Notes: generated by a model from the sequence alone, not told the origin. Counted from the first letter of the stretch, positions 1 to 64,000 are shown. The stretch is 64,000 nucleotides of DNA from Gammaproteobacteria bacterium (GCA_004297335.1 SCUD01000069.1:39611-103610); one strand, 5' to 3'. Numbers and translations are program-made.

Positions 1-1
1 C

Positions 2-535
2 ATGACCGGCGACCTGGTCAAGGAAATGCGCACCTGTCCACAGCCGATCATTGCCGCCATCGACGGCATTTCGGTGGGCGCCGGCGCAATCCTGGCGATG
101 GCCTCGGACCTGCGCTATGGCACCCCGGACACCAAGACCGCCTATCTGTTCGTCCGGGTCGGTCTTGCCGGCTGCGACATGGGCGCCTGCGCGATGCTGC
201 CCCGCATCATCGGTCAGGGCCGGGCTGCCGAACTGCTCTATAGCGGGCGCGTGATGACCGCGCAGGAAGGCCTGGACTGGGGCTATTTCAGCGATGTCGT
301 GCCGCGCGAGAAGCTCATGGCGCGTGCCCAAGACATGGCCCGCACGCTGGCGGATGGCCCCGCCTTCGCCCATGCGATGACCAAGAAGTGCCTGCACCAG
401 GAATGGAGCATGTCCATCGAGCAGGCGATCGAGACCGAGGCCGAGGCCCAGGCGATCTGCATGCAGACCCGGGATTTCGGGCGCGCCTACCACGCCTTCG
501 TCAACAAGGAGCAGCCAAAATTCGAGGGCAATTGA
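2..535 (+). CDS. enoyl-CoA hydratase/isomerase (crotonase) family protein, 5' end cut by the window edge
   Basis: The ORF runs off the left edge. The translation has crotonase-fold segments ([47 protein letters not shown]). The stop TGA at 533-535 overlaps the next candidate start. Confidence 0.85.
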
Positions 536-1704
536 GCGGCGACACCAGCTTCCTCGAGTGGCCGTTCTTCACGGACGGCCATCGCGAGTACGCCATGCGC
601 CTGGCGGATTTCGCGGCCCGCGAACTCGCCGGCTTCGAGCATGCGCCGGAGGAGGATCCGGCCCTCGATGCCAGCTGTCGCGAGATTGCCCGCCGGCTCG
701 GTGCCGCCGGGTTCCTCGAACCGTGCTGCATCATGGATCCGGCTGATCGCTTCGACCTGCGCAAGCTGGCCTTGTCCCGCGATACGCTGGCCCGGCAGGC
801 CGGACTTGCCGATTTCGTCTTCGGGATGCAGGGGCTCGGCACGGGCCCGGTCTCCCTGTTCGGCTCGGCCGCACAGCGGCAGCACGTGCTGCCCGGAGTC
901 GTCAGCGGCGCGCAGATCGGCGCCTTCGCGCTCTCCGAGCCGGAGGCCGGCAGCGACGTCGCCGCGATGACGACGATGGCGCGTCGTGACGGCGACGGCT
1001 GGCGGCTCGACGGCGTCAAGACCTGGATCTCGAACGGCGGCCTCGCCGATCACTATGTGGTGTTTGCGAGGAGCGGCGAAGCCCCGGGTTCCCGCGGCCT
1101 GTCCGCCTTCCTCGTGGACCGTGGCACTCCCGGTCTCGAGATCGAGTCGCGGATCCGCGTGATCGCGCCCCATCCACTGGCGACAATCCGGCTGCGCGAC
1201 TGCCGACTGCCCGCGGCGGCGCTGATCGGAGAGCCGGGCCAGGGCTTCACGATCGCGATGGCAACACTGGATGTCTTCCGCACCACGGTCGGCGCCGCGG
1301 CCCTCGGCTTCGCCCGCCGCGCATTGGACGAAGCGATCCGCCGCGTTCGCGAGCGCTCGGTGTTCGGTCGCCGTCTCGCGGACTTCCAGCTGACCCAGGC
1401 ACGGATTGCCGACATGGCGCTCGAAGTCGACACCGCCGCCCTGCTGGTCTACCGCGCCGCCTGGGCCCGGGACACCGGGGACCGCCGGATCACCCGCGAG
1501 GCAGCGATGGCCAAGCTGCATGCCACCGAGGCTGCGCAGCGCGTGATCGATTCGGCTGTGCAGCTCTTTGGTGGCCTCGGTGTCGTGCATGGCACCACCG
1601 TCGAAGGGCTGTACCGCGAGATTCGCGCGCTGCGTATCTACGAGGGCACCAGCGAGATCCAGAAGCTGGTGATCGCCAGTACGCTGCTCGGCAAGGGCCC
1701 ATGA
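532..1704 (+). CDS. acyl-CoA dehydrogenase
   Basis: ACAD signatures are present ([31 protein letters not shown]). The ATG at 388 lies inside the upstream gene. I chose the TTG at 532, which overlaps the upstream stop (TTGA), so the start is uncertain. Confidence 0.8.
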
Positions 1705-2342
1705 AGTCCCACGCGCTCGTCGAGGCCCGGATCGGGGATCCGGAACTCGTCGGGCAGCGCCGCGCCGAGATCATCCGCGCCGCCATCAAGCTGTTCTCCG
1801 AGCATGGCTACTACGTCACGACGATCCAGCAGGTTGCGCGCGAGGCCGGCATCAGCGTCGGCCTCGTCTACCAGTACTTCCGCGACAAGGACGACATCCT
1901 GTTCCTTGCACTGAAGAGCGTGCTCGATACCTACGAACAGGAGATCCCGCGCGCGCTCGCCGGTATCACTCACCCGCTCGCTCGCCTGCGCGCCGCGTTC
2001 TCCGCCTACTGCGCGGTGATCGACCGGCTGCGCGAGGCCACGGTCCTCACCTACCGCTCGACCAAGTCGCTGCGGCCGGAGCGCCGGCGCTTCATCAAGG
2101 AGGGCGAGCTGCGCACCAACCGGCTGCTCGAGGCCTGCGTCCAGGAATGCGTCCGCGCCGGTTACCTGCGATCGGTCAACGTGCGATTGCTGGTCTACCA
2201 GTACGTGCTGTTCGCCCATGCCTGGGCCCTGAAGGGCTGGGCCTGGCGCGGACGCTACACGCTCAGGCGCTATGTCCGCGAGGGCCTCGCGCTGCTCGTC
2301 GATCCGTTCCTGACACCGAAGGGACGCCGGGTGCGACCATGA
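1701..2342 (+). CDS. TetR/AcrR family transcriptional regulator
   Basis: N-terminal TetR helix-turn-helix ([37 protein letters not shown]). ATGA overlap with the ACAD stop. Confidence 0.85.
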
Positions 2343-3097
2343 TCCGCTGTGAACTCAGCGCGGCACGGGCCGTCATCACGCTCGCCAGGCCACCGCTCAA
2401 CGCCATCAACGAGGAATGGCTCACCGCGCTCGAAGAGGCCCTCGGCACCGCCGAGGCTGATCCGACCATCGCCGTCCTGCACCTGCGCAGCGATCAGCGC
2501 GCCTTCAGCGCCGGTGCCGACCTCGGATTGCTGCGGGAACGCTTCGCCACCGCCGCCGGACGGAGCGCGATGGTGGAGTTCGTGCGCAGGATGCAGCAGG
2601 TATTCGCGCTGCTCGAGCACTCGCGGCTGGTGTCAGTGGCCGAGCTGGGCGGAGCCGCCCTCGGTGGCGGCTTCGAGCTGGCGCTGGCCTGCGACCTGCG
2701 CCTCGCCGCCGACGAGGCAAGACTGGGGCTGCCCGAGGCGGCACTTGGCCTGCTCCCCGCAGCCGGCGGCACGCAGCGCCTGACGCGCCTGTGCGGTCCC
2801 ACGACTGCGCGGCGCCTGATCCTCGGGGCCGAGGTGCTGAGCGGCCGGGAGGCACTCGCGCTCGGTCTCGTGCAGTGGTCGATGCCCGGTGCGGAGCTGC
2901 CGGCCCGCACCGGTGAACTGGTGGCGCGCATCGCCGGGCTGCCGCCGGAGGCACTGGCCGCCAACAAGCGCTGCATCGCAGCCGCCGCCGCGTCCGGCGA
3001 CGCGGGCTTTGCGCTCGAGCTCGAAGAAACTGCACGACTGTACGCCGCGCCCGACACGCAGGCCCGCGTGCGGAAGTTCCTCGACAAGCGCAGCTGA
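2339..3097 (+). CDS. enoyl-CoA hydratase/isomerase family protein
   Basis: Crotonase motifs are present (AFSAGADLG, GGAALGGGFELALACDLRLA). The ATG at 2339 overlaps the TetR stop (ATGA). The longer ORF starting at 2147 is rejected as an out-of-context extension. Confidence 0.85.
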   Translation: MIRCELSAARAVITLARPPLNAINEEWLTALEEALGTAEADPTIAVLHLRSDQRAFSAGADLGLLRERFATAAGRSAMVEFVRRMQQVFALLEHSRLVSVAELGGAALGGGFELALACDLRLAADEARLGLPEAALGLLPAAGGTQRLTRLCGPTTARRLILGAEVLSGREALALGLVQWSMPGAELPARTGELVARIAGLPPEALAANKRCIAAAAASGDAGFALELEETARLYAAPDTQARVRKFLDKRS

Positions 3098-3103
3098 TCC
3101 CGC

Positions 3104-3874
3104 TCAGCTGACCTCGCCGCCGGCGATTGCGATACTCTGCCCGGTGACGCTCTCGGTGCCCGGCTGGCACAGCCACGCCACCGCGTTCGCGACTTCCTCC
3201 GGCCGGATCAGCCGGCGCTGCGGATTGTGCCCCACCAGCGAAGCCAGCGCCTCCGTCTCGCTGCGTCCGGTCTTGTCGCGGATGGTCGCGATCGCTTCCC
3301 GGACCATTTCGGTATCGGTGTAGCCCGGACAGACGGCGTTCACGGTGATGTCGTGCTGCACGAGTTCGAGTGCCAGCGCGCGGGTGAGCCCGATGACGCC
3401 ATGCTTCGCGGCGCAGTAGGCCGTGCAGTAGGCATAACCGACCATCCCGGCCGTACTCGCGACATTGACGATCCGCCCGTGACGTCGCGCGATCATCGCC
3501 GGCAGCACCGACTGCGTCAGGTGCAGGACGCCGCTCAGGTTGACCTCGAGCATGCGGTTCCACAGGGCCGCGTCGGTCTTCAGGAACGGTGCGCTGGCCG
3601 CCTGCCCGGCATTGTTGACCAGGATGTCGATGTCGCCGGCGCGGGCCCGCGCGGCGGCGACCGCCGCGGCGACCGCTGCCGGGTCGGTGACATCCGCGGT
3701 GACGAAGCCGGCCGCGTCGCCGAGCCGCGCGACCGTAGCCTGCAACGGGCCGGCCGAGCGGCCGAGCAGCGTCACGCGGGCACCGTGGGCCGCGAGCGCC
3801 GAGGCAATCGCGGAGCCGATGCCGCGCCCGCCGCCGCTGATCAGCGCATGGCGCTCCTGCAGTGTGTTGCTCAT
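3104..3874 (-). CDS. short-chain dehydrogenase/reductase (SDR)
   Basis: Classical SDR motifs: GGGRGIG cofactor loop, NNAG, and YxxxK (YCAAK). Confidence 0.85.
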   Translation of the reverse strand: MSNTLQERHALISGGGRGIGSAIASALAAHGARVTLLGRSAGPLQATVARLGDAAGFVTADVTDPAAVAAAVAAARARAGDIDILVNNAGQAASAPFLKTDAALWNRMLEVNLSGVLHLTQSVLPAMIARRHGRIVNVASTAGMVGYAYCTAYCAAKHGVIGLTRALALELVQHDITVNAVCPGYTDTEMVREAIATIRDKTGRSETEALASLVGHNPQRRLIRPEEVANAVAWLCQPGTESVTGQSIAIAGGEVS

Positions 3875-3887
3875 CGCTGCGACCTCA

Positions 3888-4865
3888 TCAGGAATACAGT
3901 CCGCGCACCCGGCCCATCAGCCGGGTGAGGCCGAAGATGGCATCGGTCGCCGGCGTGCGGACCCCGATCCGCTCGCCGATCTCGCGCACCGCGCCGACGA
4001 TGGCGTCCAGTTCGAGACGGCGCCCGGCCTCGGCATCCTGCAGCATCGACGTGCGGAAGGCGCCGAGCTGGCGGGTCAGTTCCATGCGCGCCTCGGCCGT
4101 CTCGGCGACCGGACAGCCGATCTGCGCGCCGATCGCCGCGCATTCACCCATCGCCTGCACCATGAACGCGGCGACCAGCGGATCATCGAGGATGCCGAGC
4201 GTATCGGCACCGGTCAACGCGGAAACCGGGTTCATCGTGGTGTTTCCCCACAGCTTGTACCAGACTTCGCGCCGGACATCGCCCGCGCACTCCACGTCGA
4301 AGCCAGCCCGCCCGAGCAGCGCGGCAACCTCGTGGACGCGCTCACTGTCGCCTCCCGCCGGCTCGCCGATGATCAGCCGCTGCCCCTTGGCATGGCGGAT
4401 CTCGCCGGGTCCCGCCTGGCTCGCGGCCAGGTGCACGACGCAGCCGAGCACCTGCCGCAGCGGCACTGCGGCACTGATGCGCCCGCCCGGATCGACCGAC
4501 TCGAGCGGCCGCGGGTCGGCGACCGGCGGCACCTGCAGGAACCACCAGGGCACGCCGTTCATGGCTGGCAGCACCGTCGCCCCGCCGGCCCACAGCGGCG
4601 CCAGCGTCGGAGCGACCTCTGCCCAGGCCTGCCCCTTCAGCGCGATGATCACGAGATCCGCGGGCGCGAGCTCCTGCGGCTGCGCCGCCACGGTGATCCG
4701 GAAGCTCCGGTCGGCGCCGTCGGGAGCTGTCAGCCGCAGGCCGCCGGCGCGCACCCGCGTTAGCGTCTCGCCGCGCGCGATGGCCTGCACCTCGCTGCCA
4801 CTGGCGGCCAGTCGCGCTGCGATCAGCCCGCCTACCGCCCCGAGCCCGACGACCGTCGTCCGCAT
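3888..4865 (-). CDS. 2-dehydropantoate 2-reductase (PanE/ApbA) family oxidoreductase
   Basis: N-terminal Rossmann segment VVGLGAVGGLIAARL, plus the typical ApbA layout and length (325 aa). The actual substrate is unknown. Confidence 0.75.
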   Translation of the reverse strand: MRTTVVGLGAVGGLIAARLAASGSEVQAIARGETLTRVRAGGLRLTAPDGADRSFRITVAAQPQELAPADLVIIALKGQAWAEVAPTLAPLWAGGATVLPAMNGVPWWFLQVPPVADPRPLESVDPGGRISAAVPLRQVLGCVVHLAASQAGPGEIRHAKGQRLIIGEPAGGDSERVHEVAALLGRAGFDVECAGDVRREVWYKLWGNTTMNPVSALTGADTLGILDDPLVAAFMVQAMGECAAIGAQIGCPVAETAEARMELTRQLGAFRTSMLQDAEAGRRLELDAIVGAVREIGERIGVRTPATDAIFGLTRLMGRVRGLYS

Positions 4866-4985
4866 GCTGCTGCCCTGCTCCTGTGACCAGCGTTATCAGA
4901 ACATCTTCCGGCCACAAAACAAAGCCGGCTTGACAACGCCAGCGCAGTCCGCATGCTGTCGCGGACCGCAATCCGGGAGGCGTTC

Positions 4986-6311
4986 ATGACTGACAGCCAG
5001 GATCCGCGCGCGACACTGGCGGCTGCACCGATGAGCCGGTTCCAGATCATCGCCGTGGCCATCACCATCGGCCTCAACGCGCTGGACGGTTTCGACGTGC
5101 TGGCGATCAGCTTCGCCGCTCCCGGCATCGCCGCCGAATGGGGCATCGACCGCGCCGCGCTCGGCGTCGTGCTGGCAATGGAGTTGCTGGGGATGACCGC
5201 CGGGTCGCTGCTGTTTGGCGGACTCGCCGACCGCATCGGGCGGCGCCCGACGATCCTCGGCTGCCTCGTGCTGATGACGACCGGCATGCTGCTATGCGTG
5301 ACCGCAGGCGCCGTGATGGAACTCCTGGCCTGGCGCTTCCTGACCGGGCTCGGCATCGGCGGCATGCTGGCCGCGATCAACGCGATGGCGGCCGAATACT
5401 CGAACGCGCGCAACCGCGACATGGCCGTGAGCCTGATGGCCGCGGGTTACCCGATCGGTGCGGTGGTCGGTGGCTCGCTGGTGGCCATCCTGCTGCGACA
5501 CTACGACTGGCGCTCCATCTTCCTGCTGGGCGGCCTCATCACGGCGCTGTTCATTCCGCTGGTGCTCTGGCGGGTCCCGGAATCGATCGCATTTCTCTGT
5601 GACCGGCGGCCCGCCGGCGTGCTCGAACGCATCAATTCGATCCTGCGGAAGATGGGCCAGCCGACCGTGGCCGCGCTGCCTCCCTTGACTGCGGCGGAAC
5701 AGAACCGCAGCCTGGCCGACATCCTCCGGCCCGGGTTGCTGCCGGTCACGATCCTGGTGACCGCAGCGTATTTCCTGCACATCACGACCTTCTACTTCAT
5801 CCTCAAGTGGGCCCCGAAGATCGTCGTGGACATGGGCTTCGCCGCGGCCTCAGCCGCGACCGTGCTGGTCTGGGCCAACGTGGGCGGCGCCACGGGCAGC
5901 CTGGTATTGAGCGTGATGGCGCGCCGTTTTCCGGTCCTGTGGCTGACGCTGGGCGTGCTCGTCATCTCCACGTTCCTGGTTACGCTGTTCGGCTTCACCG
6001 GCGGCAGCATCGGTCACCTGGCCCTGGTCGCGGCGATCGCCGGCTTCTTCACCAATTCGGGTGTCGTCGGCCTCTACGCGATCATTGCCCGGTCGTTCCC
6101 GACGCATGTACGCGCGACGGCCACCGGCTTCGTGATCGGGGTCGGGCGCGGCGGTGCGGCACTGTCACCGGTGATCGCGGGCCTGTTGTTCCAGGCTGGA
6201 ATCGCCACGGGCTTCGTGGCCCCGTGCATGGCGGCGGGCTCGCTGCTCGCGGCCACTGCCCTGCTGCTGTTGCACCGCAGGGCACAGGCCACGCGCCAGG
6301 CACTATCCTAG
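4986..6311 (+). CDS. MFS transporter, aromatic acid:H+ symporter (AAHS)-like
   Basis: Twelve-TM-type hydrophobic profile. The N-terminus (FQIIAVAITIGLNALDGFDVLAISFAAPGIAAEWGI) and the GGLADRIGRR loop are typical of PcaK/BenK-type carriers. A GGGAGG RBS lies 6 nt before the ATG at 4986. Confidence 0.75.
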   Translation: MTDSQDPRATLAAAPMSRFQIIAVAITIGLNALDGFDVLAISFAAPGIAAEWGIDRAALGVVLAMELLGMTAGSLLFGGLADRIGRRPTILGCLVLMTTGMLLCVTAGAVMELLAWRFLTGLGIGGMLAAINAMAAEYSNARNRDMAVSLMAAGYPIGAVVGGSLVAILLRHYDWRSIFLLGGLITALFIPLVLWRVPESIAFLCDRRPAGVLERINSILRKMGQPTVAALPPLTAAEQNRSLADILRPGLLPVTILVTAAYFLHITTFYFILKWAPKIVVDMGFAAASAATVLVWANVGGATGSLVLSVMARRFPVLWLTLGVLVISTFLVTLFGFTGGSIGHLALVAAIAGFFTNSGVVGLYAIIARSFPTHVRATATGFVIGVGRGGAALSPVIAGLLFQAGIATGFVAPCMAAGSLLAATALLLLHRRAQATRQALS

Positions 6312-7645
6312 GCCCGGCCGTACTCCCGGCCCGTATCGAACATTGCGTGCACGTTGGCCGGCACGGCGTCGTCGATGACGGCGCCCGTCGAGAGGATGTA
6401 GCCGCCATCCCGGCCGACGGTGTCGATCAGCCGCTTCACGTGGTCACTGACCTGCGCTGGTGTTCCGGCCGCCAGCAGTGACAGGGGCAGGTTGCCGCCG
6501 AAACAGGCCCAGCCGTGGAAACGCCGCCGCACCTCGGCGAGGTCGGTCTGGTCGAACATCCACAGGGTCGTTCCCGCCGGAATGTCCGGATCCGCGATGA
6601 CATCCAGGCGCCGGTTGCAGGCCCCCTCGACGAACAGGTAGGGCACAACCCCTTCGGCAACCAGGCCGAGGATGACGGCCTTGAGCGTCGGCCAGTAGAA
6701 GCGGCGGAATGTCTTGTCGGACATGAAACTGTCAGCGCCCTTGTGTAGCGGGATGAACACGACCGGCCGGCCGCTGCGGTTGGCGGCGCGCACGCCCATC
6801 TCGATCGCGAGCGGCACCAGTCGCTCCAGTGCCGCCAGCAGCTCGGTCGGCCGCCGGAACAGGTCGAGCGTGACCGCGTGCGTGCCGCGCAGCGTGTCAC
6901 CGATCGTGTCAAAGGGCGCCTTGGTCATGCCGCCGACCACTGGCGCGATCCCCAGTTCGGCGATCGTCGCCGCATCGATGGCGCGGGCCGCCGTGAACCA
7001 CTCCAGTGCCTGCTGCCCGGCGCGCTGCAGTCGCTGCAGGGATTCCTGCAACTCCGGCAGGCCGAAGGGCACGAAGGCTCCGCCGACCATCGGAATCTCC
7101 AGGATGTCGGTCAGCGCTCCCAGCTTCTGCCAGGGTTCGAGCACGCCGAGCACCCGGGGCAGGTAGCTGCGCAGGAAGAAGTTCGACGGGTCGTCGATCA
7201 GCTTCGGGTACTCGTCGGCGCGCATGTATTCGGACTCGACGCACTGGAACGAGGAGTCCTCGGGAATTCCGTGGCCGGCCCAGCGATAGAGCCGGTAATC
7301 CAGCGTTTCCAGCAGCGGCCCCGAGCCGAAGGCAGCCGCGCCGGTCAGCGAATCCGGCAGGAAATCCCGGTGATACCCCCGCAGGGCCTCACCGAGGGCC
7401 GCATAGTCGTACATGGCCTGCTGCACACTGATGCCGGCCTGGCGGGCCGGGAATGCGCCGACGTGCGGGCACACCGGGATGCGCGCCGGAACCCGCAGCT
7501 GGATCGCGTCACGGATGATCCGGACGCGCTCCTCGTAGGCAGCGGCAGCCGCGGGTGCAGCGAAGGAAATCCCGGGCGCGGACAGCCAGTTCGCCAGGCG
7601 CTGTTCCAGCTTGCCGGCCGCCGTATCGACCGTGCTCACGTTCAT
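6308..7645 (-). CDS. uroporphyrinogen-decarboxylase (URO-D) family methyltransferase, candidate substrate:corrinoid methyltransferase (MT-I)
   Basis: 445 aa. The C-terminal block [30 protein letters not shown] is typical of MtaA/URO-D-like methyltransferases. It sits in a corrinoid/THF gene cluster. Confidence 0.65.
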
Positions 7646-8502
7646 GACACCCTTCCTGCCCGCCGTTCAGCGGCCGCAATGGTATTTTCCAGCAACATCG
7701 TGATCGTCATCGGACCGACCCCACCGGGAACTGGCGTGATCAGCGCCGCGACCGCGCGACAGGACTCGAAGTCCACGTCCCCGCAGAGCTTGCCATCCGG
7801 ACCACGGTTGATACCGACATCGATGACGACGGCCCCGGGCTTGATCATGTCCCCGGTAATCATTCGCGGCCGCCCGGCCGCCACGACGAGAATGTCCGCG
7901 CGGCGCGTATGCAAGGCGAGATCGCGGGTCCGCGAATGACAGACCGTGACGGTCGCATTGCGCTCGATGAGCAGCAGCGCCATCGGCTTGCCGACGATAT
8001 TCGAGCGCCCGACGATCACGGCTTCCTGGCCGGCCGGATTCACGCCGGCCTCCTCCAGCATCCGGATGACCCCCAGCGGCGTGCAGGGAATGAAGCGTGC
8101 CCGGCCCTGCACCAGGGCGCCGACGTTCTCGGGATGGAAGCCATCGACGTCCTTGTCGGGCGCAATGGCGTCGAGGATCGCCGTCTCATCGATGTGCGGC
8201 GGCAGCGGCAGCTGCACGAGGATGCCGTGGATCCGCTCGTCGGCATTCAACGCACGGACTTTCGCCAGCAGCTCCGCGGGCGCCACGTCGGCAGGCAGCG
8301 TGATCCTCTCCGAGAGCATGCCTGCGGCCTCGCAGGCATTGACCTTGTTGCGAACATAGACCTGCGAGGCCGGATCCTCGCCGACCAGCACGACGGCGAG
8401 GCCGGGGCGATGCCCGGCCGCCGCCAGCGCCGCGACGCGGCCGGCAAAGCCCTCGCGCAGCTTCCGGGCGAGCGCGTTACCGTCGATTGCAGTGGCTGTC
8501 AT
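7642..8502 (-). CDS. folD: bifunctional 5,10-methylene-THF dehydrogenase / 5,10-methenyl-THF cyclohydrolase
   Basis: Full-length FolD-like sequence ([54 protein letters not shown]). Confidence 0.9.
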
Positions 8503-8515
8503 CGTTACCTTTCTC

Positions 8516-9691
8516 TCAATCCATGGCCCAGGTGCGCAGGGGCCGTCCCAGGGCGCTCCGGTCGGTGAACGGCGAGGCCGGGAGGGCCAGCGCGTCGAAC
8601 GGCGCCTGGGGCGCCAGCGTGGCCGGCAGGCCGAAGTGCCGGCGCGGTGCCGAGGTTGCCGCCGTCAGCACCCGTCCCAGCGACACTCCCGCCTCCAGCC
8701 ACCGGTCGATCTCCTCGCCGACCGCGGTGCCGTGCGCCACGCCCATGCTGCCGGCATCGGTGCCCAGCAGCAAGGGCACTCCCATTCCATCGGCCAGCCG
8801 CAGATGCTCGGCATGTTCATCGAGGATCCGCCGCAGGTGCCCGATCGTCGCCGCGGACCAGCCCGCGGCCTCGGGCTGCGCCCACTGGAAGTGGACCGGG
8901 CAGAAGGTCGGCGTCCAGGCAATCTGGTGGTCGCGCATCAGACCCAGCGTCTCGCGGTTCATGAAGAAGCCGTGCTCGATCGAGCCGACTCCGGCGGCCG
9001 CGGCGATCGCCAGCCCCGCTGCACCACTGCAATGCGCCAGTGTGCCGCGGCCATGCTCGCGAGCCGTCGCCACGACCAGTTGTGCCGCCGCAAGATCGAA
9101 CTGCGGCTGGTCGGTGACGGCCCCGGAATCGAAGTCGATGATGCCGGTCAGCACCAGTTTGATCTCGTCGCAGTCCGCCGCGAGCGCGGCGACCGTCCCG
9201 CGGATCGATGCATCGTCCTCGACATCGCGGGCGATGAAGGCCCCGTAGCGCTTCGGGCGTTTTACCCCGACCCCGGCCGAGCGCACCCGCGCGAGTTCAC
9301 GCGAGCCACGTGCCTCGGCGCGGATCCGGTGGTTGATGCCGTGGCGGTCTCCAGCGTCGCGGACCAGCGTGACGCCGCAGGCCAGGGACCGCCGGGCGCT
9401 CGCGCGCGCGGTCTGCGTCAGTTCCTCGACCGGCTTCTTCAGGTGCGCCGAGCGCAGCGCGTTGTCAGTGACATGGCCCTCGAGGAACAGGTGTACGTGT
9501 GCGTCCACGAGTCCCGGCATCAGGAACGGCACCCGGGTGACCGGCACGGAACTACCGGCCAGGTCCGCGGCCTGATCGCCGGCAGCCAGGCTCGCCAGGC
9601 GGCCGTGTTCCACGACCAACGTGGTCGGCCCTGCGCCATGCCGGCGCTCGCCGTCAAACCACTCGGCCGCGACGATGACTTCGCGGCTCAT
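8516..9691 (-). CDS. amidohydrolase family metal-dependent hydrolase
   Basis: Metal-binding HxH near the N-terminus ([10 protein letters not shown]), later H/D ligand contexts (LAHCSG, IEHGFF, LGTDAG), 391 aa. Substrate unknown. Confidence 0.7.
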
Positions 9692-10578
9692 GCCCGGTAG
9701 AACTTGCGCACGGCACGCAGCGCGTTGCTGCCGGTCTGCTCGAGGAAGTTGCGATAGGCCTGCAGCACGAAGTTATCGTCCGGCAGCGGCGCATAACCCC
9801 GCCAGGGCGTGCCCAGCACCGTATCGAAGCCGAACGGCACGGTCAGGGTCAGGAAGGCGTTCTCCAGCTGGTGCTTCAGGTCCGAGCCGTCCGCCGCCTT
9901 CGCCGGCAGCTGCTGGCCGATGTTCGACAGGCCGCCCATCATGTGCAGCCCGCGCAACTCGGGGTCGCTGCCGATCAAGCGGACCGCCTCGATGGTCGCG
10001 CGATTGAGGCCCTCCGTATCTGCGATGATCGCCGCCACCGAGAGATCGACGAATACATGGTCGAGCGGCATGCGATAGCCGTCACGCAGCCGCAGAGCGG
10101 CGCGCCGGGCGGTACCGGCAATGTCATCGGCCGTCTTGTTGTTCCTGGCCACACCGTCCACGACGCTTTCGGAGGCCATGACCATCACGCGAAAACGATG
10201 CTCCCCGTAGAGCTTCATCGGGTCCCAGCGGTGCTCGGTGATCGAATTGAGGATCGCCAGTTCGCCACCGGCGCGCTGCTGGTCATAAGTGGCGAGGCAC
10301 AGCGCGGACAACTCCGTGGTCGGCACGTCGAAGGACAGCGGCACCGCGACGACGGCCTGGATCGCGCGGATCACGTCCACCAGGAACGGCTGGTCGACCA
10401 TGGCCCGCGATCCGATGTTGACGTTGAGACAGAAGGCGCCGGCCTCGACCTGCCTGACCGCCAGCGCCTGGATTCCCGGCAAGTCTTTCTGGTCGAACAG
10501 GGCTTGGGTGCTGCGGAAGCCAGGGTTGATCCGCTCGCCGATGATCCGGATATCGAAATTACCTGATGTTTGCGCCAT
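9688..10578 (-). CDS. pterin-binding (DHPS-like) methyltetrahydrofolate:corrinoid methyltransferase (MT-II / MeTr-like)
   Basis: The N-terminus IIGERINPG...ALAVRQVEAGAFCLNVNIG matches the pterin-binding TIM-barrel family (AcsE/MetH Pterin_bind). ATGA-type overlap with the downstream amidohydrolase. Confidence 0.75.
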   Translation of the reverse strand: MAQTSGNFDIRIIGERINPGFRSTQALFDQKDLPGIQALAVRQVEAGAFCLNVNIGSRAMVDQPFLVDVIRAIQAVVAVPLSFDVPTTELSALCLATYDQQRAGGELAILNSITEHRWDPMKLYGEHRFRVMVMASESVVDGVARNNKTADDIAGTARRAALRLRDGYRMPLDHVFVDLSVAAIIADTEGLNRATIEAVRLIGSDPELRGLHMMGGLSNIGQQLPAKAADGSDLKHQLENAFLTLTVPFGFDTVLGTPWRGYAPLPDDNFVLQAYRNFLEQTGSNALRAVRKFYRA

Positions 10579-10596
10579 AAATACCTGACAATTAAT

Positions 10597-12411
10597 CTAA
10601 TTAAACCCGATATTGTGGAGGAAAACCTTCTGGAAATCCGCCCGCGTACTGAGCTCGACCAGGCGGCAGGATCGCGCGAGCTCGCGGGCATGGGCCCGAT
10701 CGCGACGCGAGACCAGCAGCCGCCGCACACCGAGTCCCGCGGCATTGCCCACCTGCACGAAGCGCTCGCGGGGCAGCGCCGGAAACAGTCCGGTCGCGAT
10801 GCCGCTCGCCACGTCGATATAGGCACCGAAGGAGCCGGCGATCACGAAGCGTTCAATCGCATCCACCGCGATCCCGGCTTCATCGAGCAGCAGCGCTGTG
10901 GCCGTACGGATCGCCGCCTTGGCGAGCTGCACGGCCCGCACGTCCAGCTGCGTGAAGTGCACCTCCGGCGCCAGCTGCACGGCCCGCTGCCCTGCCACCG
11001 TGACGATATCGGGATGCTGCTTGGCGATCCGCCCGCGCCCATCGATGAATCCACCTTCGCGCAGCACGGCCAGCGCGTCCAGGACCCCGGAACCGCACAG
11101 GCCCACCGGTTGGTGGTGGCCGATCGTCCGGATCCGGATGCGCCCACCATCGAGGCTCACGCGTTCGATGGCGCCCTCGGCCGCGCGCATCCCGCAGGAG
11201 ATGTGCCCGCCTTCGAGCGCCGGACCAGAGGGTGCGGAGGTCGAGAAGAGCCGGTCCCGGACCACGAGGCTGATCTCGGTGTTCGTGCCGATGTCCATCA
11301 CGATCGCCGCCTGGCGGGGGCGCCACTCCGGCTCGGTCGCGAGCAGTGCTGCGACGTGGTCACCGCCGACGAACCCGCCGATGTTCGGCGCGAGTTCTAC
11401 CCGCGCGCCAGGCGCGGTCGCGAGACCGAGCTCGCGCGCCCGGATGCGGATCCCGTCGCAGGCGGTGGCCACGAATGGCGCGCGCCCGAGCTGGCGGACC
11501 GGCAGCCCCAGCAGCAGGTGATGCATCGCGGTGTTGCCACAGATCGCCAGCTCGACGATGTCCGCCGCCGTCTGGCCGACGCTGGCGCACAGGTCGTGGG
11601 CCAGCGCGTTCAGCACTTCGATCGCCGCTGTCCGCAGTGCGGCAGCGCCCTCCCCGCCGTGCAGCGCGTGGTTGATCCGCGTAATGACATCGGCTCCCCA
11701 GGCCACCTGCGGGTTTTCCACGCCCAGCGTCGCCACGCGCTCGCCCCGGTCGAGGTCCACGAGAAAGGCGGCGACGTTGGTCGTGCCGAAATCCACGGCG
11801 AGCCCGAGCGTGCGCCGGCCACAAGGGCCGCAGGCAATGAGTTCTCCATCCTGGGTCCAGGCGCGCAGGCGCCACTCCCGGTCGTTGCCGGACTCGCGCA
11901 GCTGCGCCGGCAGGCGCCTGGCGGCATCGAGGTCCACGGCGAGATCCGGCGTCCCGAGGGCGCGCAGCACGCGATCCACATCCGACCGGCTGTCCTGCAG
12001 GCTGGCGGCGGGAACTGTCACGTCCTGCGCTACGACCGCCGCATCGAGGGCGAGCACCTCGCCTGCCACGGCCGCGGCCTCGGCCCGCACCACCGGAGCG
12101 AGCGACCGCGGCGCCACTGCGATCGTGCAATCACCGCGGGCACTGAGCTGGCAGGAATGCAACCAGCGGCGCTTGCCGGTGTTGCGGCCCCGGCGTGCCA
12201 GCGGAGCCCCGGTCTCAACCACCGTGCCGTCGGTCACCTGCACCAGGCAGCTGCCGCAGGTTCCGCGGCCACCGCAGGCACCGACGATACGCACGCCGTG
12301 GCGGCGGGCGCTCTCGAACAGCGTCTCGTCCTCGCGGGCCGTGATCTCGCGCTCCAGCTGCGGGAAACGCAGGGTGTGCGTCTTGCCTGGGGCGGCCGCG
12401 CGATCCTCCAT
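10597..12411 (-). CDS. RACo-type corrinoid activating enzyme (plant-type 2Fe-2S ferredoxin domain fused to ASKHA ATPase)
   Basis: N-terminal 2Fe-2S motif (GACGGRGTCGSCLV) followed by a long ASKHA-fold region (LAVDFGTTNVAAF, VMDIGTNTEISL). The ATG at 12411 lies 5 nt after the upstream stop. The ATG at 12522 would overlap the upstream gene by more than 100 nt. Confidence 0.8.
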   Translation of the reverse strand: MEDRAAAPGKTHTLRFPQLEREITAREDETLFESARRHGVRIVGACGGRGTCGSCLVQVTDGTVVETGAPLARRGRNTGKRRWLHSCQLSARGDCTIAVAPRSLAPVVRAEAAAVAGEVLALDAAVVAQDVTVPAASLQDSRSDVDRVLRALGTPDLAVDLDAARRLPAQLRESGNDREWRLRAWTQDGELIACGPCGRRTLGLAVDFGTTNVAAFLVDLDRGERVATLGVENPQVAWGADVITRINHALHGGEGAAALRTAAIEVLNALAHDLCASVGQTAADIVELAICGNTAMHHLLLGLPVRQLGRAPFVATACDGIRIRARELGLATAPGARVELAPNIGGFVGGDHVAALLATEPEWRPRQAAIVMDIGTNTEISLVVRDRLFSTSAPSGPALEGGHISCGMRAAEGAIERVSLDGGRIRIRTIGHHQPVGLCGSGVLDALAVLREGGFIDGRGRIAKQHPDIVTVAGQRAVQLAPEVHFTQLDVRAVQLAKAAIRTATALLLDEAGIAVDAIERFVIAGSFGAYIDVASGIATGLFPALPRERFVQVGNAAGLGVRRLLVSRRDRAHARELARSCRLVELSTRADFQKVFLHNIGFN

Positions 12412-12415
12412 CGCC

Positions 12416-13099
12416 TCAGGCCCGCAGGTCGGAGCCGGCGCCCGCGGCCCGCGTGCGCATCCGGCAACGCGGCGCCGATGGGCATTCGTCGCAGCGCGAC
12501 CAGTCGGCCGGCGGCAGGTCATGGCCGACTCCGCAAACCACCGTTCCGGACTTGATCGGCGTCAGCAGATGGCCGCCGTGCAGGCCAACGCCGATCCGCT
12601 CCGCCTGGGCGAGCCGCAGCACTGCCGGCTGCGCTGAAATGTCGAGACCTGGATCCCCGGCCCGCAGCTCACCCGCCATCGACAGGCCGCGCCGTTGGAC
12701 CTCCATGAGCATCCGGTCCTGGAGGCGCCTCCCCAAAGCGATCACCATGTCATTGGCTACTTCGTCGAGCGCTACGGCAAGCGCGGCCCGCTTGTCCGCA
12801 AACAGCTCACGGATCCGGTCCTCGAACTCCGGACCGAGCGTGAAAGTGCCACAGGCGAGACCGGTCAGTTCGCCAGATCCGGGCAGCAGGCGATCCGCCA
12901 GCAGCGTCTCGCCACCGGCCCGCAACGGGGTTCCCGCGGGCTCATCCAGCGGCACGATCCGGTAGCAATAGGCCGGCCGGGCGAGATCCTCTGCGGCGGC
13001 CAGCGCCTCGGCGCGCAGCCGCACTCGGGCTGGCGAGAGGCCGGCCAGCGACCGCTGCGCCGCCTCGCGGTGCAGCTGTTTGCCATTGATCCACGGCAT
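12416..13099 (-). CDS. methionine-synthase activation-domain-like protein (Met_synt_B12 family)
   Basis: The central and C-terminal pattern DEVANDMV...RAGDPGLDISAQPAVLRLAQAERIGVGLHGGHLLTPIKSGTVVCGVG resembles the MetH reactivation domain. A Cys-rich tail follows (CDECPSAPRC). Confidence 0.55.
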   Translation of the reverse strand: MPWINGKQLHREAAQRSLAGLSPARVRLRAEALAAAEDLARPAYCYRIVPLDEPAGTPLRAGGETLLADRLLPGSGELTGLACGTFTLGPEFEDRIRELFADKRAALAVALDEVANDMVIALGRRLQDRMLMEVQRRGLSMAGELRAGDPGLDISAQPAVLRLAQAERIGVGLHGGHLLTPIKSGTVVCGVGHDLPPADWSRCDECPSAPRCRMRTRAAGAGSDLRA

Positions 13100-13129
13100 C
13101 AGGTCACCGTCGGCGCCAGCGCGCTGGGT

Positions 13130-13792
13130 TCAGGCCGCAGCCTGGGTCCACTTCTTGCAGATGTTGACGGCCTCGACCGCGTTGATGCCGAAGGCATCCG
13201 CACCGGTGTAGTTGCGGACCGTTTCGTCGATCTGGCCACCGCCGATCATCACCTTGACCTGTTGGCGCACGCCGGCCTGCTCGAGGGCCGCAATGGTCTC
13301 CTTCATCGAATCAAAGGCCAGCGTCAGGAACCCCGACAGACCGACCACGTCCGGCTTGAAGGCATGGACCTCGTCGATGAAGGTCTGCGCCGGCACATCG
13401 ATGCCGACGTCCTTGACCTCGAAGCCGTTGATGTCGAGCATGAAGCTGACGATGTTCTTGCCGATGTCGTGCAGGTCACCATGGACGGTGCCGATCAGCA
13501 CGCGCCCCAGCTTGTTCGATGGGCCAGCCTCGTGATCCTTGATCAGTGGCTTGGCGATCCGCCCGATTGCGTCCAGCATCTCGCCGGCCAGCACGAGCTC
13601 CGGCAGGAAATACTCGCCCTCCTCGAACTTCTTGCCGACGATGTCCATCGACATGCGGCACAGTTCCAGCACCCGGATCGGATCCTTTCCATCCTCGAGC
13701 AACATCCGCCTGGCCAGGTCCATGGCCTGGTCCTCATTCATGTCGGCCAGCCAGTCCACCAGCTGCTGCTCCTCGGCGTTCAGCTCGCTCAT
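13130..13792 (-). CDS. cobalamin-binding corrinoid protein
   Basis: B12-binding DxHxxG motif (GDLHDIGKNIV), followed by SxL and a GG-containing Rossmann region (VGLSGFLT, VMIGGG). The ATG at 13792 has a GAGGAG RBS 8 nt upstream. The ATG at 13819 has none. Confidence 0.85.
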   Translation of the reverse strand: MSELNAEEQQLVDWLADMNEDQAMDLARRMLLEDGKDPIRVLELCRMSMDIVGKKFEEGEYFLPELVLAGEMLDAIGRIAKPLIKDHEAGPSNKLGRVLIGTVHGDLHDIGKNIVSFMLDINGFEVKDVGIDVPAQTFIDEVHAFKPDVVGLSGFLTLAFDSMKETIAALEQAGVRQQVKVMIGGGQIDETVRNYTGADAFGINAVEAVNICKKWTQAAA

Positions 13793-13825
13793 CAGCGCGT
13801 CTCCTCGTTGCGATTGCATTCTGAT

Positions 13826-15256
13826 TCAGGACGGTCGGACCCGCATCGCGAGACCGGACTCCACAATGACTTCCGCCAGCACGTCCTCGTTGCGGTGTCC
13901 CATCAGGTGAACACCGGCCACGCCCTCGATCCCCGCCAGGGCTTGCACCGTCTCGATGCAGGCCCGCATGGCCTCGGCCTTCTGGTCCGCCGCGGCCTCA
14001 ATCCGGCGCAGCAGTTCCGCGGGAACGTATACGCCCGGGACGTTCTGGGCCATCCAGCGCAGCGCCCGTGCCGAGGCGAGTGTACCAGTCCCAGCCAGGA
14101 TGAAGGCCCGCTGGTGCAGCCCCCGGCGCCGCACTTCGGCCATGAAGCGCTCGAACATCGGCACGTCGAAGCAGAACTGGGTCTGGATGAAGCGCGCACC
14201 GGCGGCGATCTTCTGCTCGAGATTGGCGATGCGGTCGTCGCGCGGCGGCACGAAGGGATTGACGGTCGCCCCGAGAAAGAACTCCGGTGCGGCCAGCAAC
14301 CGCCGCCCCGAGGCAAATTCACCGCGCTCGCACATGCCACGCGCGATCCCGAGCAGCGTGACCGCGTCGAGATCGAACACCGGCCGGGCCTCCGGGTGAT
14401 CGCCGCGGGTCACGTCATCACCGGTCAGGCACAGGACATTGCGTACGCCGAGGGCCGCGGCGCCGAGCAGGTCACCCTGGATCGCAATGCGGTTGCGGTC
14501 CCGGCAGACCGTCTGGTAGACCGGCACGTAGCCGTTCGCCGCCAACAGTGCTGCCGCGGCGACGCTGGACATATGGCAGTTGCCGCCCGCACCGTCGGTG
14601 ATGTTGATCGCGTCGACCAGGCCCTTGAACCTTGCAGCCCGCGCCAGCAGATCCGCCGGATCGGCGGAATCCGGCGGCGCGACTTCCACGGTCACGACGC
14701 TGCGACCGGAACGGCACGCCGCCTCGAAGGATTCCACGGCCCGCTCCGGGCGACTCGTGCCGACCGGCACCGCGGTAACGACCGGCTCAGGTTCACCGTG
14801 GATGACCGTGATCCAGGTGGAACGGCCGCGCCGGCGAGCATCGACCGCCGGCAGTACCGGCGCCGCTCCTGCCTCGCCGCCAGCATGGATGCGCCGCCGC
14901 CCTTCGAGCGCCTCGACCCAGACACAGCGCATCCCCGGATCGACTTCGCAGTTCCCGTCGGGACGCACGCCACCGCAAGGGCCGTTGCGCATTTGCTTCG
15001 GGCAGTTCATCGGGCAGGCCATGCCGGTCTGTGACAGGACGCACTGCCCGCATTCCTGGCAGTCGAATAAGAAGCGCTTGAGTGTGCGCTCGATCGGGTA
15101 CAGCAGCGCTTCCCCGCGCCGGGGGCCGAGCCGGCGCAAGAGCGGCGCCAGCCGCGGCGCATGGGCTGCGAACCAGCGATAAGCCCTCTGCAATCCACGG
15201 GCGTGACGTACTGACCAGAGGCGGACCGGATACATTGCGGGCTCAGTCCACTCCAT
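13826..15256 (-). CDS. metF: methylenetetrahydrofolate reductase, fused MetV-like Cys-rich domain plus MetF domain
   Basis: The N-terminal Cys-rich domain (CQECGQCVLSQTGMACPMNCPKQMRNGPCGG) is fused to an MTHFR barrel (INITDGAGGNCHMSS, VLCLTGDD). Confidence 0.8.
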   Translation of the reverse strand: MEWTEPAMYPVRLWSVRHARGLQRAYRWFAAHAPRLAPLLRRLGPRRGEALLYPIERTLKRFLFDCQECGQCVLSQTGMACPMNCPKQMRNGPCGGVRPDGNCEVDPGMRCVWVEALEGRRRIHAGGEAGAAPVLPAVDARRRGRSTWITVIHGEPEPVVTAVPVGTSRPERAVESFEAACRSGRSVVTVEVAPPDSADPADLLARAARFKGLVDAINITDGAGGNCHMSSVAAAALLAANGYVPVYQTVCRDRNRIAIQGDLLGAAALGVRNVLCLTGDDVTRGDHPEARPVFDLDAVTLLGIARGMCERGEFASGRRLLAAPEFFLGATVNPFVPPRDDRIANLEQKIAAGARFIQTQFCFDVPMFERFMAEVRRRGLHQRAFILAGTGTLASARALRWMAQNVPGVYVPAELLRRIEAAADQKAEAMRACIETVQALAGIEGVAGVHLMGHRNEDVLAEVIVESGLAMRVRPS

Positions 15257-15273
15257 GCACTCGGACAGACGCA

Positions 15274-15345
15274 GATAGATAAGTTATAAAAAACAAAGCC
15301 GTATACACTATATATCAGTAATCACATCAAGCAACATCCCATTCT
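15274..15345. promoter_or_regulatory. AT-rich island in the divergent intergenic region between metF and the cytochrome b561 gene; candidate promoter/UP/architectural-protein region
   Basis: The stretch agatagataagttataaaaaacaaagccgtatacactatatatcagtaatcacatcaagcaac stands out against the GC-rich background. It lies 18-90 nt upstream of the metF start. No convincing -35/-10 pair could be assigned. Confidence 0.35.
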
Positions 15346-15516
15346 GCTCCCGCTGTATCATCGGGCGATAGCATTGTACCGCACATGTTCTGGCCAGGTT
15401 CAGTACGATCATGGACGCTACCGTACACGACTCGTTTCACAGGAGTGACCGGATTCGGTAACGTGACACATTGACCCGCCCGTAGACCCGTGTGGCCCTG
15501 GTAGAGGAACCCGATC

Positions 15517-16065
15517 ATGCAACCGACCGCCTACACCCGGACGGCGATAGCCCTGCACTGGCTTATTGCCGCCCTGATCTTCACGACCTTCCCGCTCGGC
15601 GTGTACATGCACGAGCTGCCGTTGTCACCGACCCGCGTCGAGTTGTATTCGTATCACAAGTGGATCGGGGTCACGATCCTCCTGCTGGCCGTGATCCGCG
15701 TCGCCTGGCGCGCGAGCCATCCGGCACCGCCGCCGGTTGCGGGCACACCGGCCTGGCAGAGGATCACCGCGGCCGCTACCCACCACCTGCTGTACCTGCT
15801 GGTGATCATCATTCCGGTCTCCGGGTGGCTGATGAGCTCGGCCAAGGGCGTGCCGACGGTCTGGCTCGGTCTCGTGCCATTGCCGGACCTCGTCGGGAAG
15901 AACGAGGACCTTGGCGAGCTGCTGGAGGAAGTCCATGAGACCCTCAACTTCCTGCTGCTGCTCCTCGTGGTCGTGCACCTCGTGGGGGCGCTGAAGCACC
16001 GGTTCATCGATCGCGACGAAGTAATGGCCCGGATGCTGCCGTTCCTGGGCTCGCGCAAGCTGTAG
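15517..16065 (+). CDS. cytochrome b561 family protein
   Basis: Four-TM profile with conserved His positions ([34 protein letters not shown]). GAGGAA RBS upstream. Confidence 0.85.
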
Positions 16066-16625
16066 TGAACATGCGCGCCTGGCTGACGAGTGCTGTCCTG
16101 GCGTTACCGGTCCTGGCCCAGGTCGCCTCGGCGCCGCTCGCGCTGGACGCTGCAGGCAGCCGGATTTCGGTCAGGGCCAGCCAGATGGGCGTGCCGATCG
16201 AGGGCGAGTTTCGCCGCATCGAGGCCGAGCTCGACTTCGACCCGGCCAGGCCCGCGGCCGGAAGCGCCCGGGTCCGGATCGAGGTCGGCAGCTTCGACCT
16301 GGGCGACGAGGAATTCAACCGCGAACTGCGGCGTCCGGAGTGGTTCGACGCCGGGCAGCACCCGGTCGCGACCTTCGCGTCGACCGGGATCACTCCTGCC
16401 GGTCCCGGACGCCTGGAAGTGACGGGCCAGCTGACGATCAAGGGCCGCACGGTGGCCGTGACCGTGCCGGTACAGCAGGCCAGCGACGGCAATCAGCAGG
16501 TTCTCGATGGCTCGCTGCCAATCCGCCGCCTGCAGTTCGGCATCGGCAGCGGCGCCTGGGCCGATACCTCGGTCGTTGCCGACGAAGTGGAGATCCGCTT
16601 TCGCCTCGTGGCAGCGGGTTTCTGA
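16065..16625 (+). CDS. YceI family periplasmic protein
   Basis: Signal peptide, then YceI-like beta-barrel sequence ([33 protein letters not shown]). The start overlaps the upstream stop. Confidence 0.8.
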
Positions 16626-16651
16626 TTCTCGCCCCACATCAGCCCCGGAGA

Positions 16652-17224
16652 ATGATCAAGATGAACACGAGAGGATTCGCCGCCACCCTGCTGCTCACCC
16701 CGGCGCTCGCGCTCGCGCAGACCTACCAGATCGATCCGGCTCACACTTACCCGAGTTTCGAGGCCAGTCACATGGGCATCTCGGTCTGGCGCGGCAAGTT
16801 CACTCGCAGCTCCGGAACCGTGACGCTCGATCGCACGGCGAAGTCCGGCACCGTGGATATCCAGATCGATGCATCCTCGATCAATTTCGGCCACGCGCAG
16901 CTGGAGGAGCACGCCCGCGGGCCGGACTTCTTCAACGTCGAGCGGTTCCCGACTGTCACCTACAAAGGCACGATCGCGAGCTGGAACGGCGACGCTCCAG
17001 CGACCGTCGAAGGTGAGCTGACACTGCTGGGGCAATCCCGCGCGATGACCCTGAGCATCCACTCATTCAAGTGCATCGAGCACCCGATGTTCAAACGGGA
17101 GGTCTGCGGCGCCGACGCATCGACCAGCTTCCGGCGCTCGGATTTCGGCATGAGCTACGGCTTGCCGCGCCATGGCGACGATGTCCGGCTGGCAATCCAG
17201 GTCGAGGCGCTGCTGGCGGAATAA
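16652..17224 (+). CDS. YceI family periplasmic protein
   Basis: Signal peptide [23 protein letters not shown], then [26 protein letters not shown], typical of YceI. A GGAG RBS lies before the ATG at 16652. The longer ORF from 16340 overlaps the previous gene. Confidence 0.85.
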
Positions 17225-17243
17225 GCCGCAGCGACCTCGGGGT

Positions 17244-18617
17244 TCAGCGTTGCGTGCCGGCCTGGTCGGCGCGGTCCGCGGCCAGACTCGCCATTGCCGG
17301 ATGCTGGCCGCCGGCCAGGCCCTCGATGAAGCGCAGGTTGCGATTGACCGTGCCCTGGATGTGCCGGACATCCTCGTCCGCCAGGTGCCTGAACTTGCCG
17401 AGCACCCGCAGGTACTCCGTGATCGCGACCGGGCGCCCGGGGTCCCGACTCAGGCGCAGGCCCTCGCCGGGCGCGAACTCCCACAACAGCACGAAGTTCG
17501 ACTCCACGGCCTTGCGTGCGACTTCCATGTTGTCCTGCGACGGAAACCGCCAGCCGGTCGTGCAGGGCGAGTAGATGTGCAGGTAGGCAAAGCCACGTTT
17601 CGAGGCGTCGATCGCCCGGTCCAGCTTGGCGTAGAGATCTTCCATGAATCCGGTCGAGGCCGTCGCGACGTACTCGCAGTTGTGCATCATCATCAGGACC
17701 GGCAGGTTCTTGGCGTCCTGGGTCTTGCCACGGCCGCGTTCGCCGACCGGGGTCGTCGAGGTCCAGGCGCCGAACGGCGTGCAGCTCGAGCGCTGCATAC
17801 CGGTATTCATGTAGCCCTCGTTGTCGACGCAGATGAAGAGGATCTGCTCACCGCGCTCGGCGGCGCCGGACAGCGACTGGAAACCGACGTCCGCCGCACC
17901 ACCGTCGCCGGCGAGCGCGACCGCGTTCACCTCGCGCCCCAGGCGCCGGTACTGGCGCTTGATGCCGGTCAGCATCGAGGCGGTGTTGGTCAGCAGCGGG
18001 TGAAAGACCGGCACCTTGGTACCGGTCAGGCCGTTGTATCCAACTGCACCCATGCCCGGGATGCAGCCCGGCGGCGTGGCCAGCACGGTGTCCGGACCGA
18101 TGCGGCGCAGCGTGTGTCGCATGACGAGCTCGGTGTTGCAGCCCTGGCATCCCGAGAGCCCCGGGGCAAACAGGTCCTCGAGATCACCAACCTCATTGTA
18201 GATGCGCGCCGTCGTGATATATCGCAACGCACCGGTATCGCAGACCTTTACGCAAGCCGGATCGCCGTCGCAGGTGTCGCACTTGACCACGTGCCTTTCC
18301 GCCGCGTTATAGACGATGCCGCCGTAGGCGCAGCCCACGGTGCACAGCAGGCAGTTGACGCACTTGCTGCCATCCCAGGCGATGACCCCATCGTCGCCGT
18401 GCTTGTCCAGCGCGGCCGCCGGGCAGCTGGCCACGCACTTCGGATCGGCGCACTGGCGGCACAGCGCCAGCGCATACGAGCCGTCGTCCGCGGCGATCTG
18501 GATCCGGGAATTGGCCGGATCCGCGCTGCCGGTCTTGACGCTGGCGCAGCTGCGCATGCAATCGCCGCAGCCATTGCAGAGTTCTGGGCGGAAGGCGATG
18601 GTGTTGTAGGCCGGCAT
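17244..18617 (-). CDS. 2-oxoacid:ferredoxin oxidoreductase beta (TPP-binding) subunit with an N-terminal poly-ferredoxin domain
   Basis: The first ~130 aa carry four CxxCxxC-type clusters (CNGCGDCMRSC, CRQCADPKCVASCP, CVNCLLCTVGC, CDTCDGDPACVKVC). The TPP-binding beta-subunit motifs follow (GCQGC, ALAGDGGAADVGFQ, CVDNEGYMNTG). Confidence 0.8.
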   Translation of the reverse strand: MPAYNTIAFRPELCNGCGDCMRSCASVKTGSADPANSRIQIAADDGSYALALCRQCADPKCVASCPAAALDKHGDDGVIAWDGSKCVNCLLCTVGCAYGGIVYNAAERHVVKCDTCDGDPACVKVCDTGALRYITTARIYNEVGDLEDLFAPGLSGCQGCNTELVMRHTLRRIGPDTVLATPPGCIPGMGAVGYNGLTGTKVPVFHPLLTNTASMLTGIKRQYRRLGREVNAVALAGDGGAADVGFQSLSGAAERGEQILFICVDNEGYMNTGMQRSSCTPFGAWTSTTPVGERGRGKTQDAKNLPVLMMMHNCEYVATASTGFMEDLYAKLDRAIDASKRGFAYLHIYSPCTTGWRFPSQDNMEVARKAVESNFVLLWEFAPGEGLRLSRDPGRPVAITEYLRVLGKFRHLADEDVRHIQGTVNRNLRFIEGLAGGQHPAMASLAADRADQAGTQR

Positions 18618-18633
18618 GCAGTGCGCCCCCGTT

Positions 18634-19887
18634 TCAGCGCCAGCTGCGCGACATGATGCGGCGCGCGACCGTCTGCGGGTCGGCCAGGAAGGCTGCGCGC
18701 AGCGGTCCCAGGTCGATGCGCCGCAGGATGAGTTCCCACATGATGCCCGGATCGAAGGGCGCGTTGATGCCGAAGATGCCGGTCAACTGGTCCTGTTGCA
18801 TCACGATCTTCAGGTAGCGCGCGCGATCGGCTTCGCGCAGCACCGTCTCGCCGATATCCTGGCGACCGACCGACACCGCCTGCTGGCCGAAGAACGTGTA
18901 GGTGTTGAGCGGTACTCCGCCGGGGTAGGGTCGCAGCGCAGGGTCGCCAGCCATTGCCTGCCCGGCGATGCGGCCCTGTTCGACGGCGTCAGGCAGGATG
19001 CCGTTGATGATCCGCGCCCCGGCATCCGTGCCGTAGAAATCCCGGGCCTGCGCGACGTCGCCGGCCGCCCAGACATTGCCGACACTGGTCTGCATGCGCT
19101 CGTCGACGAGGATCCCGCGATCCGTCGCGATGCCGGAATCGGCGATGCATTCCATCGCGGGCGCGACGCCGGTCGCGACCAGCAGCAGCCCGGCCGTGAG
19201 TTCCGAGCCATCGTCGAGCTGCAGCCGGATGCCGGCGCCATCGGCAGCGACTCCGGCCGCGCGGCGGCCCAGCAGCAGGCGCACGCCGCGGTCCGAGAAC
19301 GCGGACTCGATGATCGCGGCAGCATCCGCATCGAAGTAGCCGGCCAGCACCCGGGGCTGCAATTCCACGAGCGTGACCTGTACGCCCGCCTTCGCGAGGT
19401 TCTCGGCGGCATGCATGCCGATCAGCCCGGCGCCGAGCACCACGGCCTGTTTGACGGATGGCAGCGCGGCGTGCAGGCCGATCGCGTCATCGAGCCGCCG
19501 CAACACGTGGAACTTCACCCCCCGCAGGCCGGGAATCGGCGGCAGCTGTGGCGCCGCGCCGGTCGCCAGCAGCAGCCGCTCGTAGCCGATCAGGGAACCG
19601 TCGTCCAGCCGGAGCTGATTCGCCGTCGCCTCCACGGCGGTGACGGTGCGACCACGGAGCAGTTGGGCCTTCTGCTCCGCAAACCAGGCCTCGTCCTTCA
19701 GCGCTACACGCTCCGGCGCTGAGCGCCCGGACACGACATAGGGAAGTACCGTCGGCGAGTACGGGAGTGCATCGTCGCGCGTGATCATTGCGAGGCTGCC
19801 CTCGGCATCCTGCATGCGAATGGCCCGCAGCGCCTCGAGCCCGGCGTGGCTTGCCCCGACGATCACATAGCGGTTCGGCACCGGCAT
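18634..19887 (-). CDS. FAD-dependent pyridine-nucleotide-disulfide oxidoreductase family protein (ferredoxin/NAD(P) reductase-like)
   Basis: Two dinucleotide-binding motifs (VIVGASHAG and VVLGAGLIGMHAAE) and the distal FAD motif (WAAGDVA). It is inserted between the OFOR alpha and beta genes. Confidence 0.8.
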   Translation of the reverse strand: MPVPNRYVIVGASHAGLEALRAIRMQDAEGSLAMITRDDALPYSPTVLPYVVSGRSAPERVALKDEAWFAEQKAQLLRGRTVTAVEATANQLRLDDGSLIGYERLLLATGAAPQLPPIPGLRGVKFHVLRRLDDAIGLHAALPSVKQAVVLGAGLIGMHAAENLAKAGVQVTLVELQPRVLAGYFDADAAAIIESAFSDRGVRLLLGRRAAGVAADGAGIRLQLDDGSELTAGLLLVATGVAPAMECIADSGIATDRGILVDERMQTSVGNVWAAGDVAQARDFYGTDAGARIINGILPDAVEQGRIAGQAMAGDPALRPYPGGVPLNTYTFFGQQAVSVGRQDIGETVLREADRARYLKIVMQQDQLTGIFGINAPFDPGIMWELILRRIDLGPLRAAFLADPQTVARRIMSRSWR

Positions 19888-19888
19888 T

Positions 19889-21115
19889 TCAGCGGTCCTG
19901 CTCGTTGAGCCAGATCACGGCACCCAGGCCAGAATCGTCGGGCAGCGCACCAACGAGTTCAATCACACGGCCGAAGTGATCCGTCGTGAGATCGGCTCCG
20001 GCGAGCCCGCCGATGAAGCTCTGCGTCGCCGGCCGGCGGCGCGCGCTGTGCAGCGCCGCGATCACGTCCTGGTACAGGGGCCCGCAGTTCCAGCCAAAGC
20101 TCACCGACCGGTCGACGACGCCGATCCGGCTCGCATCGCCGAGAGCCTCGATCAGCGCCGCGACCGGGAACGGGCGGTAGGTCTTGACCCGCACCAGCCC
20201 CACCCGCTCACCACGCGCGCGGGCCTGGTCCACCGCATCCTTCGCGGCACCACTCATCGAGCCGATCGTGACCAGCGCACTCTCGGCGTCCTCCATCCGG
20301 TACGCCTCGACCAGCGCCGCATGCCGGCGTCCGATGAGCCGGGCCCAGTCCTCATGCACTTCAGCGATGATGCCGAGGGCATGCTGCATGGCTGCGCAGT
20401 GGCCCTTGCGATAGCGCACGAACATCGCCGGGCCGGGTCCGCCAGCGCCGCCGGTCAGCGGATCGACGCCCATTGGCCGCTCGGGATCGAGCGCGGCGTG
20501 CCAGTGCACCGCCGGCGGCGGCAGGAAGGCGTCGACGTCCGCCGGCTCGGGCAACTCGACCCGCGTCGCACCATAGGACAGGTAGTTGCCGTCATGACAG
20601 ACGTTGACCGGCAACATCACGCCGCGGTGCTCGGCGATCCGGTAGGCCATGATCGTCGTGTCGAGCACTTCCTGCACGGACTCGCAGTACAGCTGGATCC
20701 AGCCGGTCTCGCGCACGCTCATCGCGTCCTGGTGCCCGCCCCAGACGCTCTGCGGCGTCAGCGTGTCGCGCGTGACAATCGACATCACGATCGGGAGTCG
20801 CAGGCCCGGCGTGCGCAGGTACGGCTCGAACATGAAGGCCAGCCCGGGCCCGCAGGTGCCGGTGTAGGTACGCGCGCCCGCCAGCGCGCCGCCGTGCAGC
20901 ACCGACAGCACCGAATGCTCGCCCTCGACATCGACGATCTCGGCATTCAGCCGCCCGTCGGCCACGAACTTCGCCAGATACTCGACCAGCGAGGACTGCG
21001 GCGTGATCGGGTAGACGGCGACCATGTCCACGTGCGCCAGCGTCACCGCCCAGGCAGCAGCCTCGTTGCCATCGCAGACGATGGCCCGGGGACGCGGCTT
21101 CACCACGGCATTCAC
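19889..21115 (-). CDS. 2-oxoacid:ferredoxin oxidoreductase alpha subunit
   Basis: GNEAAAWAVTLAHVDMVAVYPITPQS is the canonical alpha-subunit N-terminus. The GTG at 21115 overlaps the delta stop (GTGA). The ATG at 21454 would overlap the whole delta gene. Confidence 0.8.
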   Translation of the reverse strand: MNAVVKPRPRAIVCDGNEAAAWAVTLAHVDMVAVYPITPQSSLVEYLAKFVADGRLNAEIVDVEGEHSVLSVLHGGALAGARTYTGTCGPGLAFMFEPYLRTPGLRLPIVMSIVTRDTLTPQSVWGGHQDAMSVRETGWIQLYCESVQEVLDTTIMAYRIAEHRGVMLPVNVCHDGNYLSYGATRVELPEPADVDAFLPPPAVHWHAALDPERPMGVDPLTGGAGGPGPAMFVRYRKGHCAAMQHALGIIAEVHEDWARLIGRRHAALVEAYRMEDAESALVTIGSMSGAAKDAVDQARARGERVGLVRVKTYRPFPVAALIEALGDASRIGVVDRSVSFGWNCGPLYQDVIAALHSARRRPATQSFIGGLAGADLTTDHFGRVIELVGALPDDSGLGAVIWLNEQDR

Positions 21116-21405
21116 GCGCCCTCCTCGATCATCCGGATCGCATGCTGCGGGCATTCGCGGGCGCAGATGCCACAGCCCTTGCAGGTGGCGAGGTTGAAAT
21201 CGAACCAGGCGGGCTTCTCGACCACGCACTGCACCGGGCAGTACAGCCAGCAGACCGCGCACTTGACGCAGCGCTCGCGGTCGATCACCGGCCTCATGCT
21301 CCGCCAGTCCCCTGGCAGCATGGGCGTCAGGCGCGTCGCGATCGGACAGAGATCGTCCGGGATCGTGGAGGCGTCGAACAGCGGCCGGGACTGACGCGTG
21401 GTCAT
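21112..21405 (-). CDS. 2-oxoacid:ferredoxin oxidoreductase delta subunit (2x[4Fe-4S] ferredoxin)
   Basis: 97 aa with CVKCAVCWLYCP and CKGCGICARECP. The ATG at 21405 overlaps the gamma stop (ATGA). Confidence 0.75.
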   Translation of the reverse strand: MTTRQSRPLFDASTIPDDLCPIATRLTPMLPGDWRSMRPVIDRERCVKCAVCWLYCPVQCVVEKPAWFDFNLATCKGCGICARECPQHAIRMIEEGA

Positions 21406-21974
21406 GCCGCGGCGCGCCGGTCGATATGGTGAACGATCGTGGCCGCATGACCACGCTCCAGGGCCCGCAGGTTCTGCTCGAGCCCCGCGTCGCGGAACTC
21501 GGAATCCCGCAGCGCCTCGCGCAGCGAATCCAGCGACACGAGCCCGGTGGTCCTGGCGAAGGCGCCCAGCATCAACGTGTTCGTGATCGACCGGCCGAAG
21601 ATCTCGCGGGCAATCGTCACCGCATCGCACAGCCCGACGGTCGCCACCTGCCCCGGAAACTGCAGCTCCGCGAGCGGCCTGGCGGTCGCCTGGACCCAGG
21701 TGCTGTTGTCGCGGATGCCGTCGAAGATATTGACGGCCCGGCCGACCGTCGGATCGATGCACAACACGCAGTCCGGACGATAGATGTTGGTCATCTGCCG
21801 GATCTCCCGCGAATCCATGCGCAGGAAACTGGTCACCGGGGCGCCGCGGCGCTCGAAGCCGAAGGATGGCACTGCGACGACGTAGTGGCCCTCGTGCACC
21901 ATCGCCGTGGCCAGAATGCTGCCCGCCAGCACGGCACCCTGCCCGCCTCGTCCGTGAATCCGGACCTCATACAT
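21402..21974 (-). CDS. 2-oxoacid:ferredoxin oxidoreductase gamma subunit
   Basis: The N-terminus MYEVRIHGRGGQGAVLAGSILA is the canonical gamma-subunit motif. 190 aa. Confidence 0.8.
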   Translation of the reverse strand: MYEVRIHGRGGQGAVLAGSILATAMVHEGHYVVAVPSFGFERRGAPVTSFLRMDSREIRQMTNIYRPDCVLCIDPTVGRAVNIFDGIRDNSTWVQATARPLAELQFPGQVATVGLCDAVTIAREIFGRSITNTLMLGAFARTTGLVSLDSLREALRDSEFRDAGLEQNLRALERGHAATIVHHIDRRAAA

Positions 21975-21986
21975 GCCGCTACCCTT

Positions 21987-22424
21987 TCATTCCGGGTTGC
22001 CCTCCTGGCACACCCGCAGGTAGGCCTCCATGCGCTCGCGCAGGTCTGGCGCAAATGGCTGCGGCCGGCCCTGCTGCATGTCGATGCTGACGATCACGAG
22101 GGTCGCCCGCAGCCGCAGCTCCCCGTCCACGCGGCCGTCGAAGCGCAGCCGGTACGAGGTGCGGCCAACCGCTTCCAGGACCAGCTCGAAACCGATGACG
22201 TCACCGAGGCGGCACGGGCGCAGGAAGTCGCACTCGATGTGGGCGGTCGGGAACCCGGTGCGAGTGGTCAGGATGCGCTGGGCGTACGGGATTCCGAGGC
22301 AGTTGCTGAACCAGTCCTCGACCGCTGCCTGGAACATCTCGAAGAAGCGCGGGAAGAACACGTACCCGGCCGGATCCGTGTGCGTGAACCGCACCAGCTC
22401 CTGATGTACGTAGCGGCCTTGCAT
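21987..22424 (-). CDS. hotdog-fold acyl-CoA thioesterase (4HBT/YbgC-like)
   Basis: 145 aa. VRFTHTDPAGYVFFPRFFEMFQAA matches the 4HBT-type catalytic N-terminal region. Confidence 0.7.
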   Translation of the reverse strand: MQGRYVHQELVRFTHTDPAGYVFFPRFFEMFQAAVEDWFSNCLGIPYAQRILTTRTGFPTAHIECDFLRPCRLGDVIGFELVLEAVGRTSYRLRFDGRVDGELRLRATLVIVSIDMQQGRPQPFAPDLRERMEAYLRVCQEGNPE

Positions 22425-22444
22425 GGCAGCCCGGCGCCCCCGGC

Positions 22445-22732
22445 TCAGGCCCGGAAGTGCGACGGTACGTCGCCCGAGAAGTCCTCGTCCGGGCTCAGCT
22501 GCCGCGCGCGCGCGAGCAGTTCAGCCTCACCCTCGACCCGGTCGGGATCCTGGATGCAGCACTCCTGCGGGCACACAGCGGCGCATTGCGGCTCGTCGAA
22601 GAAGCCGACGCACTCCGTGCACTTGGCCGGGTCAATGCGATGGATGGTCGGACCGGCGGTGATCGCCTCGTTGGGGCACTCCGCAGTACAGGCGTCACAC
22701 TGGTCGCAGCTGCTGGTGATGATGTATGCCAT
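22445..22732 (-). CDS. fdx: 2[4Fe-4S] ferredoxin, Alvin-type (Cx2Cx8Cx3CP second cluster, C-terminal extension)
   Basis: CDQCDACTAECP plus CTECVGFFDEPQCAAVCP, with a ~35 aa C-terminal tail. The ferredoxin that donates electrons to Thauera benzoyl-CoA reductase has the same architecture. Confidence 0.85.
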   Translation of the reverse strand: MAYIITSSCDQCDACTAECPNEAITAGPTIHRIDPAKCTECVGFFDEPQCAAVCPQECCIQDPDRVEGEAELLARARQLSPDEDFSGDVPSHFRA

Positions 22733-23612
22733 TTTCCTCGTCCTCCTTCAGGCCATGAATTGCCGCGCCGATCGCGCCGCAGTACTGCGCGTTCGGAGCC
22801 AGAATCGTCTTAATGTCCCCGAACCGCTCGGCGAACAGCGGCACGAGGATCGGGTGGTAGTTCATCACGCCCCCGGAGAATACCAGCGTATCGGTCGAAA
22901 TCGCGGTCATCTCCAGCACGCGCTTGACCACCGAACGGTACAGGGCGTAGATCAGGTTCTCGACCCGCTCCCCATGCATCAGGAGCTTGATGACCTCCTG
23001 CCCGGAAAATACCGTGCAATAACTGTTGAGCGTCAGCTCCCGGTCATGCCCGGCGGCCAGCCCCGGCAGCGACTGCATCGGCACCTCGAGCCGATGGGCC
23101 AGCTCCTCGATGTAGGCGCCGGTGCCAGCGGCACACTTGCGGTTGATCGCGAACTGGTCGACACGCCCCGGCGTTGCGCGGATCACCTTGGCATCCTGGC
23201 CGCCGATGTCAATGATCGTGTAGTCGCGATCGAGCTGCAACTGGTGCTGCACGCCCAGGAAGTGCGCCTTGATCTCGGTCAACTGGCCGTGGATGCCCTC
23301 GATGTGGCTGCGCCCGTAGCCAGTCGCATGAATCTGCTGCCCGGGCAGGAGCCTCGGCACGCCTCCGACCGGCGCGCCCGGCACGCGCTCATCGTCGACC
23401 AGCGGCGACAGCTCCCCGGTGCCGCCAGCCAGCGCGCGGTGCACATGCCCGGCGAGCGGGAACAGCGTGCGCTGCTTGCGCAGCAGCAGCACCCGGCCGC
23501 CGCGGTCCACGGCCGCCACCTTGATTTCCGAGCTGCCACAATCGACGCCCCAGAAGGTGGTGACGGCCGGCCCGGCCGCGGCAACCGGCGGATCGAGGGC
23601 GGCGGCGATCAC
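22695..23612 (-). CDS. BcrAD/BadFG/HgdC family ATPase (radical-enzyme activator)
   Basis: ASKHA motifs are present (GVDCGSSEIKVA, DIGGQDAKVI, NRKCAAGTGAYIEE, with the cluster-bridging Cys context). The GTG at 23612 overlaps the upstream stop (GTGA). The 3' end overlaps the ferredoxin start by 38 nt. Confidence 0.8.
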   Translation of the reverse strand: MIAAALDPPVAAAGPAVTTFWGVDCGSSEIKVAAVDRGGRVLLLRKQRTLFPLAGHVHRALAGGTGELSPLVDDERVPGAPVGGVPRLLPGQQIHATGYGRSHIEGIHGQLTEIKAHFLGVQHQLQLDRDYTIIDIGGQDAKVIRATPGRVDQFAINRKCAAGTGAYIEELAHRLEVPMQSLPGLAAGHDRELTLNSYCTVFSGQEVIKLLMHGERVENLIYALYRSVVKRVLEMTAISTDTLVFSGGVMNYHPILVPLFAERFGDIKTILAPNAQYCGAIGAAIHGLKEDEENGIHHHQQLRPV

Positions 23613-24793
23613 AGCGTCTCCACGAAGGCTTCGATCACGGTCGTGGACTGCTCGTCGGAGAAGCAACGCAGGTCGTTGAGGTCGCCGTCAATAACGACGC
23701 CCGGCAGCCCCTGCGCGCGCAGGCGTTCCGGCATCCCGTAGTGGCTGTTGGTATTGTTGGGGCAGGTTCGTGCCGCGTGGTAGACGATGCCGTCGATGCC
23801 GAACTGCCCGGCGAGGCGCAGCAGGTATGCCTCCTTGCACGCGTCGTCGCGGTTGATGAAGATCCGAGTATAGGCACGCGCCATGCTCGGGAGCGGCTGC
23901 CGGGGATCGAAGTCGGAAAAGATCCAGCTGTTGCAGTAGGTCGAGGCCACGACGGCCGCGCGATTGCGCTGGAACACCTCCGACAGGTGCCGCAGGCGCC
24001 CCCAGACCGGCATGCCCTCCCAGTAGATCCGCTTGCGCTCGCCAGGCACGGCAGCGGTCGCGGCGGCCACCCGGTCCTGCATCTCCGCCAGCAGCGCCCG
24101 GTAGTAATCGACCGCGATCTCCGTGCCGCGCAGCACGACGATCGGCCCCATGTAGATCGCCCCATCGAAGAAGCTGAGCGGGCTCGGCCGGGCAGTCCCG
24201 GTATTCAGCACCTCTTCCCACAGGTCAGTCGCCTCGCGCGAGCGCGCCACGGCCCGCTCGAGCTCCGCCGGATCGAGTTTCCGCCCGCTGATCGCCTCGA
24301 GCTGGACAATCAGGTGACGATACTGGGCGACGACATCGGCGACGTGCTCGGGGCGGACCTCGGCTACGTGCGTCGGCGGATGAATGCCCAGCAGCGGCAC
24401 CGACCAGCGACGGGCATACCAGCCGAACCAGTGCATCACATCCTTGCACTGGTTCGTGCAGTAGACCAGCACATCCGGCCGTGGCGCCTCCTCGAGGCCG
24501 TAGGCCTTGGTCAGCGGCGTCACGCCCTTGAGACAGGCACCGACATCGGAGGTCAGGTAGCTGCAGATCTCGGGCGAATAGCCATGGGCGTTGGCGACCG
24601 GAATCGTCTCGCTGCTCATTCGCGTCGCGCCGAGCAGCGCGCCGTGGTTCTCGGGGAAATAGACCGCGAAGCCCAGTGCGCGCAGGATCTCGGCCGGGCC
24701 GACCGAGGTGCACCAGGCGACCTTGCGGGCAGGATCGCGCGACGCCGCGCCGAGGTCGGCGAAGTAGTCGCGCATCACCTGCTTCAGGTCCAC
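23609..24793 (-). CDS. solitary 2-hydroxyacyl-CoA dehydratase / BcrB-BcrC family protein
   Basis: 394 aa. Family hallmarks: VAWCTSVGPAEILRALGFAVYFPENH, SPEICSYLTSDVGAC, VLVYCTNQCKDVMHW. No second dehydratase-type subunit lies next to it. Confidence 0.75.
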   Translation of the reverse strand: MDLKQVMRDYFADLGAASRDPARKVAWCTSVGPAEILRALGFAVYFPENHGALLGATRMSSETIPVANAHGYSPEICSYLTSDVGACLKGVTPLTKAYGLEEAPRPDVLVYCTNQCKDVMHWFGWYARRWSVPLLGIHPPTHVAEVRPEHVADVVAQYRHLIVQLEAISGRKLDPAELERAVARSREATDLWEEVLNTGTARPSPLSFFDGAIYMGPIVVLRGTEIAVDYYRALLAEMQDRVAAATAAVPGERKRIYWEGMPVWGRLRHLSEVFQRNRAAVVASTYCNSWIFSDFDPRQPLPSMARAYTRIFINRDDACKEAYLLRLAGQFGIDGIVYHAARTCPNNTNSHYGMPERLRAQGLPGVVIDGDLNDLRCFSDEQSTTVIEAFVETL

Positions 24794-24795
24794 TG

Positions 24796-25797
24796 CTACA
24801 CCCCGAGGCGCCGCAGCGACCGGTGGATGAACACGCCGATCATCTTCTTGCGATAGTCTCGCGGGAAGAAGTCCTGCTGGTAGGTGGTCGCGAATTTCCC
24901 GGCCCTGGCGCAGGCCTTGGCGACTACCTTTGACAGGCTCGCCCCGTCGGCGATCGCGTGCCGCCAGCAGCCGGGGTGGGTGCCGAGCCCGGTCAGTGCG
25001 ACCGACAACTCGAGCGGCTGGCCCGCAGCATCGCGGCGCACGCCGACCGCCACGCCGAGCGACGGGAAATCCAGCGCATTGCGCACCGCGAGCTTGTCGT
25101 AGTCGACCTGGAGGCCGGTCGCCGGCGGTATCTCGATCCAGCCGATGACCTCGCCCGGCCGCAGCACGTTACGCTCCATGCCGTCGTTCCGGTAGAAGCG
25201 GCGCAGCGGCACCCGTCGCTCGCCGCGGCCGCGCAACAGCACGAGCCTCGCCTCCAGCAACAACAGCACCGGTGCCGTGTCGGACACGAAGCGCGCCTGG
25301 CACTGCGGCAGCTGTCCACGCACCGCACTCTTGACGATATGGCACACGTCCCCGTCGACCTTGAAGCAGGGCGCGTGGACCGTCCGGTTCAAGGGACTCT
25401 GGTTGACGTAGATGCAGCGGTTATTGACCAGCAGGTTGCCACCGAGCGTCGCGCGGTTGCGGATCTGCGGGCTGGCGACCCGCCCGGCGGCGGCTGCGAG
25501 CGCCGGCTGATGCTGGCGCACCAGCGTACTGTCCACCAGGTCCGCGAGCCGCGTCAGGGCGCCGATCCGCAGCGTACCGTCGTCCTGGACCGCAATGCCA
25601 GCGAGCTCGCCCACGCCATTGAGCGATACCAGCACCTCCGGTGCCACCAGCCGCTGCTTCAGCTGCGGCATCAGGTCGGTGCCGCCCGCGGCGACGGCAA
25701 AGCGCCGTTGTTCGCGGCCCAGGCGCGTGAGCAGTGCCCGCAGCGCCGGCAGCCCGGCCGGCCGTTCGAACTCGAATCCGCTGAGTTGCGTGTTCAT
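24796..25797 (-). CDS. hcrB: molybdenum-hydroxylase FAD-binding subunit, 4-hydroxybenzoyl-CoA reductase beta-like (with 4-Cys insertion)
   Basis: CoxM/XDH FAD-binding domain (AAGGTDLMPQLK, RNRATLGGNL). A ~45 aa insertion carries four Cys (NNRCIY, HAPCFK, GDVCHIV, LPQCQA). Confidence 0.75.
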   Translation of the reverse strand: MNTQLSGFEFERPAGLPALRALLTRLGREQRRFAVAAGGTDLMPQLKQRLVAPEVLVSLNGVGELAGIAVQDDGTLRIGALTRLADLVDSTLVRQHQPALAAAAGRVASPQIRNRATLGGNLLVNNRCIYVNQSPLNRTVHAPCFKVDGDVCHIVKSAVRGQLPQCQARFVSDTAPVLLLLEARLVLLRGRGERRVPLRRFYRNDGMERNVLRPGEVIGWIEIPPATGLQVDYDKLAVRNALDFPSLGVAVGVRRDAAGQPLELSVALTGLGTHPGCWRHAIADGASLSKVVAKACARAGKFATTYQQDFFPRDYRKKMIGVFIHRSLRRLGV

Positions 25798-28178
25798 GCC
25801 GCACCTGCCTTGCGGATGGCGGCCAGGACCCGGTCGGGTCGCATCGGTACCTCCGTCAATCGTATGCCCACCGCGTCATGGATCGCATTGGCGATGGCCG
25901 GGATGATCGGCGCCAGCGGACCCTCGCCCGCCTCCTTGGCGCCGAAGGGACCCTCGGTCTCGTCACTCGGCGTCGGCACCAGGTCGACCTCCGGCTGCTC
26001 GAAGGCCGACGGGATCTTGTACTCGAGGAAACCGGCATTTTGCACGGCCCCGTCGTAGTGCACGATCTCCTCCATCAGCGCCTGGCCGAGGCCCATGTGG
26101 ATGCAGCCCTCGATCTGGCCCCGCACCGCGAGCGGATTCAGCATCGTGCCGCAGTCGTGGGCGCAGGTGGCCTTGTCGACCTTCACGAACCCGGTCTCCG
26201 GATCCACGGTGACTTCGACGATGAAGGCCGTGAAGCTGTAGGTCGGACTCAGTCCCGCCGCCGCGCCCTTGTAGTTGCCGCCGAGCTTTGGCGAGCGATA
26301 GGTCCCATGGGTCTGCAGGATGCCGGGCCCATCGAGCGCGCGGCGAACGGCATCGAGATACGGGACGCTGCGTCCGCTCCCCAGGTGCGTGACCTGGCCA
26401 TTGGCCAGGCGGAAACCGTCGTTGTAGTCCGGATTCGGGCCGAGATAGTCGGACGAGTAGTCCGGGCTGCGGCGCCCCTGGCGGAAGTAGTCCGCCGGCG
26501 GCTCCGGCTTTTCCCACGCCGGTGGCGGGAGCTCCAGCAACTGGCACGCGGCCGCAACCAGCAACCGCCGCATGCGGATGGCCGCATTGCGCGAGGCATT
26601 GCCGGCCATGAAGGTCACGCGCGAGCTGTAGCTACCGAGATCCACCGGGGTCAGCTGGGTGTCGGCGACGACGACCTTGACCTGGTCCAGGCCGACGCCG
26701 AGGACCTCGGCCGCCATCATCGCCAGGATCGTGTCGATGCCCTGGCCGATATCGGCGGCGCCCGAATACACGGTCACCATGCCGTCGAACTCGATCGTCA
26801 GGCGCACCGTACTGGATGGCCGGTCGTTGCGGTGGATGTGCGCAGCGCTGCCGCTGATATAGAAGCCGCAGGCGACGCCAATACCCTTGCCGTAGGGCAG
26901 CTTGCCGTACTTCTCGTTCCAGCCCGAACGCCGCATCGCCTCCTCGAGGCCGGCCTTCAGGCCGACCGAGGTGATCCGGAACTCGCTGGCGGTCAGCGTG
27001 TTGGGCCGGTGGATCATGTCAATCCGGCCCTGGCAGGGATCGACTCCCGCCTGGACCAGGGCCATGTCGAGCAGCACCTCGGCGGCGAAGCGCGGATTGA
27101 CGCCACCGTGACCGCGCATCGCGCCGCACATCGGCTTGTTCGTATACACGCGCCGCGAGCGGAAGCGCAGGTTCTCGATCCGGTAAGGGCCCTGCAGCAG
27201 CACGCCGTTGTAGTAGGTGGTCACGACGCCGAAGCTGCCGTAGGCGCCGCCGTCGATCAGGATATCGGCATCGATCCCGGTGATACCCTGCTGCGGATCA
27301 TAGCCAAGCTTCATCGTCAGCGTGGTCGGGTGACGACCGTGATGACTGATGAACACTTCCTCGCGGCTGAAGCGCAGGCGGATGTTGCGATTGGTCTGCA
27401 GCGCCAGCCGGGCGGCGATCATCTCGTGCGGGAACGGATCGCTCTTGCCGCCGAAGCCGCCACCCAGGTGCGGCTTGATCACGCGGATCCGGTGCTCGGG
27501 GATCTCCAGCACCTCGGCCATCGCCATGTGCAGGTAATGCGGCACCTGAGTCGCGCTGTATACGGTCAGATTGCCGCGCCCGTCGATCGCGACCTGGGTC
27601 GCGTGCGGCTCGGTGAACGCATGCGTCACCGAGGCGAAGGAAAAGCGCTTCTCGACCACGACCGGCGAGGCCGCGAATCCCGCATCGGGATCGCCGTAGC
27701 ATTGCTCGACCCGCTTGTGCAGGTTGTTGTCACGCCCGAGGCCCGGATGCAGCGGCTCGGCCACCGGCTTCAGTGCCACGCGCGGATCCAGGCAGGCCTC
27801 GGTCGGCTCGTAGCTGACCTCGATCAGGGCGAGCGCGGCCGCGGCGATTTCGGCGGTCTCCGCCGCCACGGCGGCCACCGGCTCGCCGATGTAGCGGACG
27901 CGGTTGCCGGCCATGGCCGGCTCGTCCTTGCTGATGACCAGCACACCGAAGGTCCGGCGGAAGTCGGCTCCAGTGACGATACCACGCACCCCGGGCAGGG
28001 CTGCGGCCCGGCTCGTATCCACCTTCAGGATCCGGGCGCTCGCGAACGGGGAGCGCAGGATCGCTGCGTGCAGCGGATTGTGCAGCGGTATGTCATCCGT
28101 GAAGCGCGCCCGGCCCATGACCTTGTCGCGGGAGTCGATCTGCGGCGTCGGCTTGCCGACGATGTTGTAGCCGCTCAT
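25794..28178 (-). CDS. hcrA: molybdopterin-binding large subunit of an XDH-family enzyme, 4-hydroxybenzoyl-CoA reductase alpha-like
   Basis: 794 aa. The N-terminus (VGKPTPQIDSRDKVMGRARFTDD) and internal blocks (GGGFGGK, CGAMRGHG, GAKEAGEGP) are typical aldehyde-oxidase/XDH Mo-subunit motifs. Confidence 0.8.
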   Translation of the reverse strand: MSGYNIVGKPTPQIDSRDKVMGRARFTDDIPLHNPLHAAILRSPFASARILKVDTSRAAALPGVRGIVTGADFRRTFGVLVISKDEPAMAGNRVRYIGEPVAAVAAETAEIAAAALALIEVSYEPTEACLDPRVALKPVAEPLHPGLGRDNNLHKRVEQCYGDPDAGFAASPVVVEKRFSFASVTHAFTEPHATQVAIDGRGNLTVYSATQVPHYLHMAMAEVLEIPEHRIRVIKPHLGGGFGGKSDPFPHEMIAARLALQTNRNIRLRFSREEVFISHHGRHPTTLTMKLGYDPQQGITGIDADILIDGGAYGSFGVVTTYYNGVLLQGPYRIENLRFRSRRVYTNKPMCGAMRGHGGVNPRFAAEVLLDMALVQAGVDPCQGRIDMIHRPNTLTASEFRITSVGLKAGLEEAMRRSGWNEKYGKLPYGKGIGVACGFYISGSAAHIHRNDRPSSTVRLTIEFDGMVTVYSGAADIGQGIDTILAMMAAEVLGVGLDQVKVVVADTQLTPVDLGSYSSRVTFMAGNASRNAAIRMRRLLVAAACQLLELPPPAWEKPEPPADYFRQGRRSPDYSSDYLGPNPDYNDGFRLANGQVTHLGSGRSVPYLDAVRRALDGPGILQTHGTYRSPKLGGNYKGAAAGLSPTYSFTAFIVEVTVDPETGFVKVDKATCAHDCGTMLNPLAVRGQIEGCIHMGLGQALMEEIVHYDGAVQNAGFLEYKIPSAFEQPEVDLVPTPSDETEGPFGAKEAGEGPLAPIIPAIANAIHDAVGIRLTEVPMRPDRVLAAIRKAGAA

Positions 28179-28714
28179 TGCGCGCCCGCCTTGCCGCCAC
28201 CGGCAGCCAGCGTGGCAGCCGTAGTCACGAACGCCTGCTCAATGCGGTTGTAGCCGGTGCAGCGGCACACGGTTGCGGAGATACAGGTCCGGATCTCGTC
28301 CCGGGTCGGCGTCGGCGTGCGCTCGAACAGGTGCACGCCGTTGATCACCATGCCCGGCGTGCAGAACCCGCACTGGATCGCGCCTTCGTCGACCATGGCC
28401 TGCTGCAGCGGATGCAGCACTTCTCCATCGGCAATACCCTCGATGGTCCGGATCTCGCTGCCCTCGACGTCGGCCGCGAGCAGCAGGCAGGCCAGCATCG
28501 GGCGACCGTCCACCAGGACACTGCAGCAACCGCACTCGCCAAGATCGCAGCCACGCTTGCTGCCGGTCAGGCCCAGCTCCTCGCGCAGGAACTCGAGCAG
28601 TGTGGTGCCAGGCTTCGCGATGGCCTGCTGCAGGACCCCATTGACGCGCAGGGCCAGCACCCGGGCGTCATTCACCCCGTGCTCGCGCGGCTGCGCCGGA
28701 TTCGATGTATTCAT
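28175..28714 (-). CDS. hcrC: 2x[2Fe-2S] small subunit of an XDH-family enzyme, 4-hydroxybenzoyl-CoA reductase gamma-like
   Basis: GCDLGECGCCSV and CGFCTPGM...CRCTGY motifs. An AGGAAGG RBS lies before the ATG at 28714. The longer ORF from 28912 is rejected. Confidence 0.85.
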   Translation of the reverse strand: MNTSNPAQPREHGVNDARVLALRVNGVLQQAIAKPGTTLLEFLREELGLTGSKRGCDLGECGCCSVLVDGRPMLACLLLAADVEGSEIRTIEGIADGEVLHPLQQAMVDEGAIQCGFCTPGMVINGVHLFERTPTPTRDEIRTCISATVCRCTGYNRIEQAFVTTAATLAAGGGKAGAQ

Positions 28715-28778
28715 CCTCTGCCCCTTCCTTCCATTGCCATTCGTTTCCTGTCTACCGAGGCTACACCTGCGCCTGAGC

Positions 28779-30788
28779 CTACCGGCCGGTAAACTGCGGC
28801 CGGGTCCCATCGAGCACGCTCGACAGTCCGGCCAGAGCGTCCGCGGTCGAGAACAGCGCTGTCGCGCCATCGAGTTCCAGGCGCAAGGCAGCAGCGAGAT
28901 CCATTGTGGCACCCTGATCCATCAGGCGCATTGCCGCGCGCAGCGCGAGCGGCGCCTTGCGCGCCAGGTCGCGCGCCCAGGGCTTGAGTGCCGGCGCAGC
29001 GAGCGCCTGCTCGTCATTGGCGCCATCGTAACCGGCGAAGGCCTGCTCGATCTCCGGCTGCGGCTTCCGCCCCGCCTGGCTGGCACCCAGTTCGATGCCG
29101 GCCAGTTCCTCGAGATGCCGGACCGGCTCCACGATCCGGTCGACCACACCGAATGCCAGCGCCTGCGCCGCATCGAGCCGGCGGCCCGTGGCCACCAGGT
29201 ACTTGGCAACCCCGAGGCCCAGGAGGCGCGTCGTCCGCTGGGTCCCACCGAGACCCGGGAAGATGCCGATGCCGGTCTCCGGCAGCGCGAGCATCGTGTT
29301 GCGCGTGCCCAGGCGGTAGCGGCAGGCGAGTGCGAGTTCCAGGCCACCGCCGAGCGCCATGCCGTCGAGCCAGGCACAGGTGGGCTTGCTGCAGGCCTCG
29401 ATGCGCGCCAGCAGTTCATGGCCGCGGGCCGTGAAACGGTACACGCGGTCCAGGTCGCCCGAGTGAATCGAATCGACAAAGAAGCGGATGTCGGCTCCGG
29501 CCACGAAGGCCTTGCCGCGACCCGCAAAGAAGATCCGCCGGACCCGCGGATCTGACTCGACACGATTCCACGCCGCCTCGAGCTGGCCCATGACGATCTC
29601 GCCGAGCGGATTCATCCGGTCGGGCAGGTTGAAGATCACGAAGCCGGCATCCCCGTGCACGGCGCTCTGTACCCACTCGAGTTGCGGTTCTCCCGGCTGC
29701 GCGAACGGCACGGCCGGCAGCGGCAGCTTCCAGGGTGCATACAGCTCCCGGATCATGGCTGCGACATTGTCCTTGCCGAGCGCAGCCATCAGCTCGAAGG
29801 GACCGCGCGGCCAGCGCAGCCCGGCCCGCGCGCCCAGATCCGTGGACGTTGCGTCCGCGACACCCTCGCTGACCAGCTGCGCGGCACAGCCGAGCGATGC
29901 CGCCAGCAGGCGCCGGCGCACGACCTCCGGCTGGAACTGGCCGCCACCTGGAATCTGGCGATCCTCGACGTCCCACTCCTTGCCACTCGCCACCTGCCGG
30001 CACAGCGTCGCAGCGGGCGCGTAGAACGGACCCAGCTTGCTGGCCAGGCCCTCGGCGCCGTGCTGCGCAATCGGTACGCCCGTTGCGTTCATCAGCGCGA
30101 ACGGCCCCATGCCGACGCCAAAAACCTCCCGGCCAACTGCATCGATCTCGTGGATGCTGCCGAACCCCTCCTCGAGGAGCCGCACGGCCTCGTTGATCCA
30201 GGGGATGAAGAAGCGGTTCACGGCAAACCCGGCGGAGTCTGCGGTGCGGATCGGGGTCTTGCCCAGTTCCGAGTAGAAACCCTCCAGCTCGCGCAGCAGT
30301 TCCCGGTCCGTCCGCGGCGCGGCAACCACTTCGATCAGCTTGTTCTTTGCAGCATGGTAGAAGTAATGCGTACCGACGACCCGCTCCGGATGGGCGAGGC
30401 CTTCGGCCACGTCGCCGACCCGGAAGGAAGAGGTATTCGTGGCCAGCACACAGTCCGGGCCCACGATCGGCTCGAGGCGCCGGAACAGGTCGCGCTTGAC
30501 GGCCAGGTCCTCGAACACGGCCTCGACCACCAGGTCCGTGCCGGCGAGTTCCGCCAGGTCCGAGACCGGACGCAGGCGCGCGAGGATCGCGGCCCGCCCG
30601 GCCGCATCCATCAGCCCGCGCTCGACTGCTTCGTCCAGCGACGCGGCGATCAACCGCTGCCCGCGCTCGAGACCCGCGGCGTTGGCGTCCAGCAGCGCCA
30701 CCTTCAGGCCCTTCATCAGGAAGTGCTGGGAGATGGCTGCACCCATCGTGCCGGCACCAACCACCGCAATATTCCGGAACTCACGCAT
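28779..30788 (-). CDS. bifunctional 3-hydroxyacyl-CoA dehydrogenase (N-terminal) / crotonase (C-terminal) fusion
   Basis: N-terminal VAVVGAGTMGAAISQHF (HAD Rossmann fold). C-terminal KAFVAGADI and GMALGGGLELALACRYR (crotonase). The ATG at 30788 shares its A with the upstream TGA (TGATG). Confidence 0.8.
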   Translation of the reverse strand: MREFRNIAVVGAGTMGAAISQHFLMKGLKVALLDANAAGLERGQRLIAASLDEAVERGLMDAAGRAAILARLRPVSDLAELAGTDLVVEAVFEDLAVKRDLFRRLEPIVGPDCVLATNTSSFRVGDVAEGLAHPERVVGTHYFYHAAKNKLIEVVAAPRTDRELLRELEGFYSELGKTPIRTADSAGFAVNRFFIPWINEAVRLLEEGFGSIHEIDAVGREVFGVGMGPFALMNATGVPIAQHGAEGLASKLGPFYAPAATLCRQVASGKEWDVEDRQIPGGGQFQPEVVRRRLLAASLGCAAQLVSEGVADATSTDLGARAGLRWPRGPFELMAALGKDNVAAMIRELYAPWKLPLPAVPFAQPGEPQLEWVQSAVHGDAGFVIFNLPDRMNPLGEIVMGQLEAAWNRVESDPRVRRIFFAGRGKAFVAGADIRFFVDSIHSGDLDRVYRFTARGHELLARIEACSKPTCAWLDGMALGGGLELALACRYRLGTRNTMLALPETGIGIFPGLGGTQRTTRLLGLGVAKYLVATGRRLDAAQALAFGVVDRIVEPVRHLEELAGIELGASQAGRKPQPEIEQAFAGYDGANDEQALAAPALKPWARDLARKAPLALRAAMRLMDQGATMDLAAALRLELDGATALFSTADALAGLSSVLDGTRPQFTGR

Positions 30789-31711
30789 CAGAAACTCTCC
30801 GTACAACGCAATATCTTGTCGACAAAACTGATCGTCGGTGCCGGAACCCCGTGGCGGCGCGCGAGGCGTGCCAGCTCGCCACAGAGAAATTCGTTCTCGG
30901 TGACCTTGCCCTTCTCGACATCGACAAGGATCGACGGGCGGTGCTCGCCACCCCGGTCCAGGTAGGCCATGGCCTGCTGCGAATAATCCCCCGGCAGTTC
31001 GATACGTTCGGCGCGGCAGATCGCCATGCCCTCGGCGAGCATGTCCTGGACCATCGCCCGGGCCTCGGCCTGACCCATCACACAGCCCATGCAGTGACGG
31101 GTGATGGCGCAGAGGCTGCCCAGCGATGCGTTCAGCAGGGCCTTGCGGAAAACCTCATTGCGCCAGTCGGCACGGGCCTCGATCGGGAAGCCAGCCTCGC
31201 GCAGGTCGGTGGCGATCCGGTCAACCAGCGCCGGATCCACCTCCGGCGGTCGCGACAGCACATGGGTCTCGGAAAAGGTCACGACGACCTCGTTGCCGCA
31301 GGAGACATCACAGCCCATGTTGAGGACCATGCGCAGCGCACGCTCGGCACCGAATACCCGGGCGACGATGTTCTCGGTACCGATGCCGTTCTGGCACGAG
31401 ACGAACAGCATTTCCGGCTTCGGCCCATGCACGCGCAGCGTGCGCAGCAGGTGCTCGGTGTCCATGCTCTTGATGCAGACCAGCAGCACATCTGGCTGGG
31501 TCGCGACGAAATCGGCAACCTCGAGCAATACCTCATCGAGCTGGGCATAGGCCTGCAGGCAACCCTTCACGACCACCGGCCGTCGCTGCAGGATCAGCTG
31601 CGTCGGCGTGTGATGGCAGAGCACCGTCACGCGATGCCCGGCCTGGCGCAACAGCCCCGCGAAGACCCGGCCGACCGGCCCGGTTCCGACCACGCCGTAG
31701 TGCAGGCTCAC
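30788..31711 (-). CDS. ketopantoate-reductase (PanE/ApbA)-family oxidoreductase
   Basis: VVGTGPVGRVFAGLL Rossmann N-terminus with ApbA-like length and C-domain. Second paralog in the window. ATGA overlap with the ligase stop. Confidence 0.65.
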   Translation of the reverse strand: MSLHYGVVGTGPVGRVFAGLLRQAGHRVTVLCHHTPTQLILQRRPVVVKGCLQAYAQLDEVLLEVADFVATQPDVLLVCIKSMDTEHLLRTLRVHGPKPEMLFVSCQNGIGTENIVARVFGAERALRMVLNMGCDVSCGNEVVVTFSETHVLSRPPEVDPALVDRIATDLREAGFPIEARADWRNEVFRKALLNASLGSLCAITRHCMGCVMGQAEARAMVQDMLAEGMAICRAERIELPGDYSQQAMAYLDRGGEHRPSILVDVEKGKVTENEFLCGELARLARRHGVPAPTISFVDKILRCTESF

Positions 31712-33477
31712 CGGGGCTCCACCAGCGTCAGCGGCAACACATCGGCCGGCAGGTCCTCGTAGCGTTCCTCCTGCATGGCCCGGATGCAGTCGGCGTAGCG
31801 TTCCTCGATGCGACGTGGAATCAGCTTGAACGACGGCGTCAGCTCGTTGTTCTCGATGCTGAGCTCACGCCCGACGACGAGCGCCCGACGCACGGCCTCG
31901 AACCGGGCCGGCTGCCCCGCATTGATCGCCTGGACGCACTCCGACAGGCAGCGCGCAAGTCCCGCCGTGTCGGCCGGACGGCCGCAGTCCGGGCCACCCG
32001 CGCCGCCCGCGGCACCCTCGAACAGCTGCTGATTCGGGAACACCAGCATGCAGGGCGCGCGCAGCCCGGAACCGAATACATAGGCGTACTTGACGAACTG
32101 GCAGCGGCTGTGGACTCGCTGTTCGATCTGGGCGGGGAAGACTTTCTCGCCGTTGCTGAGCTTGAACATGCGTTCCTTGCGCGACAGGATCCGCACGCCC
32201 TCCGGGCCGAACTCGCCGAGGTCGCCGGTGCGGAACCAGCCGTCTGCGGTGAATACCGCGGCAGTCGCCTCGTCGTTGCGGAAATAGCCCGACATCACAT
32301 TGGGTCCGCGCACCAGGATCTCGCCGTCCTCGGCCAGTGCCACTTCGATGCCGGCCATCGGCCAGCCGACGACCCCCGGCGTCCGCGTGAGCTCGAGCTC
32401 CGTCAGGGTAACGCCCGGCGAGGTCTCGGTCAGGCCCCAGCCCTCGACCACCGGCACGCCGTGATCGCGGAATACGACCGAGGTGCTGAGCGGCAGCGGC
32501 GCCGCCGCGGTAAACACGAAGCGCAGCTCCGGATGGAAGAAAGCCTGCTCCACCGCAGGGCTGCCCTGCACCCGCGCGACGATCTCCTGGTAGATCTTCG
32601 GCACGCTGAAGAACACGTGCGGACGGATCTCCGCGAAATTGACCAGCAGCCGGTCCACATCCCGGCCGCAGCTGTCATCGAGGGCGAGGCAGCCGCCGAA
32701 ATGCGCAGCGAAGAAGCGCTCGAACAGACCACCGAAGCTGTGGTGCCAGGGCAGGTAGCTGAGCAGCCGCAGGCCGGGCTCGGGCTTCCAGCAGGCAGCG
32801 AGCGCCTGCTGCTGGCTCATCAGGTTGCGATGGCTGAGCTGCACGCCTTTCGGGAAGCCACTGGTCCCGGAGGTGTACATGATCAGCGTGAGGCGCTCCG
32901 GCTCGACGGCGCGCAGCGTTGCCTCGACACGCGCCCGCTCTTCCGCCGGCAGTTCCGTCTGCAGCACCGGATCGAGCCGATAGAGACTTCCGCCCCACGC
33001 AGTGAAAGCAGCAAGCGCGGCCGGGTCCGGCTCCGTCAGCACCAGCACCCGCCGCGGCCGGACGCCCGGATCCAGCGCGAACACGCGCTCCGGCTGATCG
33101 GTCACGACGAGATCGACGTCGGAGAACTGGATCAGGCGCCCGGTCAGCTCGGCCGGATAGCCCGGGAAGATCGGTACGGTGACGAGCCCGGTGGCCATCG
33201 TCGCCAGCTCGGTGACGTAGCGCGCATAACTGTTGCCGGCGACAAAGGCAATCCGGCCGCCGCCGGCAGTGCCCGCGGTGTGCTGGTCGCGCAGCAGCCA
33301 AGCCGCAACCCGGCGCAGGTCCTCAGCGAAGTCCTGCCAGCTCCAGAAACGGTACGGCCCATGCACGCGCTCGGCGAACGCCGGCGCGGCCGCGAAGCGC
33401 GCGGCATTGTCGAGCAGCATCGTGCCGATGTTGGGCACGATGCTGCCAGGCTGGTAAGGACTGCGTAGGACCTGCAT
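31708..33477 (-). CDS. AMP-dependent acyl/aryl-CoA synthetase (long, FAA1/COG1022-like type)
   Basis: Adenylate-forming motifs are present (IMYTSGTSGFPKGVQLSHRN, GWGLTETS, FRTGDLG, KLSNGEKV). At 589 aa it is longer than typical benzoate-CoA ligases. Confidence 0.85.
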   Translation of the reverse strand: MQVLRSPYQPGSIVPNIGTMLLDNAARFAAAPAFAERVHGPYRFWSWQDFAEDLRRVAAWLLRDQHTAGTAGGGRIAFVAGNSYARYVTELATMATGLVTVPIFPGYPAELTGRLIQFSDVDLVVTDQPERVFALDPGVRPRRVLVLTEPDPAALAAFTAWGGSLYRLDPVLQTELPAEERARVEATLRAVEPERLTLIMYTSGTSGFPKGVQLSHRNLMSQQQALAACWKPEPGLRLLSYLPWHHSFGGLFERFFAAHFGGCLALDDSCGRDVDRLLVNFAEIRPHVFFSVPKIYQEIVARVQGSPAVEQAFFHPELRFVFTAAAPLPLSTSVVFRDHGVPVVEGWGLTETSPGVTLTELELTRTPGVVGWPMAGIEVALAEDGEILVRGPNVMSGYFRNDEATAAVFTADGWFRTGDLGEFGPEGVRILSRKERMFKLSNGEKVFPAQIEQRVHSRCQFVKYAYVFGSGLRAPCMLVFPNQQLFEGAAGGAGGPDCGRPADTAGLARCLSECVQAINAGQPARFEAVRRALVVGRELSIENNELTPSFKLIPRRIEERYADCIRAMQEERYEDLPADVLPLTLVEPR

Positions 33478-33501
33478 CGCGCCGGACTGCCACTCCGATC
33501 C

Positions 33502-34344
33502 TCAGGCCGCCTGGGGTTCCGCGGCCTTCTCTTCCAGCCGGCGATGCCGGAAACCGGCCCAGAGCGCCGCACCAATCGCACCCGCGTAGATCGAGTCCGG
33601 GTGCACGAGGATGCGGGCCTTGAGCCGCTTGTCCTTGTCGGCCAGCTCCTGCATCGCCGCGACGAAGCCGGCGTTGCGGGCCAGGCCCCCGGTGACCAGC
33701 ACGTCGCCGCTGGTCTTGATCATGCGCAGCAGCCCGATCAGGCGCTTGGCCATCGACAGGTGGATGCCGCGCAGGATGTTGGACGTAGAGATACCGCGGC
33801 TGACCATGTTGATCACGTCGGTCTCCGCGAGCACCGCACAGATGCCCGATACCTGCTCCGGCGAATCGCCCTTCAGGGACAGCCCGCCGACGTCATCGAT
33901 CGCGACACCCAGGTAGCGGGCGATGTTCTCGAGGAACTGTCCGGAACCGGAGGCGCACTGCGAGGTCATCCGGTAGGCGAGCACCTTGGATCGCTCGTCG
34001 ATCAGCATTGCCTTCGCATGCAGCGCGCCACAGTCCACGACGGCCCGCACGTCCGGGTTCAGGAACACCGCCCCACGCGCGTGCGCCGTCATCGAGAAGA
34101 AGTGTCCGCGCCGGAAGTCGACCAGCTCGCCTTCGCCGGTCGTGGCAATATAGGCCACGTCGGACTCAGCGAGCCCGTGCCGCACCAGCACCCGGTCGTA
34201 GGCGGCGCGCAGCACCTCCTTGACGTTGCGCTTGCGGATCTTGTCCAGGTCCTTGAACAGCATCTCCTCGCGCTCGCCATCGAACTTCATCAGCACCGTC
34301 TTGATGGAGTCGCAGCCGACGTCTATTCCTACCGTGTAGAACAT
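33502..34344 (-). CDS. bcrD: class I benzoyl-CoA reductase-type ATPase subunit D
   Basis: 280 aa. ASKHA/BcrAD motifs: GIDVGCDSIKTV, VVDCGALHAK, SQCASGSGQFLE, VTGGLARN. Confidence 0.85.
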   Translation of the reverse strand: MFYTVGIDVGCDSIKTVLMKFDGEREEMLFKDLDKIRKRNVKEVLRAAYDRVLVRHGLAESDVAYIATTGEGELVDFRRGHFFSMTAHARGAVFLNPDVRAVVDCGALHAKAMLIDERSKVLAYRMTSQCASGSGQFLENIARYLGVAIDDVGGLSLKGDSPEQVSGICAVLAETDVINMVSRGISTSNILRGIHLSMAKRLIGLLRMIKTSGDVLVTGGLARNAGFVAAMQELADKDKRLKARILVHPDSIYAGAIGAALWAGFRHRRLEEKAAEPQAA

Positions 34345-34355
34345 GTCAATTCTCC

Positions 34356-35744
34356 TCAGGCCGCACAGGACGCTGACTGTCCCGCGCCGCCGCAGGTATC
34401 GAGTTTCTTGATTTCGAGATCCGCCATCACGCCCTTCGGGTCGCGCTTCGCGAACAGCGCGCCCCCGACCGCACCGGTGAAGATGCTATCGGCGCTGATG
34501 TTGATCTTCATCCGGCCGTAGTTCTCGAACACCAGGTCCTCGAGGGCCTTGGTGACCGCCTGGTTGCGGGCCACGCCCCCCGTAAAGGTGAACTCGGGCT
34601 TCACACCACCCGAGCGCGCCAGCAGGGACATCGCGCGCAGGATGATCGCGCGGTGCAACCCCGCGAGAATGTCCTCGCGCTTCTGGCCGAGCGACATCAG
34701 CTCGCGCAGCTCGGCGCCGGCGAACACGGTGCAGGTCGAGTTGATCTTGATCGGCTTCGTGGACTTCAGTGCCAGCGGCCCGAGTTCGTGCACGCCGATG
34801 TTCATTTCGTCAGCGATGTAGCCGAGATAGCGCCCGCAACCGGCCGCACAACGATCGTTCATCTGGAAGCCGGTCACGATGCCGTTACCGTCGACCTGGA
34901 TCGCCTTGGTGTCCTGGCCGCCGATGTCCAGCACCGTGCGGGTGCCCGGGAACATGTAGTGCGCGCCGAGCCCGTGGCACAGGATCTCGGAACGGATCTG
35001 CTCGCGTGCGAACGGCAGCGTCAGGCGGCCATAACCGGTGCCGACCGTGTTCAGCACGTTGAAGCGCCGCTCGGCCGTATCGGTGACGACCGCGGCGATC
35101 TCGGCGGCGAACGGCGCAAACCGCTCCTCGGCCGCGACCTTACCGGTCGCGAATTCCAGGTAGTCGCGGTACAGCCCGGCGAAGCTGTGGTTCTCGACCC
35201 GGATGATCGCGGCATCGAACAGCCCCACCAGCCGGTCGAAGGACACCGGAATCTCACGGGTGACCGCCTCCGCCTGCTTCAGGTAGTGACTGGTGGCCAG
35301 GTCGCGGAAGAAGTCGCTGGCGGCCGCGCTGCCCGGATAGAAGTCCGCCTGCGCCTGCAGGTCGAGGGCATCGAAGATCCGGCCCAGCGCCTGGTTGACC
35401 AGCTTGGTCTCCTCGGCCCCGAAGCCGTGTGCCGCGGCGAGCCCGATGCATTCGGCCCGCAGCGCCTTGAGCTGCTCGAGGTGCTGCGCCAGCGCATAGT
35501 TGCAGGCGAGCACCGCCATCAGCGGCTCGGCCAGCGTGCCGATCCGCGGACTGGCCTCGAGCTTCTTGCGCAGCAGTCCGAAGCGGGCGTTGATCTCCGC
35601 CTCCTCGCGCGCCACCTGGCAGGCCAGCTCGTAATTGCTGCGCGAATTGGTGATGCCACGCCCGAGCACCCGCTCCTGCTCGTCCAGGAACACGGCCTTG
35701 GTCGTGGTCGAACCGAGATCGATACCGATGTAGCAGTAGTCCAT
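34356..35744 (-). CDS. bcrA: class I benzoyl-CoA reductase-type ATPase subunit A
   Basis: 462 aa. GIDLGSTTTKAV, DIGGQDTKAI, NDRCAAGCGRYLG, FTGGVARN. The long insertion after the first ASKHA motif is as in BcrA/BadF. Confidence 0.85.
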   Translation of the reverse strand: MDYCYIGIDLGSTTTKAVFLDEQERVLGRGITNSRSNYELACQVAREEAEINARFGLLRKKLEASPRIGTLAEPLMAVLACNYALAQHLEQLKALRAECIGLAAAHGFGAEETKLVNQALGRIFDALDLQAQADFYPGSAAASDFFRDLATSHYLKQAEAVTREIPVSFDRLVGLFDAAIIRVENHSFAGLYRDYLEFATGKVAAEERFAPFAAEIAAVVTDTAERRFNVLNTVGTGYGRLTLPFAREQIRSEILCHGLGAHYMFPGTRTVLDIGGQDTKAIQVDGNGIVTGFQMNDRCAAGCGRYLGYIADEMNIGVHELGPLALKSTKPIKINSTCTVFAGAELRELMSLGQKREDILAGLHRAIILRAMSLLARSGGVKPEFTFTGGVARNQAVTKALEDLVFENYGRMKINISADSIFTGAVGGALFAKRDPKGVMADLEIKKLDTCGGAGQSASCAA

Positions 35745-35755
35745 GGTGCTCTCCG

Positions 35756-37030
35756 TCAGGCCGCCAGCCGCTTGGCTTCCAGCATCTGGAAGTACGACTC
35801 GAGGCGATTCTTGATGTTGGCGGCGCTGAAGTAGCGCGGATCCACGAGGTCACTCTCGATGAACGCACCGGCCTTGCCAGTGCGCTTCTCCAGCTCGCGC
35901 AGCATCATCAGCTGACCGGCCGAGAACGAATTGCAGCTCTTGATCGAGTTGAACAGGAAGCCATCGGCCTCGTAGTCATTGATGTACTGCTCGATCAGGT
36001 CGATGCGCGACGGCAGGTTGCGGTTGGTATAGCAGCCAAGGCAGTACTCGGCCAGCGTATCGAAAGGATGCCGCGGGTCATGGCGGAAGCCCTTGTCGTA
36101 CAGGCCGCCCACCTTGGTGTAGGTCGAGGCCACCATGACCACGCCCTCGTCGTAGAAGATCTTCCAGAACTCGCGGAAGCTGGTCCAGTTCGGCGGCCCC
36201 TCGGCCACGATCCGGTACTTCTGCTGTCGCAGCTCGCCCTCCGGCGTGGTCGGGCCCATGCCGTGCGCGACCCGGTACTCGACCTCCTCGCGCAGCGCCC
36301 GGTAGTACCCCTCGCAGTCGGGAATGCCGCGGAACGCGGTGAAGATCGGGCCGATGTAGTAGACGCCACCGAAGTAGCCGTCGATCGGCGATGGCCGGTG
36401 CTTGGCCGACTCCCAGACCTTGACCAGGTCGTCCTCGGCCCGGGCCGAACTCGCCAGCAGCTCGGACAGCCGGTCCTCGTCGAGCTTCTTGCCCGACACC
36501 TGCTCCAGCGCCGGCACGACGATCTCGCGCAGCTGGCGCGCGACGTAGTCGCGCATCGACGGCGTGATCCGCCCGTCGCCCTGGTAGGGCACCTGCAGCA
36601 TCACCATCGGGCAGTTATATTCCTGCTTCAGCAGCTCGAACCACTTCATGAAGGTGAAGCAGCCCGTATACGAGAGCAGCAGCAGGTCCGGTTCCGGCAG
36701 CGGCTCGCCGGTCGGCCCGAGGTTGCCCTTCTTGAGCATGCCAATGTCGCACTTGACGTAGGTGCAGACGTCCTCGGAGTGGCCGAGCTTCTCGGCCTCC
36801 TGGATGTAGTCCCCGCTCAGCTTGCGCATGCCCGACTGCAGCGCGTTCACCTCTGGATGCACGGGCAGCATGTCGAAGGCCAGGATCAGTTCGTTGAGGT
36901 TGCCGGGCACGAAGGTGTAGACGACCTTGCGGCCCTCCGCCTTCGCCCGCGACAGCTTCTCGTAGTGGTCGCCGAGCATCTTCTTCTGCAGAATCATGCT
37001 CTCTTCTTTCTGGACGGTGGCGTCGCTCAT
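35756..37030 (-). CDS. bcrB: class I benzoyl-CoA reductase-type subunit B
   Basis: BcrB/BadE-like sequence (KVVYTFVPGNLNELILAFDMLPVHPE, SEDVCTYVKCD, LLLSYTGCFTFMKW). The start at 37030 (TGATG coupling to bcrC) is preferred over 37045. Confidence 0.85.
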   Translation of the reverse strand: MSDATVQKEESMILQKKMLGDHYEKLSRAKAEGRKVVYTFVPGNLNELILAFDMLPVHPEVNALQSGMRKLSGDYIQEAEKLGHSEDVCTYVKCDIGMLKKGNLGPTGEPLPEPDLLLLSYTGCFTFMKWFELLKQEYNCPMVMLQVPYQGDGRITPSMRDYVARQLREIVVPALEQVSGKKLDEDRLSELLASSARAEDDLVKVWESAKHRPSPIDGYFGGVYYIGPIFTAFRGIPDCEGYYRALREEVEYRVAHGMGPTTPEGELRQQKYRIVAEGPPNWTSFREFWKIFYDEGVVMVASTYTKVGGLYDKGFRHDPRHPFDTLAEYCLGCYTNRNLPSRIDLIEQYINDYEADGFLFNSIKSCNSFSAGQLMMLRELEKRTGKAGAFIESDLVDPRYFSAANIKNRLESYFQMLEAKRLAA

Positions 37031-38187
37031 CAGACGGTCCCCCATAGCTTGATGGAATCGGCGAAAGTACCGGCCTGCTCCTTGATCACCTGGATCTGGC
37101 CGGTATTCTCGGAATAAGTGAAGGCGGTAAATGGAATGCCCGCCTCGGTCAACGCGCGCTGCCCCATCGGTCGGTCGAGCAGCGCCGGATCGCAGAAACT
37201 GGCGGCGGCGAAGATCACGCCCTCGGCATTACGGCGCCGCGCCTGCTCGACCAGGAAATCGCCGTTGTGACCATCGTCGACGTAGCGCGTCGAGGTCTGC
37301 ACCGTGTCCTTCATGTAGGCCTCGACCAGCGCGCCCAGTGGGTCATCCGACTGCGGCGTCTCGCCGAGCTGGTAGCGCGCGCCGAGCACCCAGTCGTCGT
37401 CGACGATGTAGCAGCCGCTGCCCTCCATCGCGCGCACCATGCTGAGCGGCGGCTGTTCGCAGAACAGGCCCGACACGACCACTCGCACGTTGTCGCGCAG
37501 CGGCCGGTCTGCCTGGCGGGCCGCGTCGAGATAGGCACGCAGCATCGCGGTGTGCTCGGTCACCTCGAGGACATTGCCCGCGCGCAGCAGCAGGTAGAGC
37601 TCCGACGTCGGCACCCGGTGCGGCTCCTCGGCGCGCAGGTCGTACAGCTCGGCCAGTGCCCGGCGATTCTCGTTGTACAGGACAATGGAACGGTTCAGCC
37701 GCTCCGGTGTCACCTCGACGCCCGACAGCTGCTGCAGGTCGTGCTGCAGCTCCTGCAGTTCGGCACGGTAGAAATCCCGTCCCGGACCGACCCAGCTCTG
37801 CGGAAAGTCCATGTAGCGGACATAGCGGTCCGGGAACATGATCTGCCACATGCCGCTCAGGTTGCGGATCACATCGCAGATCGCCGGGAACAGCATGCCG
37901 TCCAGGCAGGCGAGCTTGCCGGCCAGGCCGAGCTCGACGGTCGAGCGCGGCAGGTGGCAGATATAGGACTGGAAGTAGGCGTCGCCACGGATGATCTCCA
38001 TCGCGTCACCGCCGCCCATGATGCCGACCGGCAGCATGCCCGCGGCATGGATCACTTCGCGCGGCACGTAGACCGGCATGAAGCCCATCGCTTTGGCCCC
38101 GTGCCGCTGCTTCCAGTCGCGGACATAGCCGAAGTCGAGGTCGTTATAGATGTCCTCGCACTGCTCGACGATCGCTCGAATGCTCAT
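37030..38187 (-). CDS. bcrC: class I benzoyl-CoA reductase-type subunit C
   Basis: BcrC/BadD-like sequence (AMGFMPVYVPREVIHAAGMLPVGIMGG, FQSYICHLPRS). The ATG at 38187 lies 5 nt after the TetR stop. Confidence 0.85.
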   Translation of the reverse strand: MSIRAIVEQCEDIYNDLDFGYVRDWKQRHGAKAMGFMPVYVPREVIHAAGMLPVGIMGGGDAMEIIRGDAYFQSYICHLPRSTVELGLAGKLACLDGMLFPAICDVIRNLSGMWQIMFPDRYVRYMDFPQSWVGPGRDFYRAELQELQHDLQQLSGVEVTPERLNRSIVLYNENRRALAELYDLRAEEPHRVPTSELYLLLRAGNVLEVTEHTAMLRAYLDAARQADRPLRDNVRVVVSGLFCEQPPLSMVRAMEGSGCYIVDDDWVLGARYQLGETPQSDDPLGALVEAYMKDTVQTSTRYVDDGHNGDFLVEQARRRNAEGVIFAAASFCDPALLDRPMGQRALTEAGIPFTAFTYSENTGQIQVIKEQAGTFADSIKLWGTV

Positions 38188-38191
38188 GTCG

Positions 38192-38845
38192 CTACTCGCT
38201 GGTTGTGACCACCGGGCTTGAGGCCAGGCAGCCCTGGGTGAAGATTCCAAAGATGTCCGTGGTCAGGTCCCGGGGCGAGCCCAGCTCGTCGACCGCATAC
38301 CAGCCAAAGACCCAGTTCATCATGCCGAACAGCAGCCAGGCCTTGCGCTCGACCTCGGAGCGCGCAGTTCCGGGAGCGTATACCGCCATGTACTCGCTGA
38401 CCGCATAGCTCAGCACGTCCGAATAGCGCTGCTTCAGGCGGCGCACCGCTTCGCCGTGCGCCGGGCTCATCGGCTGCGTGCCGAGCATCAGGACCCGCAT
38501 CTCACTGCGATGCCGGCTGAAGTAATCGACGTGCGCCGTGATCAGGTCCCGCAGCAGCCCGGCCACTTCGCTCGTGCCCGCCGGCCGCCGCCGGACCTCG
38601 GCCCGGTAGGCGTCGCGCAGCCGCTCCGCATTGCTGAGCAGCGACGAGAAACCGCGCTCGTTGATCAGGTACAGCAGGTCTTCCTTGCTCGCGAAATGGT
38701 GGTAGAGGCCGGACAGGCTCCGCCCGGTCGTCCGCGCGAGATCGCGCATGCTGGTGCCGTGATAGCCCTGCCGCGCCATCAGCGCGGCGCACTGCGACAA
38801 AATGTCATCCGGGCAGTGCGCGACCTGACGCGCCGGCGCGCTCAT
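38192..38845 (-). CDS. TetR/AcrR family transcriptional regulator
   Basis: HTH segment ILSQCAALMARQGYHGTSMRDLARTTGRSLSGLYHHF. The ATG at 38845 lies 2 nt after the upstream stop. Confidence 0.8.
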   Translation of the reverse strand: MSAPARQVAHCPDDILSQCAALMARQGYHGTSMRDLARTTGRSLSGLYHHFASKEDLLYLINERGFSSLLSNAERLRDAYRAEVRRRPAGTSEVAGLLRDLITAHVDYFSRHRSEMRVLMLGTQPMSPAHGEAVRRLKQRYSDVLSYAVSEYMAVYAPGTARSEVERKAWLLFGMMNWVFGWYAVDELGSPRDLTTDIFGIFTQGCLASSPVVTTSE

Positions 38846-38846
38846 T

Positions 38847-39623
38847 TCAGGCGTCCTGCCAGCGCGGCGCGCGTTTCTCGATGAAGGCAGTGATGCCCTC
38901 ATTGGCGTCGGCGGTTGCCACCAGCTCGTCCAGATACAGCGCCTCGGCTGCACCGATCTGGGTCCGGTAGTGCGCGGCCACCGTCGCCCGCGTCACGCGG
39001 TGAGCGCAGCGCAGGCTCGACGCGCTGCGCGGCAGCAGGTTCTTTTCCAGGTAGGCGTCCACCGCCGCTGCCAGTCCGCCCACCTCGGCCTGCACGGCGA
39101 GCAGGCCGTACTGCCCGAGAACCGCGGTATCCAGGGTCTCCGAGGCCAGCACCATGCGCGGCGCGAGTGCGGCACCGGCCATCTGCGGCAGCAGCACCGC
39201 CGCCACCGGCGGGAACACGCCGAGCTGGATCTCCGGCACTGCGAAACGCGCGCTGCCATCGGCACACAGGAAGGTGCAGGCCAGGGCCAGTTCGAAACCA
39301 CCTCCCAGGCAGCGCCCGCTGACCTGCGCGATCGTCGATACCGGATGCTCCAGCAGCTCGCCGATCAGCGCGTGGAACACCGGCAGCATCTGCCCGACCT
39401 CGTCCGCGGTATGTTCGGCGACGCTCGCGCCATAGCAGAAGTGCGCGCCAGCGCCGCGCAGGACCATGGCCTTGCGCCGCGACGGCGCGCGCTCCGCGGC
39501 CAGCAGACCGCGCAGCTCCGTCATCATCGCCGAGCTCAGGATGTTGGCTGGCGGCGCATTCAGGGCCACTTCCAGCACCTGGCCATCGAAGCGTTCCCTG
39601 AGTGCCAGCGTTGCGTAGCTCAT
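38847..39623 (-). CDS. crotonase, cyclohexa-1,5-diene-1-carbonyl-CoA hydratase (Dch)-like
   Basis: 258 aa. The blocks GAHFCYGASVAEH, VPEIQLGVFPPVAA, SASSLRCA and EALYLDELVATADANEGITAFIEKR match my recollection of Dch-type hydratases better than generic crotonases. First gene of the long minus-strand cluster. Confidence 0.65.
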   Translation of the reverse strand: MSYATLALRERFDGQVLEVALNAPPANILSSAMMTELRGLLAAERAPSRRKAMVLRGAGAHFCYGASVAEHTADEVGQMLPVFHALIGELLEHPVSTIAQVSGRCLGGGFELALACTFLCADGSARFAVPEIQLGVFPPVAAVLLPQMAGAALAPRMVLASETLDTAVLGQYGLLAVQAEVGGLAAAVDAYLEKNLLPRSASSLRCAHRVTRATVAAHYRTQIGAAEALYLDELVATADANEGITAFIEKRAPRWQDA

Positions 39624-39659
39624 CGAGGCTCCCGGCTGCCTGTCCTGGTACCCGACCGA

Positions 39660-39675
39660 CCGAACGATCGTTCGG
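39660..39675. promoter_or_regulatory. perfect 16-bp palindrome CCGAACGATCGTTCGG, candidate TetR operator
   Basis: Read directly from the sequence. It lies 37-52 nt upstream of the Dch-like start (39623), in the divergent intergenic region of the operon that contains a TetR gene. Confidence 0.45.
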
Positions 39676-39789
39676 GTGGCGCAGACTGTACACGCTCGCA
39701 CCGGCCTGTGCAACCGGAAATTTCCCGCTCGAGCCAGCCGGCGGCGGTTGACGCCCCCCACCCGACCGCAGTACTGTTCTGAAAACTAT

Positions 39790-39810
39790 ATGTACCATCA
39801 TCTGGTACAT
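39790..39810. promoter_or_regulatory. inverted repeat ATGTACCA-TCATC-TGGTACAT, candidate operator upstream of the SDR/BKACE operon
   Basis: Perfect 8-bp arms with a 5-nt spacer, in a locally AT-richer stretch. It ends 29 nt before the ATG at 39839. Confidence 0.4.
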
Positions 39811-39838
39811 CAGTACTCGTTGCACAGGAACCCTGCTC

Positions 39839-40639
39839 ATGCTGAGTTGCGCGGAGAATCCCGTCGAACTGTTCTCGGTACGCGGTCGCAGCGCCCTCGT
39901 CGCGGGCGCCACCGGCGCCTTCGGCGAGATTGCGGCCGAGGCCCTCGCCCGCGCTGGCGCCCGCGTCTTGCTGGCCGGCGCGGCAAGGGACCGCCTCGAG
40001 GCACTGGCCGGGCGCCTGCGCACCGGTGGCGCGACCGTGGCCACCGAGGCGCAGCGGCCCGACAGCGAGGCCAGCTGCGAGGCGCTGGTCGCCGCTACGG
40101 TCCGAGAGTTCGGCGGACTCGACATCCTGGTGGTCGCCTCGGGCATCAACGACGTGGCGCCGATCGGCGAGCTGACACCGGACCGCTGGCAGGCGGTGAT
40201 GGACGCCAATGTGCGGGGACCCTGGTTGCTTTGCCGCGCCGCCGGGCGGCAATTCGTTGGGCAGGCTCGCGGTGGCAAGGTCGTGCTGGTTTCCTCGGCG
40301 CGGGGCCTGCTCGGCCATCCGGCCGGCTACACCGCCTACTGTCCGTCGAAATCGGCAGTGGACGGGCTGGTGCGCGCGCTCGGCTGCGAATGGGGGCGGC
40401 ACCGGATCAACGTCAACGCGATCGCTCCGACTGTCTTCCGCTCGCCGCTGACCGCCTGGATGTTCGGCGACGACGAACGCGCCCGGACCACGAGGACGGC
40501 CTTCCTGCAGCGCATCCCGCTCGGCCGCCTCGGCGAGCCCGCCGACCTGGCCGGGGCACTGTTGTATCTTTGCTCCGCGGCCTCGGATTTCATGACCGGC
40601 CAGGTGCTCCGGCCGGATGGCGGCTATACGGCAGGTTGA
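39839..40639 (+). CDS. short-chain dehydrogenase/reductase (SDR)
   Basis: GATGAFG cofactor loop, an ASGIN variant of NNAG, YxxxK (YCPSK) and C-terminal PADLAGALLYLCSAASDFMTGQ. Confidence 0.85.
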   Translation: MLSCAENPVELFSVRGRSALVAGATGAFGEIAAEALARAGARVLLAGAARDRLEALAGRLRTGGATVATEAQRPDSEASCEALVAATVREFGGLDILVVASGINDVAPIGELTPDRWQAVMDANVRGPWLLCRAAGRQFVGQARGGKVVLVSSARGLLGHPAGYTAYCPSKSAVDGLVRALGCEWGRHRINVNAIAPTVFRSPLTAWMFGDDERARTTRTAFLQRIPLGRLGEPADLAGALLYLCSAASDFMTGQVLRPDGGYTAG

Positions 40640-40643
40640 GACG

Positions 40644-41549
40644 ATGGACGATCGGATCGCGGTGATCGGCGCGGGACTGATGGGGGCCGGCATCGCCCAG
40701 GTCTTCGCCGCGCGCGGCTACCCGGTGACGGTCTTCGACCCGCTGGAGGAAGCCCGCGCCGCCCTGCCCGGACGGATTGCAGCGAACCTGCGCCTGCTCA
40801 GTGCGCCAGCACTGCCGGAGGATCTCGTCCGCACCGAGGCAACACTCCCCGCTGCTGTGGCCGGGGCCACCGTGGTATTCGAGGCCGCGCCGGAGAAGCT
40901 CGCGCTGAAGCAGTCGATTTTTGCCGAGCTCGCCACGGCGACGGGTCCCGACTGCATCCTGGCCAGCAACACTTCGGTGATCCCGATCACGCGGATCGCC
41001 GAGCCGCTCCCCGACGCCGGGCGCGTAATTGGTACGCACTGGTGGAATCCGCCCTTCCTGGTGCCGCTGGTCGAGGTCGTCGCTGCCGAACGGTCCGGGC
41101 AGCACTACGTGGACCGGATGATGGAACTGCTGGCCCGCGTCGGCAAGAAGCCGGTGCGGGTCCGGCGCGATGTCCCTGGCTTCGTCGGCAACCGGCTGCA
41201 GCACGCGCTCTGGCGTGAGGCACAGGCGCTCATCGCCGATGGTGTCTGCGACGCCGAGACCGTCGACGACGTCGTCAAGAACAGCTTCGGCCTGCGCCTC
41301 GCGGTACTGGGACCGATCGAGAACGCCGACCTCGTCGGGCTTGACCTGACGCTCGACATCCATCGCACGATCATTCCGGAACTCAGCTCGCTGTCGGGCC
41401 CGAATCCCCTGCTCGAGCAGCTGGTCGATCAGGGGCGGCTCGGCTTCAAGACCGGCGGTGGCTTCCGGGACTGGACTCCGGAACAGGTGAGCGAGGTCCG
41501 TGAGCGCCTGCTGCGGCACCTGCAGCAGGCCGTGCGCGGAACGGATTGA
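40644..41549 (+). CDS. 3-hydroxyacyl-CoA dehydrogenase family protein (also the family of L-carnitine dehydrogenase)
   Basis: IAVIGAGLMGAGIAQVF Rossmann fold, SNTS and HWWNPP motifs. 301 aa from the ATG at 40644. Confidence 0.85.
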   Translation: MDDRIAVIGAGLMGAGIAQVFAARGYPVTVFDPLEEARAALPGRIAANLRLLSAPALPEDLVRTEATLPAAVAGATVVFEAAPEKLALKQSIFAELATATGPDCILASNTSVIPITRIAEPLPDAGRVIGTHWWNPPFLVPLVEVVAAERSGQHYVDRMMELLARVGKKPVRVRRDVPGFVGNRLQHALWREAQALIADGVCDAETVDDVVKNSFGLRLAVLGPIENADLVGLDLTLDIHRTIIPELSSLSGPNPLLEQLVDQGRLGFKTGGGFRDWTPEQVSEVRERLLRHLQQAVRGTD

Positions 41550-41571
41550 CGGAACGGGACGGAGGCTGCCG

Positions 41572-43050
41572 ATGAACTATCCGCTGCTGATCGCCGTGCT
41601 GGCCTACGAGGTCGTCGTGATCGTCGGGCTCGGCCTGTGGATCCAGCGCCAGCAGGCGGAGCGCCAGGCGCGGGACCAGTTCGCACTGGCCGGGCGCAGC
41701 CTGCCGATGCCGGTGGTCGCGATCACGCTGGCCCTGACCGTGCTTGGCACCGCACACATCCTCGGCGTATTCGAGATGGCCTGGATTCTCGGCGCCGCGG
41801 CCGTGTGGTTCAGCCTGGCGCATGTCGTGCTGCTCGTACTCGTCTGTCTGGGCACCGGCTTGTGGGTCCGGCGGCTCGGACTCACGACGGTTCCGGAACT
41901 CCTCGATCGGGCCTACGGAACCGAGACGCGGCTGCTGGTCTCCTGCGTGATGGCCGGCGTGCTGTTCGGCATCCTGACCGTCGAGGCCCAGGGCATCGGC
42001 ATCATCTTCGAGTCGCTGACCCGCTGGGGCATCCGCACCGGCGCCGTCGTCGGCGGAGTCATCGGCATCCTGTACGTGATCCTCGCCGGCATGAAGGAGA
42101 TCGGCTGGGTCAACCTCGTCAACGCCGTCATCATGTATGCGGGACTGGTGCTGGCGACGATTTTCATCGCGCTGCGCCTGCCCGGCGACGGCTTCGACAC
42201 GGTCGGGGAGTTCTACCTGCAGGCCGGCGAACCGCACATGCTGTCGATCTTCGGCAATACGCAGATCTTCATGACCTTCGTGCTTGGCACGCTGGTCGCG
42301 GTCGTGTTCAGCCAGGGCATCAACCAGATGCTGCTGCAGCCGGCGATGGCCGCCGAATCCGAGGCGACGATCCGGCGCTCGCTGTGGATCGCCGCGCCGG
42401 TCAACGGCATGTTCGGTGTGTTTGCGGTGGCGCTCGGGCTCGCCGCGAAGTCCATCCCCGAGTTCAATGCGCTCGGCCCCAAGGTCGCGACCACCGCGAT
42501 GCTGGTGCAGTTGCTGCCGGGCTGGCTCGCGGCGCTGCTGCTCGCTTCCTTCCTCGCGGCGATCCTCTCGACCTTCGCCATGGTCGCGCTCGCCATTGCG
42601 ACCCTGTTCACCAACGACATCGTGCGGCCGCTGTACCTGCCGCAGGCTTCGGAGGCCCGCATCACCTTGATCATCCGCATGGTCATCATCGCGGTCGGCG
42701 TGGTCGCGATCAGTGTCGCCGCGCTGCTGCCGCCGATCCTGGCAGCCATGAACTGGCTGTTCTCGTGGCTGGTCCCGGTATTCTGGGTCGTGATCGCCGG
42801 GCTGTTCTGGCGCCACAGCCAGCCGCTCGCCATCACCACGCTGCTGGCCGCCTGGGCGGCGAACTCCGCCTGGTCCTTTACCGGGTTGCCGGCGCAGCTC
42901 GGTGTGGCGGACCTGCCCAATGCCTATGTCACTTTGGCAGTGACCTTGGTGGTCCTGGCCGTGGGTAGCCTGCTGGGCCCTGGCCGGCCCGGCTACCTGC
43001 GGCAGCAGCAGGCCGCCGTACAGTCACCAGCCGCCGGCGCAGCGGCCTGA
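41572..43050 (+). CDS. sodium:solute symporter (SSS) family transporter
   Basis: Polytopic hydrophobic protein. The N-terminus (LLIAVLAYEVVVIVGLGLWIQR...FALAGRSLP) is typical of SSS carriers. A GGAGG RBS lies before the ATG at 41572. Confidence 0.85.
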   Translation: MNYPLLIAVLAYEVVVIVGLGLWIQRQQAERQARDQFALAGRSLPMPVVAITLALTVLGTAHILGVFEMAWILGAAAVWFSLAHVVLLVLVCLGTGLWVRRLGLTTVPELLDRAYGTETRLLVSCVMAGVLFGILTVEAQGIGIIFESLTRWGIRTGAVVGGVIGILYVILAGMKEIGWVNLVNAVIMYAGLVLATIFIALRLPGDGFDTVGEFYLQAGEPHMLSIFGNTQIFMTFVLGTLVAVVFSQGINQMLLQPAMAAESEATIRRSLWIAAPVNGMFGVFAVALGLAAKSIPEFNALGPKVATTAMLVQLLPGWLAALLLASFLAAILSTFAMVALAIATLFTNDIVRPLYLPQASEARITLIIRMVIIAVGVVAISVAALLPPILAAMNWLFSWLVPVFWVVIAGLFWRHSQPLAITTLLAAWAANSAWSFTGLPAQLGVADLPNAYVTLAVTLVVLAVGSLLGPGRPGYLRQQQAAVQSPAAGAAA

Positions 43051-43063
43051 GGGAGATACGGTG

Positions 43064-43162
43064 ATGTTCTGGTCCATCTTCTTCGAGAGTCTCGCCCTGA
43101 TCCTGGTGGTGGTCGCTGCTGGCCAGCTGCTGGCGATGCTGCTGCGACGGAGGAAACCCTGA
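43064..43162 (+). CDS. candidate 32-aa single-TM micro-protein (MFWSIFFESLALILVVVAAGQLLAMLLRRRKP)
   Basis: It is below the ORF-track threshold, so I translated it by hand. A GGAG RBS lies 8 nt upstream, starting 13 nt after the SSS stop. Hydrophobic helix plus basic tail. Confidence 0.4.
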   Translation: MFWSIFFESLALILVVVAAGQLLAMLLRRRKP

Positions 43163-43299
43163 TGGAAGAACTGCGCGTCACGCAATACTGGATGCTCGGA
43201 GTGGTCGCGACCATGGCGGTGTTCGCGATCGTGGCACTGATCGGATATCTGCGCCGCGGCCGCGGCAGGGTGAATCACCATGACAACCAGGTCCCGTAA
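43162..43299 (+). CDS. candidate 45-aa single-TM micro-protein (MEELRVTQYWMLGVVATMAVFAIVALIGYLRRGRGRVNHHDNQVP)
   Basis: The ATG overlaps the previous stop (TGATG). A GGAGGA RBS lies 7 nt upstream. One predicted TM helix and a basic tail. The 3' end overlaps the BKACE start by 20 nt. Confidence 0.4.
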   Translation: MEELRVTQYWMLGVVATMAVFAIVALIGYLRRGRGRVNHHDNQVP

Positions 43300-44221
43300 G
43301 GTCATCATCACCTGCGCCATCACCGGCGCAATCCATACGCCGACGATGTCGGACGCCCTGCCCTACCGCTCCGAAGACATCGCCGGACAGGCGATCGACG
43401 CGGCCCGGGCCGGCGCCGCGGTGCTGCACCTGCATGCGCGCAATCCCGAGAACGGCGCGGTGTCGCTGGACCCGGCGCATTTCATGCGCTTCCTGCCGCA
43501 GATCAGCGCCAGCACCGACGCGGTGATCAACATCTCGACTGGCGGCAGCCTGCACACCACCATCGACGACCGCATCAAGCCGGCGAAGCAGGCCTCGCCA
43601 GAGATGTGCTCGCTGAACATGGGCAGCATGAACTTCTCATTCCACCCGCTCGCGCGCCGCTACCAGGACTGGAAGTTCGACTGGGAGCGCGACTACGTCG
43701 CCAACTCCGACACCTACATCTTCCGCAACACCTTCCGGGACATCGCCACGGTCGCCCGGGAACTCGGCAGCGACGAGCACCGCGTCAAGTTCGAGCACGA
43801 GTGCTACGACGTCGGCCACCTCTACAACCTGCGCTTCTGCATGGACGAGGGTCTGTTCCAGCCGCCGGTCTTCATCCAGTTCATCTGCGGCATCCTCGGC
43901 GGCATCGGCCCCGACCTCGACAATCTGCTGTTCATGAAGCGGACCGCCGACCGGCTTTTCGGGAACGACTACCGCTGGTCCGTGCTGGGTGCCGGCGGGG
44001 CGCAGATTCCGCTGGCGACGCAGGCCGTCATGATGGGTGGCAACGTGCGCGTCGGGCTCGAGGACTCGCTGTTCATCGGCCGCGGGCAGCTGGCCTCGTC
44101 GAATGCCGAGCAGGTCAGCAAGGTTCGCCGCCTGATCGAGGAACTGGGCTACGAGGTCGCGACCCCGGACGACGCCCGCAGGATCCTCGCGCTGAAGGGG
44201 CGCGACCAGATCCGCTTCTAA
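43280..44221 (+). CDS. beta-keto acid cleavage enzyme (BKACE, 3-keto-5-aminohexanoate cleavage / DUF849 family)
   Basis: VIITCAITGAIHTP, LHLHARNPENG and SLNMGSMNF are hallmark BKACE blocks. Confidence 0.85.
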   Translation: MTTRSRKVIITCAITGAIHTPTMSDALPYRSEDIAGQAIDAARAGAAVLHLHARNPENGAVSLDPAHFMRFLPQISASTDAVINISTGGSLHTTIDDRIKPAKQASPEMCSLNMGSMNFSFHPLARRYQDWKFDWERDYVANSDTYIFRNTFRDIATVARELGSDEHRVKFEHECYDVGHLYNLRFCMDEGLFQPPVFIQFICGILGGIGPDLDNLLFMKRTADRLFGNDYRWSVLGAGGAQIPLATQAVMMGGNVRVGLEDSLFIGRGQLASSNAEQVSKVRRLIEELGYEVATPDDARRILALKGRDQIRF

Positions 44222-44239
44222 GCCCGCGAAAACGCCGCC

Positions 44240-45043
44240 TCAGCGGGTAGCCGCCGGGACCGCGGGTCCCAGGGCATCGAGGATCTGCCCCCGGGCGCGC
44301 AGTAGGGCCGCTCCGAGTTCCTGTCGGTGCCGTTTGAAGCGCGTCACCGGGACGGGGATCGACAGCGCCATCGGCCGACCGACCGGGTCCGAGAAGGCGG
44401 CGCCCACGGCACAGATGCCTTCCGTGTGTTCCTCGAGATCAAAGGCGAGGCCCGTTCGCCGGCAGCTCTCGATCTCGCTCCAGACCCCGGCACGCCCCCC
44501 GGCGGCTGGCGGCCGCACGCCGCTCTGGCGCAGCAGCCGTTCGATCCGCTCGTCGTCGAGCAGGCTGAGCAGGGCCTTGCCATTCGCCGTGCAATTCAGT
44601 GGGAAGGCTTCGCCGATCGCCGAGACGGCCCGCAGGCGATGAGCCCCCTGGACCTGGTCCACGAACACCGCGGCACTGCCCTTGAGCACCGAAAGATCGA
44701 CGGTCTCTCCGGTATCCCGGGCGAGCCCCGCCATGATCGGCCGTGTGATCTGCTCGATGTCCAGGCTGGCCGAGGTCGCGAGCCGCACCAGCGCCGGACC
44801 GAGGCGGACACCGGCCGAAGGCGTCGCTGCGATCAGCAGCTGCTCCGCGCTCAGTGAATCGACGATCCGCTGGACCGTCGAGCGCGCCAGCCCGACGCGC
44901 TGGGCAATCTGGCCCAGGCTGAGCCCGGTGCGCTCGCCTTCCAGCGCGCGCAGGATGCTCGCGGCCCGCGCGATGACCTGGATGCTCTGTCTCTGCGGAT
45001 GACCCCGCGGCGTCGGGGGCTCGCGCCCCGGTGGTTTCTTCAC
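44240..45043 (-). CDS. IclR family transcriptional regulator
   Basis: N-terminal winged helix (IARAASILRALEGERTGLSLGQIAQRVGLARSTVQRIVDSL) plus a C-terminal IclR effector domain. The GTG at 45043 lies just downstream of the cyclase stop, so the start is uncertain. Confidence 0.75.
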   Translation of the reverse strand: MKKPPGREPPTPRGHPQRQSIQVIARAASILRALEGERTGLSLGQIAQRVGLARSTVQRIVDSLSAEQLLIAATPSAGVRLGPALVRLATSASLDIEQITRPIMAGLARDTGETVDLSVLKGSAAVFVDQVQGAHRLRAVSAIGEAFPLNCTANGKALLSLLDDERIERLLRQSGVRPPAAGGRAGVWSEIESCRRTGLAFDLEEHTEGICAVGAAFSDPVGRPMALSIPVPVTRFKRHRQELGAALLRARGQILDALGPAVPAATR

Positions 45044-45060
45044 GCTGCTACCGCGGTCCT

Positions 45061-45900
45061 TCAGCCCTTGCCAGTTTCGATCCGATAGCGACCCGTGGGA
45101 TCCACGATCGCAACCAGACGGATGATACACCCGTCGCCGCGGGTCCAGCGCCACGGGAACGCGGCGAAGGTCACTCGCTTGCCGGTGACCTGGTCGAGTT
45201 CACCGCCAATGTTCTCGATTCCGCAGATGCCGGCCGACAGGATCGCGCGGTGGCAGGGTTCCCACTCCGGAAAGTCCTGCAGGACGTCGCGCCCGGTCTC
45301 GCGCTTGTACTCGAGGCAGACCTGCGGCAGCAGGCCATTCGGCCAACCGGGACCATGCGGACCGATCGCGGTGCCGAGCGGGTGATCGAGCGCCTGGGTG
45401 TCGGTACCGACCATCTTGACTTTCTTCGCGGCGAACCATTCCCCCGCTTCCTTGTAGAAACCGGGTGAGTAACCGTAGTAGAGCTGGTTGTCGCCGTAGT
45501 GGTGGTGCCAGCCGGTATTGACGATCACGATGTCGCCAGGCTGGATCTTCGGCGTGGCCTTCTCGAGGTCATCCGCCGTGATGACACCCCAGCGCTGCTT
45601 GGGAATCGAGACCACGACACCGGTACCGAAGAAGTGCGGCAGCGGCACCTCGTCCATGAATGGAGTACCCTCGACGACGTGCCCCGGCGCGTCGATATGG
45701 GTGCCGGAGTGCATCACGGTGGTGATGCGCTGGGTCAGCACGCCGGACCTGGCCATCGTGTGCAGGCGCTCGATCTTGACGTCTTCGAAATAAGGCCAGC
45801 ACGGCTGGCCGAGCCCCCAGGGGTGGCTCAGGTCGTAGAACTCCAGGCCCATGGAGTTCTTCAGGTTGTCCTCGAACGGGATGCCGCGAATGATGGGCAT
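45061..45900 (-). CDS. cyclase family protein (kynurenine-formamidase-like fold)
   Basis: HSGTHIDAPGH metal motif and later GTDTQALDHP. The ATG at 45900 has a GAGGA RBS. The ATG at 45972 has none. Confidence 0.75.
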   Translation of the reverse strand: MPIIRGIPFEDNLKNSMGLEFYDLSHPWGLGQPCWPYFEDVKIERLHTMARSGVLTQRITTVMHSGTHIDAPGHVVEGTPFMDEVPLPHFFGTGVVVSIPKQRWGVITADDLEKATPKIQPGDIVIVNTGWHHHYGDNQLYYGYSPGFYKEAGEWFAAKKVKMVGTDTQALDHPLGTAIGPHGPGWPNGLLPQVCLEYKRETGRDVLQDFPEWEPCHRAILSAGICGIENIGGELDQVTGKRVTFAAFPWRWTRGDGCIIRLVAIVDPTGRYRIETGKG

Positions 45901-45926
45901 GACTGCTGTCCTCGGGATGGCGGTTG

Positions 45927-45946
45927 GTATAATGGGACCATAATAC
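45927..45946. promoter_or_regulatory. imperfect inverted repeat GTATAATGG-GA-CCATAATAC (contains TATAAT), candidate operator / -10 element
   Basis: 9-bp arms with one mismatch. It lies in the divergent region between the cyclase-IclR unit and the SDR-MFS unit. Confidence 0.25.
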
Positions 45947-46012
45947 GGTACAACTGAACTGTAAAGCGCCATATGATCAGGCCGGCCTGGTCACGCGGCC
46001 GGAGAACGCAGA

Positions 46013-46804
46013 ATGAGCGAAGCGCCGCTCGGCAGGCTTTCGGATCGCCTGGCCGGCAAGGTTGCGATCGTCACCGGCAGCGGCCATGGAATCGGCCAGG
46101 GCTGCGCGCTGATGTTCGCGCGCCATGGCGCCCGCGTGATGGGCTGCGACCTCGACGGCCCGGCCGCGGCGCTGACCGCCGAACGGGCACTGGCCGCCGG
46201 CCTCGAGTGCGCGAGTGTCGCGCCCTGCGACCTGACCCGGCCGGACGAGGTCGCGCGGCTGGTCGCGGCGACGGTGGCCCGCTTCGGGTGCATCGACATT
46301 CTGGTGAACGCTGCGGCCTGGGCCGCCTTCGCACCGATCGAGTCGATGGACTACGAACGCGAATGGCAGCCCACCCTGCGTGCCGAGCTCGATACCGTGT
46401 TCCTGCTGTGCCAGGCGGCCTGGCCACAGCTGAAGGCCAGCGGCCGCGCCTCGATCGTCAACTTTGCCTCGGCCAATGCCCATGGCGTGATGCAGGGTTC
46501 CGCCGCGATCGCGCACTGCGCCGGCAAGGGCGGCATCCTGGCGATGACCCGCCAGCTGGCGATGGAAGGCGCCCCGTTCGGCATCCGTGCGAACACGATC
46601 TCCCCCGGCCTGGTCGTGACCGCGGCAACCCGGCCGGTACTCGCCGATCCGGTATTCCACGCGCGGGCGCTGGCCAAGCACATGGTCAACCGGCTCGGCA
46701 CTCCCGAGGACATCGCCTGGTGCGCGACCTATCTCGCAGCGGACGAGTCCGCCTGGGTCACCGCCGCGGATTTTCCGATCGACGGCGGCACGACGAAGTG
46801 GTGA
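46013..46804 (+). CDS. short-chain dehydrogenase/reductase (SDR)
   Basis: TGSGHGIG cofactor loop, an NAAA variant and YxxxK-like HCAGK context. GGAGA RBS. Confidence 0.8.
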   Translation: MSEAPLGRLSDRLAGKVAIVTGSGHGIGQGCALMFARHGARVMGCDLDGPAAALTAERALAAGLECASVAPCDLTRPDEVARLVAATVARFGCIDILVNAAAWAAFAPIESMDYEREWQPTLRAELDTVFLLCQAAWPQLKASGRASIVNFASANAHGVMQGSAAIAHCAGKGGILAMTRQLAMEGAPFGIRANTISPGLVVTAATRPVLADPVFHARALAKHMVNRLGTPEDIAWCATYLAADESAWVTAADFPIDGGTTKW

Positions 46805-46805
46805 A

Positions 46806-48014
46806 GTGAACACGCGTACCCGGATACTGCCGCGCCTGCCCGGCTGGCTGTGGCTGGTCGCCGCGATGACTGCCATCGGTCCGGTATCCATCGACATGTA
46901 CCTGCCCGGCTTCCCGCTGATCGAGCAGGAGTTCGGCACCGGCGGCGTCGAGCGGACGATGGCGGTCTACCTGTTCGGAATCGCGATCAGTCCGCTGATC
47001 TACGGCCCGCTGAGCGACCGTTTCGGGCGCAAGCCCCCGCTGTATTTCAGCTTCACCCTGTACACGGCCGGTTCAGTCGGCTGCATGCTCGCCGGCAGCA
47101 TGGAGCAGCTGCTGCTGATGCGCATCGTGCAGGCACTGGGCGCCGGTGCGGGCTTTGCGATCGGTCGCGCCATCGTGCGCGACCGCTGCGAGCCGCACGA
47201 GACGGCGCGCGTGTTCTCACTGCTGATGCTGATCTTCAGCCTCGGCCCGATCCTGGCGCCGGGTGTCGGCGGCCTCATCATCGGCTGGTGGGGCTGGCGC
47301 TCGGCGTTCGTGTTCCAGGTGGTGATGGGACTGTCCGTGCTGCTGCTGATGCATCGGGCGCTCGACGAGTCGCGCAACCCGGCGCACGTCGTGCAGCTCA
47401 GCATCCGGGGCGTGGCTGGCAGCTACTGGCGGCTGCTCGGCGACCGCAGCTTCGTCGGCTACGCGCTGATCGGCGGCTTCGGCATGGGCACGACCTTTTC
47501 CTATGTCACCGGAGCCTCCAACGTCATCAGCTCGAGCTACGGACTTTCGCCGCAGAGCCTCGGCCTGCTGCTGGGCCTGAACGGTTTCGCGTTCATGCTC
47601 GCGAGCCGCCTGAACACGCTGGCCCTGCGGCGGATGGGCCCCGCTGAAATCCTGGATCGGGCCTCGATCGGGCCGGTGCTCTGCGCCGCCCTGCTGGTCG
47701 CCGCGACGGCGTTCGTGCAGCCGCCGCTCTGGGCCTTCGTCGCACTGCAGCTGGCGCTGTTCGTTGCGGTCGGGCGGGTCAATCCGAATTCCGGTGCCCT
47801 CGCGCTCGCGCATCACGGCCGCGAGGCCGGCACGGCCTCCGCCCTGCTCGGCTCCATCCAGTCGATGATGGGTACCCTCGCCGGTCTCAATGTCGCGACT
47901 TTCACGAATGGCACGGTCGGCCGGCTCGCCGTGCTGATGGCGATCCCGGCCTCGCTCAGCTGGCTGAGCTACCGGTGGGTCCGGAGTCGAGTCAGTCGAG
48001 ACGGCGGCGAATGA
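46806..48014 (+). CDS. MFS transporter, Bcr/CflA (DHA1) drug-resistance-type
   Basis: IGPVSIDMYLPGFPLIEQEF and GPLSDRFGRKPPL are typical of the Bcr/CflA subfamily. GTG start 2 nt after the SDR stop. Confidence 0.8.
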   Translation: MNTRTRILPRLPGWLWLVAAMTAIGPVSIDMYLPGFPLIEQEFGTGGVERTMAVYLFGIAISPLIYGPLSDRFGRKPPLYFSFTLYTAGSVGCMLAGSMEQLLLMRIVQALGAGAGFAIGRAIVRDRCEPHETARVFSLLMLIFSLGPILAPGVGGLIIGWWGWRSAFVFQVVMGLSVLLLMHRALDESRNPAHVVQLSIRGVAGSYWRLLGDRSFVGYALIGGFGMGTTFSYVTGASNVISSSYGLSPQSLGLLLGLNGFAFMLASRLNTLALRRMGPAEILDRASIGPVLCAALLVAATAFVQPPLWAFVALQLALFVAVGRVNPNSGALALAHHGREAGTASALLGSIQSMMGTLAGLNVATFTNGTVGRLAVLMAIPASLSWLSYRWVRSRVSRDGGE

Positions 48015-48900
48015 CGGTCCAGCGCGGATCCGTGCACAGGGTGCAGGCAGGGCCGGCGAAGTAACTTGCGGCGGCGGGACTCCCGCCCAGCTGCCAGTCG
48101 AGCCAGTGCACGGCGACCGCAGCCCATTCGCCACCGTGGGCCTCCGACCAGAAAGTACCGCTGTGGCCCACGGGCAGCGCACCGAGGAATGCGGGCACGC
48201 GGTCGATGCGCTGCAGGTCGTCGAGCGCATTCGGGTGGGCCATATCGTCGGGACCGCCGGTGAAGTAAGCGATCGGCCCGTGCAGCCTCGCCAGTATTTC
48301 CTTGTCGATCCGGACCCCGCTGCGACCACGGCCACGCACATAGACACCGCTGTTGAACAGGACCGTCGTCGTAATGCGCGGATCCGGTGAAACCGCGAGC
48401 GCCTGCAGCCCGCCGCAGCTGTGTCCCATGACAGCCACGCGAGCGAGGTCCAGTCGACGGTACAGCGACCCACCCGCAGCTGCATTCTCCCGCACGGCCC
48501 AGTCGAGACCCTCGATCACCTGTTCGGGACTGGTCTCATCGGGCTCCAGCCGCTCTGTTGGCGCAGCCACGCCCCGACGTTCACTTCGCGGCCGGCCCAG
48601 CGCGATGACGAAGTATCCATGCGAGGCGATCTCGCGCAGGAATGCGGAATAGCCGAGACCATTGTCCCGACAAGCGCCGTTGCCCCAGAGAACGACCGGC
48701 AGCACCCGATCCGGCAGCTGCAACGGACGGTAGATCGTGTGCCCGGGCAGTTCCTTCCGGTACTCGGCGATCGCCGGCCAGGATCCCGTCCCGGCGGGTT
48801 CACCGACGACGCCCCACGGCGGTACCGGAAGATCGGCCGACGCCACGGCGACCACGAACATTCCGACAGCCAGGCCGCAGCCCCGCAGCCAGCGCTTCAC
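47992..48900 (-). CDS. secreted alpha/beta hydrolase (dienelactone-hydrolase / chlorophyllase-like)
   Basis: Signal-like N-terminus from the GTG at 48900 (VKRWLRGCGLAVGMFVVAVASA) and nucleophile elbow GHSCGG. GTGA overlap with the upstream stop. Confidence 0.65.
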   Translation of the reverse strand: MKRWLRGCGLAVGMFVVAVASADLPVPPWGVVGEPAGTGSWPAIAEYRKELPGHTIYRPLQLPDRVLPVVLWGNGACRDNGLGYSAFLREIASHGYFVIALGRPRSERRGVAAPTERLEPDETSPEQVIEGLDWAVRENAAAGGSLYRRLDLARVAVMGHSCGGLQALAVSPDPRITTTVLFNSGVYVRGRGRSGVRIDKEILARLHGPIAYFTGGPDDMAHPNALDDLQRIDRVPAFLGALPVGHSGTFWSEAHGGEWAAVAVHWLDWQLGGSPAAASYFAGPACTLCTDPRWTVIRRRLD

Positions 48901-50108
48901 GGCTCGCGGCTCGCGGCGGCAAGGACAGCCACGGCTTCCTCCGACGTGTATCCCAGCCATTGCATGATCTCCACGGAGTGCTCGCCGAGCCGTGGCGGCG
49001 CCTCGGCAACCCCCGGCGCCTCGCTCTCCATCTGGAATCCCGCATTGACGATCTCGACCGATTCCCGCTGCGGCAGCCCCGGAATCCTGAGCGGCAGCCG
49101 CAGGCCGCGTTCGCCGAGATGTGGCAGGGAAGCGGCCTCGCCTACCTCGCGGACCATGCCGCAGGGAATGCCGGCAAGACTCATCTCCACCTCCCACTGC
49201 GCGGCGTCCCGCCGGTGCATCTCCCGCTGGACTTCGTCGCGCATCGCCGCCGCATGCAGGCAGCGGGACTCCGGATCCGCGAACCGCGGGTCAGCGAGCC
49301 AGTCCTCACGACCCACAAACCGCGCCAGATCCTCGAACTGATGCTGTTGTACGACACCAAGCGAAACCACCCGCCCGTCCCGCGCCTCGAACAGCGCCGA
49401 AGTCGGCTGGCCGCTGTAGCCCGTGTTGCCCATGCGTGCCAGCGCCTTGCCGGTGACGAGCCACGGCACTACCGCAGAGGTCATGAACGACAGGGTTGCA
49501 TCGAACATCGCAACGTCGATGGTATCCCCGGCACCGGTGCGGCCGCGCCGGACCAGGGCGGTGGCAATCGCGAATGCCGCGGTCTGTCCGGTCAGGGTGT
49601 CCACCACCGGAAACCCGACCCGCATCGGCGGATCGCCGGGATCGCCGCCCAGCGACATCATGCCGCTGGTCGCCTGGACGATATTGTCGATCGCCGGCCA
49701 GTCGCGCAGCGGCCCGGTCTGGCCGTAGCCTGACACCGAGCAATAGATCAGGTCCGGCTTCCAGCGGTGGACCGCCTCCGCACCCAGCCCGAGCCTGGCC
49801 ATCACCCCGGGACGGAAGTTCTCCAGCAGTACATCCGAGCGCTCGATGATCCGCCGGGCGACCTCGTGCTGGCGCGGATCCTTCAGGTCCAGTGCGATCG
49901 ATTTCTTGCCGGCATTGACCGCGATGAACGCCGGCGCCATGCCGTCGTAGCGGCGGTCATTGCCGTAGTAGCGCATCGCGTCGCCGCGGCCCGGCGCCTC
50001 GATCTTGATCACCTCGGCACCCATCAGGCGCAGCAGATGCGACGCAAACGGGCCGGCCATGACATGGCTGAAATCAGCGACCCGGATCCCTTCCAGTGGC
50101 CTCGTCAT
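48897..50108 (-). CDS. family III CoA-transferase (CaiB/BaiF)
   Basis: LEGIRVADFSHVMAGPFASHLLRLMGAEVIKIE is the canonical N-terminus. ATGA overlap with the dctP stop. Confidence 0.85.
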   Translation of the reverse strand: MTRPLEGIRVADFSHVMAGPFASHLLRLMGAEVIKIEAPGRGDAMRYYGNDRRYDGMAPAFIAVNAGKKSIALDLKDPRQHEVARRIIERSDVLLENFRPGVMARLGLGAEAVHRWKPDLIYCSVSGYGQTGPLRDWPAIDNIVQATSGMMSLGGDPGDPPMRVGFPVVDTLTGQTAAFAIATALVRRGRTGAGDTIDVAMFDATLSFMTSAVVPWLVTGKALARMGNTGYSGQPTSALFEARDGRVVSLGVVQQHQFEDLARFVGREDWLADPRFADPESRCLHAAAMRDEVQREMHRRDAAQWEVEMSLAGIPCGMVREVGEAASLPHLGERGLRLPLRIPGLPQRESVEIVNAGFQMESEAPGVAEAPPRLGEHSVEIMQWLGYTSEEAVAVLAAASREP

Positions 50109-51139
50109 CCCTGCTCCTCCCGGCACTCGATGCTGCCATCCCCGCGCACGCTCGCGCGCGCCAGACGGAACACCCGCATGCCATCGATACCGTAGCGTTC
50201 GAGCGCCGCGGCATTGCGTTCCGCGTCGCGCAGGTAAAGCTCATCGAACCGTTCCTGCTCACTGGCCGCGATCGGGATCCGCCGGACTCCCGCCGCGCGC
50301 GCCGCCGCGAAGCCGGTGATGACCGCGGCCCGTGTTTCCTCCGCCAGCGCGCGCTCCCATACCGGAACGGCCGCTGTCAGCAGTTCCCGGTGCTCCGGCC
50401 GCAGGCGTTGCCAGCTCGCCTCCCCCATGGCCCGCGCCGGATAGGCGCCCCGCGGGACGACGAGCTCCGTGTACCAGCGCGTCACCTCGGCGAAATGAAG
50501 CGCACGAAAGGTATCGGCGGGCGCAATCACCCCGTCCAGCACACCCTTGGCCAGCGCTGAATAGACTTCCCCCATCGGCAGGTTCACCGGATCGGCACCG
50601 AGTTCGCGCAGTAAACGCAGCAGTTCCGTCGGGGCCCGGATCCGCAGCCCGCGCAGATCGGACAGGCGCTCGACCGGCCGCTCGCGGGTGATCAGGCCGG
50701 GCAGGCTGCCCCCCTGCACCGCCAGGATCCGCAGCCCGGCAAGTTCCGCGGTGATCTGCGGGCTCGACCGTTCGAGGCAGCGATACATCGCGACCTGGTC
50801 CCCAACGCTCTGCACACCGGTGTAGAACCCGGACTGCGTCCGGATCAAGTGGGCGCCACCTTTTGAGTAGATCGGTGTGATCAGCCCGATATCGGCTACG
50901 CCGTGGCGCAGCTCGATCATCGACTGGTCAGCGGCCAGCAACGCTCCCGACCAGATCGTGCGGATCCGCAGGCTGCCGCCGGATTGCCGCTCCACATGCT
51001 CGATCCAGGTCTGGTCCGCGCGGCTGAAGGGATGCGAGGGAGAATATGGCGTGGCATAGACCAGCTCCGTCACTCCATCCGGCACCGGAGCGGTACAGCC
51101 GGCCAGTGCGCACAGCAGCAGGGGTGCCAGCCGCCTCAT
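50105..51139 (-). CDS. dctP: TRAP transporter substrate-binding protein (DctP family), lipoprotein
   Basis: The start MRRLAPLLLCALAGC carries a lipobox (LAGC). The DctP-like body includes GLRIRAP and GVLDG contexts. Only the last 344 codons of the 786-aa ORF are used. ATGA overlap with the upstream stop. Confidence 0.75.
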   Translation of the reverse strand: MRRLAPLLLCALAGCTAPVPDGVTELVYATPYSPSHPFSRADQTWIEHVERQSGGSLRIRTIWSGALLAADQSMIELRHGVADIGLITPIYSKGGAHLIRTQSGFYTGVQSVGDQVAMYRCLERSSPQITAELAGLRILAVQGGSLPGLITRERPVERLSDLRGLRIRAPTELLRLLRELGADPVNLPMGEVYSALAKGVLDGVIAPADTFRALHFAEVTRWYTELVVPRGAYPARAMGEASWQRLRPEHRELLTAAVPVWERALAEETRAAVITGFAAARAAGVRRIPIAASEQERFDELYLRDAERNAAALERYGIDGMRVFRLARASVRGDGSIECREEQG

Positions 51140-52422
51140 GCCAGTCCCGCACCGCGCAGGAAGTCCGCTACGCTGGCCACCATCGCGTCGTGATTCCAGT
51201 TCTGCGCATCGACCATGTCGGCGTCGAGCGCCAGCACCGGCACGCCGGCGGTCTCGAGCGCCAGCCGGGTCAGTTTCGTGCCCGACTGCGACAGCCGGTT
51301 GTCGGGTGGCACCAGGATCACGGCCGCGTCGATGCCACAGCGCCGCGCCTCGCTGACCATCCATCCGTTCATCCATGGCGGCAGGTGCAGCACCTCGTTC
51401 ATGGAACAGATACGGCTCGCCAGCGCGTCCATCGGCCGGCCACGAATCGCACGGATGTACTGCGGGCCGGCGAATGGCAGGTACATCGACCAGACGAACA
51501 CCGCGCCGAGCCGTTCCTCGAGTGCCTGGTAGAACCCCGGATCGTGCCAGACGCCTGCGCCGATCCACATCAGGCGCAGCCGCTCGTTCGCGGCAGCACC
51601 GACGCCGGCTGCCACGCGGGCGGCGACCTCGTCCCGGAACCGCCGCGCATGGGCTACGGCCCATTCCGAACCGCGATGCCATTGCGGGATCATCGTATTC
51701 GGCATCTGATCGGCGATCGAGACCGGGCATGGCCGGGCTTCGCCGATCATCCGGGAGATCTCGGCGATGTAGCCTTCCTGTTCGTTGATGCGCTCCATCA
51801 GCAGCTGCAACCGCGCCGGGTCGAAGCGCCGGCCGGTCCGCCGCTCCAGCAGCGTGATCAGCTCGCGCATCTCCGCCACCAGCAGCGCGATGCGTTCCGG
51901 CTCGTAAACCTCCTCCCAGTGCTCGTTCGAACGCAGGAACCACTCGGGATCGCGCCGGGTCCAGGCCGGTGCCTCGAGCGGAAAGAACTCCGTGCCAAGC
52001 GCGCTCGCCCACTGGCCAAAGACATGCTGGATGCAGTCGCAGGTCAGCCGCGCGACCAGCAGCGTCGGTGTCGGCAGCCCACCCCATGGTGCAGTCCGCG
52101 GATCGTTCGCGAGCGTACAGGCGAGCCCAAGCGAACAGTACTTGCAGCCGTTCTCCGGGTAGCCGGCATCGGTCATCGCGTCGACGTAGGGTCCTGACAG
52201 CTGCTTGGCGGAGATGTACGCCGACCACCACTGGTTGGTGACCAGCGGAATGTCCATCGCATGGAAGATCTCGTGTGGCGTGTCGGCCTGGGCCACGACG
52301 AACGGTTCGCCCTGCACCACGACGCGCCGCTGCAGATCGGCGGCGAAGGCTTTCTGCCAGGCCGTGGCAGCCGCCGTACAGGCCAGGTCCTTGCGGCTGC
52401 GCTGTCCCTGTGGCTGGTTCAT
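51136..52422 (-). CDS. 2-hydroxyacyl-CoA dehydratase / BcrB-BcrC family subunit
   Basis: 428 aa with family blocks (PHEIFHAMDIPLV, YPENGCKYCSLGLAC, LLVARLTCDCIQHVFGQW). Confidence 0.7.
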   Translation of the reverse strand: MNQPQGQRSRKDLACTAAATAWQKAFAADLQRRVVVQGEPFVVAQADTPHEIFHAMDIPLVTNQWWSAYISAKQLSGPYVDAMTDAGYPENGCKYCSLGLACTLANDPRTAPWGGLPTPTLLVARLTCDCIQHVFGQWASALGTEFFPLEAPAWTRRDPEWFLRSNEHWEEVYEPERIALLVAEMRELITLLERRTGRRFDPARLQLLMERINEQEGYIAEISRMIGEARPCPVSIADQMPNTMIPQWHRGSEWAVAHARRFRDEVAARVAAGVGAAANERLRLMWIGAGVWHDPGFYQALEERLGAVFVWSMYLPFAGPQYIRAIRGRPMDALASRICSMNEVLHLPPWMNGWMVSEARRCGIDAAVILVPPDNRLSQSGTKLTRLALETAGVPVLALDADMVDAQNWNHDAMVASVADFLRGAGLA

Positions 52423-54563
52423 GCGAGCACCCCCGCACTGCCAAGCGCGGCGACCTGCTCCACACTCAGTCCGGCGACATCGCGCAGTATTTCGAGCGTG
52501 TGTTCGCCGAGCCCTGGCGCCCGGTACGGCGCGGGTCGGTCCAGGGACAGGCTGAGCGGCGTACGCACATGGCCGAACTCGCCCAGTTGCGCGTGCGGCA
52601 GACGCACCAGCGCGCCGCGCGCCGCCAGCCCGGGATCGCGCTCGAGCAAGTCCTCGATGTCCTGCACCACCGCAGCGGCGATGCCAGCTTCCTGCAGGAT
52701 ATTCATCAGCCGGGCATCCTCATGTCCTTGCGTCCAGGCACTGATGTCCGTGCCACCGGCGAGTTCGCAGAGTCGTCGCCATTGGTCCTCCGTCCGCGCG
52801 CTGATCGCGATCCAGCGGTCGGCGCCGGCAGCTGGCAATACCTCCTGGAACCGGAACTGCGGATCGGCATTACCCATGCGCTGCAGCCGCTGGCCAGCCT
52901 GTGCGGCCAGGATCGCCGGCAGCATCTGCTGCACGCAGACTTCGTACATGGCCACGTCGATGTACGCGCCGCGACCGGTCTGCCGTCGCTGTTCGAGCGC
53001 AGCGGCCACGCAGGCAGCCATCACGAAGGGCACGATCACATCGCCGTACGGGACTGCGCCGGGGATCACCGGATCGCGATCCGGCCAGCCGGTCATCCAG
53101 GTCCGCCCCGACAATGCGCCGCCCGTGCCATCGACGCCCCACTCCGCGGCGAGCGGCCCGTCCTGGCCATACACGCTGCCCGAGACCATCACGACACCCG
53201 GGTTGCGCGCGGCGATCTGCTCGTAGTCGAGACCCAGTTTCGCCATCGTTCCCGGGGAGAAGTTCTCGACGACGACATCCGCCTGGTCGAGCAGCGGCAG
53301 GATCGCTGCGCGGGCCTCAGGTCGCTTCAGGTCCAGGGCCAGGCTGCGCTTCGAGGTGTTCAGATGCGCGAACCAGGGCTTGTCGTCGAAGGATCCGGCC
53401 TGGGATGCACTGACCTGGACATCGATGCGCGACAGGCAGGGACGCGAACGGCTCTCGACCTTGATGACGTCTGCACCCAGGTCGCCGAGGGTCTTGGTCG
53501 TGATCGAACCGACCAGCGCCCAGGAGAAATCGAGCACCCGGATGCCGGCGAGTGGTCCAGGCCGGGTCGCATCACGCGCAGCCGGCGCGACCTTCGAGGC
53601 TCCCGTACGGAGGCGTGCGAAGCGCGCCGGGTGCCGTGACCCACGCTCCTCCTGCCAGAATCCGCGCGCCTCGAGATGCCGGTCGGCGAGCACGTCTGCC
53701 GGTTCCGCGACGACGCAGGCGTTGATCCCGCGCCGGCGGCCCTCGCCGGCGATATCGGCCCGGCTGCGCGTCATGAAGAAGGCCGCCAGCGCCGCTTCCC
53801 ATGCGGCCCTCGTTGCCGCCGGCAGCGTGGAGCGGTTGTAGCGCAGCCAGTCGATACCGGCGAGCGGATTCGGCAGCCCCGCCTCGTCGATCCAGTCCGC
53901 CAGCGCCTGGTTCGCCGGCGCGCCGAAGCGCCCGCTCATCAGCGAATGGAAGCACCAGCCATCCGCCAGCCGCCAGATGCAACGGACGATCGCCTGGCCG
54001 TAGTTCAGGGCGGACCCGACCCGGTGCAGCTTGCGCCGATCGAACTGCCAGACCAGGATGCCGTTGACGTTGCGGTTGAACGCCACCTCCTGGATCGACA
54101 CGTCGACGTGCTGGCCGGAGCCGTGGCGCCCGCGCGCATGGTGCGCGGCCATCGCCCCGGCGGCCGCCACCATCTCGGCATGAAAGCCACAGGCATCGAG
54201 TGCTTCGCGGACCGGCGCGCGATCGGGCTCGCCGGTCAGTCGCAGGGTTCCGCCCATCGCCGAGGCGACCAGTTCGCTGCCCTGCCAGCCGGCGCGCGGG
54301 CCGCCGCTGCCGAACGGCGTGACCGACGCATGGATGATCCGCGGATTCACGGCCTCGAGGTGCGGCCGGGACCATCCGCGCGCTGCCAGTGCATCGAGGC
54401 CGAGGTCTTCGATCAGGAACGAAGCGCCGGCAAGAGCGGGAGACAGGCCGGCCTCACAGGCATGCGCAGTCACCTCGGCCCCGAGCGACTCGAGGAACCG
54501 CGCCAGCGGCCGCTCCGCCATCGTGCCCAGGGCGATCACGCCATGTCCGGCCAGCGGTTTCAT
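52419..54563 (-). CDS. tandem (two-domain) family III CoA-transferase fusion
   Basis: 714 aa. The second half starts with the canonical LAGIRVLDFSWALVGSITTKTLGDLGADVIKVE. The first half is a more divergent CaiB-like repeat (GVIALGTMAERPLARFLESLGAEV...VTPFGSGGP). Confidence 0.75.
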   Translation of the reverse strand: MKPLAGHGVIALGTMAERPLARFLESLGAEVTAHACEAGLSPALAGASFLIEDLGLDALAARGWSRPHLEAVNPRIIHASVTPFGSGGPRAGWQGSELVASAMGGTLRLTGEPDRAPVREALDACGFHAEMVAAAGAMAAHHARGRHGSGQHVDVSIQEVAFNRNVNGILVWQFDRRKLHRVGSALNYGQAIVRCIWRLADGWCFHSLMSGRFGAPANQALADWIDEAGLPNPLAGIDWLRYNRSTLPAATRAAWEAALAAFFMTRSRADIAGEGRRRGINACVVAEPADVLADRHLEARGFWQEERGSRHPARFARLRTGASKVAPAARDATRPGPLAGIRVLDFSWALVGSITTKTLGDLGADVIKVESRSRPCLSRIDVQVSASQAGSFDDKPWFAHLNTSKRSLALDLKRPEARAAILPLLDQADVVVENFSPGTMAKLGLDYEQIAARNPGVVMVSGSVYGQDGPLAAEWGVDGTGGALSGRTWMTGWPDRDPVIPGAVPYGDVIVPFVMAACVAAALEQRRQTGRGAYIDVAMYEVCVQQMLPAILAAQAGQRLQRMGNADPQFRFQEVLPAAGADRWIAISARTEDQWRRLCELAGGTDISAWTQGHEDARLMNILQEAGIAAAVVQDIEDLLERDPGLAARGALVRLPHAQLGEFGHVRTPLSLSLDRPAPYRAPGLGEHTLEILRDVAGLSVEQVAALGSAGVLA

Positions 54564-55609
54564 CGCTCCAGGCTCCCCAACCAGGCGCCGATCTCATCGG
54601 CAGCACCATCCGCCGCATCCCAGCGACGACGGGTCATCACCAGGCAGCTGAGTCCGGCGGCCCCGAGCGCTGCACGCTGTGCCGGGACATGCCAGGCGGG
54701 CGCCTCGTCCTCCTCGATGAGCCACAGGATCACGGCATCCGCCCGGATCCGCCGGGCCTCGGCCGTGAGTGCCGTGGCACGATCCACGAAGGCCCGGGAA
54801 CCGACCGTGCTGCTCCAGGCATGCCGGCCGATCGCTGCGGCGGGATCGTCAACGGCATCCGCGATCTCAGGACCCAGGCGTAGCAGCGAAAGGTCCCCGG
54901 CCTCGCCCATCACTGACCAGCCGGCTGCCTCGACGGCACGATGCAGGCGATCGTCCGGTGGCATTGAACCGGCCAGCAACACCCGCCCGCGCGCCGGCGT
55001 AGCCTGCGTCGGTGGCGCGACAGCAGCCTCCGGCAGCGGCGCAAACAGGCTCGCCCGTGCGACGCGCTCGTAGTGGCTGCCCGGTGCCTGGCGTGATGCA
55101 TCCAGCGTCGCAAACCAGCGGCGCCGCTGGTTGGCCAGCCCGATGCCCCGCCGCAAGGCAGCGTCGTCGATGCCGAGACGGGCGGCCAACCTGCGCACGG
55201 CGGCGATGGTGTGCGCGAGGCTGGTCGCGCGCGGGATCCTGGCGAGATCGAAGACCAGCGGCTCCGGCCCGCCAATCTGTCCTTGCCGCTGCAGCTCGCA
55301 GACGTAGTAGTACAGGCGCTGGGCACTGTCGTCGCCGCGCGAGAAGATCACGCACTCCAGGAAATCGAAGCGTCCGTTCGCCCAGTCCTCCAGCACGCAC
55401 CGGGTCCACGGCGCGAAGCTCGATTCGAGCCAGCGATCGGCCGTGGGGGTTGGACGATCCGCATCCCACGGCAGGTGGCAGACCAGGCGACCGGAGGCCA
55501 TCAGCAGGTCCTCCGGAATATCGAGGCCGGCATAGCCGATGGCCGGGCCAGCGGCCCGGGCCCGGGCCAGCGGATCAGCGAGAATCGAGGCAACAGGGTC
55601 GTCAGTCAC
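54560..55609 (-). CDS. divergent 2-hydroxyacyl-CoA dehydratase-family subunit (partner candidate)
   Basis: The layout resembles HgdA/B-BcrB/C proteins (IGYAGLDIPEDLLMASG, FLECVIFSRGDD, C-terminal AVILWL...). It is weaker than the other members. The GTG at 55609 has a GGGAG RBS and lies 2 nt after the dctM stop. The ATG at 55639 is an alternative. Confidence 0.5.
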   Translation of the reverse strand: MTDDPVASILADPLARARAAGPAIGYAGLDIPEDLLMASGRLVCHLPWDADRPTPTADRWLESSFAPWTRCVLEDWANGRFDFLECVIFSRGDDSAQRLYYYVCELQRQGQIGGPEPLVFDLARIPRATSLAHTIAAVRRLAARLGIDDAALRRGIGLANQRRRWFATLDASRQAPGSHYERVARASLFAPLPEAAVAPPTQATPARGRVLLAGSMPPDDRLHRAVEAAGWSVMGEAGDLSLLRLGPEIADAVDDPAAAIGRHAWSSTVGSRAFVDRATALTAEARRIRADAVILWLIEEDEAPAWHVPAQRAALGAAGLSCLVMTRRRWDAADGAADEIGAWLGSLER

Positions 55610-55611
55610 GT

Positions 55612-56919
55612 TCAGCTCCCCAGCCAGGCCGGCAGCCACAGCGCCAGCGCCGGAAACAGGATCAACAGCAGCAGATGGATGAGATCGGCACCCAGGAAAG
55701 GCAGCACACCACGAAAAATCTGCGCCAGTGGTACGTCACGGGCGATCCCCTGGATGACGTAGAGATTCATGCCCACCGGCGGATGGATGAAGCCGATTTC
55801 CATCGCCCGCACGAGGAAGATGCCAAACCAGATCGGTGACAGGCCAAGTCCCTGGATGATCGGCAGCAGGATCGGCGTGGTCAGCAGCATCAGGGCCAGG
55901 CCGTCGAGAACCGATCCCAGCAGCAGCAGCAACAAGGCGATCAGCAGGACTGTGACCAGCGGCGAGGCACCCAGTCCTCCGATCAGTGCGCCGGCGGCCG
56001 CGGGTAGTCCGGTCACGGCGATGAACACCGAGAACAGCAGTGCGCCGATGACCACCACATAGATCAGTCCACTGGTGCGCAGGGTGTCCTCGAAGGCCGC
56101 CTGCAGTGTCGCCAGGCTCAAGCGGCCGCGCCAGGCTGCAATCAGGAGCGCGCCGCCCGCGCCCACGGCGGCCGCCTCGGTTGGCGTGAACCAGCCGAGC
56201 GCAATGCCGCTGATGACGCCCAGCATCAGCAGGAGCACATCACCGACGCGGCCGAGCGCAGCCCAGCGCTCGGCCCAGCTGGCGCGTTCCGTCTGCGGTG
56301 CGATCTGCGGGCGCAACCGCACGAGGATCCAGATCGTGATGAAATAGCCGAGCATCTGCGTCAGCCCGGGCACGATGGCCGCGGTGAACAGCCGGCCGAT
56401 GGACTGCTCGGCGACGATGCCGAAGACGATCAGCGCGCCAGAGGGCGGAATCATCTGACCGAGCGTGCCCCCGGCTGCCACGGCCCCGGTCGCCAGCGCA
56501 TCCGAGTAGCCGCGCCGCCGCATTTCCGGCAGCGCCACCATGCCGATGGTCGCCGCGGTCGCCAGGCTCGAACCGTTGATCGCACCAAAGGCCGCGCAGC
56601 CACCGATCGACGAGAGCGCCAGCCCGCCGCGCCGGTGGCCGAGCCAGCGCGCCGCGGCATCGAACAGGTCGCGGCTGGCATTGGCGGAGAAACACAGGTG
56701 CGCCATCAGCAGGAACAGTGGCAGGGTGCCGAGTTCATACCGGATCAGGGTATCGAACAGCACAACACCCGACTTGATCAGCGCCGGCTCGAGGCCGATG
56801 ACGAGTGCGAGACCGCCGCAGCCGACCAGACCCAGGGCCACGCCCACCGGCATGCCGAGCAGCAGCAGCACCAGCAGCAGCAGCACACCGAGCAGACCGG
56901 TCGCCGGCGACGCTATCAC
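55612..56919 (-). CDS. dctM: TRAP transporter large permease (DctM)
   Basis: Polytopic protein with DctM-like motifs (LLLLGMPVGVALG, LPLFLLMAH, INGSSLATAATIG). The GTG at 56919 overlaps the dctQ stop (GTGA). Confidence 0.85.
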   Translation of the reverse strand: MIASPATGLLGVLLLLVLLLLGMPVGVALGLVGCGGLALVIGLEPALIKSGVVLFDTLIRYELGTLPLFLLMAHLCFSANASRDLFDAAARWLGHRRGGLALSSIGGCAAFGAINGSSLATAATIGMVALPEMRRRGYSDALATGAVAAGGTLGQMIPPSGALIVFGIVAEQSIGRLFTAAIVPGLTQMLGYFITIWILVRLRPQIAPQTERASWAERWAALGRVGDVLLLMLGVISGIALGWFTPTEAAAVGAGGALLIAAWRGRLSLATLQAAFEDTLRTSGLIYVVVIGALLFSVFIAVTGLPAAAGALIGGLGASPLVTVLLIALLLLLLGSVLDGLALMLLTTPILLPIIQGLGLSPIWFGIFLVRAMEIGFIHPPVGMNLYVIQGIARDVPLAQIFRGVLPFLGADLIHLLLLILFPALALWLPAWLGS

Positions 56920-57359
56920 CGGTGCCGCTCCCGGAATGCCAGCCGCAGAAACAGCAGCGCCGTACCGAGCACCGCACCGATCGCGAGGATCCGCAGCGGT
57001 CGGTAACCGATGCGCAGCAGTTCGGTTTCCTCGTGGCCGGACCACAGCTCACTGGCGATCCAGATGCTGCCTGCGGCCAGGGCGCAGAAGAACAGCACGG
57101 CACCGCCGTAATTCACGCGCTGCAGCCAGGCCCGGGCCCGCGGTCCCACCCGGTCGAGCAGCAGGTGCACCATCGCGTGCCGCCCCGCGATCGTCGCCAG
57201 CACAATCGAGGTCGATGCCGACACCAGCACCGCGGCCTGGACCAGCTCGATCGAACCGAGAAGCGGAACTCCGATGTAACGGCCCAGGACGGCGGCGAGC
57301 TCGGTGCCCGTCGCGACCAGCAGTGCCCCGCCGCCCAGCATCGTCAGCAGGCGCTGCAT
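56916..57359 (-). CDS. dctQ: TRAP transporter small permease (DctQ)
   Basis: 147 aa, four hydrophobic segments, positioned directly before dctM. Confidence 0.7.
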   Translation of the reverse strand: MQRLLTMLGGGALLVATGTELAAVLGRYIGVPLLGSIELVQAAVLVSASTSIVLATIAGRHAMVHLLLDRVGPRARAWLQRVNYGGAVLFFCALAAGSIWIASELWSGHEETELLRIGYRPLRILAIGAVLGTALLFLRLAFRERHR

Positions 57360-58507
57360 GAAACCCCCACCATATCCGCACGCGGCTCGAACTGGAGAGC
57401 CGGCAGGCCCGCCGCGAGCGTGATCCGGGCCACATAGTCGCAGACCTGGGCGGCGCGCCCTGCACCGGCCAGCACCGGCTGCCCGGGCGGCTCCACGAAC
57501 ACCGGCACGAAACCGGACTCGATGCGACCATCCGGGTGCCAGAGCAGGCGACCGAGCATCGAGTGCACCGCCTCGGGATGAAACGGCGCGAGTTCATAGG
57601 CCGGATCGGGTTCGAATCCGAACAGTTCGCGGCGCCGCCGCGACCACTCCGCGCGGGCCGGATGGTCCTGGTTGCTGCTGAAGGCGCGGGTCACGACACA
57701 GCCGTTGCCGAGCCCATGGTAAATCGGGCGCCCGCGGTGGAACTCGATGCCGCGGAGGATATGCGCGTGATGGCTGATCACCACATCCGCCCCGGCATCG
57801 ATCGCGGCCTGCGCCAGCGGTCGCTCGTAAGTGGCCAGTCGCGCCGGCGTGTGCACGATGCCCTTGTGCAACGCGACGATCACCAGCTCGGCCTTGGCCC
57901 GGACCGCGGCTATGTCGGAGTGCAGCATTCCGACCGCCGCGGCGGCGGGCACGGTCAGTGGCGCCAGTGGCCGCACCGGGCTGCCATCCCCGGTGAGAAT
58001 CGGCAGATATGCGCAGCCCGGTTGCCCAGCCGTCGCCCACGCGGCCTCGGGACCTACGCAGTTGTAGCTCAGCACGGCAACTCGACGGTCACCACAGTGT
58101 GTCATCGCAGCGGCACGAGCTGCAGTCAGGTTGGCCCCGGCACCGGCATGCCCGATACCCAGCCGATCGAGACGATCGATCGTCTGCCGGATCCCCTCGG
58201 CGCCGCAGTCCGCAATGTGGTTTCCCGCCAGCGTCAGCACCCGGAACCCGGCGCGCGCCGCCGCATCGAGATTCTCCGGATCGGCCCCCGGAGCCGGGAC
58301 GTCGCCGACCAGCTCGTCCCCTCCATGGCAATGCGGGACTTCCAGGTGACCGATCGCGAGGTCGGCACCATGGATCGCCGGGGCGATGCCACTCAGCCAG
58401 TAGTCGGCATCCGCCACGTCGAGCACGAGGTCGCCACTGAACAGAATGCTGGCGGCACCCGCTCCGGCGTTATCCCGACCCGGATTGTTGACAGAATGGT
58501 TGATCAT
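57344..58507 (-). CDS. CapA/PgsA-like metallophosphatase-fold protein
   Basis: ILFSGDLVLD, GHLE, LAGNHIADCG, ISHHAH and the YHGLGN context match the PGA_cap family. The ATG at 58507 is the first in-frame start after the divergent regulator region. Confidence 0.7.
   Translation of the reverse strand: MINHSVNNPGRDNAGAGAASILFSGDLVLDVADADYWLSGIAPAIHGADLAIGHLEVPHCHGGDELVGDVPAPGADPENLDAAARAGFRVLTLAGNHIADCGAEGIRQTIDRLDRLGIGHAGAGANLTAARAAAMTHCGDRRVAVLSYNCVGPEAAWATAGQPGCAYLPILTGDGSPVRPLAPLTVPAAAAVGMLHSDIAAVRAKAELVIVALHKGIVHTPARLATYERPLAQAAIDAGADVVISHHAHILRGIEFHRGRPIYHGLGNGCVVTRAFSSNQDHPARAEWSRRRRELFGFEPDPAYELAPFHPEAVHSMLGRLLWHPDGRIESGFVPVFVEPPGQPVLAGAGRAAQVCDYVARITLAAGLPALQFEPRADMVGVSCSAC
58484..58496. 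promoter_or_regulatory. ATTGTTGACAGAA motif copy 1 (candidate GntR operator and/or -35 element)
   Basis: It lies in the divergent capA / gntR start region, 28 nt upstream of the GTG at 58524. It shares ATTGTTGACA with the copies at 62035 and 63867. Confidence 0.4.
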
Positions 58508-58523
58508 ACGCGACAGTGGCTCA

Positions 58524-59246
58524 GTGAAAGTCCAGGCCAACACCAAGAAGAAATCCGCGACTCCGCGACCTGGCAGCCCCGGACACCGGATCCGTCGCGG
58601 GCCAGCGGTACGGACCCCGGCCGTCATTGACTGGATCCGGGAGAAAATCCGCGTCGGCCGGCTGGTACCCGGCCAACGCCTCGTCGAAGCCGATATTACT
58701 GCTGCAACCGGCGCCAGCCGCAGCCGGGTTCGCGAGGCCCTGCAGCGACTCGAGACCGAGGGGCTGGTCGAGATCGAGGAGTTTCGCGGTGCCTCCGTCA
58801 AGCGCTACAGCTGGGACGAGGTTCGCCAGATCTACCTGGCACGCATGGCGCTCGAGGGCCTGGCTGCCGGCGAATTCGCTGCCGCAGGAGCCGCGGCAGC
58901 CAAGCACCGGCTGGTGGAAATCCAGGAAGAACTGAACCAGTGGGAGCATACCGGTAATCACGAACGCTTCGCGCGCCTCAATGCTGCCTGGCACGATCTC
59001 ATCATCGACAGCGCGGGCAACGAATACGTCCGCCAGTTCCTTACCCGCCTCACCGTGCCGATCTATCGTTTCCTGTTTGCCACGATGTACAGCACGCAGC
59101 GCATCGACTCCGCGAACGCCGATCATCGGCGCATCACCTCGGCCATCGTCGCCGGTGATGCCGCGTCCGCCGAACAGGAAATGCGCGCACACATCCGGCA
59201 TGGGCTCGAAGCCCTCGGCGAGGTCGACGCCGGATTCCACAGCTGA
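58524..59246 (+). CDS. GntR family (FadR/FCD subfamily) transcriptional regulator
   Basis: Winged helix (RLVPGQRLVEADITAATGASRSRVREALQRLETEGLVE) plus an FCD-like helical C-domain. The start is uncertain. I chose the GTG at 58524 because the ATG at 58446 would overlap the divergent capA start. Confidence 0.75.
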   Translation: MKVQANTKKKSATPRPGSPGHRIRRGPAVRTPAVIDWIREKIRVGRLVPGQRLVEADITAATGASRSRVREALQRLETEGLVEIEEFRGASVKRYSWDEVRQIYLARMALEGLAAGEFAAAGAAAAKHRLVEIQEELNQWEHTGNHERFARLNAAWHDLIIDSAGNEYVRQFLTRLTVPIYRFLFATMYSTQRIDSANADHRRITSAIVAGDAASAEQEMRAHIRHGLEALGEVDAGFHS

Positions 59247-59248
59247 CA

Positions 59249-59277
59249 GCCGGACGAGGCGCACTGCCTCGTCCGGC
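59249..59277. terminator. GC-rich hairpin between the convergent gntR and TonB-receptor genes (12-bp stem GCCGGACGAGGC, 5-nt loop)
   Basis: Perfect stem read directly from the sequence. There is no U-tract on either side, so intrinsic-terminator function is uncertain. Confidence 0.45.
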
Positions 59278-59295
59278 CATCGGTTCCCGGACACC

Positions 59296-61995
59296 TCAGA
59301 ATGACTTGCGCACGCTGATCATGAATGAGCGCCCGATCGGACTCGCGGCGGCGGCATCGTAACCGCCGCTGCCGTTGCCGCTCGGCGCGATGTTGACATA
59401 CGGCGGGCCCTCGTCGAACAGGTCGCGGATCTCGGCATCCAGCGCCAAGCCGGACAACAGCGGCGAACCGGCACCAACCGGCTGCCAGGTGACACCGAGA
59501 TCGAGCGGCATATAGCTCGAGACCTGCTGGTTCGGCGTAATCGCGTTGTTGGTGTAGCCGCCGACATAGTTGGCGCGCAGCCGCACCCGCCACGGCTCGC
59601 GGCTCCAGGTCACGCCGGCGCGGGCCTTGAACTCATTTGGCTGGAAGATGGTATCGAGACGGTCGACCAGTGTGCCGGTCGGCGTTACCGAGACTTCGTA
59701 CTTGTTCAGCCAGGTACCACTCAGGCTGAAAGCGAACGTCCCTGCCCCGGCGGTGTGCAACCTCCAGAGGGCCTGGAAATCGACGCCCTGCATCAGCGAA
59801 CGGCCCAGATTGTTGTTGCGACCATCGACCGCCAGCGTGACGTTGTTCGGATCATTGCCCGGAAACGTTCCGCGCGCCAGCTGCACACCCTGTGACAGCA
59901 GGTACAGGACCCAGTCGCGGGCCTCGGTGCCACGCTTGATGATGCCGGTACCCTCGAATTCGCCCTCGCGCAGCAGGATCGCCAGGTCGGACAGGTAGGC
60001 CTCCACCTGGTCCTTGTACTCGATGTCGAACCAGGTCAGGCTGAGGTCGAGGTCCGGCAGCGGCGACCAGTCGACACCCAGCGTCCAGGTCGTGGCCTCC
60101 TCCGGCCCGAGGTTGAGGTTGACACCCGAATTGGCGACGCCCACCAGCGGTGCGCCGCCAGCCGGGTCTTGGTAGTTCTGCACGAACAGCGAGTTGCTGT
60201 TGCCGTAGATCTGCGAAATCAGCGGCGCGCGGAACGACGTGCCGTAGCTGCCGCGGAAGCTCAAGCCATCGGTTGGCGACCAGGTGATGCCGAACTTCGG
60301 GTTGCTCGTGTCGCCGACATCGCTGTAGTCGTCGTAGCGGACAGCTGCGGTCAGGTCGAGGCGCTGCAGTCCGGGCCGGGCATTGCCGGCGCCGAACAAC
60401 GGCACCAGGAGCTCAATGTAGGCGGAATCGACCTGCCGGGCAAAATCCCGGTACCGAATCGCGCTGCCCGGATTGCCGCGGCCGAGACCGAGCCCGACCG
60501 TCTGTTCCTGGCCCTCGTAGCCGGCCGCCAGCCGCACGGCACCACCGGGTAACTCGAGCACCGCACCATTGACCCGCAGCTCATAGCCGGTGAATCGGTT
60601 CAGGGTTGGCGCGAGGTAGATCTGGTCGCTGATCGCCGCGAGCGTCGCCGCCGAGGTGCGGCCGAGGCCGTACGGGTCGAAGGCCGTCGCCGGATCACCG
60701 CTGGCCAGCGCCGCCGCCAGCGCCGGGTTGTCGATTCCACGCCAGCTCGCCGAGTCGTCGTGGTTACGGCCATAGCCAAACAGCGCCTCGAGCTGCCAGT
60801 CGCGCGGCAACCGGACGCGGACGCCCGGCGTCAGCTGCCAGCTCCGGGCAAAGCCGGACTGCGTGTCAAGCGGCAGGTCGTCGGCGAAGCTGTAGTCGAT
60901 CTGGTACGAGCTCCCGACGAAGCCCGGCGGCGCGACGAAGAAGGCGTTGCTCGCCGGCACCGCCAGGGTCACGGCCACCGCCGCGGGATTGCGCACGAAT
61001 TCGCGCCGGCTGAAGAAACCGTCGGCGAACAGCTCGACGCTGTCGCTGATCGACTGCGTCAGCGTCAGGCTGACCGAGTCGTACTCCTGCTCCGGGAACA
61101 GGTCCTGGCCGGGTGCGACCTCGCACAGGTTGCTGGTCCCGGGCTGCAGGCTGGCGGCATTGGCCGCGGTCAGGCCACCGGCCGGGATCGCATAGCTGGT
61201 CGTACCGACGCGCAGCGTGCCCGGGTTGCAGCGGGTCATGCGGTAGTCGTTACCGCCAAAGGCCCGCTGGTCCGCGGTGAAGAAACTCCGGTCATCGCCG
61301 CTCAGGTTGGAGCGGTAGGCATGCTCGTAGGCGAGCATGAACTGCCCGCGCTCCCAGATCTTGCCGAAGGCCGCGCCGGCCTGGTATTCATCGAAGCCGC
61401 TGGCATCCGAGGCGCCGTAGCGGGCGAACACCTCAAGGCCATCGAGGCTGCGCCGCGGAATCAGGTTGACCACCCCGGCCACCGCATCCGAACCGTAGAT
61501 CGCCGAAGCGCCGTCGGCGACTACCTCGACCCGTTCCAGGCCCAGCGTCGGCAGCACCGACGGGTCGATCGAACGGCTGTTGCTGATGACGCGGTGGCCA
61601 TCGATCAGGACCAGCGTCGCATACGGACCGATGCCGCGCAGGTTGACACTATTGCCATAGACGATGTTGCCGGCGCCGCCTGGCTGCCCGCGCGAATTCT
61701 CGCTGACGCCGAGGTCGAAGACCTGCGGGATCTCCTTGATCAGGCGGTCGGTCGAGGCCGCGGTCGACAGGTCGATGTCCTGACGGCCTAGCGCGATCAT
61801 CGCCGAGCCGACCGGCGCCGAGCCGCGCACCCGCGTGCCTGTCACGATGATCTCGCTCAAGGCCGACCCGGCCCCTGGCGCATCAGTAGCCTGATCCTGG
61901 GCGAAGGCCGGACCAGCCGTCGCGACGACCAGCAGGCCGGTGCAGCCCAGCAGTTGCGGGCGCCGGCCCGTTCCCTTGATTTGGCGCAGTTTCAT
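59296..61995 (-). CDS. TonB-dependent outer-membrane receptor
   Basis: Signal peptide, plug-domain start (SEIIVTGTR), NLRGIGPYATLVLIDGHR, a long beta-barrel with alternating pattern and a C-terminal aromatic residue (RKSF). Confidence 0.9.
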   Translation of the reverse strand: MKLRQIKGTGRRPQLLGCTGLLVVATAGPAFAQDQATDAPGAGSALSEIIVTGTRVRGSAPVGSAMIALGRQDIDLSTAASTDRLIKEIPQVFDLGVSENSRGQPGGAGNIVYGNSVNLRGIGPYATLVLIDGHRVISNSRSIDPSVLPTLGLERVEVVADGASAIYGSDAVAGVVNLIPRRSLDGLEVFARYGASDASGFDEYQAGAAFGKIWERGQFMLAYEHAYRSNLSGDDRSFFTADQRAFGGNDYRMTRCNPGTLRVGTTSYAIPAGGLTAANAASLQPGTSNLCEVAPGQDLFPEQEYDSVSLTLTQSISDSVELFADGFFSRREFVRNPAAVAVTLAVPASNAFFVAPPGFVGSSYQIDYSFADDLPLDTQSGFARSWQLTPGVRVRLPRDWQLEALFGYGRNHDDSASWRGIDNPALAAALASGDPATAFDPYGLGRTSAATLAAISDQIYLAPTLNRFTGYELRVNGAVLELPGGAVRLAAGYEGQEQTVGLGLGRGNPGSAIRYRDFARQVDSAYIELLVPLFGAGNARPGLQRLDLTAAVRYDDYSDVGDTSNPKFGITWSPTDGLSFRGSYGTSFRAPLISQIYGNSNSLFVQNYQDPAGGAPLVGVANSGVNLNLGPEEATTWTLGVDWSPLPDLDLSLTWFDIEYKDQVEAYLSDLAILLREGEFEGTGIIKRGTEARDWVLYLLSQGVQLARGTFPGNDPNNVTLAVDGRNNNLGRSLMQGVDFQALWRLHTAGAGTFAFSLSGTWLNKYEVSVTPTGTLVDRLDTIFQPNEFKARAGVTWSREPWRVRLRANYVGGYTNNAITPNQQVSSYMPLDLGVTWQPVGAGSPLLSGLALDAEIRDLFDEGPPYVNIAPSGNGSGGYDAAAASPIGRSFMISVRKSF

Positions 61996-62027
61996 GATGA
62001 CCCCCGATGAACAGCCAGAGACTTCAG

Positions 62028-62075
62028 CAACAATATTGTTGACAAAGCATAAACCCGGAGGCTTTCAGTTGACAA
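62028..62075. promoter_or_regulatory. operator-like cluster upstream of the TonB receptor gene: 14-bp perfect palindrome CAACAATATTGTTG overlapping ATTGTTGACAAA, plus a second GTTGACAA 30 nt away
   Basis: Read directly. Palindrome at 62028-62041, motif at 62035-62046, second core at 62068-62075. All lie in the 90-nt gap between the receptor start and the CocE-gene stop. Confidence 0.4.
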
Positions 62076-62085
62076 GCTCAACAGT

Positions 62086-63831
62086 TCAGTTCCGCTCCGT
62101 ACGGCCCGGCAGCCACGGAATCTCGATCCGGGACGGCATCGCCGCACCGCTGCTGACGCTGAGACGCGGCGGCGGATCCTCGCGGAGCTCCTGCAGGTTA
62201 CGCTGGCGCGGATCGGCTCCGGTGATCGTGACCCGCAGCCGGTGTCCCGCGCGGAAGACCCGGGTGTTCGGCAGCATCGGGATCACGAGTTCGGCCGGCT
62301 CGCCGGGTTCCAGGGCGAGGACATCCGCTGCCAGTCCCGAGTGCCAGGGCAGGCCGAGCGTGTCGTACGGTGCGGCCGACAACCGCCGGTGCGAAGCCCG
62401 CAGGCGCCCATGAGAGATCACGGTCGCCGTTCCGTCGGGCGCCACGTCCTCCAGATAGGCGAAGACGTTTGCATCCCTGCGATCGGCCGCGAGCCACAGG
62501 TGCAGGATCGGGAAACCGAGCATCACTGCATCCGACCGGAGCTTGGGCCCCTCGTAGCGCAATCCTTTTCCGGCCAGAGGCTTCGGCCAGAAGGCGAAGT
62601 ACTCGGTCGCACCGACCTCGTAATCGACGGTGAAGTAGTCAACCCGTGGCTCCGGGATGTCCTCGCGCAGTGAGCCTGCCCCGGCCAGGTACAGCGGCGA
62701 ACGTGGCACACCGGCACCGGGCAGTCGATCCGAGCGCACCCAGCGATGACTGCCCCCGGGCGTGTCTTCCATCCAGTACGTGTACGGCGGCTCGTGATCG
62801 AAACCGTTGTCCACGCCTTTCAGATGGTGGTCGAAGAAGCGGCGTATCTCACCCGCCAAATCGAAGTCCGGCGGCGGCACGCAGTGACTACCGGGCCCGA
62901 TCAGCAGGCGCCCGCCGAGGTTGGCCGTAGCCAGGATCATCTGCTCGGTCGGCTCGTCCTCCCAGTTACCCCAGAAATAGGTCGCGATGCCGGAGCGGCG
63001 CAGTTCGTCGAGGTAGGTATAGGGTCCGACTTCCTCCCAGAAGCGACTGCCGGTCAGCGGCGAAACGCTGTCCCGGTAGGGCATGCCGTACCAGAGTGCG
63101 GCCATCGGGGTGTTGGCGGCATGCTCGGCCACCGCCGCACGCAGCAGGCTACCATCGGTGTCCGCATCCACCGGCAGGCTTTGCAGGTCATCGGACAGGG
63201 GCTCGTCGGGTCGCGTATTGAACTGGGCCGTGATGCCGCCACGTCGGACAAACTGGTACTTGTCGAGATCACTCGCGCCGGTGAAGATCGCCTTCAGTGC
63301 GGGTGGCGCCGTCGTCGCGACCTGCAGCGTCGCGCCACCGAGATAGGAGCAGCCGACCATGCCGACGTGCCCGCTCGACCATGTTTGCCCGGCGAGCCAT
63401 TGCACGAGGTCGTGGCCATCCCAAGCCTCGGTCCGGTCCTGGAAACCACGGCGCGCGCCGAATGAAGCTCCCTTGCCGCGGATATCGGCAACGGCGACCA
63501 CATAACCATGGTTGGTCAGTCCCTGCAGCCCGAGCCGGGGAGACAAGCCGGTTTCAACAATGACACCCTCCGCACTGCGGTAGCGTGCCCGGTAAGGCGT
63601 GAAGACGAACACAACCGGATGCGGATCGGCAACGGCCTGCCCGGCGACCGCTGGCCGGTAGAGATTGACCGCGAGCCGCGTCCCGTCCCGTACCGGGACA
63701 TAGAGTGACTGCCGCACGAGTTCGGAATACCGCGGCGCGCCGGGATTCTGGCTTCCTGCATCCATCTCCTGCGCTGCAAACGCCGGTACCTGCTGCCACA
63801 GGAGCACCAGGGCCGTGACCCACTTCAGCAT
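62086..63831 (-). CDS. CocE/NonD family hydrolase (S15 X-Pro dipeptidyl-peptidase-like esterase/amidase), secreted
   Basis: Signal peptide MLKWVTALVLLWQQVPAFAAQ. VPVRDGTRLAVNLYRP, DIRGKGASFG and GCSYLGG (nucleophile) are typical of the family. Confidence 0.85.
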   Translation of the reverse strand: MLKWVTALVLLWQQVPAFAAQEMDAGSQNPGAPRYSELVRQSLYVPVRDGTRLAVNLYRPAVAGQAVADPHPVVFVFTPYRARYRSAEGVIVETGLSPRLGLQGLTNHGYVVAVADIRGKGASFGARRGFQDRTEAWDGHDLVQWLAGQTWSSGHVGMVGCSYLGGATLQVATTAPPALKAIFTGASDLDKYQFVRRGGITAQFNTRPDEPLSDDLQSLPVDADTDGSLLRAAVAEHAANTPMAALWYGMPYRDSVSPLTGSRFWEEVGPYTYLDELRRSGIATYFWGNWEDEPTEQMILATANLGGRLLIGPGSHCVPPPDFDLAGEIRRFFDHHLKGVDNGFDHEPPYTYWMEDTPGGSHRWVRSDRLPGAGVPRSPLYLAGAGSLREDIPEPRVDYFTVDYEVGATEYFAFWPKPLAGKGLRYEGPKLRSDAVMLGFPILHLWLAADRRDANVFAYLEDVAPDGTATVISHGRLRASHRRLSAAPYDTLGLPWHSGLAADVLALEPGEPAELVIPMLPNTRVFRAGHRLRVTITGADPRQRNLQELREDPPPRLSVSSGAAMPSRIEIPWLPGRTERN

Positions 63832-63866
63832 CGTCGCGCTCCCACCGCCGGACCTGATCCAAGTTA

Positions 63867-63889
63867 ATTGTTGACAAAATCTCTGTCAA
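63867..63889. promoter_or_regulatory. ATTGTTGACAAA motif copy 3, forming inverted repeat TTGACA-N7-TGTCAA
   Basis: It lies 36-58 nt upstream of the CocE/NonD start (63831). Perfect 6-bp arms at 63871-63876 and 63884-63889. Confidence 0.4.
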
Positions 63890-64000
63890 TCCACGTGCCG
63901 CGGGCGCGCGGACCGGCCAGGAGACAGGAGCGGTGGTTTCCAGATATCCTTCAACTGTTTAGTGTTTCAACCATTGGCCACTGCCCCGCATGAAGCGCCG

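Follow-up and report, generated by a model that had tools for sequence, protein, structure and literature searches.

A solitary HadB-like protein with its own activating ATPase beside an Hcr-like molybdenum enzyme: a candidate homomeric radical enzyme

Introduction

To our knowledge, all characterised members of the ATP-driven 'archerase' radical enzymes that convert CoA esters are heteromers. The systems closest to the protein described here are HadBC/HadI from Clostridioides difficile (PDB 3o3m/3o3n, 4eht), HgdAB/HgdC, FldBC/FldI and LcdAB. The pathways of 2-hydroxyacyl-CoA dehydratases combine four functions: a hydroxyacid dehydrogenase, CoA activation, the dehydratase and its activator. 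A further group is formed by the class I benzoyl-CoA reductases (BCRs) BcrCBAD, BzdNOPQ and MbdONQP (PDB 8s02, 9g87/9gai). The molybdenum enzyme relevant to this locus is HcrCAB from Thauera aromatica (PDB 1rm6); the 4-HBCR of this organism runs on reduced ferredoxin alone.

The only homomeric members of the group that we know of are the double-cubane proteins (DCCPs), and we know of no physiological substrate for them. Examples are DCCP/DCCP-R from Carboxydothermus hydrogenoformans (CHY_0487/0488; PDB 6eno, 7yyl) and the predicted class II pair YjiM/YjiL from E. coli, of which YjiM was assigned to the DCCPs by the Dobbek group via a sequence motif (PMC7317905). DCCPs are homodimers (PMC7317905, PMC11971306) and share a seven-cysteine motif, CX19CX18-19CX29CX166-170CX32-34CX32C, which provides the six ligands of an [8Fe-9S] cluster (PMC7317905). 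A preliminary description of the DNA analysed here assumed that all known members need two different large subunits, a premise that is outdated, since DCCPs are homodimeric and have their own ATPase.

Here we describe a solitary 394-aa protein and the family to which it belongs. No description of a solitary HadB-like family was found in the literature that we searched.

Results

Locus and operon

The window, that is the whole stretch of 64,000 nucleotides that was analysed, carries a tightly packed operon on its minus strand. The 394-aa protein and an HgdC-type ATPase share it with an Hcr-type Mo enzyme, a low-potential ferredoxin and a 2-oxoacid:acceptor oxidoreductase (OFOR), in agreement with the preliminary description. 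A complete benzoyl-CoA reductase set forms the head of the same operon, with gene gaps of -16 to +24 nt. The features are as follows.

33502..38250, minus: complete Thauera-type class I benzoyl-CoA reductase BcrCBAD (TIGR02263, TIGR02260 and TIGR02261 above cutoff; fourth model, TIGR02259, 554 bits against a cutoff of 578)
37030-38250, minus: BcrC, member of the BcrCBAD set
31708..33477, minus: AMP-forming acyl-CoA ligase, 589 aa (PF00501 and PF23562)
30788..31711, minus: ApbA/PanE (ketopantoate-reductase-like) NAD(P)H oxidoreductase (TIGR00745, 148 bits)
28779..30806, minus: fused 3-hydroxyacyl-CoA dehydrogenase/enoyl-CoA hydratase (HAD/ECH), 675 aa, part of the conserved core block
24796..28714, minus: Hcr-type Mo enzyme, whole set (alpha subunit against 1rm6_A 1.6e-171; beta subunit against 1rm6_B 4.8e-47), with HcrC-like 28175-28714, HcrA-like 25794-28178 and HcrB-like 24796-25797
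23609..24793, minus: solitary HGD-D protein of catalytic type, HadB/BcrB-like, 394 aa (Pfam HGD-D 1.5e-64; HadB 3o3m_A 4.8e-48)
22695..23612, minus: HgdC/HadI-type activating ATPase, 305 aa (TIGR00241, 148 bits, cutoff 125; 1hux 1.4e-32)
22445..22732, minus: YfhL/Alvin-type 2[4Fe-4S] ferredoxin, 95 aa (NF033683, 99 bits, cutoff 86)
21987-22424, minus: thioesterase, within the segment 17244..22424
within 17244..22424, minus: five-gene OFOR, with gamma 21402-21974, delta 21112-21405, alpha 19889-21115, FAD/NAD oxidoreductase 18634-19887 and beta+Fer4 17244-18617
51136-52422: third HGD-D-type paralog, BcrB and BcrC being the only further HGD-D-type genes of the window besides the solitary one

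The junctions are as tight as originally reported. The TAG stop of the hcrB-like gene is followed by CA and then by the GTG start of the 394-aa gene (a 2-nt gap), whose TGA stop shares the letters GTGA with the GTG start of the ATPase gene; read from 23612, the latter encodes 305 aa. Its 3' end, at 22695, lies 38 nt inside the ferredoxin gene, which starts at 22732. The 4-nt overlap of the HGD-D and ATPase genes is also found in orthologs. An O-demethylase gene set lies downstream in the window, and no thiolase gene was found in the 64,000 nt.

Sequence, fold and cysteines of the 394-aa protein

Residues 31-394 of the protein match profile positions 3-342 of the HGD-D family (PF06050, IPR010327; 1.5e-64), and the top sequence match is the alpha subunit HadB (4.8e-48; profile 1.3e-57). 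The NCBIfam scores are 206 bits for HadB, 122 for BcrB and 57 for DCCP. The first of these is far under the cutoff of 750 of the HadB equivalog model (NF052455), and the BcrB and BzdO scores are also under cutoff. An AF2 model (pLDDT 87.4) was compared with known folds using Foldseek, giving TM values of 0.89-0.90 for HadB, 0.88 for MbdO/BzdO and 0.77 for DCCP; the values for the beta/N-type subunits HadC, BzdN and MbdN were 0.69-0.73. Judged by sequence and model, the protein is a catalytic-type (alpha/B/O) subunit, not one of the beta/N type.

Five cysteines, C28, C77, C116, C287 and C344, and the P-E motif (P47-E48) are invariant among 75 family members. C77, C116 and C344 align with the catalytic-cluster cysteines of HadB, MbdO and BcrB. 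In BzdO, the equivalent Cys95, Cys128 and Cys380 ligate the substrate-facing [4Fe-4S] cluster, and Glu65 belongs to the P-E motif (PMC11971306). His131 of BzdO is not kept, the equivalent residue being V119. In the alignment, the two further cysteines, C28 and C287, fall within one residue of the distal-subcluster ligands C1 and C5 of DCCP and BzdN, and C287 is almost never found without C28 (10/11, among 99 family representatives). The third distal ligand (C6; Cys293 of BzdN) is absent, and a candidate substitute, C377, occurs in 58/75 members only. C28 and C287 sit in the space that HadB and BzdO use for substrate (PMC11971306); if they bind metal there, a CoA ester might not fit.

Activase and ferredoxin

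The ATPase is a BcrAD_BadFG protein (PF01869, 1.5e-30) that scores above the TIGR00241 cutoff and matches HgdC (1hux, 1.4e-32) and 4eht (1e-29). Both bridging-cluster cysteines are kept, in the motifs NRKCAAGTG and NSYCTVF. Being encoded by a single gene, the activase presumably is a homodimer that bridges one [4Fe-4S] cluster. It is dedicated to the HGD-D protein nearly throughout the family, lying at most 9 kb from the HGD-D gene in 48/49 well-flanked loci. The same does not hold for the ferredoxin, first described as the pair's own: it adjoins only 2/49 well-flanked related loci, and its adjacency is confined to the closest relatives (L001, L018, L089). It probably donates low-potential electrons to the activase, the Hcr-like enzyme and the BCR alike.

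A widespread family of solitary genes

More than 570 bacterial and archaeal genomes encode members of the protein's family, at identities of 57-78%. The hosts include denitrifier-type Proteobacteria, Desulfobacterota, Chloroflexota and Archaea. Identity across domains is 57-60%, and 113 residues are conserved in at least 97% of 75 members. The identity across domains suggests one common substrate, and is hard to square with a substrate specific to aromatic degraders.

The gene is solitary, as was claimed for the window. No second family member adjoins the HGD-D gene in the window, and a search of 85 related loci (phmmer, four diverse HGD-D queries, E<1e-3) found none beside it there, so an adjacent second dehydratase-type subunit, which would have spoken against a single-subunit protein, is missing from both. 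No other HGD-D-type ORF lies within ~10 kb in 80/85 family loci, and most are without a BCR. The solitary state is kept from Proteobacteria to Asgard archaea, with the activase nearly always present.

Partner genes across the family

The steady partner of the family is an ApbA/ketopantoate-reductase-like enzyme, not the neighbouring Mo enzyme. Of 49 well-flanked loci, 48 have the activase, 33 have ApbA and 30 have a ligase. An ADP-forming acyl-CoA synthetase (ACD) lies directly downstream in 36/82 loci, and a thiolase is found in 31/82. ApbA is fused to the HGD-D protein in three cluster representatives (P0122, P0124, P0135) and to a ligase in one locus (L088). Where the Hcr-like/beta-oxidation block is found, at least 8 loci have both ApbA and the pair and 3 have neither; 1 has ApbA without the pair, and none has the pair without ApbA. 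Most family loci have fermenter-type contexts (thiolase, ACD, ECH) without aromatic-ring enzymes. Genes for IOR alpha and PaaK were seen in 7-8 loci, and in L004 the gene right after that of the activase encodes an aminotransferase.

Reductase, ligase, HGD-D protein and activase occur together family-wide, which would place the four functions of 2-hydroxyacyl-CoA dehydratase pathways side by side. The ApbA and ligases are of types not found in characterised pathways of this kind. The ApbA-like enzyme may just as well act on a CoA ester and reduce its keto group.

The link to the Hcr-like enzyme

All four cysteines of the 4-HBCR-specific [4Fe-4S] insertion are kept in the HcrB-like subunit (aligned with 1rm6_B), and window-type loci as well as L079 retain this insertion. 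The NCBIfam equivalog scores of the enzyme are under their cutoffs (alpha 791 against 995, beta 212 against 405, gamma 160 against 258 bits).

The occurrence of the pair with hcr genes was surveyed, as suggested in the preliminary description. In window-type loci the hcrB-like gene adjoins the HGD-D gene in 9/9 cases, with a 2-nt gap or a 4-10-nt overlap, but most family loci are without an Hcr-like enzyme, an Hcr/XDH-type enzyme being nearby in 7/49 well-flanked loci. The same Hcr-like block also occurs without the pair, in 4/6 sampled contexts (L087, L090, L091 and the P0352 locus). The link is therefore facultative in both directions, and the family is independent of Hcr. XDH-family Mo enzymes stand beside the family in four arrangements (window type, L046, L079, L086), and this recurrence hints at a link closer than a shared pathway.

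Discussion

We propose, with moderate confidence, that the 394- and 305-aa proteins make up an ATP-activated ketyl-radical enzyme of the 2-hydroxyacyl-CoA dehydratase type, the first as its homomeric catalytic component and the second as its activator. A separate ketyl-radical step on a CoA ester is, of the two roles suggested earlier, the one that fits the evidence. We infer a homodimer, dehydratase chemistry and an aromatic substrate. The protein would presumably form an alpha2 dimer. Reduced ferredoxin would put one electron on the bridging [4Fe-4S] cluster of the activator, and ATP hydrolysis would push it onto the C77/C116/C344 cluster, where the thioester carbonyl of a bound (R)-2-hydroxyacyl-CoA would be reduced to a ketyl radical. 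The alpha-hydroxyl would then leave, the beta-proton would be removed and the electron returned, giving an enoyl-CoA.

The substrate may be supplied in two steps, with the ApbA-like reductase turning a 2-oxo acid into a 2-hydroxy acid and a CoA ligase acting next, and the enoyl-CoA may pass to the HAD/ECH fusion and a thiolase encoded outside the window. IOR alpha and PaaK, the aminotransferase in L004 and the Hcr-type and BCR genes in the same operon hint at an aromatic 2-oxo acid. The most likely substrate here would be an aryl-lactyl-CoA, for example 4-hydroxyphenyllactyl-CoA, converted via 4-coumaroyl-CoA to 4-hydroxybenzoyl-CoA, which the Hcr-like enzyme would dehydroxylate and BcrCBAD would dearomatise. 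Against a dehydratase count the lack of a beta subunit, the HadB score of 206 against 750, the extra C28 and C287 and the lack of a thiolase in the window, as well as the recurrent XDH-family neighbours, the identity across domains and the alternative reaction open to the ApbA-like enzyme.

It is possible, though unlikely, that the enzyme is an ATP-dependent reductase and not a dehydratase. It would again be homomeric, using stoichiometric activase-energised electrons to dehydroxylate or dearomatise a hydroxylated aroyl- or heteroaroyl-CoA, or to remove an alpha-hydroxyl reductively. An example is the meta-OH of the 3-hydroxybenzoyl-CoA that Hcr would make from protocatechuyl-CoA; the keto tautomer of the product would then be the substrate of the ApbA-like enzyme, with NAD(P)H as reductant. 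The BCR catalytic subunits are nearly as close in fold as HadB (MbdO/BzdO TM 0.88), the ferredoxin and OFOR of the operon could supply the electrons, and the ApbA::HGD-D fusion fits two enzymes of which one makes the other's substrate, in either order. The XDH/Hcr-type enzymes in four arrangements point the same way, as does the downstream O-demethylase set, which suggests vanillate-type substrates leading to dihydroxybenzoyl-CoA, and C28/C287 could be a redox-active dithiol or extra cluster ligands. However, there is a single HgdC-type ATPase gene, whereas known class I BCRs have two different ATPase subunits in a stable complex. The sequence is nearer HadB than BcrB or BzdO, the His131 position is a valine, and fermenter-type loci without aromatic-ring enzymes predominate.

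We also entertain the tentative and rather doubtful idea that the family is a living intermediate between homodimeric double-cubane proteins and heterodimeric dehydratases and BCRs, in which the catalytic [4Fe-4S] cluster is accompanied by C28/C287 as a distal-site remnant (metal ligands or a redox-active dithiol). One subunit type would then carry out ATP-driven reductive CoA-ester chemistry, for instance removing the alpha-hydroxyl of a phenolic acyl-CoA or dearomatising it, in concert with an NAD(P)H ketoreductase that is fused to it or encoded nearby. We know of no characterised superfamily member that shows such a reaction type.

The other role suggested at the outset, an ATP-driven electron-injection module for Hcr, is disfavoured by comparative genomics, and we regard it as very unlikely. 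Here the activase and HGD-D protein would pump electrons below the reach of ferredoxin into the [4Fe-4S] cluster of the HcrB-like subunit. The invariable hcrB-like/HGD-D adjacency in window-type loci, the retained 4-Cys entry site and a clade-specific insertion of ~55 aa in the HcrA-like subunit are consistent with this. Yet about 42/49 well-flanked loci of this widespread pair are without an Hcr/XDH gene while the pair stays at 57-60% identity, and the same Hcr-like clade with its upstream block does without the pair in most sampled contexts. The co-varying and sometimes fused partner is the ApbA-like reductase, a hydride-transfer enzyme that makes no sense in an electron relay. The 394-aa protein also has the features of a catalytic subunit, not of an electron-storing beta/N subunit, and the ability of the T. 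aromatica enzyme to run on ferredoxin counts against the module too.

That the protein carries a DCCP-like double-cubane or variant cluster and reduces a small molecule or other non-CoA substrate, like CHY_0487 or YjiM, is highly improbable. One large subunit with one ATPase is the arrangement of DCCP/DCCP-R (PMC7317905, PMC9351452), and C28/C287, of which the second rarely occurs without the first, occupy the C1/C5 ligand positions. But the C6 ligand and the full seven-cysteine motif are missing, with C377 only partly conserved; the TM value is 0.77 against 0.90 for HadB; and the invariant P-E motif is absent from DCCP and BzdN. The gene context is full of CoA-ester enzymes, in contrast to the DCCP channels, which are too narrow for CoA esters (PMC7317905). 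Identity with DCCP/YjiM was rejected at the model level as well (NF040772, 56.7 bits against 350, matching residues 154-394 only). Finally, a distant beta-type partner, such as the co-transcribed BcrC or a gene elsewhere in the genome, is scarcely credible, as BcrC belongs to a complete BcrCBAD, nearly all related loci have neither another HGD-D-type ORF nearby nor, mostly, a BCR, and the gene stays single in hosts that range from Proteobacteria to Asgard archaea.

The family has a clear metabolic context (reductase, ligases, beta-oxidation) and unusually high conservation, and it would be a homomeric catalytic-type member if the assignment as a homomeric dehydratase is correct. Such an assignment would put right numerous 'benzoyl-CoA reductase subunit' annotations, which serve as metagenome markers of anaerobic aromatic degradation. 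It would also define a new route from 2-oxo/2-hydroxy acids, possibly derived from tyrosine or phenylalanine, into beta-oxidation and the benzoyl-CoA pathway, and provide a simple two-gene system for ATP-coupled electron activation. In addition, it would test the proposed evolution from double-cubane proteins to dehydratases and BCRs (PMC11971306).

Comparison with known systems

The 394-aa protein shares with HadB the fold of the alpha (substrate-binding) subunit (TM 0.90, 30% identity). Like the HadI/HgdC systems it has a separate one-gene HgdC-type ATPase with both bridging-cluster cysteines, and its gene stands with those of a putative 2-oxo/2-hydroxy-acid reductase, a putative CoA-activating enzyme and enzymes of beta-oxidation, which recalls HadBC-type systems. 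Unlike HadBC/HgdAB, no HadC/HgdB-type beta subunit lies nearby in 85 loci. The family further differs from the HadBC group in its extra invariant C28 and C287, in an ApbA/PanE-type partner instead of an LdhA/HgdH-type D-2-hydroxyacid dehydrogenase, in AMP-/ADP-forming ligases in place of a CoA-transferase, and in hosts that are not amino-acid-fermenting Firmicutes but the Proteobacteria, Desulfobacterota, Chloroflexota and Archaea named above.

The family resembles DCCP, a proven homodimer, in that a single gene encodes the large subunit and a single gene the ATPase. The protein has cysteines at motif positions C1, C3, C4, C5 and C7 and lacks C2 and C6; unlike DCCP, it has the P-E motif, and its sequence and fold are much nearer HadB/BcrB. 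The solitary pair yjiL/yjiM, compared with it earlier, belongs to the DCCP branch and not to that of the 394-aa protein.

The protein also resembles BcrB/BzdO/MbdO (TM 0.88), MbdO shares a cysteine at the C28 position, ATP-driven electron activation would be common to both, and a true BcrCBAD is encoded in the same operon. BCRs are, in contrast, heterotetramers in which the N/C subunit carries an [8Fe-9S] cluster and the two ATPase subunits differ from each other; identity with a class I BCR was rejected, one large subunit and one ATPase gene standing against four subunits. The neighbouring Mo enzyme has the three-subunit XDH-family layout of HcrCAB and its HcrB-specific 4-Cys insertion. It differs from canonical HcrCAB in forming a separate clade (at least 58% identity inside, at most 55% to canonical types), in its ~55-aa alpha-subunit insertion and in lying in a ligase-HAD/ECH-thiolase-SDR block.

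Operon organisation

The gene for the 394-aa HGD-D protein, a solitary HadB/BcrB-like protein, lies in a single long minus-strand operon, with spacings of -38 to +64 nt between genes. The G+C content of the window is 68%.

Genes of the operon and its upstream regulator
38192-38953: TetR-family regulator gene, upstream of BcrC
33502-38250, minus: BcrC, BcrB, BcrA and BcrD, in that order
31708-33477, minus: acyl-CoA ligase
30788-31711, minus: ApbA/ketopantoate-reductase-like protein (ApbA)
28779-30806, minus: fused 3-hydroxyacyl-CoA dehydrogenase/enoyl-CoA hydratase (HAD/ECH)
24796-28714, minus: HcrC-, HcrA- and HcrB-like subunits
23609-24793, minus: HGD-D protein, 394 aa
22695-23612, minus: BcrAD/HgdC-type ATPase, 305 aa (the activase)
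22445-22732, minus: YfhL-type 2[4Fe-4S] ferredoxin
between the ferredoxin and OFOR genes, minus: thioesterase
17244-21974, minus: five-gene 2-oxoacid oxidoreductase (OFOR)

The tight junctions claimed in the preliminary description are all present: a 2-nt gap between the hcrB-like and HGD-D genes (TAG-CA-GTG), a GTGA overlap between the HGD-D and activase genes, and a 38-nt overlap between the activase and ferredoxin genes. One of the five OFOR genes (18634-19887) encodes a separate FAD/NAD(P) pyridine-nucleotide-disulfide oxidoreductase subunit, and another (17244-18617) a beta subunit with a fused ferredoxin domain. This composition is similar to that of the phenylglyoxylate:NAD+ oxidoreductase PadEFGHI. 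In the nearest relatives, L001 and L089, a two-gene KorAB-like OFOR takes the equivalent position.

Just over 2 kb downstream of the OFOR genes, a corrinoid-dependent O-demethylase-like set with C1-tetrahydrofolate genes occupies 3888-15256, mostly on the minus strand. Such a set is unusual in a high-GC proteobacterial aromatic island, and it suggests methoxylated aromatic acids as substrates. A divergent neighbouring cluster on the plus strand (39839-44221) includes an SDR gene.

Other genes in the window
16065-16625, plus: ORF, between the OFOR genes and the O-demethylase-like set
15517-16065, plus: cytochrome b561, likewise between them
13826-15256: MTHFR (this and the next eight in the O-demethylase-like set)
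13130-13819: B12-binding corrinoid protein
10597-12522: RACo-type reductive activator
9688-10578: pterin-binding methyltransferase
8516-9691: amidohydrolase
7642-8502: FolD
6308-7645: URO-D-family methyltransferase
4953-6311, plus: MFS transporter
3888-4865: second ApbA-like gene
40617-41549, plus: 3-hydroxyacyl-CoA dehydrogenase (this and the next two in the divergent cluster)
41500-43050, plus: SSF-family symporter
43280-44221, plus: BKACE beta-keto-acid cleavage enzyme

A solitary HadB-like subunit

An exact-sequence look-up found no identical record for the 394-aa protein. Its best solved relative is HadB, the alpha, substrate-binding subunit of 2-hydroxyisocaproyl-CoA dehydratase (4.8e-48; profile 1.3e-57), followed by MbdO and BzdO, with DCCP (the double-cubane cluster protein) and the beta/N-type subunits far more distant. 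An AlphaFold2 model (mean pLDDT 87.4) gives the same picture when superposed, with TM values of 0.89-0.90 for HadB, 0.88 for MbdO/BzdO, 0.77 for DCCP and 0.69-0.73 for HadC/MbdN/BzdN. The NCBIfam equivalog scores are all far under their cutoffs (HadB 206 vs 750, BcrB 122 vs 487, DCCP 57 vs 350).

The activase matches HgdC (1hux, 1.4e-32) and HadI, and retains the two cysteines through which the dimer holds its bridging [4Fe-4S] cluster. Its N-terminal third (residues about 45-95) matches HgdC profiles poorly, and a Gly/Pro/Ala-rich insertion separates the phosphate-1 motif (GVDCGSSEIK) from the conserved core. Activase orthologs are 244 to 305 aa long.

The claim that the HGD-D protein is a solitary single subunit holds. 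Neither tblastn nor NCBIfam models revealed a second dehydratase-type gene adjoining it in the window; elsewhere in the window tblastn with the 394-aa protein found only BcrB and a third paralog (51136-52422), while BcrC was picked up separately by an NCBIfam model. Nor is there a second HGD-D-type ORF near the gene in 85 related loci, with five exceptions: genuine BcrC/BcrB genes of benzoyl-CoA reductase (BCR) clusters in four, and a distant BcrC-like ORF in the fifth.

We ruled out the third paralog as a partner, as its gene belongs to a different cluster, together with genes for CoA-transferases and a TRAP binding protein, and as the protein has Asn in place of the lost C344 equivalent. This solitary 428-aa protein is encoded on the minus strand within 48897-54563, without an adjoining activase. 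Family-III CoA-transferase genes lie on either side of it (48897-50126 and a fused 714-aa gene, 52419-54563), with the DctP-like binding protein nearby at about 50105-51100. The layout is similar to that of the BzS1_26180-26210 cluster (PMC13416013).

Five cysteines, C28, C77, C116, C287 and C344, are invariant in 75 family members. C77, C116 and C344 align with the three catalytic [4Fe-4S] ligands of HadB and BzdO, which in BzdO are Cys95/128/380 (PMC11971306). A P47-E48 motif is also invariant; it corresponds to BzdO Glu65, occurs in HadB, MbdO and BcrB, and is missing from BcrC, BzdN and DCCP.

C28 and C287 fall within one alignment position of two of the three distal-cubane [8Fe-9S] ligands of DCCP/BzdN (BzdN Cys36 and Cys263), and the alignment holds no counterpart of the third (BzdN Cys293) in the 394-aa protein. 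In the wider family, sampled by 99 full-length representatives, 11 carry C287 and 10 of these have C28 as well; the exception is a 38%-identical member with Ser at position 28, and C287 is otherwise limited to representatives at least about 41% identical to the query. The two could be extra ligands, a dithiol or the leftover of a lost sub-cluster. C377, considered as a sixth double-cubane ligand, is invariant in alignments of 17 and 52 sequences but is Cys in just 58 of 75 members family-wide, and was rejected. The position is Leu or Met in the other 17, and neither C188 nor C280 consistently compensates for the missing cysteine.

Distribution and gene neighbourhood

A scan of one genome per species found more than 573 family loci. 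The matches listed share 57-78% identity and span Gamma- and Alphaproteobacteria, Desulfobacterota, Geobacter, Myxococcota, Chloroflexota, Elusimicrobia, Planctomycetota, Thermoplasmatota and Asgard archaea, the closest among them being uncultured 'Gammaproteobacteria' MAGs (77-78%). At 113 positions, the residue is shared by at least 97% of members.

Neighbours within 9 kb were counted at the 49 loci that have 5 kb or more of sequence to either side. An activase is present in 48 of these, an ApbA-like gene in 33, a ligase in 30 and a HAD/ECH gene in 18. A private ferredoxin of the pair (the HGD-D protein and activase) was ruled out, since a ferredoxin adjoins in just 2/49 loci. Clustering of neighbour genes placed an ADP-forming acyl-CoA synthetase immediately downstream in 36/82 loci; a thiolase is present in 31/82. 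Enoyl-CoA hydratases, Zn-alcohol dehydrogenases, IOR alpha, PaaK, aldehyde:ferredoxin oxidoreductase and ACT-domain proteins each occur in 6-13 loci.

Gene fusions also link these parts. In three cluster representatives, ApbA and HGD-D are joined in one ApbA::HGD-D protein (P0122, 728 aa, 51% identity; P0124; P0135), and in locus L088 the ligase is fused to ApbA. Ligase, ApbA and HGD-D protein therefore form a functional triad. In P0124 (603 aa) and P0135 (768 aa) the three cluster-binding cysteines are lost, now being Ser, Gly or Thr; with this loss, their HGD-D domain is probably non-redox, and the two may represent a side branch of the family with a structural or regulatory role.

Relation to the Hcr-like enzyme

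Judged by its sequence, the neighbouring Mo enzyme is of the true 4-HBCR type: the HcrA-like subunit matches 1rm6_A (1.6e-171) and the HcrB-like subunit keeps 4/4 cysteines of the [4Fe-4S] insertion. The HcrA-like protein belongs to a separate clade (790-830 aa, members at least 58% identical to one another), set off by a sharp break from canonical HcrA-like proteins (at most 55%, 760-785 aa). A Pro-, Asp- and Tyr-rich insertion of ~55 aa relative to T. aromatica HcrA (gene at 25794-28178, residues about 550-604) appears to be a mark of this clade. Hcr-like blocks of the window's type make up about 88 clusters.

The preliminary description offered, as one of two roles, electron injection into this enzyme by the pair, and our co-occurrence survey speaks against it. 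An HcrA-like gene is found in only 7 of the 49 family loci. From the Hcr side (n=6), ApbA, HGD-D protein and activase are all present in two contexts (L088, L089), and the pair is absent from four (L087, L090, L091 and the P0352 locus); in three of the latter ApbA is missing as well, and the ligase is then followed directly by HAD/ECH. Loci sampled from both sides share a core block, ligase-HAD/ECH-thiolase-SDR-(thiolase)-HcrCAB-like. Within it, ApbA and the pair are both present in at least 8 loci and both absent in 3; ApbA occurs alone once and the pair alone never. They are thus gained and lost together, and therefore the Hcr-like enzyme can do without the pair, whose partner is ApbA.

XDH-family enzymes adjoin the family in other arrangements too: an Hcr-type enzyme in L079, and generic XDH-type enzymes without the Cys insertion in L046 and L086. 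L086 links the family independently to a Mo hydroxylase-type enzyme. In its compact cluster (8001-16157 of L086), an ApbA::HGD-D fusion and activase are directly followed by the three XDH-family subunits (small, medium, large), and the cluster also holds XdhC and a MobA-like gene; the medium subunit has no Hcr-type Cys insertion, and no ligase or beta-oxidation gene lies near the cluster. The recurrence of XDH-family enzymes beside the family makes a pathway-level link to (hetero)aromatic acids likely.

A proposed homomeric dehydratase

Four functions make up the classical 2-hydroxyacyl-CoA dehydratase pathways, and the parts match each of them: a 2-oxoacid reductase, CoA activation, a dehydratase and an ATP-dependent activator. 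By this analogy we propose that the 394-aa protein is a homomeric dehydratase, and we infer its chemistry, homodimeric state and substrate alike. The downstream OFOR would regenerate reduced ferredoxin, which would reduce the activase, and ATP hydrolysis would push one electron onto the C77/C116/C344 cluster. A ketyl radical would then form at the thioester carbonyl of a bound (R)-2-hydroxyacyl-CoA, at which stage the alpha-hydroxyl would be expelled, a beta-proton lost and the electron handed back. The enoyl-CoA product would pass to HAD/ECH in this operon.

The setting is aromatic: an Hcr-type enzyme and BCR are encoded here, other loci have IOR and PaaK, and in L004 an aminotransferase follows the activase. 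It suggests a route from 4-hydroxyphenylpyruvate via 4-hydroxyphenyllactate, its CoA ester, 4-coumaroyl-CoA and 4-hydroxybenzoyl-CoA to benzoyl-CoA. Loci with only the core block may start from substrates that are already enoyl precursors, e.g. 4-coumarate.

The main rival to a dehydratase, less probable but compatible with the sequence data, is a stoichiometric ATP-dependent reduction of a hydroxy-aroyl-CoA, in which ApbA would trap the keto product. We also considered 2-hydroxyglutarate and lactate as universal substrates, which agree with the thiolase, ACD and carboxyltransferase contexts but not with a denitrifier's aromatic operon.

Comparison with known systems

Our literature search found no publication on this family. 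The one paper naming both HgdB and 4-HBCR mislabels hgdAB. In a 2026 paper, a benzene degrader is noted to have a solitary FldB-like gene as well as a CoA-transferase/dehydratase cluster, neither of them characterised (PMC13416013). The family is of interest because it is widespread and conserved, has a simple two-gene architecture and carries two invariant cysteines at double-cubane ligand positions.

The 394-aa system is not a BCR. E. coli YjiM, of the yjiL/yjiM pair raised earlier, is placed by sequence motif in the DCCP branch (PMC7317905) and therefore belongs to a different lineage. Although the 394-aa protein has an incomplete 7-Cys motif and scores under the DCCP profile threshold, its system has the one-plus-one gene architecture in common with DCCP/DCCP-R. 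Compared with HadBC/HadI, the 394-aa system lacks the defining second subunit and scores under the equivalog thresholds, but we propose that the two work alike.

Follow-up and report, generated by a model that had tools for sequence, protein, structure and literature searches.

In the phenyllactate dehydratase (FldABC/FldI) and (R)-2-hydroxyisocaproyl-CoA dehydratase (HadBC/HadA/HadI) systems of Clostridium, a family III CoA-transferase is encoded together with an alpha/beta pair of HGD-D subunits. Like HgdAB and LcdAB, they belong to the oxygen-sensitive radical dehydratases, which act on (R)-2-hydroxyacyl-CoA by ketyl-radical chemistry and have a dedicated activator ATPase of the HgdC/HadI/FldI type. 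The class I benzoyl-CoA reductases BzdNO and MbdON (PDB 8s02, 9g87) contain subunits of the same fold. BzdO holds a [4Fe-4S]-OH2 cluster on Cys95, Cys128 and Cys380, in addition to Glu65 and His131, and BzdN an [8Fe-9S] cluster bound by six Cys (PMC11971306). Two further described proteins are relevant here, namely BbsEF, the succinyl-CoA:(R)-benzylsuccinate CoA-transferase (PDB 9fn0), and MslH, a Ca(II)-dependent epimerase of C-terminal Trp from the PGA_cap family, which acts in lasso-peptide biosynthesis (PMC10406935). We compared these systems with an operon found in a 64,000-nucleotide stretch of gammaproteobacterial DNA (hereafter the window).

Gene content and conservation of the operon

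The Pfam profile search confirmed nine minus-strand genes at 47992-58507 and the gene families proposed in the first-pass annotation, all above the gathering score unless noted in Table 1. The reading of the sequence also agreed with the junctions described there. The capA and dctQ genes overlap by 16 nt, six junctions are 4-nt overlaps of the ATGA or GTGA type, and dctM is separated from the small HGD-D subunit gene (hgdS) by 2 nt when the GTG at 55609 is taken as the start. The alternative hgdS start does overlap dctM by 28 nt as was claimed, but its codon is GTG (at 55639) and not ATG. The start giving 349 aa is supported by the length of the orthologous proteins, 348-352 aa. The TRAP set is complete, with DctQ, DctM and DctP each above the Pfam threshold; DctP carries a lipoprotein signal and its nearest solved solute-binding proteins are 4n6d, 4nap and 4pgn.

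Table 1. Genes of the operon and its upstream neighbourhood (positions in the window)
Feature	Position	Strand	Evidence
PGA_cap / CapA-like protein, cytoplasmic	57344-58507	-	Pfam PGA_cap 1.5e-50, 172.5 bits
DctQ, TRAP small permease	56916-57359	-	Pfam DctQ 1.5e-12
DctM, TRAP large permease	55612-56919	-	Pfam DctM 8.6e-96; TIGR00786 321.7 bits vs cut-off 268
Small HGD-D subunit (beta/N type, 349 aa)	54560-55609	-	Pfam HGD-D 1e-10
Tandem CoA_transf_3, 714 aa	52419-54563	-	Pfam 1.3e-118 in three stretches
Large HGD-D subunit (alpha/O type, 428 aa)	51136-52422	-	Pfam HGD-D 5.2e-48
DctP, TRAP solute-binding lipoprotein	50105-51139	-	Pfam DctP 2.1e-23; lipobox LAGC
Single-domain CoA_transf_3	48897-50108	-	Pfam 9.4e-113, full length
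Secreted alpha/beta hydrolase (lipase/cutinase/PETase-like)	47992-48900	-	Weak Pfam matches; structural-chain matches
GntR/FCD regulator, divergent	58446-59246	+	Pfam GntR and FCD
TonB-dependent outer-membrane receptor	59296-61995	-	Pfam Plug and TonB_dep_Rec_b-barrel
Secreted CocE/NonD-family (S15) hydrolase, separate upstream transcription unit	62086-63831	-	TIGR00976 CocE_NonD 221.8 bits vs 66.3

In the genome collection, 254 species encode a protein closely related to the 428-aa one. Among 59 fetched loci of other species that were at least 19 kb long, 56 contained all eight core genes, the first seven of them collinear on one strand. The operon is a genuine conserved unit, and the recurrence of its gene order across genomes, a question raised by the first-pass annotation, could be answered positively. 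The conserved order occurs in sphingomonads, Asticcacaulis and Steroidobacteraceae, and the public annotation of the Sphingomonas and Novosphingobium loci agrees with it. The most conserved protein of the operon is the large HGD-D subunit, which is under purifying selection (median identity to orthologues 77%).

The carriers are mostly sphingomonads and other aerobes, Proteobacteria of soil and water, unlike the Clostridium hosts of FldABC and HadBC; in the Sphingomonas locus an alternative oxidase and a flavohaemoglobin are encoded a few kb off the operon. The source host is an anaerobic aromatic degrader, and in the window the operon sits inside an aromatic-degradation island.

Several neighbours recur as well. 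Homologues of the TonB-dependent receptor lie upstream in 59 of 80 loci and those of the CocE/NonD hydrolase in 43 orthologous loci. The latter protein matches cocaine esterase structures at 4e-19 and its N-terminus looks like a signal peptide. The divergent GntR/FCD regulator, whose true start is probably some 130 nt downstream of the first ATG, has a homologue at the equivalent position in Sphingomonas and in 22 loci. The alpha/beta hydrolase is an accessory member of the operon: tblastn found a match in 44 of 80 loci, sometimes outside the operon, and in Novosphingobium the gene lies between dctP and caiB. The protein starts with a signal peptide and conserves four Cys as well as a G-x-S-C-G-G nucleophile elbow, and it matches the P. 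mendocina lipase 2fx5 (8e-19) and PETase-like chains (1e-18).

The HGD-D subunits and the activator ATPase

The resemblance in composition to FldABC and HadA-HadBC, pointed out in the first-pass annotation, is real. As in radical dehydratases, the two subunits are homologous and share the HGD-D (PF06050) fold, and the predicted folds correspond one-to-one, the 428-aa protein to MbdO, BzdO and HadB and the 349-aa protein to HadC and BzdN. The Pfam HGD-D scores were 164.8 and 42.2 bits for the large and small subunit, respectively, against a cut-off of 28.4. For the large subunit, AF2 gave a model of only moderate confidence (pLDDT 68, with the minimum in the Cys loops), which matched MbdO, BzdO and HadB in Foldseek at TM 0.65-0.68 (0.68 for both MbdO and HadB). 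Among solved structures, the protein comes closest to the benzoyl-CoA reductase subunits that bind the substrate, MbdO (1.9e-12) followed by BzdO. The model of the small subunit (pLDDT 91) matched HadC at TM 0.82 and BzdN at TM 0.80.

The first-pass annotation had named a lack of the cluster-binding Cys, with membership of a different, non-radical family, as one result that would refute it, and this is largely what we found. In the small subunit no Cys is conserved across 75 orthologues (four are present in less than 15% and Cys104 in 89%), and the residues aligned to Cys36 and Cys73 of BzdN are Gly and Ala. Unlike BzdN, the protein has no conserved counterpart of any of the six [8Fe-9S] Cys, and unlike the beta-type subunits of FldABC and HadBC it lacks Cys ligands for a [4Fe-4S] cluster of its own. 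Neither these nor the ligands of an equivalent N/C-subunit cluster were conserved in the 75 orthologues, so the small subunit has no electron-entry cluster.

In the large subunit, 99-100% of 81 sequences have Cys93, 96, 102, 128, 130, 232 and 362, and 93-94% have two further Cys, which makes a metal cluster likely in this orthologue group. Cys93 and Cys128 occupy the positions of BzdO Cys95 and Cys128. However, the third ligand position (BzdO Cys380) is taken by Asn375, invariant in the orthologues, the catalytic Glu65 is replaced by Gln64, and Ile stands at +3 after Cys128, the position of BzdO His131. The BzdO-type site is thus reduced to two of its three Cys, beside which six or seven others are conserved, and the three-Cys open-iron [4Fe-4S] site of alpha subunits, which in FldABC and HadBC is accompanied by the conserved Glu, is absent; Cys96 and Cys130 are conserved instead. 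In a sister clade, all three canonical positions are without Cys in 59 of 62 complete ORFs. These proteins retain Q64, W65, W66, W248, H249 and R250, the motifs NQWW and PQWHRG being common to both groups, and their genes have matching partners (TRAP, two CaiB, CapA, TonB receptor and S15 hydrolase). More distant relatives with zero Cys adjoin PGA_cap, CoA_transf_3 and esterase genes. In some relatives the small and large domains are fused, which indicates that the two proteins work together.

The activator ATPase was reported missing from the operon, and this was borne out. We found no BcrAD/HgdC-type ATPase within 47992-58507, nor within 10 kb in 80 orthologous loci (1.5 Mb) and 86 sister-clade loci, 166 in total, where the best chance match had E = 0.075. 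As a positive control, the same queries recovered their paralogues in the window, which are 27-32% identical, with E-values of 1e-12 or better. The operon thus differs both from FldABC and HadBC and from BzdNO systems with their BzdPQ-type ATPase module. The window does contain three archerase-type (BcrAD/HgdC-type) ATPases elsewhere, within 35 kb (22695-23612, 33502-34485 and 34356-35849), with both bridging-cluster Cys present. The one at 22695-23612 had been considered the only free candidate for an activator in trans. This gene is not free, overlapping by 4 nt the upstream HadB-like HGD-D gene 23609-24793, which retains the full Cys triad and to which it is translationally coupled.

CoA-transferases and the CapA-like protein

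Both CoA-transferases scored far above the CoA_transf_3 cut-off (396.8 and 377.5 bits against 23.3). The N-terminal half of the 714-aa tandem protein matches chain 9fn0_A and the C-terminal half 9fn0_B, the BbsE-type and BbsF-type subunits of benzylsuccinate CoA-transferase. The protein is a fused BbsE-like and BbsF-like pseudo-heterodimer. In BbsEF the subunits are separate polypeptides, whereas here they form a single one, whose gene lies between the two HGD-D genes; a tandem fusion of this kind also differs from the CoA-transferases of the FldABC and HadBC systems.

In family III CoA-transferases a catalytic Asp forms an acyl-aspartyl anhydride. The tandem protein has a conserved Asp in the C-half motif WGVDGTG and a conserved Glu in the N-half motif G.E..SA. 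The single-domain enzyme conserves the motif D..QA..G, with a conserved Asp in AIDNIVQA. The Asp of WGVDGTG and AIDNIVQA may correspond to Asp169 of Frc.

The top solved relative of the CapA-like protein is MslH (8gq9, 6.5e-20). The equivalents of MslH Glu44, Asn87, His88, Asp91, His259 and His295 are present and conserved in 68 orthologues, so that the metal ligands and His/Asp dyads are kept over the aligned residues, the extent of the alignment leaving out MslH Asp11 and His261. Unlike MslH, the protein scores only 95 bits, far below the MslH equivalog cut-off of 700, and its gene context is catabolic, not that of RiPP biosynthesis. It is an MslH-like calcineurin-fold enzyme, which we propose as an alpha-carbon epimerase of a free acid, probably a small one.

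Possible function of the operon

In the reading that we prefer, and to which we give about even chances, the operon serves the catabolism of a carboxylic acid set free outside the cytoplasm from an ester or amide, and its HGD-D pair represents a branch of the superfamily that needs no activator and is probably non-radical. Direct evidence concerns only the activator independence of the core step, the other steps being inferred or speculative.

The pair could instead be a radical 2-hydroxyacyl-CoA dehydratase that works in the classical way of FldABC and HadBC, with one-electron activation in trans by an archerase encoded elsewhere, here 22695-23612 or the BcrA/BcrD type. The combination of a CoA-transferase with alpha and beta HGD-D subunits matches FldABC, two canonical Cys plus several others remain in the large subunit, and bona fide ATPases are at hand in an anaerobic aromatic degrader. 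We nevertheless consider this improbable. No Cys is conserved in the small subunit, whose counterparts HadC and BzdN bear the cluster adjacent to the ATPase, and in the large subunit other residues stand in place of the third ligand and the catalytic Glu. The 166 related loci yielded no ATPase within 10 kb, the carriers are mostly aerobic, and 22695-23612 is coupled to its own HadB-like gene. Of the two options left by the first-pass annotation, activation in trans and no ATP-driven activation, the latter is the better one. An ATP-free reductive step is similarly improbable. A redox-active Fe-S cluster of the large subunit would then receive electrons, via a partner, from an ordinary donor such as ferredoxin or NAD(P)H and would serve, for example, to dehydroxylate or reduce an activated thioester of the aromatic or enoyl type. 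The seven to nine conserved Cys speak for such a role, and the kinship with benzoyl-CoA reductase substrate-binding subunits and the location in an aromatic-degradation island agree with it; yet no redox partner gene recurs in the 166 loci, the Cys-free sister proteins share the same gene partners, and the carriers are aerobes.

Somewhat less doubtful, but still unlikely, is that the pair is not enzymatic at all, but a sensor, or a component that assists the fused CoA-transferase structurally or by channelling substrate, with the chemistry left to the CoA-transferases and CapA. The canonical catalytic features are gone, the HGD-D genes are interleaved with the transferase gene, and no further catabolic enzyme recurs in the clusters. 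On the other hand, the large subunit is the best conserved protein of the operon, its clade-wide invariant NQWW and PQWHRG are polar/aromatic motifs typical of an active site, and CoA transfers with epimerisation alone would bring no net conversion.

Under the preferred reading of an activator-independent HGD-D pair, the TonB-dependent receptor would take in a conjugate, which the two secreted hydrolases, one of the CocE/NonD type and one lipase/cutinase-like, would cleave, and the DctPQM system would import the free acid. Secreted hydrolases, a TRAP transporter and a CapA-like protein are not part of the FldABC and HadBC systems. The MslH-like CapA may then adjust the configuration at the alpha-carbon and a family III CoA-transferase may form the CoA thioester. 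The fused BbsEF-like CoA-transferase and the HGD-D pair would next act on this thioester as a complex, speculatively in an acid-base or Lewis-acid reaction of the hydro-lyase type, and, likewise speculatively, the second CoA-transferase could recycle CoA. The pair derives from the 2-hydroxyacyl-CoA dehydratase/benzoyl-CoA reductase superfamily and would have abandoned ATP-driven electron injection; no cluster ligand is left in the small subunit, and the three-Cys open-iron site and catalytic Glu of the large one are rebuilt. The clade-specific residues of NQWW, PQWHRG and LHLPPW are probably those on which catalysis depends, and in the orthologue group the Cys-rich site is likely to house a metal cluster that is ligated by Cys throughout and is dispensable.

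The earlier interpretation therefore stands in its gene families, translational coupling and missing activator, and falls in its free activator candidate and, largely, in the cluster-binding Cys on which it depended. Since cluster Cys are lost or replaced, the novelty probably lies in a superfamily branch off the radical, activator-dependent mechanism. It is likely a departure from that mechanism and not radical chemistry without an activator, and HGD-D relatives that lack the parts for ATP-driven activation probably do different chemistry.

Make-up, conservation and spread of the operon

The nine genes of the operon lie in a window with a G+C content of 65-71%. The families that the first-pass annotation had assigned to the eight genes from capA to caiB all exceed Pfam's own thresholds, and the hyd product matched a Pseudomonas lipase as well as PETase-like chains, at 1e-18. 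The junctions it described also agree with the sequence: capA and dctQ overlap by 16 nt, six ATGA/GTGA overlaps are 4 nt long, and a 2-nt gap precedes the GTG start of hgdS, a start supported by the lengths of the orthologues (348-352 aa). Signal peptides were predicted on the hyd product and the CocE/NonD protein, and a lipobox on DctP. The scan for promoters and terminators gave no result exceeding the shuffled expectation. Convergent genes for hyd and an MFS transporter share 23 nt at their 3′ ends (47992-48014), and no terminator-like site was found between the two genes.

Positions of the operon genes and of other features in the window
Feature	Position	Strand	Family or remark
capA	57344-58507	minus	Pfam PGA_cap
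dctQ	56916-57359	minus	Pfam DctQ
dctM	55612-56919	minus	Pfam DctM
hgdS (small subunit)	54560-55609	minus	Pfam HGD-D
caiB2x	52419-54563	minus	Pfam CoA_transf_3, tandem, 714 aa
hgdL (large subunit)	51136-52422	minus	Pfam HGD-D, 428 aa
dctP	50105-51139	minus	Pfam DctP
caiB	48897-50108	minus	Pfam CoA_transf_3
hyd	47992-48900	minus	alpha/beta hydrolase; weak Pfam matches only
GntR/FCD regulator	58446-59246	plus	divergent, upstream of operon
TonB-dependent receptor	59296-61995	minus	upstream of operon
CocE/NonD hydrolase	62086-63831	minus	secreted; upstream of operon
MFS transporter	46806-48014	plus	convergent
Phloroglucinol-type degradation set	39752-46804		directly adjoining operon
TetR regulator	38192-38992		accompanies benzoyl-CoA reductase genes
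Class I benzoyl-CoA reductase	33502-38262	minus	Thauera-type, complete
AMP-binding CoA ligase	31708-33477		accompanies benzoyl-CoA reductase genes
Run with molybdoenzyme genes	17244-28912	minus	operon-like
HadB-like HGD-D gene	23609-24793		single, alpha-type
HgdC-type activase	22695-23612

The operon is a conserved unit subject to purifying selection. Close relatives of the hgdL product number more than 2,300; the top 120 are 76-82% identical, and many come from sphingomonads. When a single genome was scanned for each species, a relative turned up in 254 species. The gene order capA-dctQ-dctM-hgdS-caiB2x-hgdL-dctP-(hyd)-caiB was maintained in 80 fetched loci, with all eight core genes present and collinear in 56 of the 59 loci that span 19 kb or more. 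The operon is carried by Sphingomonas, Sphingobium, Novosphingobium, Erythrobacter relatives, Asticcacaulis, Emcibacter, Steroidobacteraceae and other Gammaproteobacteria. A homologue of the TonB receptor was found at 59 of the 80 loci and one of the CocE/NonD hydrolase at 43; beyond these parts, no additional catabolic enzymes recurred in the flanks of the orthologous loci or of those of the sister clade, the relatives without cluster Cys but with like gene partners. Within the operon the hgdL product is the most conserved (median identity 77%) and the hgdS product is among the least (45%). The reading of the operon as a pseudogene or decaying remnant was ruled out, as large subunits from different classes share 73-81% identity.

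Spread of the operon by horizontal transfer fits its presence on megaplasmids of Novosphingobium and Croceicoccus together with the identity of the large subunit between Alpha- and Gammaproteobacteria (~77%). On the megaplasmids of several sphingomonads, which are 0.6-1.2 Mb in size, the whole unit is found; examples are those of Novosphingobium sp. EMRT-2 (pABRDHK22, locus L171), PP1Y, THN1, ES2-1 and Croceicoccus marinus. The RefSeq names of the operon genes are generic, the small subunit being a 'hypothetical protein', and a full-text literature search returned no publication on this module.

Folds and cluster ligands of the HGD-D pair

By fold and Pfam score the operon pair belongs to the HGD-D superfamily, yet it lacks what defines each of the two characterised enzyme families. 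The model of the hgdL product (pLDDT 68) gave Foldseek TM scores of 0.65-0.68 against the substrate-binding subunits MbdO, BzdO and HadB, and that of the hgdS product (pLDDT 91) scored 0.82 against HadC and 0.80 against BzdN, the partner subunits. BzdO holds a [4Fe-4S]-OH2 cluster on Cys95/128/380, adjoining Glu65 and His131, and in BzdN six Cys ligate an [8Fe-9S] cluster (PMC11971306). In the large subunit of the operon, Cys93 and Cys128 occupy the first two ligand positions of BzdO, whereas the third canonical position is an invariant Asn375, and Gln64 stands where BzdO, MbdO and HadB have Glu. The hgdS product has no conserved Cys at all across 75 orthologues, with Gly and Ala aligned to Cys36 and Cys73 of BzdN. 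The canonical redox apparatus of the pair is largely dismantled.

The large subunit is nevertheless rich in other cysteines: Cys96, 102, 130, 232 and 362 are 99-100% conserved among 81 sequences, and Cys15 and Cys339 93-94% in the same set. Cys96 also occurs in more distant relatives whose third canonical Cys is retained, and Cys130 is found solely in this orthologue group. We infer from these alignments that Cys130 replaced the lost third ligand, which makes a four-Cys cluster without open iron likely in the large subunit of this group. The AF2 model of this protein contains low-confidence segments at 91-106, 233-244 and 374-380, matching the loops with Cys93/96/102, the residues following Cys232, and Asn375, as would be expected of a cofactor pocket modelled minus its cofactor. 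Identity of the pair with double-cubane proteins was rejected, the NF040772 score being 22.5 against a cut-off of 350 bits and the small subunit being without Cys.

Activator genes and the wider clade

The operon is independent of a neighbouring activator. No PF01869-type ATPase is encoded inside it, as had been noted in the first pass, and tblastn with the three ATPases of the window, run against 1.5 Mb of orthologous loci and against 86 sister-clade loci, gave no E value better than 0.075; as a positive control, the queries recovered each other at 27-32% identity and E ≤1e-12. One of the three had been proposed as a free activator, and it turned out not to be free. It is a genuine HgdC-type activase, which matched 1hux at 1.4e-32 with both bridging-cluster Cys aligned and exceeded the TIGR00241 cut-off, but its gene overlaps by 4 nt the upstream HadB-like HGD-D gene, whose product retains the full Cys triad, and the two share an operon with a 4-hydroxybenzoyl-CoA-reductase-like molybdoenzyme. 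The two remaining ATPases are BcrA and BcrD of the benzoyl-CoA reductase.

Several other gene sets in the window deserve mention. Subunits C, B and D of the benzoyl-CoA reductase exceed the NCBIfam equivalog cut-offs and subunit A falls slightly under (553 vs 578 bits). The molybdoenzyme run comprises Fer2, MoCo and FAD subunits, a ferredoxin, a thioesterase, a 2-oxoacid:ferredoxin oxidoreductase and a pyridine-nucleotide-disulphide oxidoreductase; a single alpha-type HGD-D protein with its own activase is unusual beside such an enzyme. The phloroglucinol-type set includes two SDRs, a 3-hydroxyacyl-CoA dehydrogenase-like gene, an SSF symporter, a Cyclase-family protein and a BKACE protein that scores 514.6 bits against the 430-bit equivalog cut-off for 3,5-dioxohexanoate:acetyl-CoA acetone transferase. 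This set did not recur at the other loci of the operon.

Among 1.8 billion cluster representatives searched, 141 were relatives of the hgdL product at E ≤1e-30. Several are entirely Cys-free, and many are fusions of the small and large HGD-D domains (750-845 aa), evidence that the two proteins function together. A metagenome scan seeded with six sister-clade sequences returned 80 loci with 62 complete ORFs, 52 of them of the fused form. Cys is missing from positions 93, 128 and 375 in 59 of the 62, these positions being Glu/Asp, Ser/Thr and a deletion, and Gln64, Trp65, Trp66, Trp248, His249 and Arg250 are invariant or almost so. The partners at these loci are DctQMP, two CoA-transferases, a CapA-like gene, a TonB receptor and an S15 hydrolase, and tblastn found no ATPase there. 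Still more distant members, Cys-containing or Cys-free, also adjoin PGA_cap, CoA_transf_3 and esterase genes. Since Cys-free members keep the motif residues and the same partners, the clade is defined by the NQWW, APWGGLP, PQWHRG and LHLPPW motifs and by gene partnership, not by an Fe-S cluster.

The sister-clade loci (L089-L168, e.g. L092 and L104) represent a cluster type that combines DctQ-DctM-DctP and one or two CoA-transferases with a fused HGD-D protein of ~790 aa without cluster cysteines; a TonB receptor, an S15 hydrolase and CapA are often present as well. This cluster type appears to encode a paralogous pathway acting on a related substrate. On another metagenome contig (L085, gene 1551-3116), a relative 46% identical to the 428-aa protein adjoins a DctQ gene and, in place of the family III enzyme, a family I CoA-transferase (CoA_trans / Mal_decarbox_Al), so the transferase type varies across the clade.

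Partner proteins and proposed pathway

The caiB2x product looks like both subunits of benzylsuccinate CoA-transferase joined in one chain, its N half matching 9fn0_A and its C half 9fn0_B. The conserved Asp motif is kept in the C half, and a conserved Glu takes its place in the N half. The CapA-like protein has no signal peptide. Among proteins of solved structure, MslH is its best relative; this Ca(II)-dependent epimerase takes the alpha-proton off a C-terminal residue (PMC10406935). The CapA-like protein has conserved equivalents of MslH Glu44, Asn87, His88, Asp91, His259 and His295. The closest solved binding proteins to DctP are 4n6d, 4nap and 4pgn. Of these, 4pgn, like TarP-type proteins, presumably binds aromatic acids. 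The ligand of 4nap was described in a paper as a D-amino acid.

We give an even chance to the reading that the operon pair is an activator-independent, non-radical HGD-D branch acting on the CoA thioester of an ester-derived acid. Periplasmic cleavage of an ester or amide would yield a carboxylic acid, which the TRAP system would carry into the cell. There the CapA-like enzyme might epimerise it, and CoA transfer would activate it; the HGD-D pair, complexed with the fused transferase, would then convert it by non-radical chemistry. Fumarases and serine dehydratases, which exist in both Fe-S-dependent and Fe-S-independent forms, offer an analogy. The lack of an ATPase in the loci examined, an electron-entry subunit without cluster ligands and sister proteins without cluster Cys indicate that the HGD-D fold has probably been recruited for different chemistry. 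A radical dehydratase activated in trans seems very improbable, and an ATP-independent reductase is equally doubtful; that the pair serves as a non-catalytic scaffold is unlikely.

More tentatively than this non-radical reading, the NQWW/PQWHRG clade could be an unrecognised enzyme class with a nitrogenase-like HGD-D fold, optional Fe-S and no ATPase, working in oxic cells; with the fused CoA-transferase and the MslH-like epimerase as partners, it would lie at the heart of a new CoA-dependent route that processes ester-derived acids. In a sharper form, the Cys-rich orthologues of aerobes may still carry out ketyl-type dehydration, relying on a self-contained cluster and dispensing with the archerase, the ATP-driven electron injector.

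The classic HGD-D proteins (2-hydroxyacyl-CoA dehydratases, class I benzoyl-CoA reductases and double-cubane proteins) are textbook cases of oxygen-sensitive, archerase-dependent enzymes. Here a large, strongly conserved branch is found in aerobic Alpha- and Gammaproteobacteria, where it would belong to a widespread soil and freshwater catabolic pathway with a TonB receptor, secreted esterases, a TRAP transporter, CoA-transferases and a CapA-like epimerase. Public labels in these lineages include 'benzoyl-CoA reductase subunit B' and '2-hydroxyacyl-CoA dehydratase', and in this branch they should not be read as anaerobic aromatic or amino-acid metabolism.
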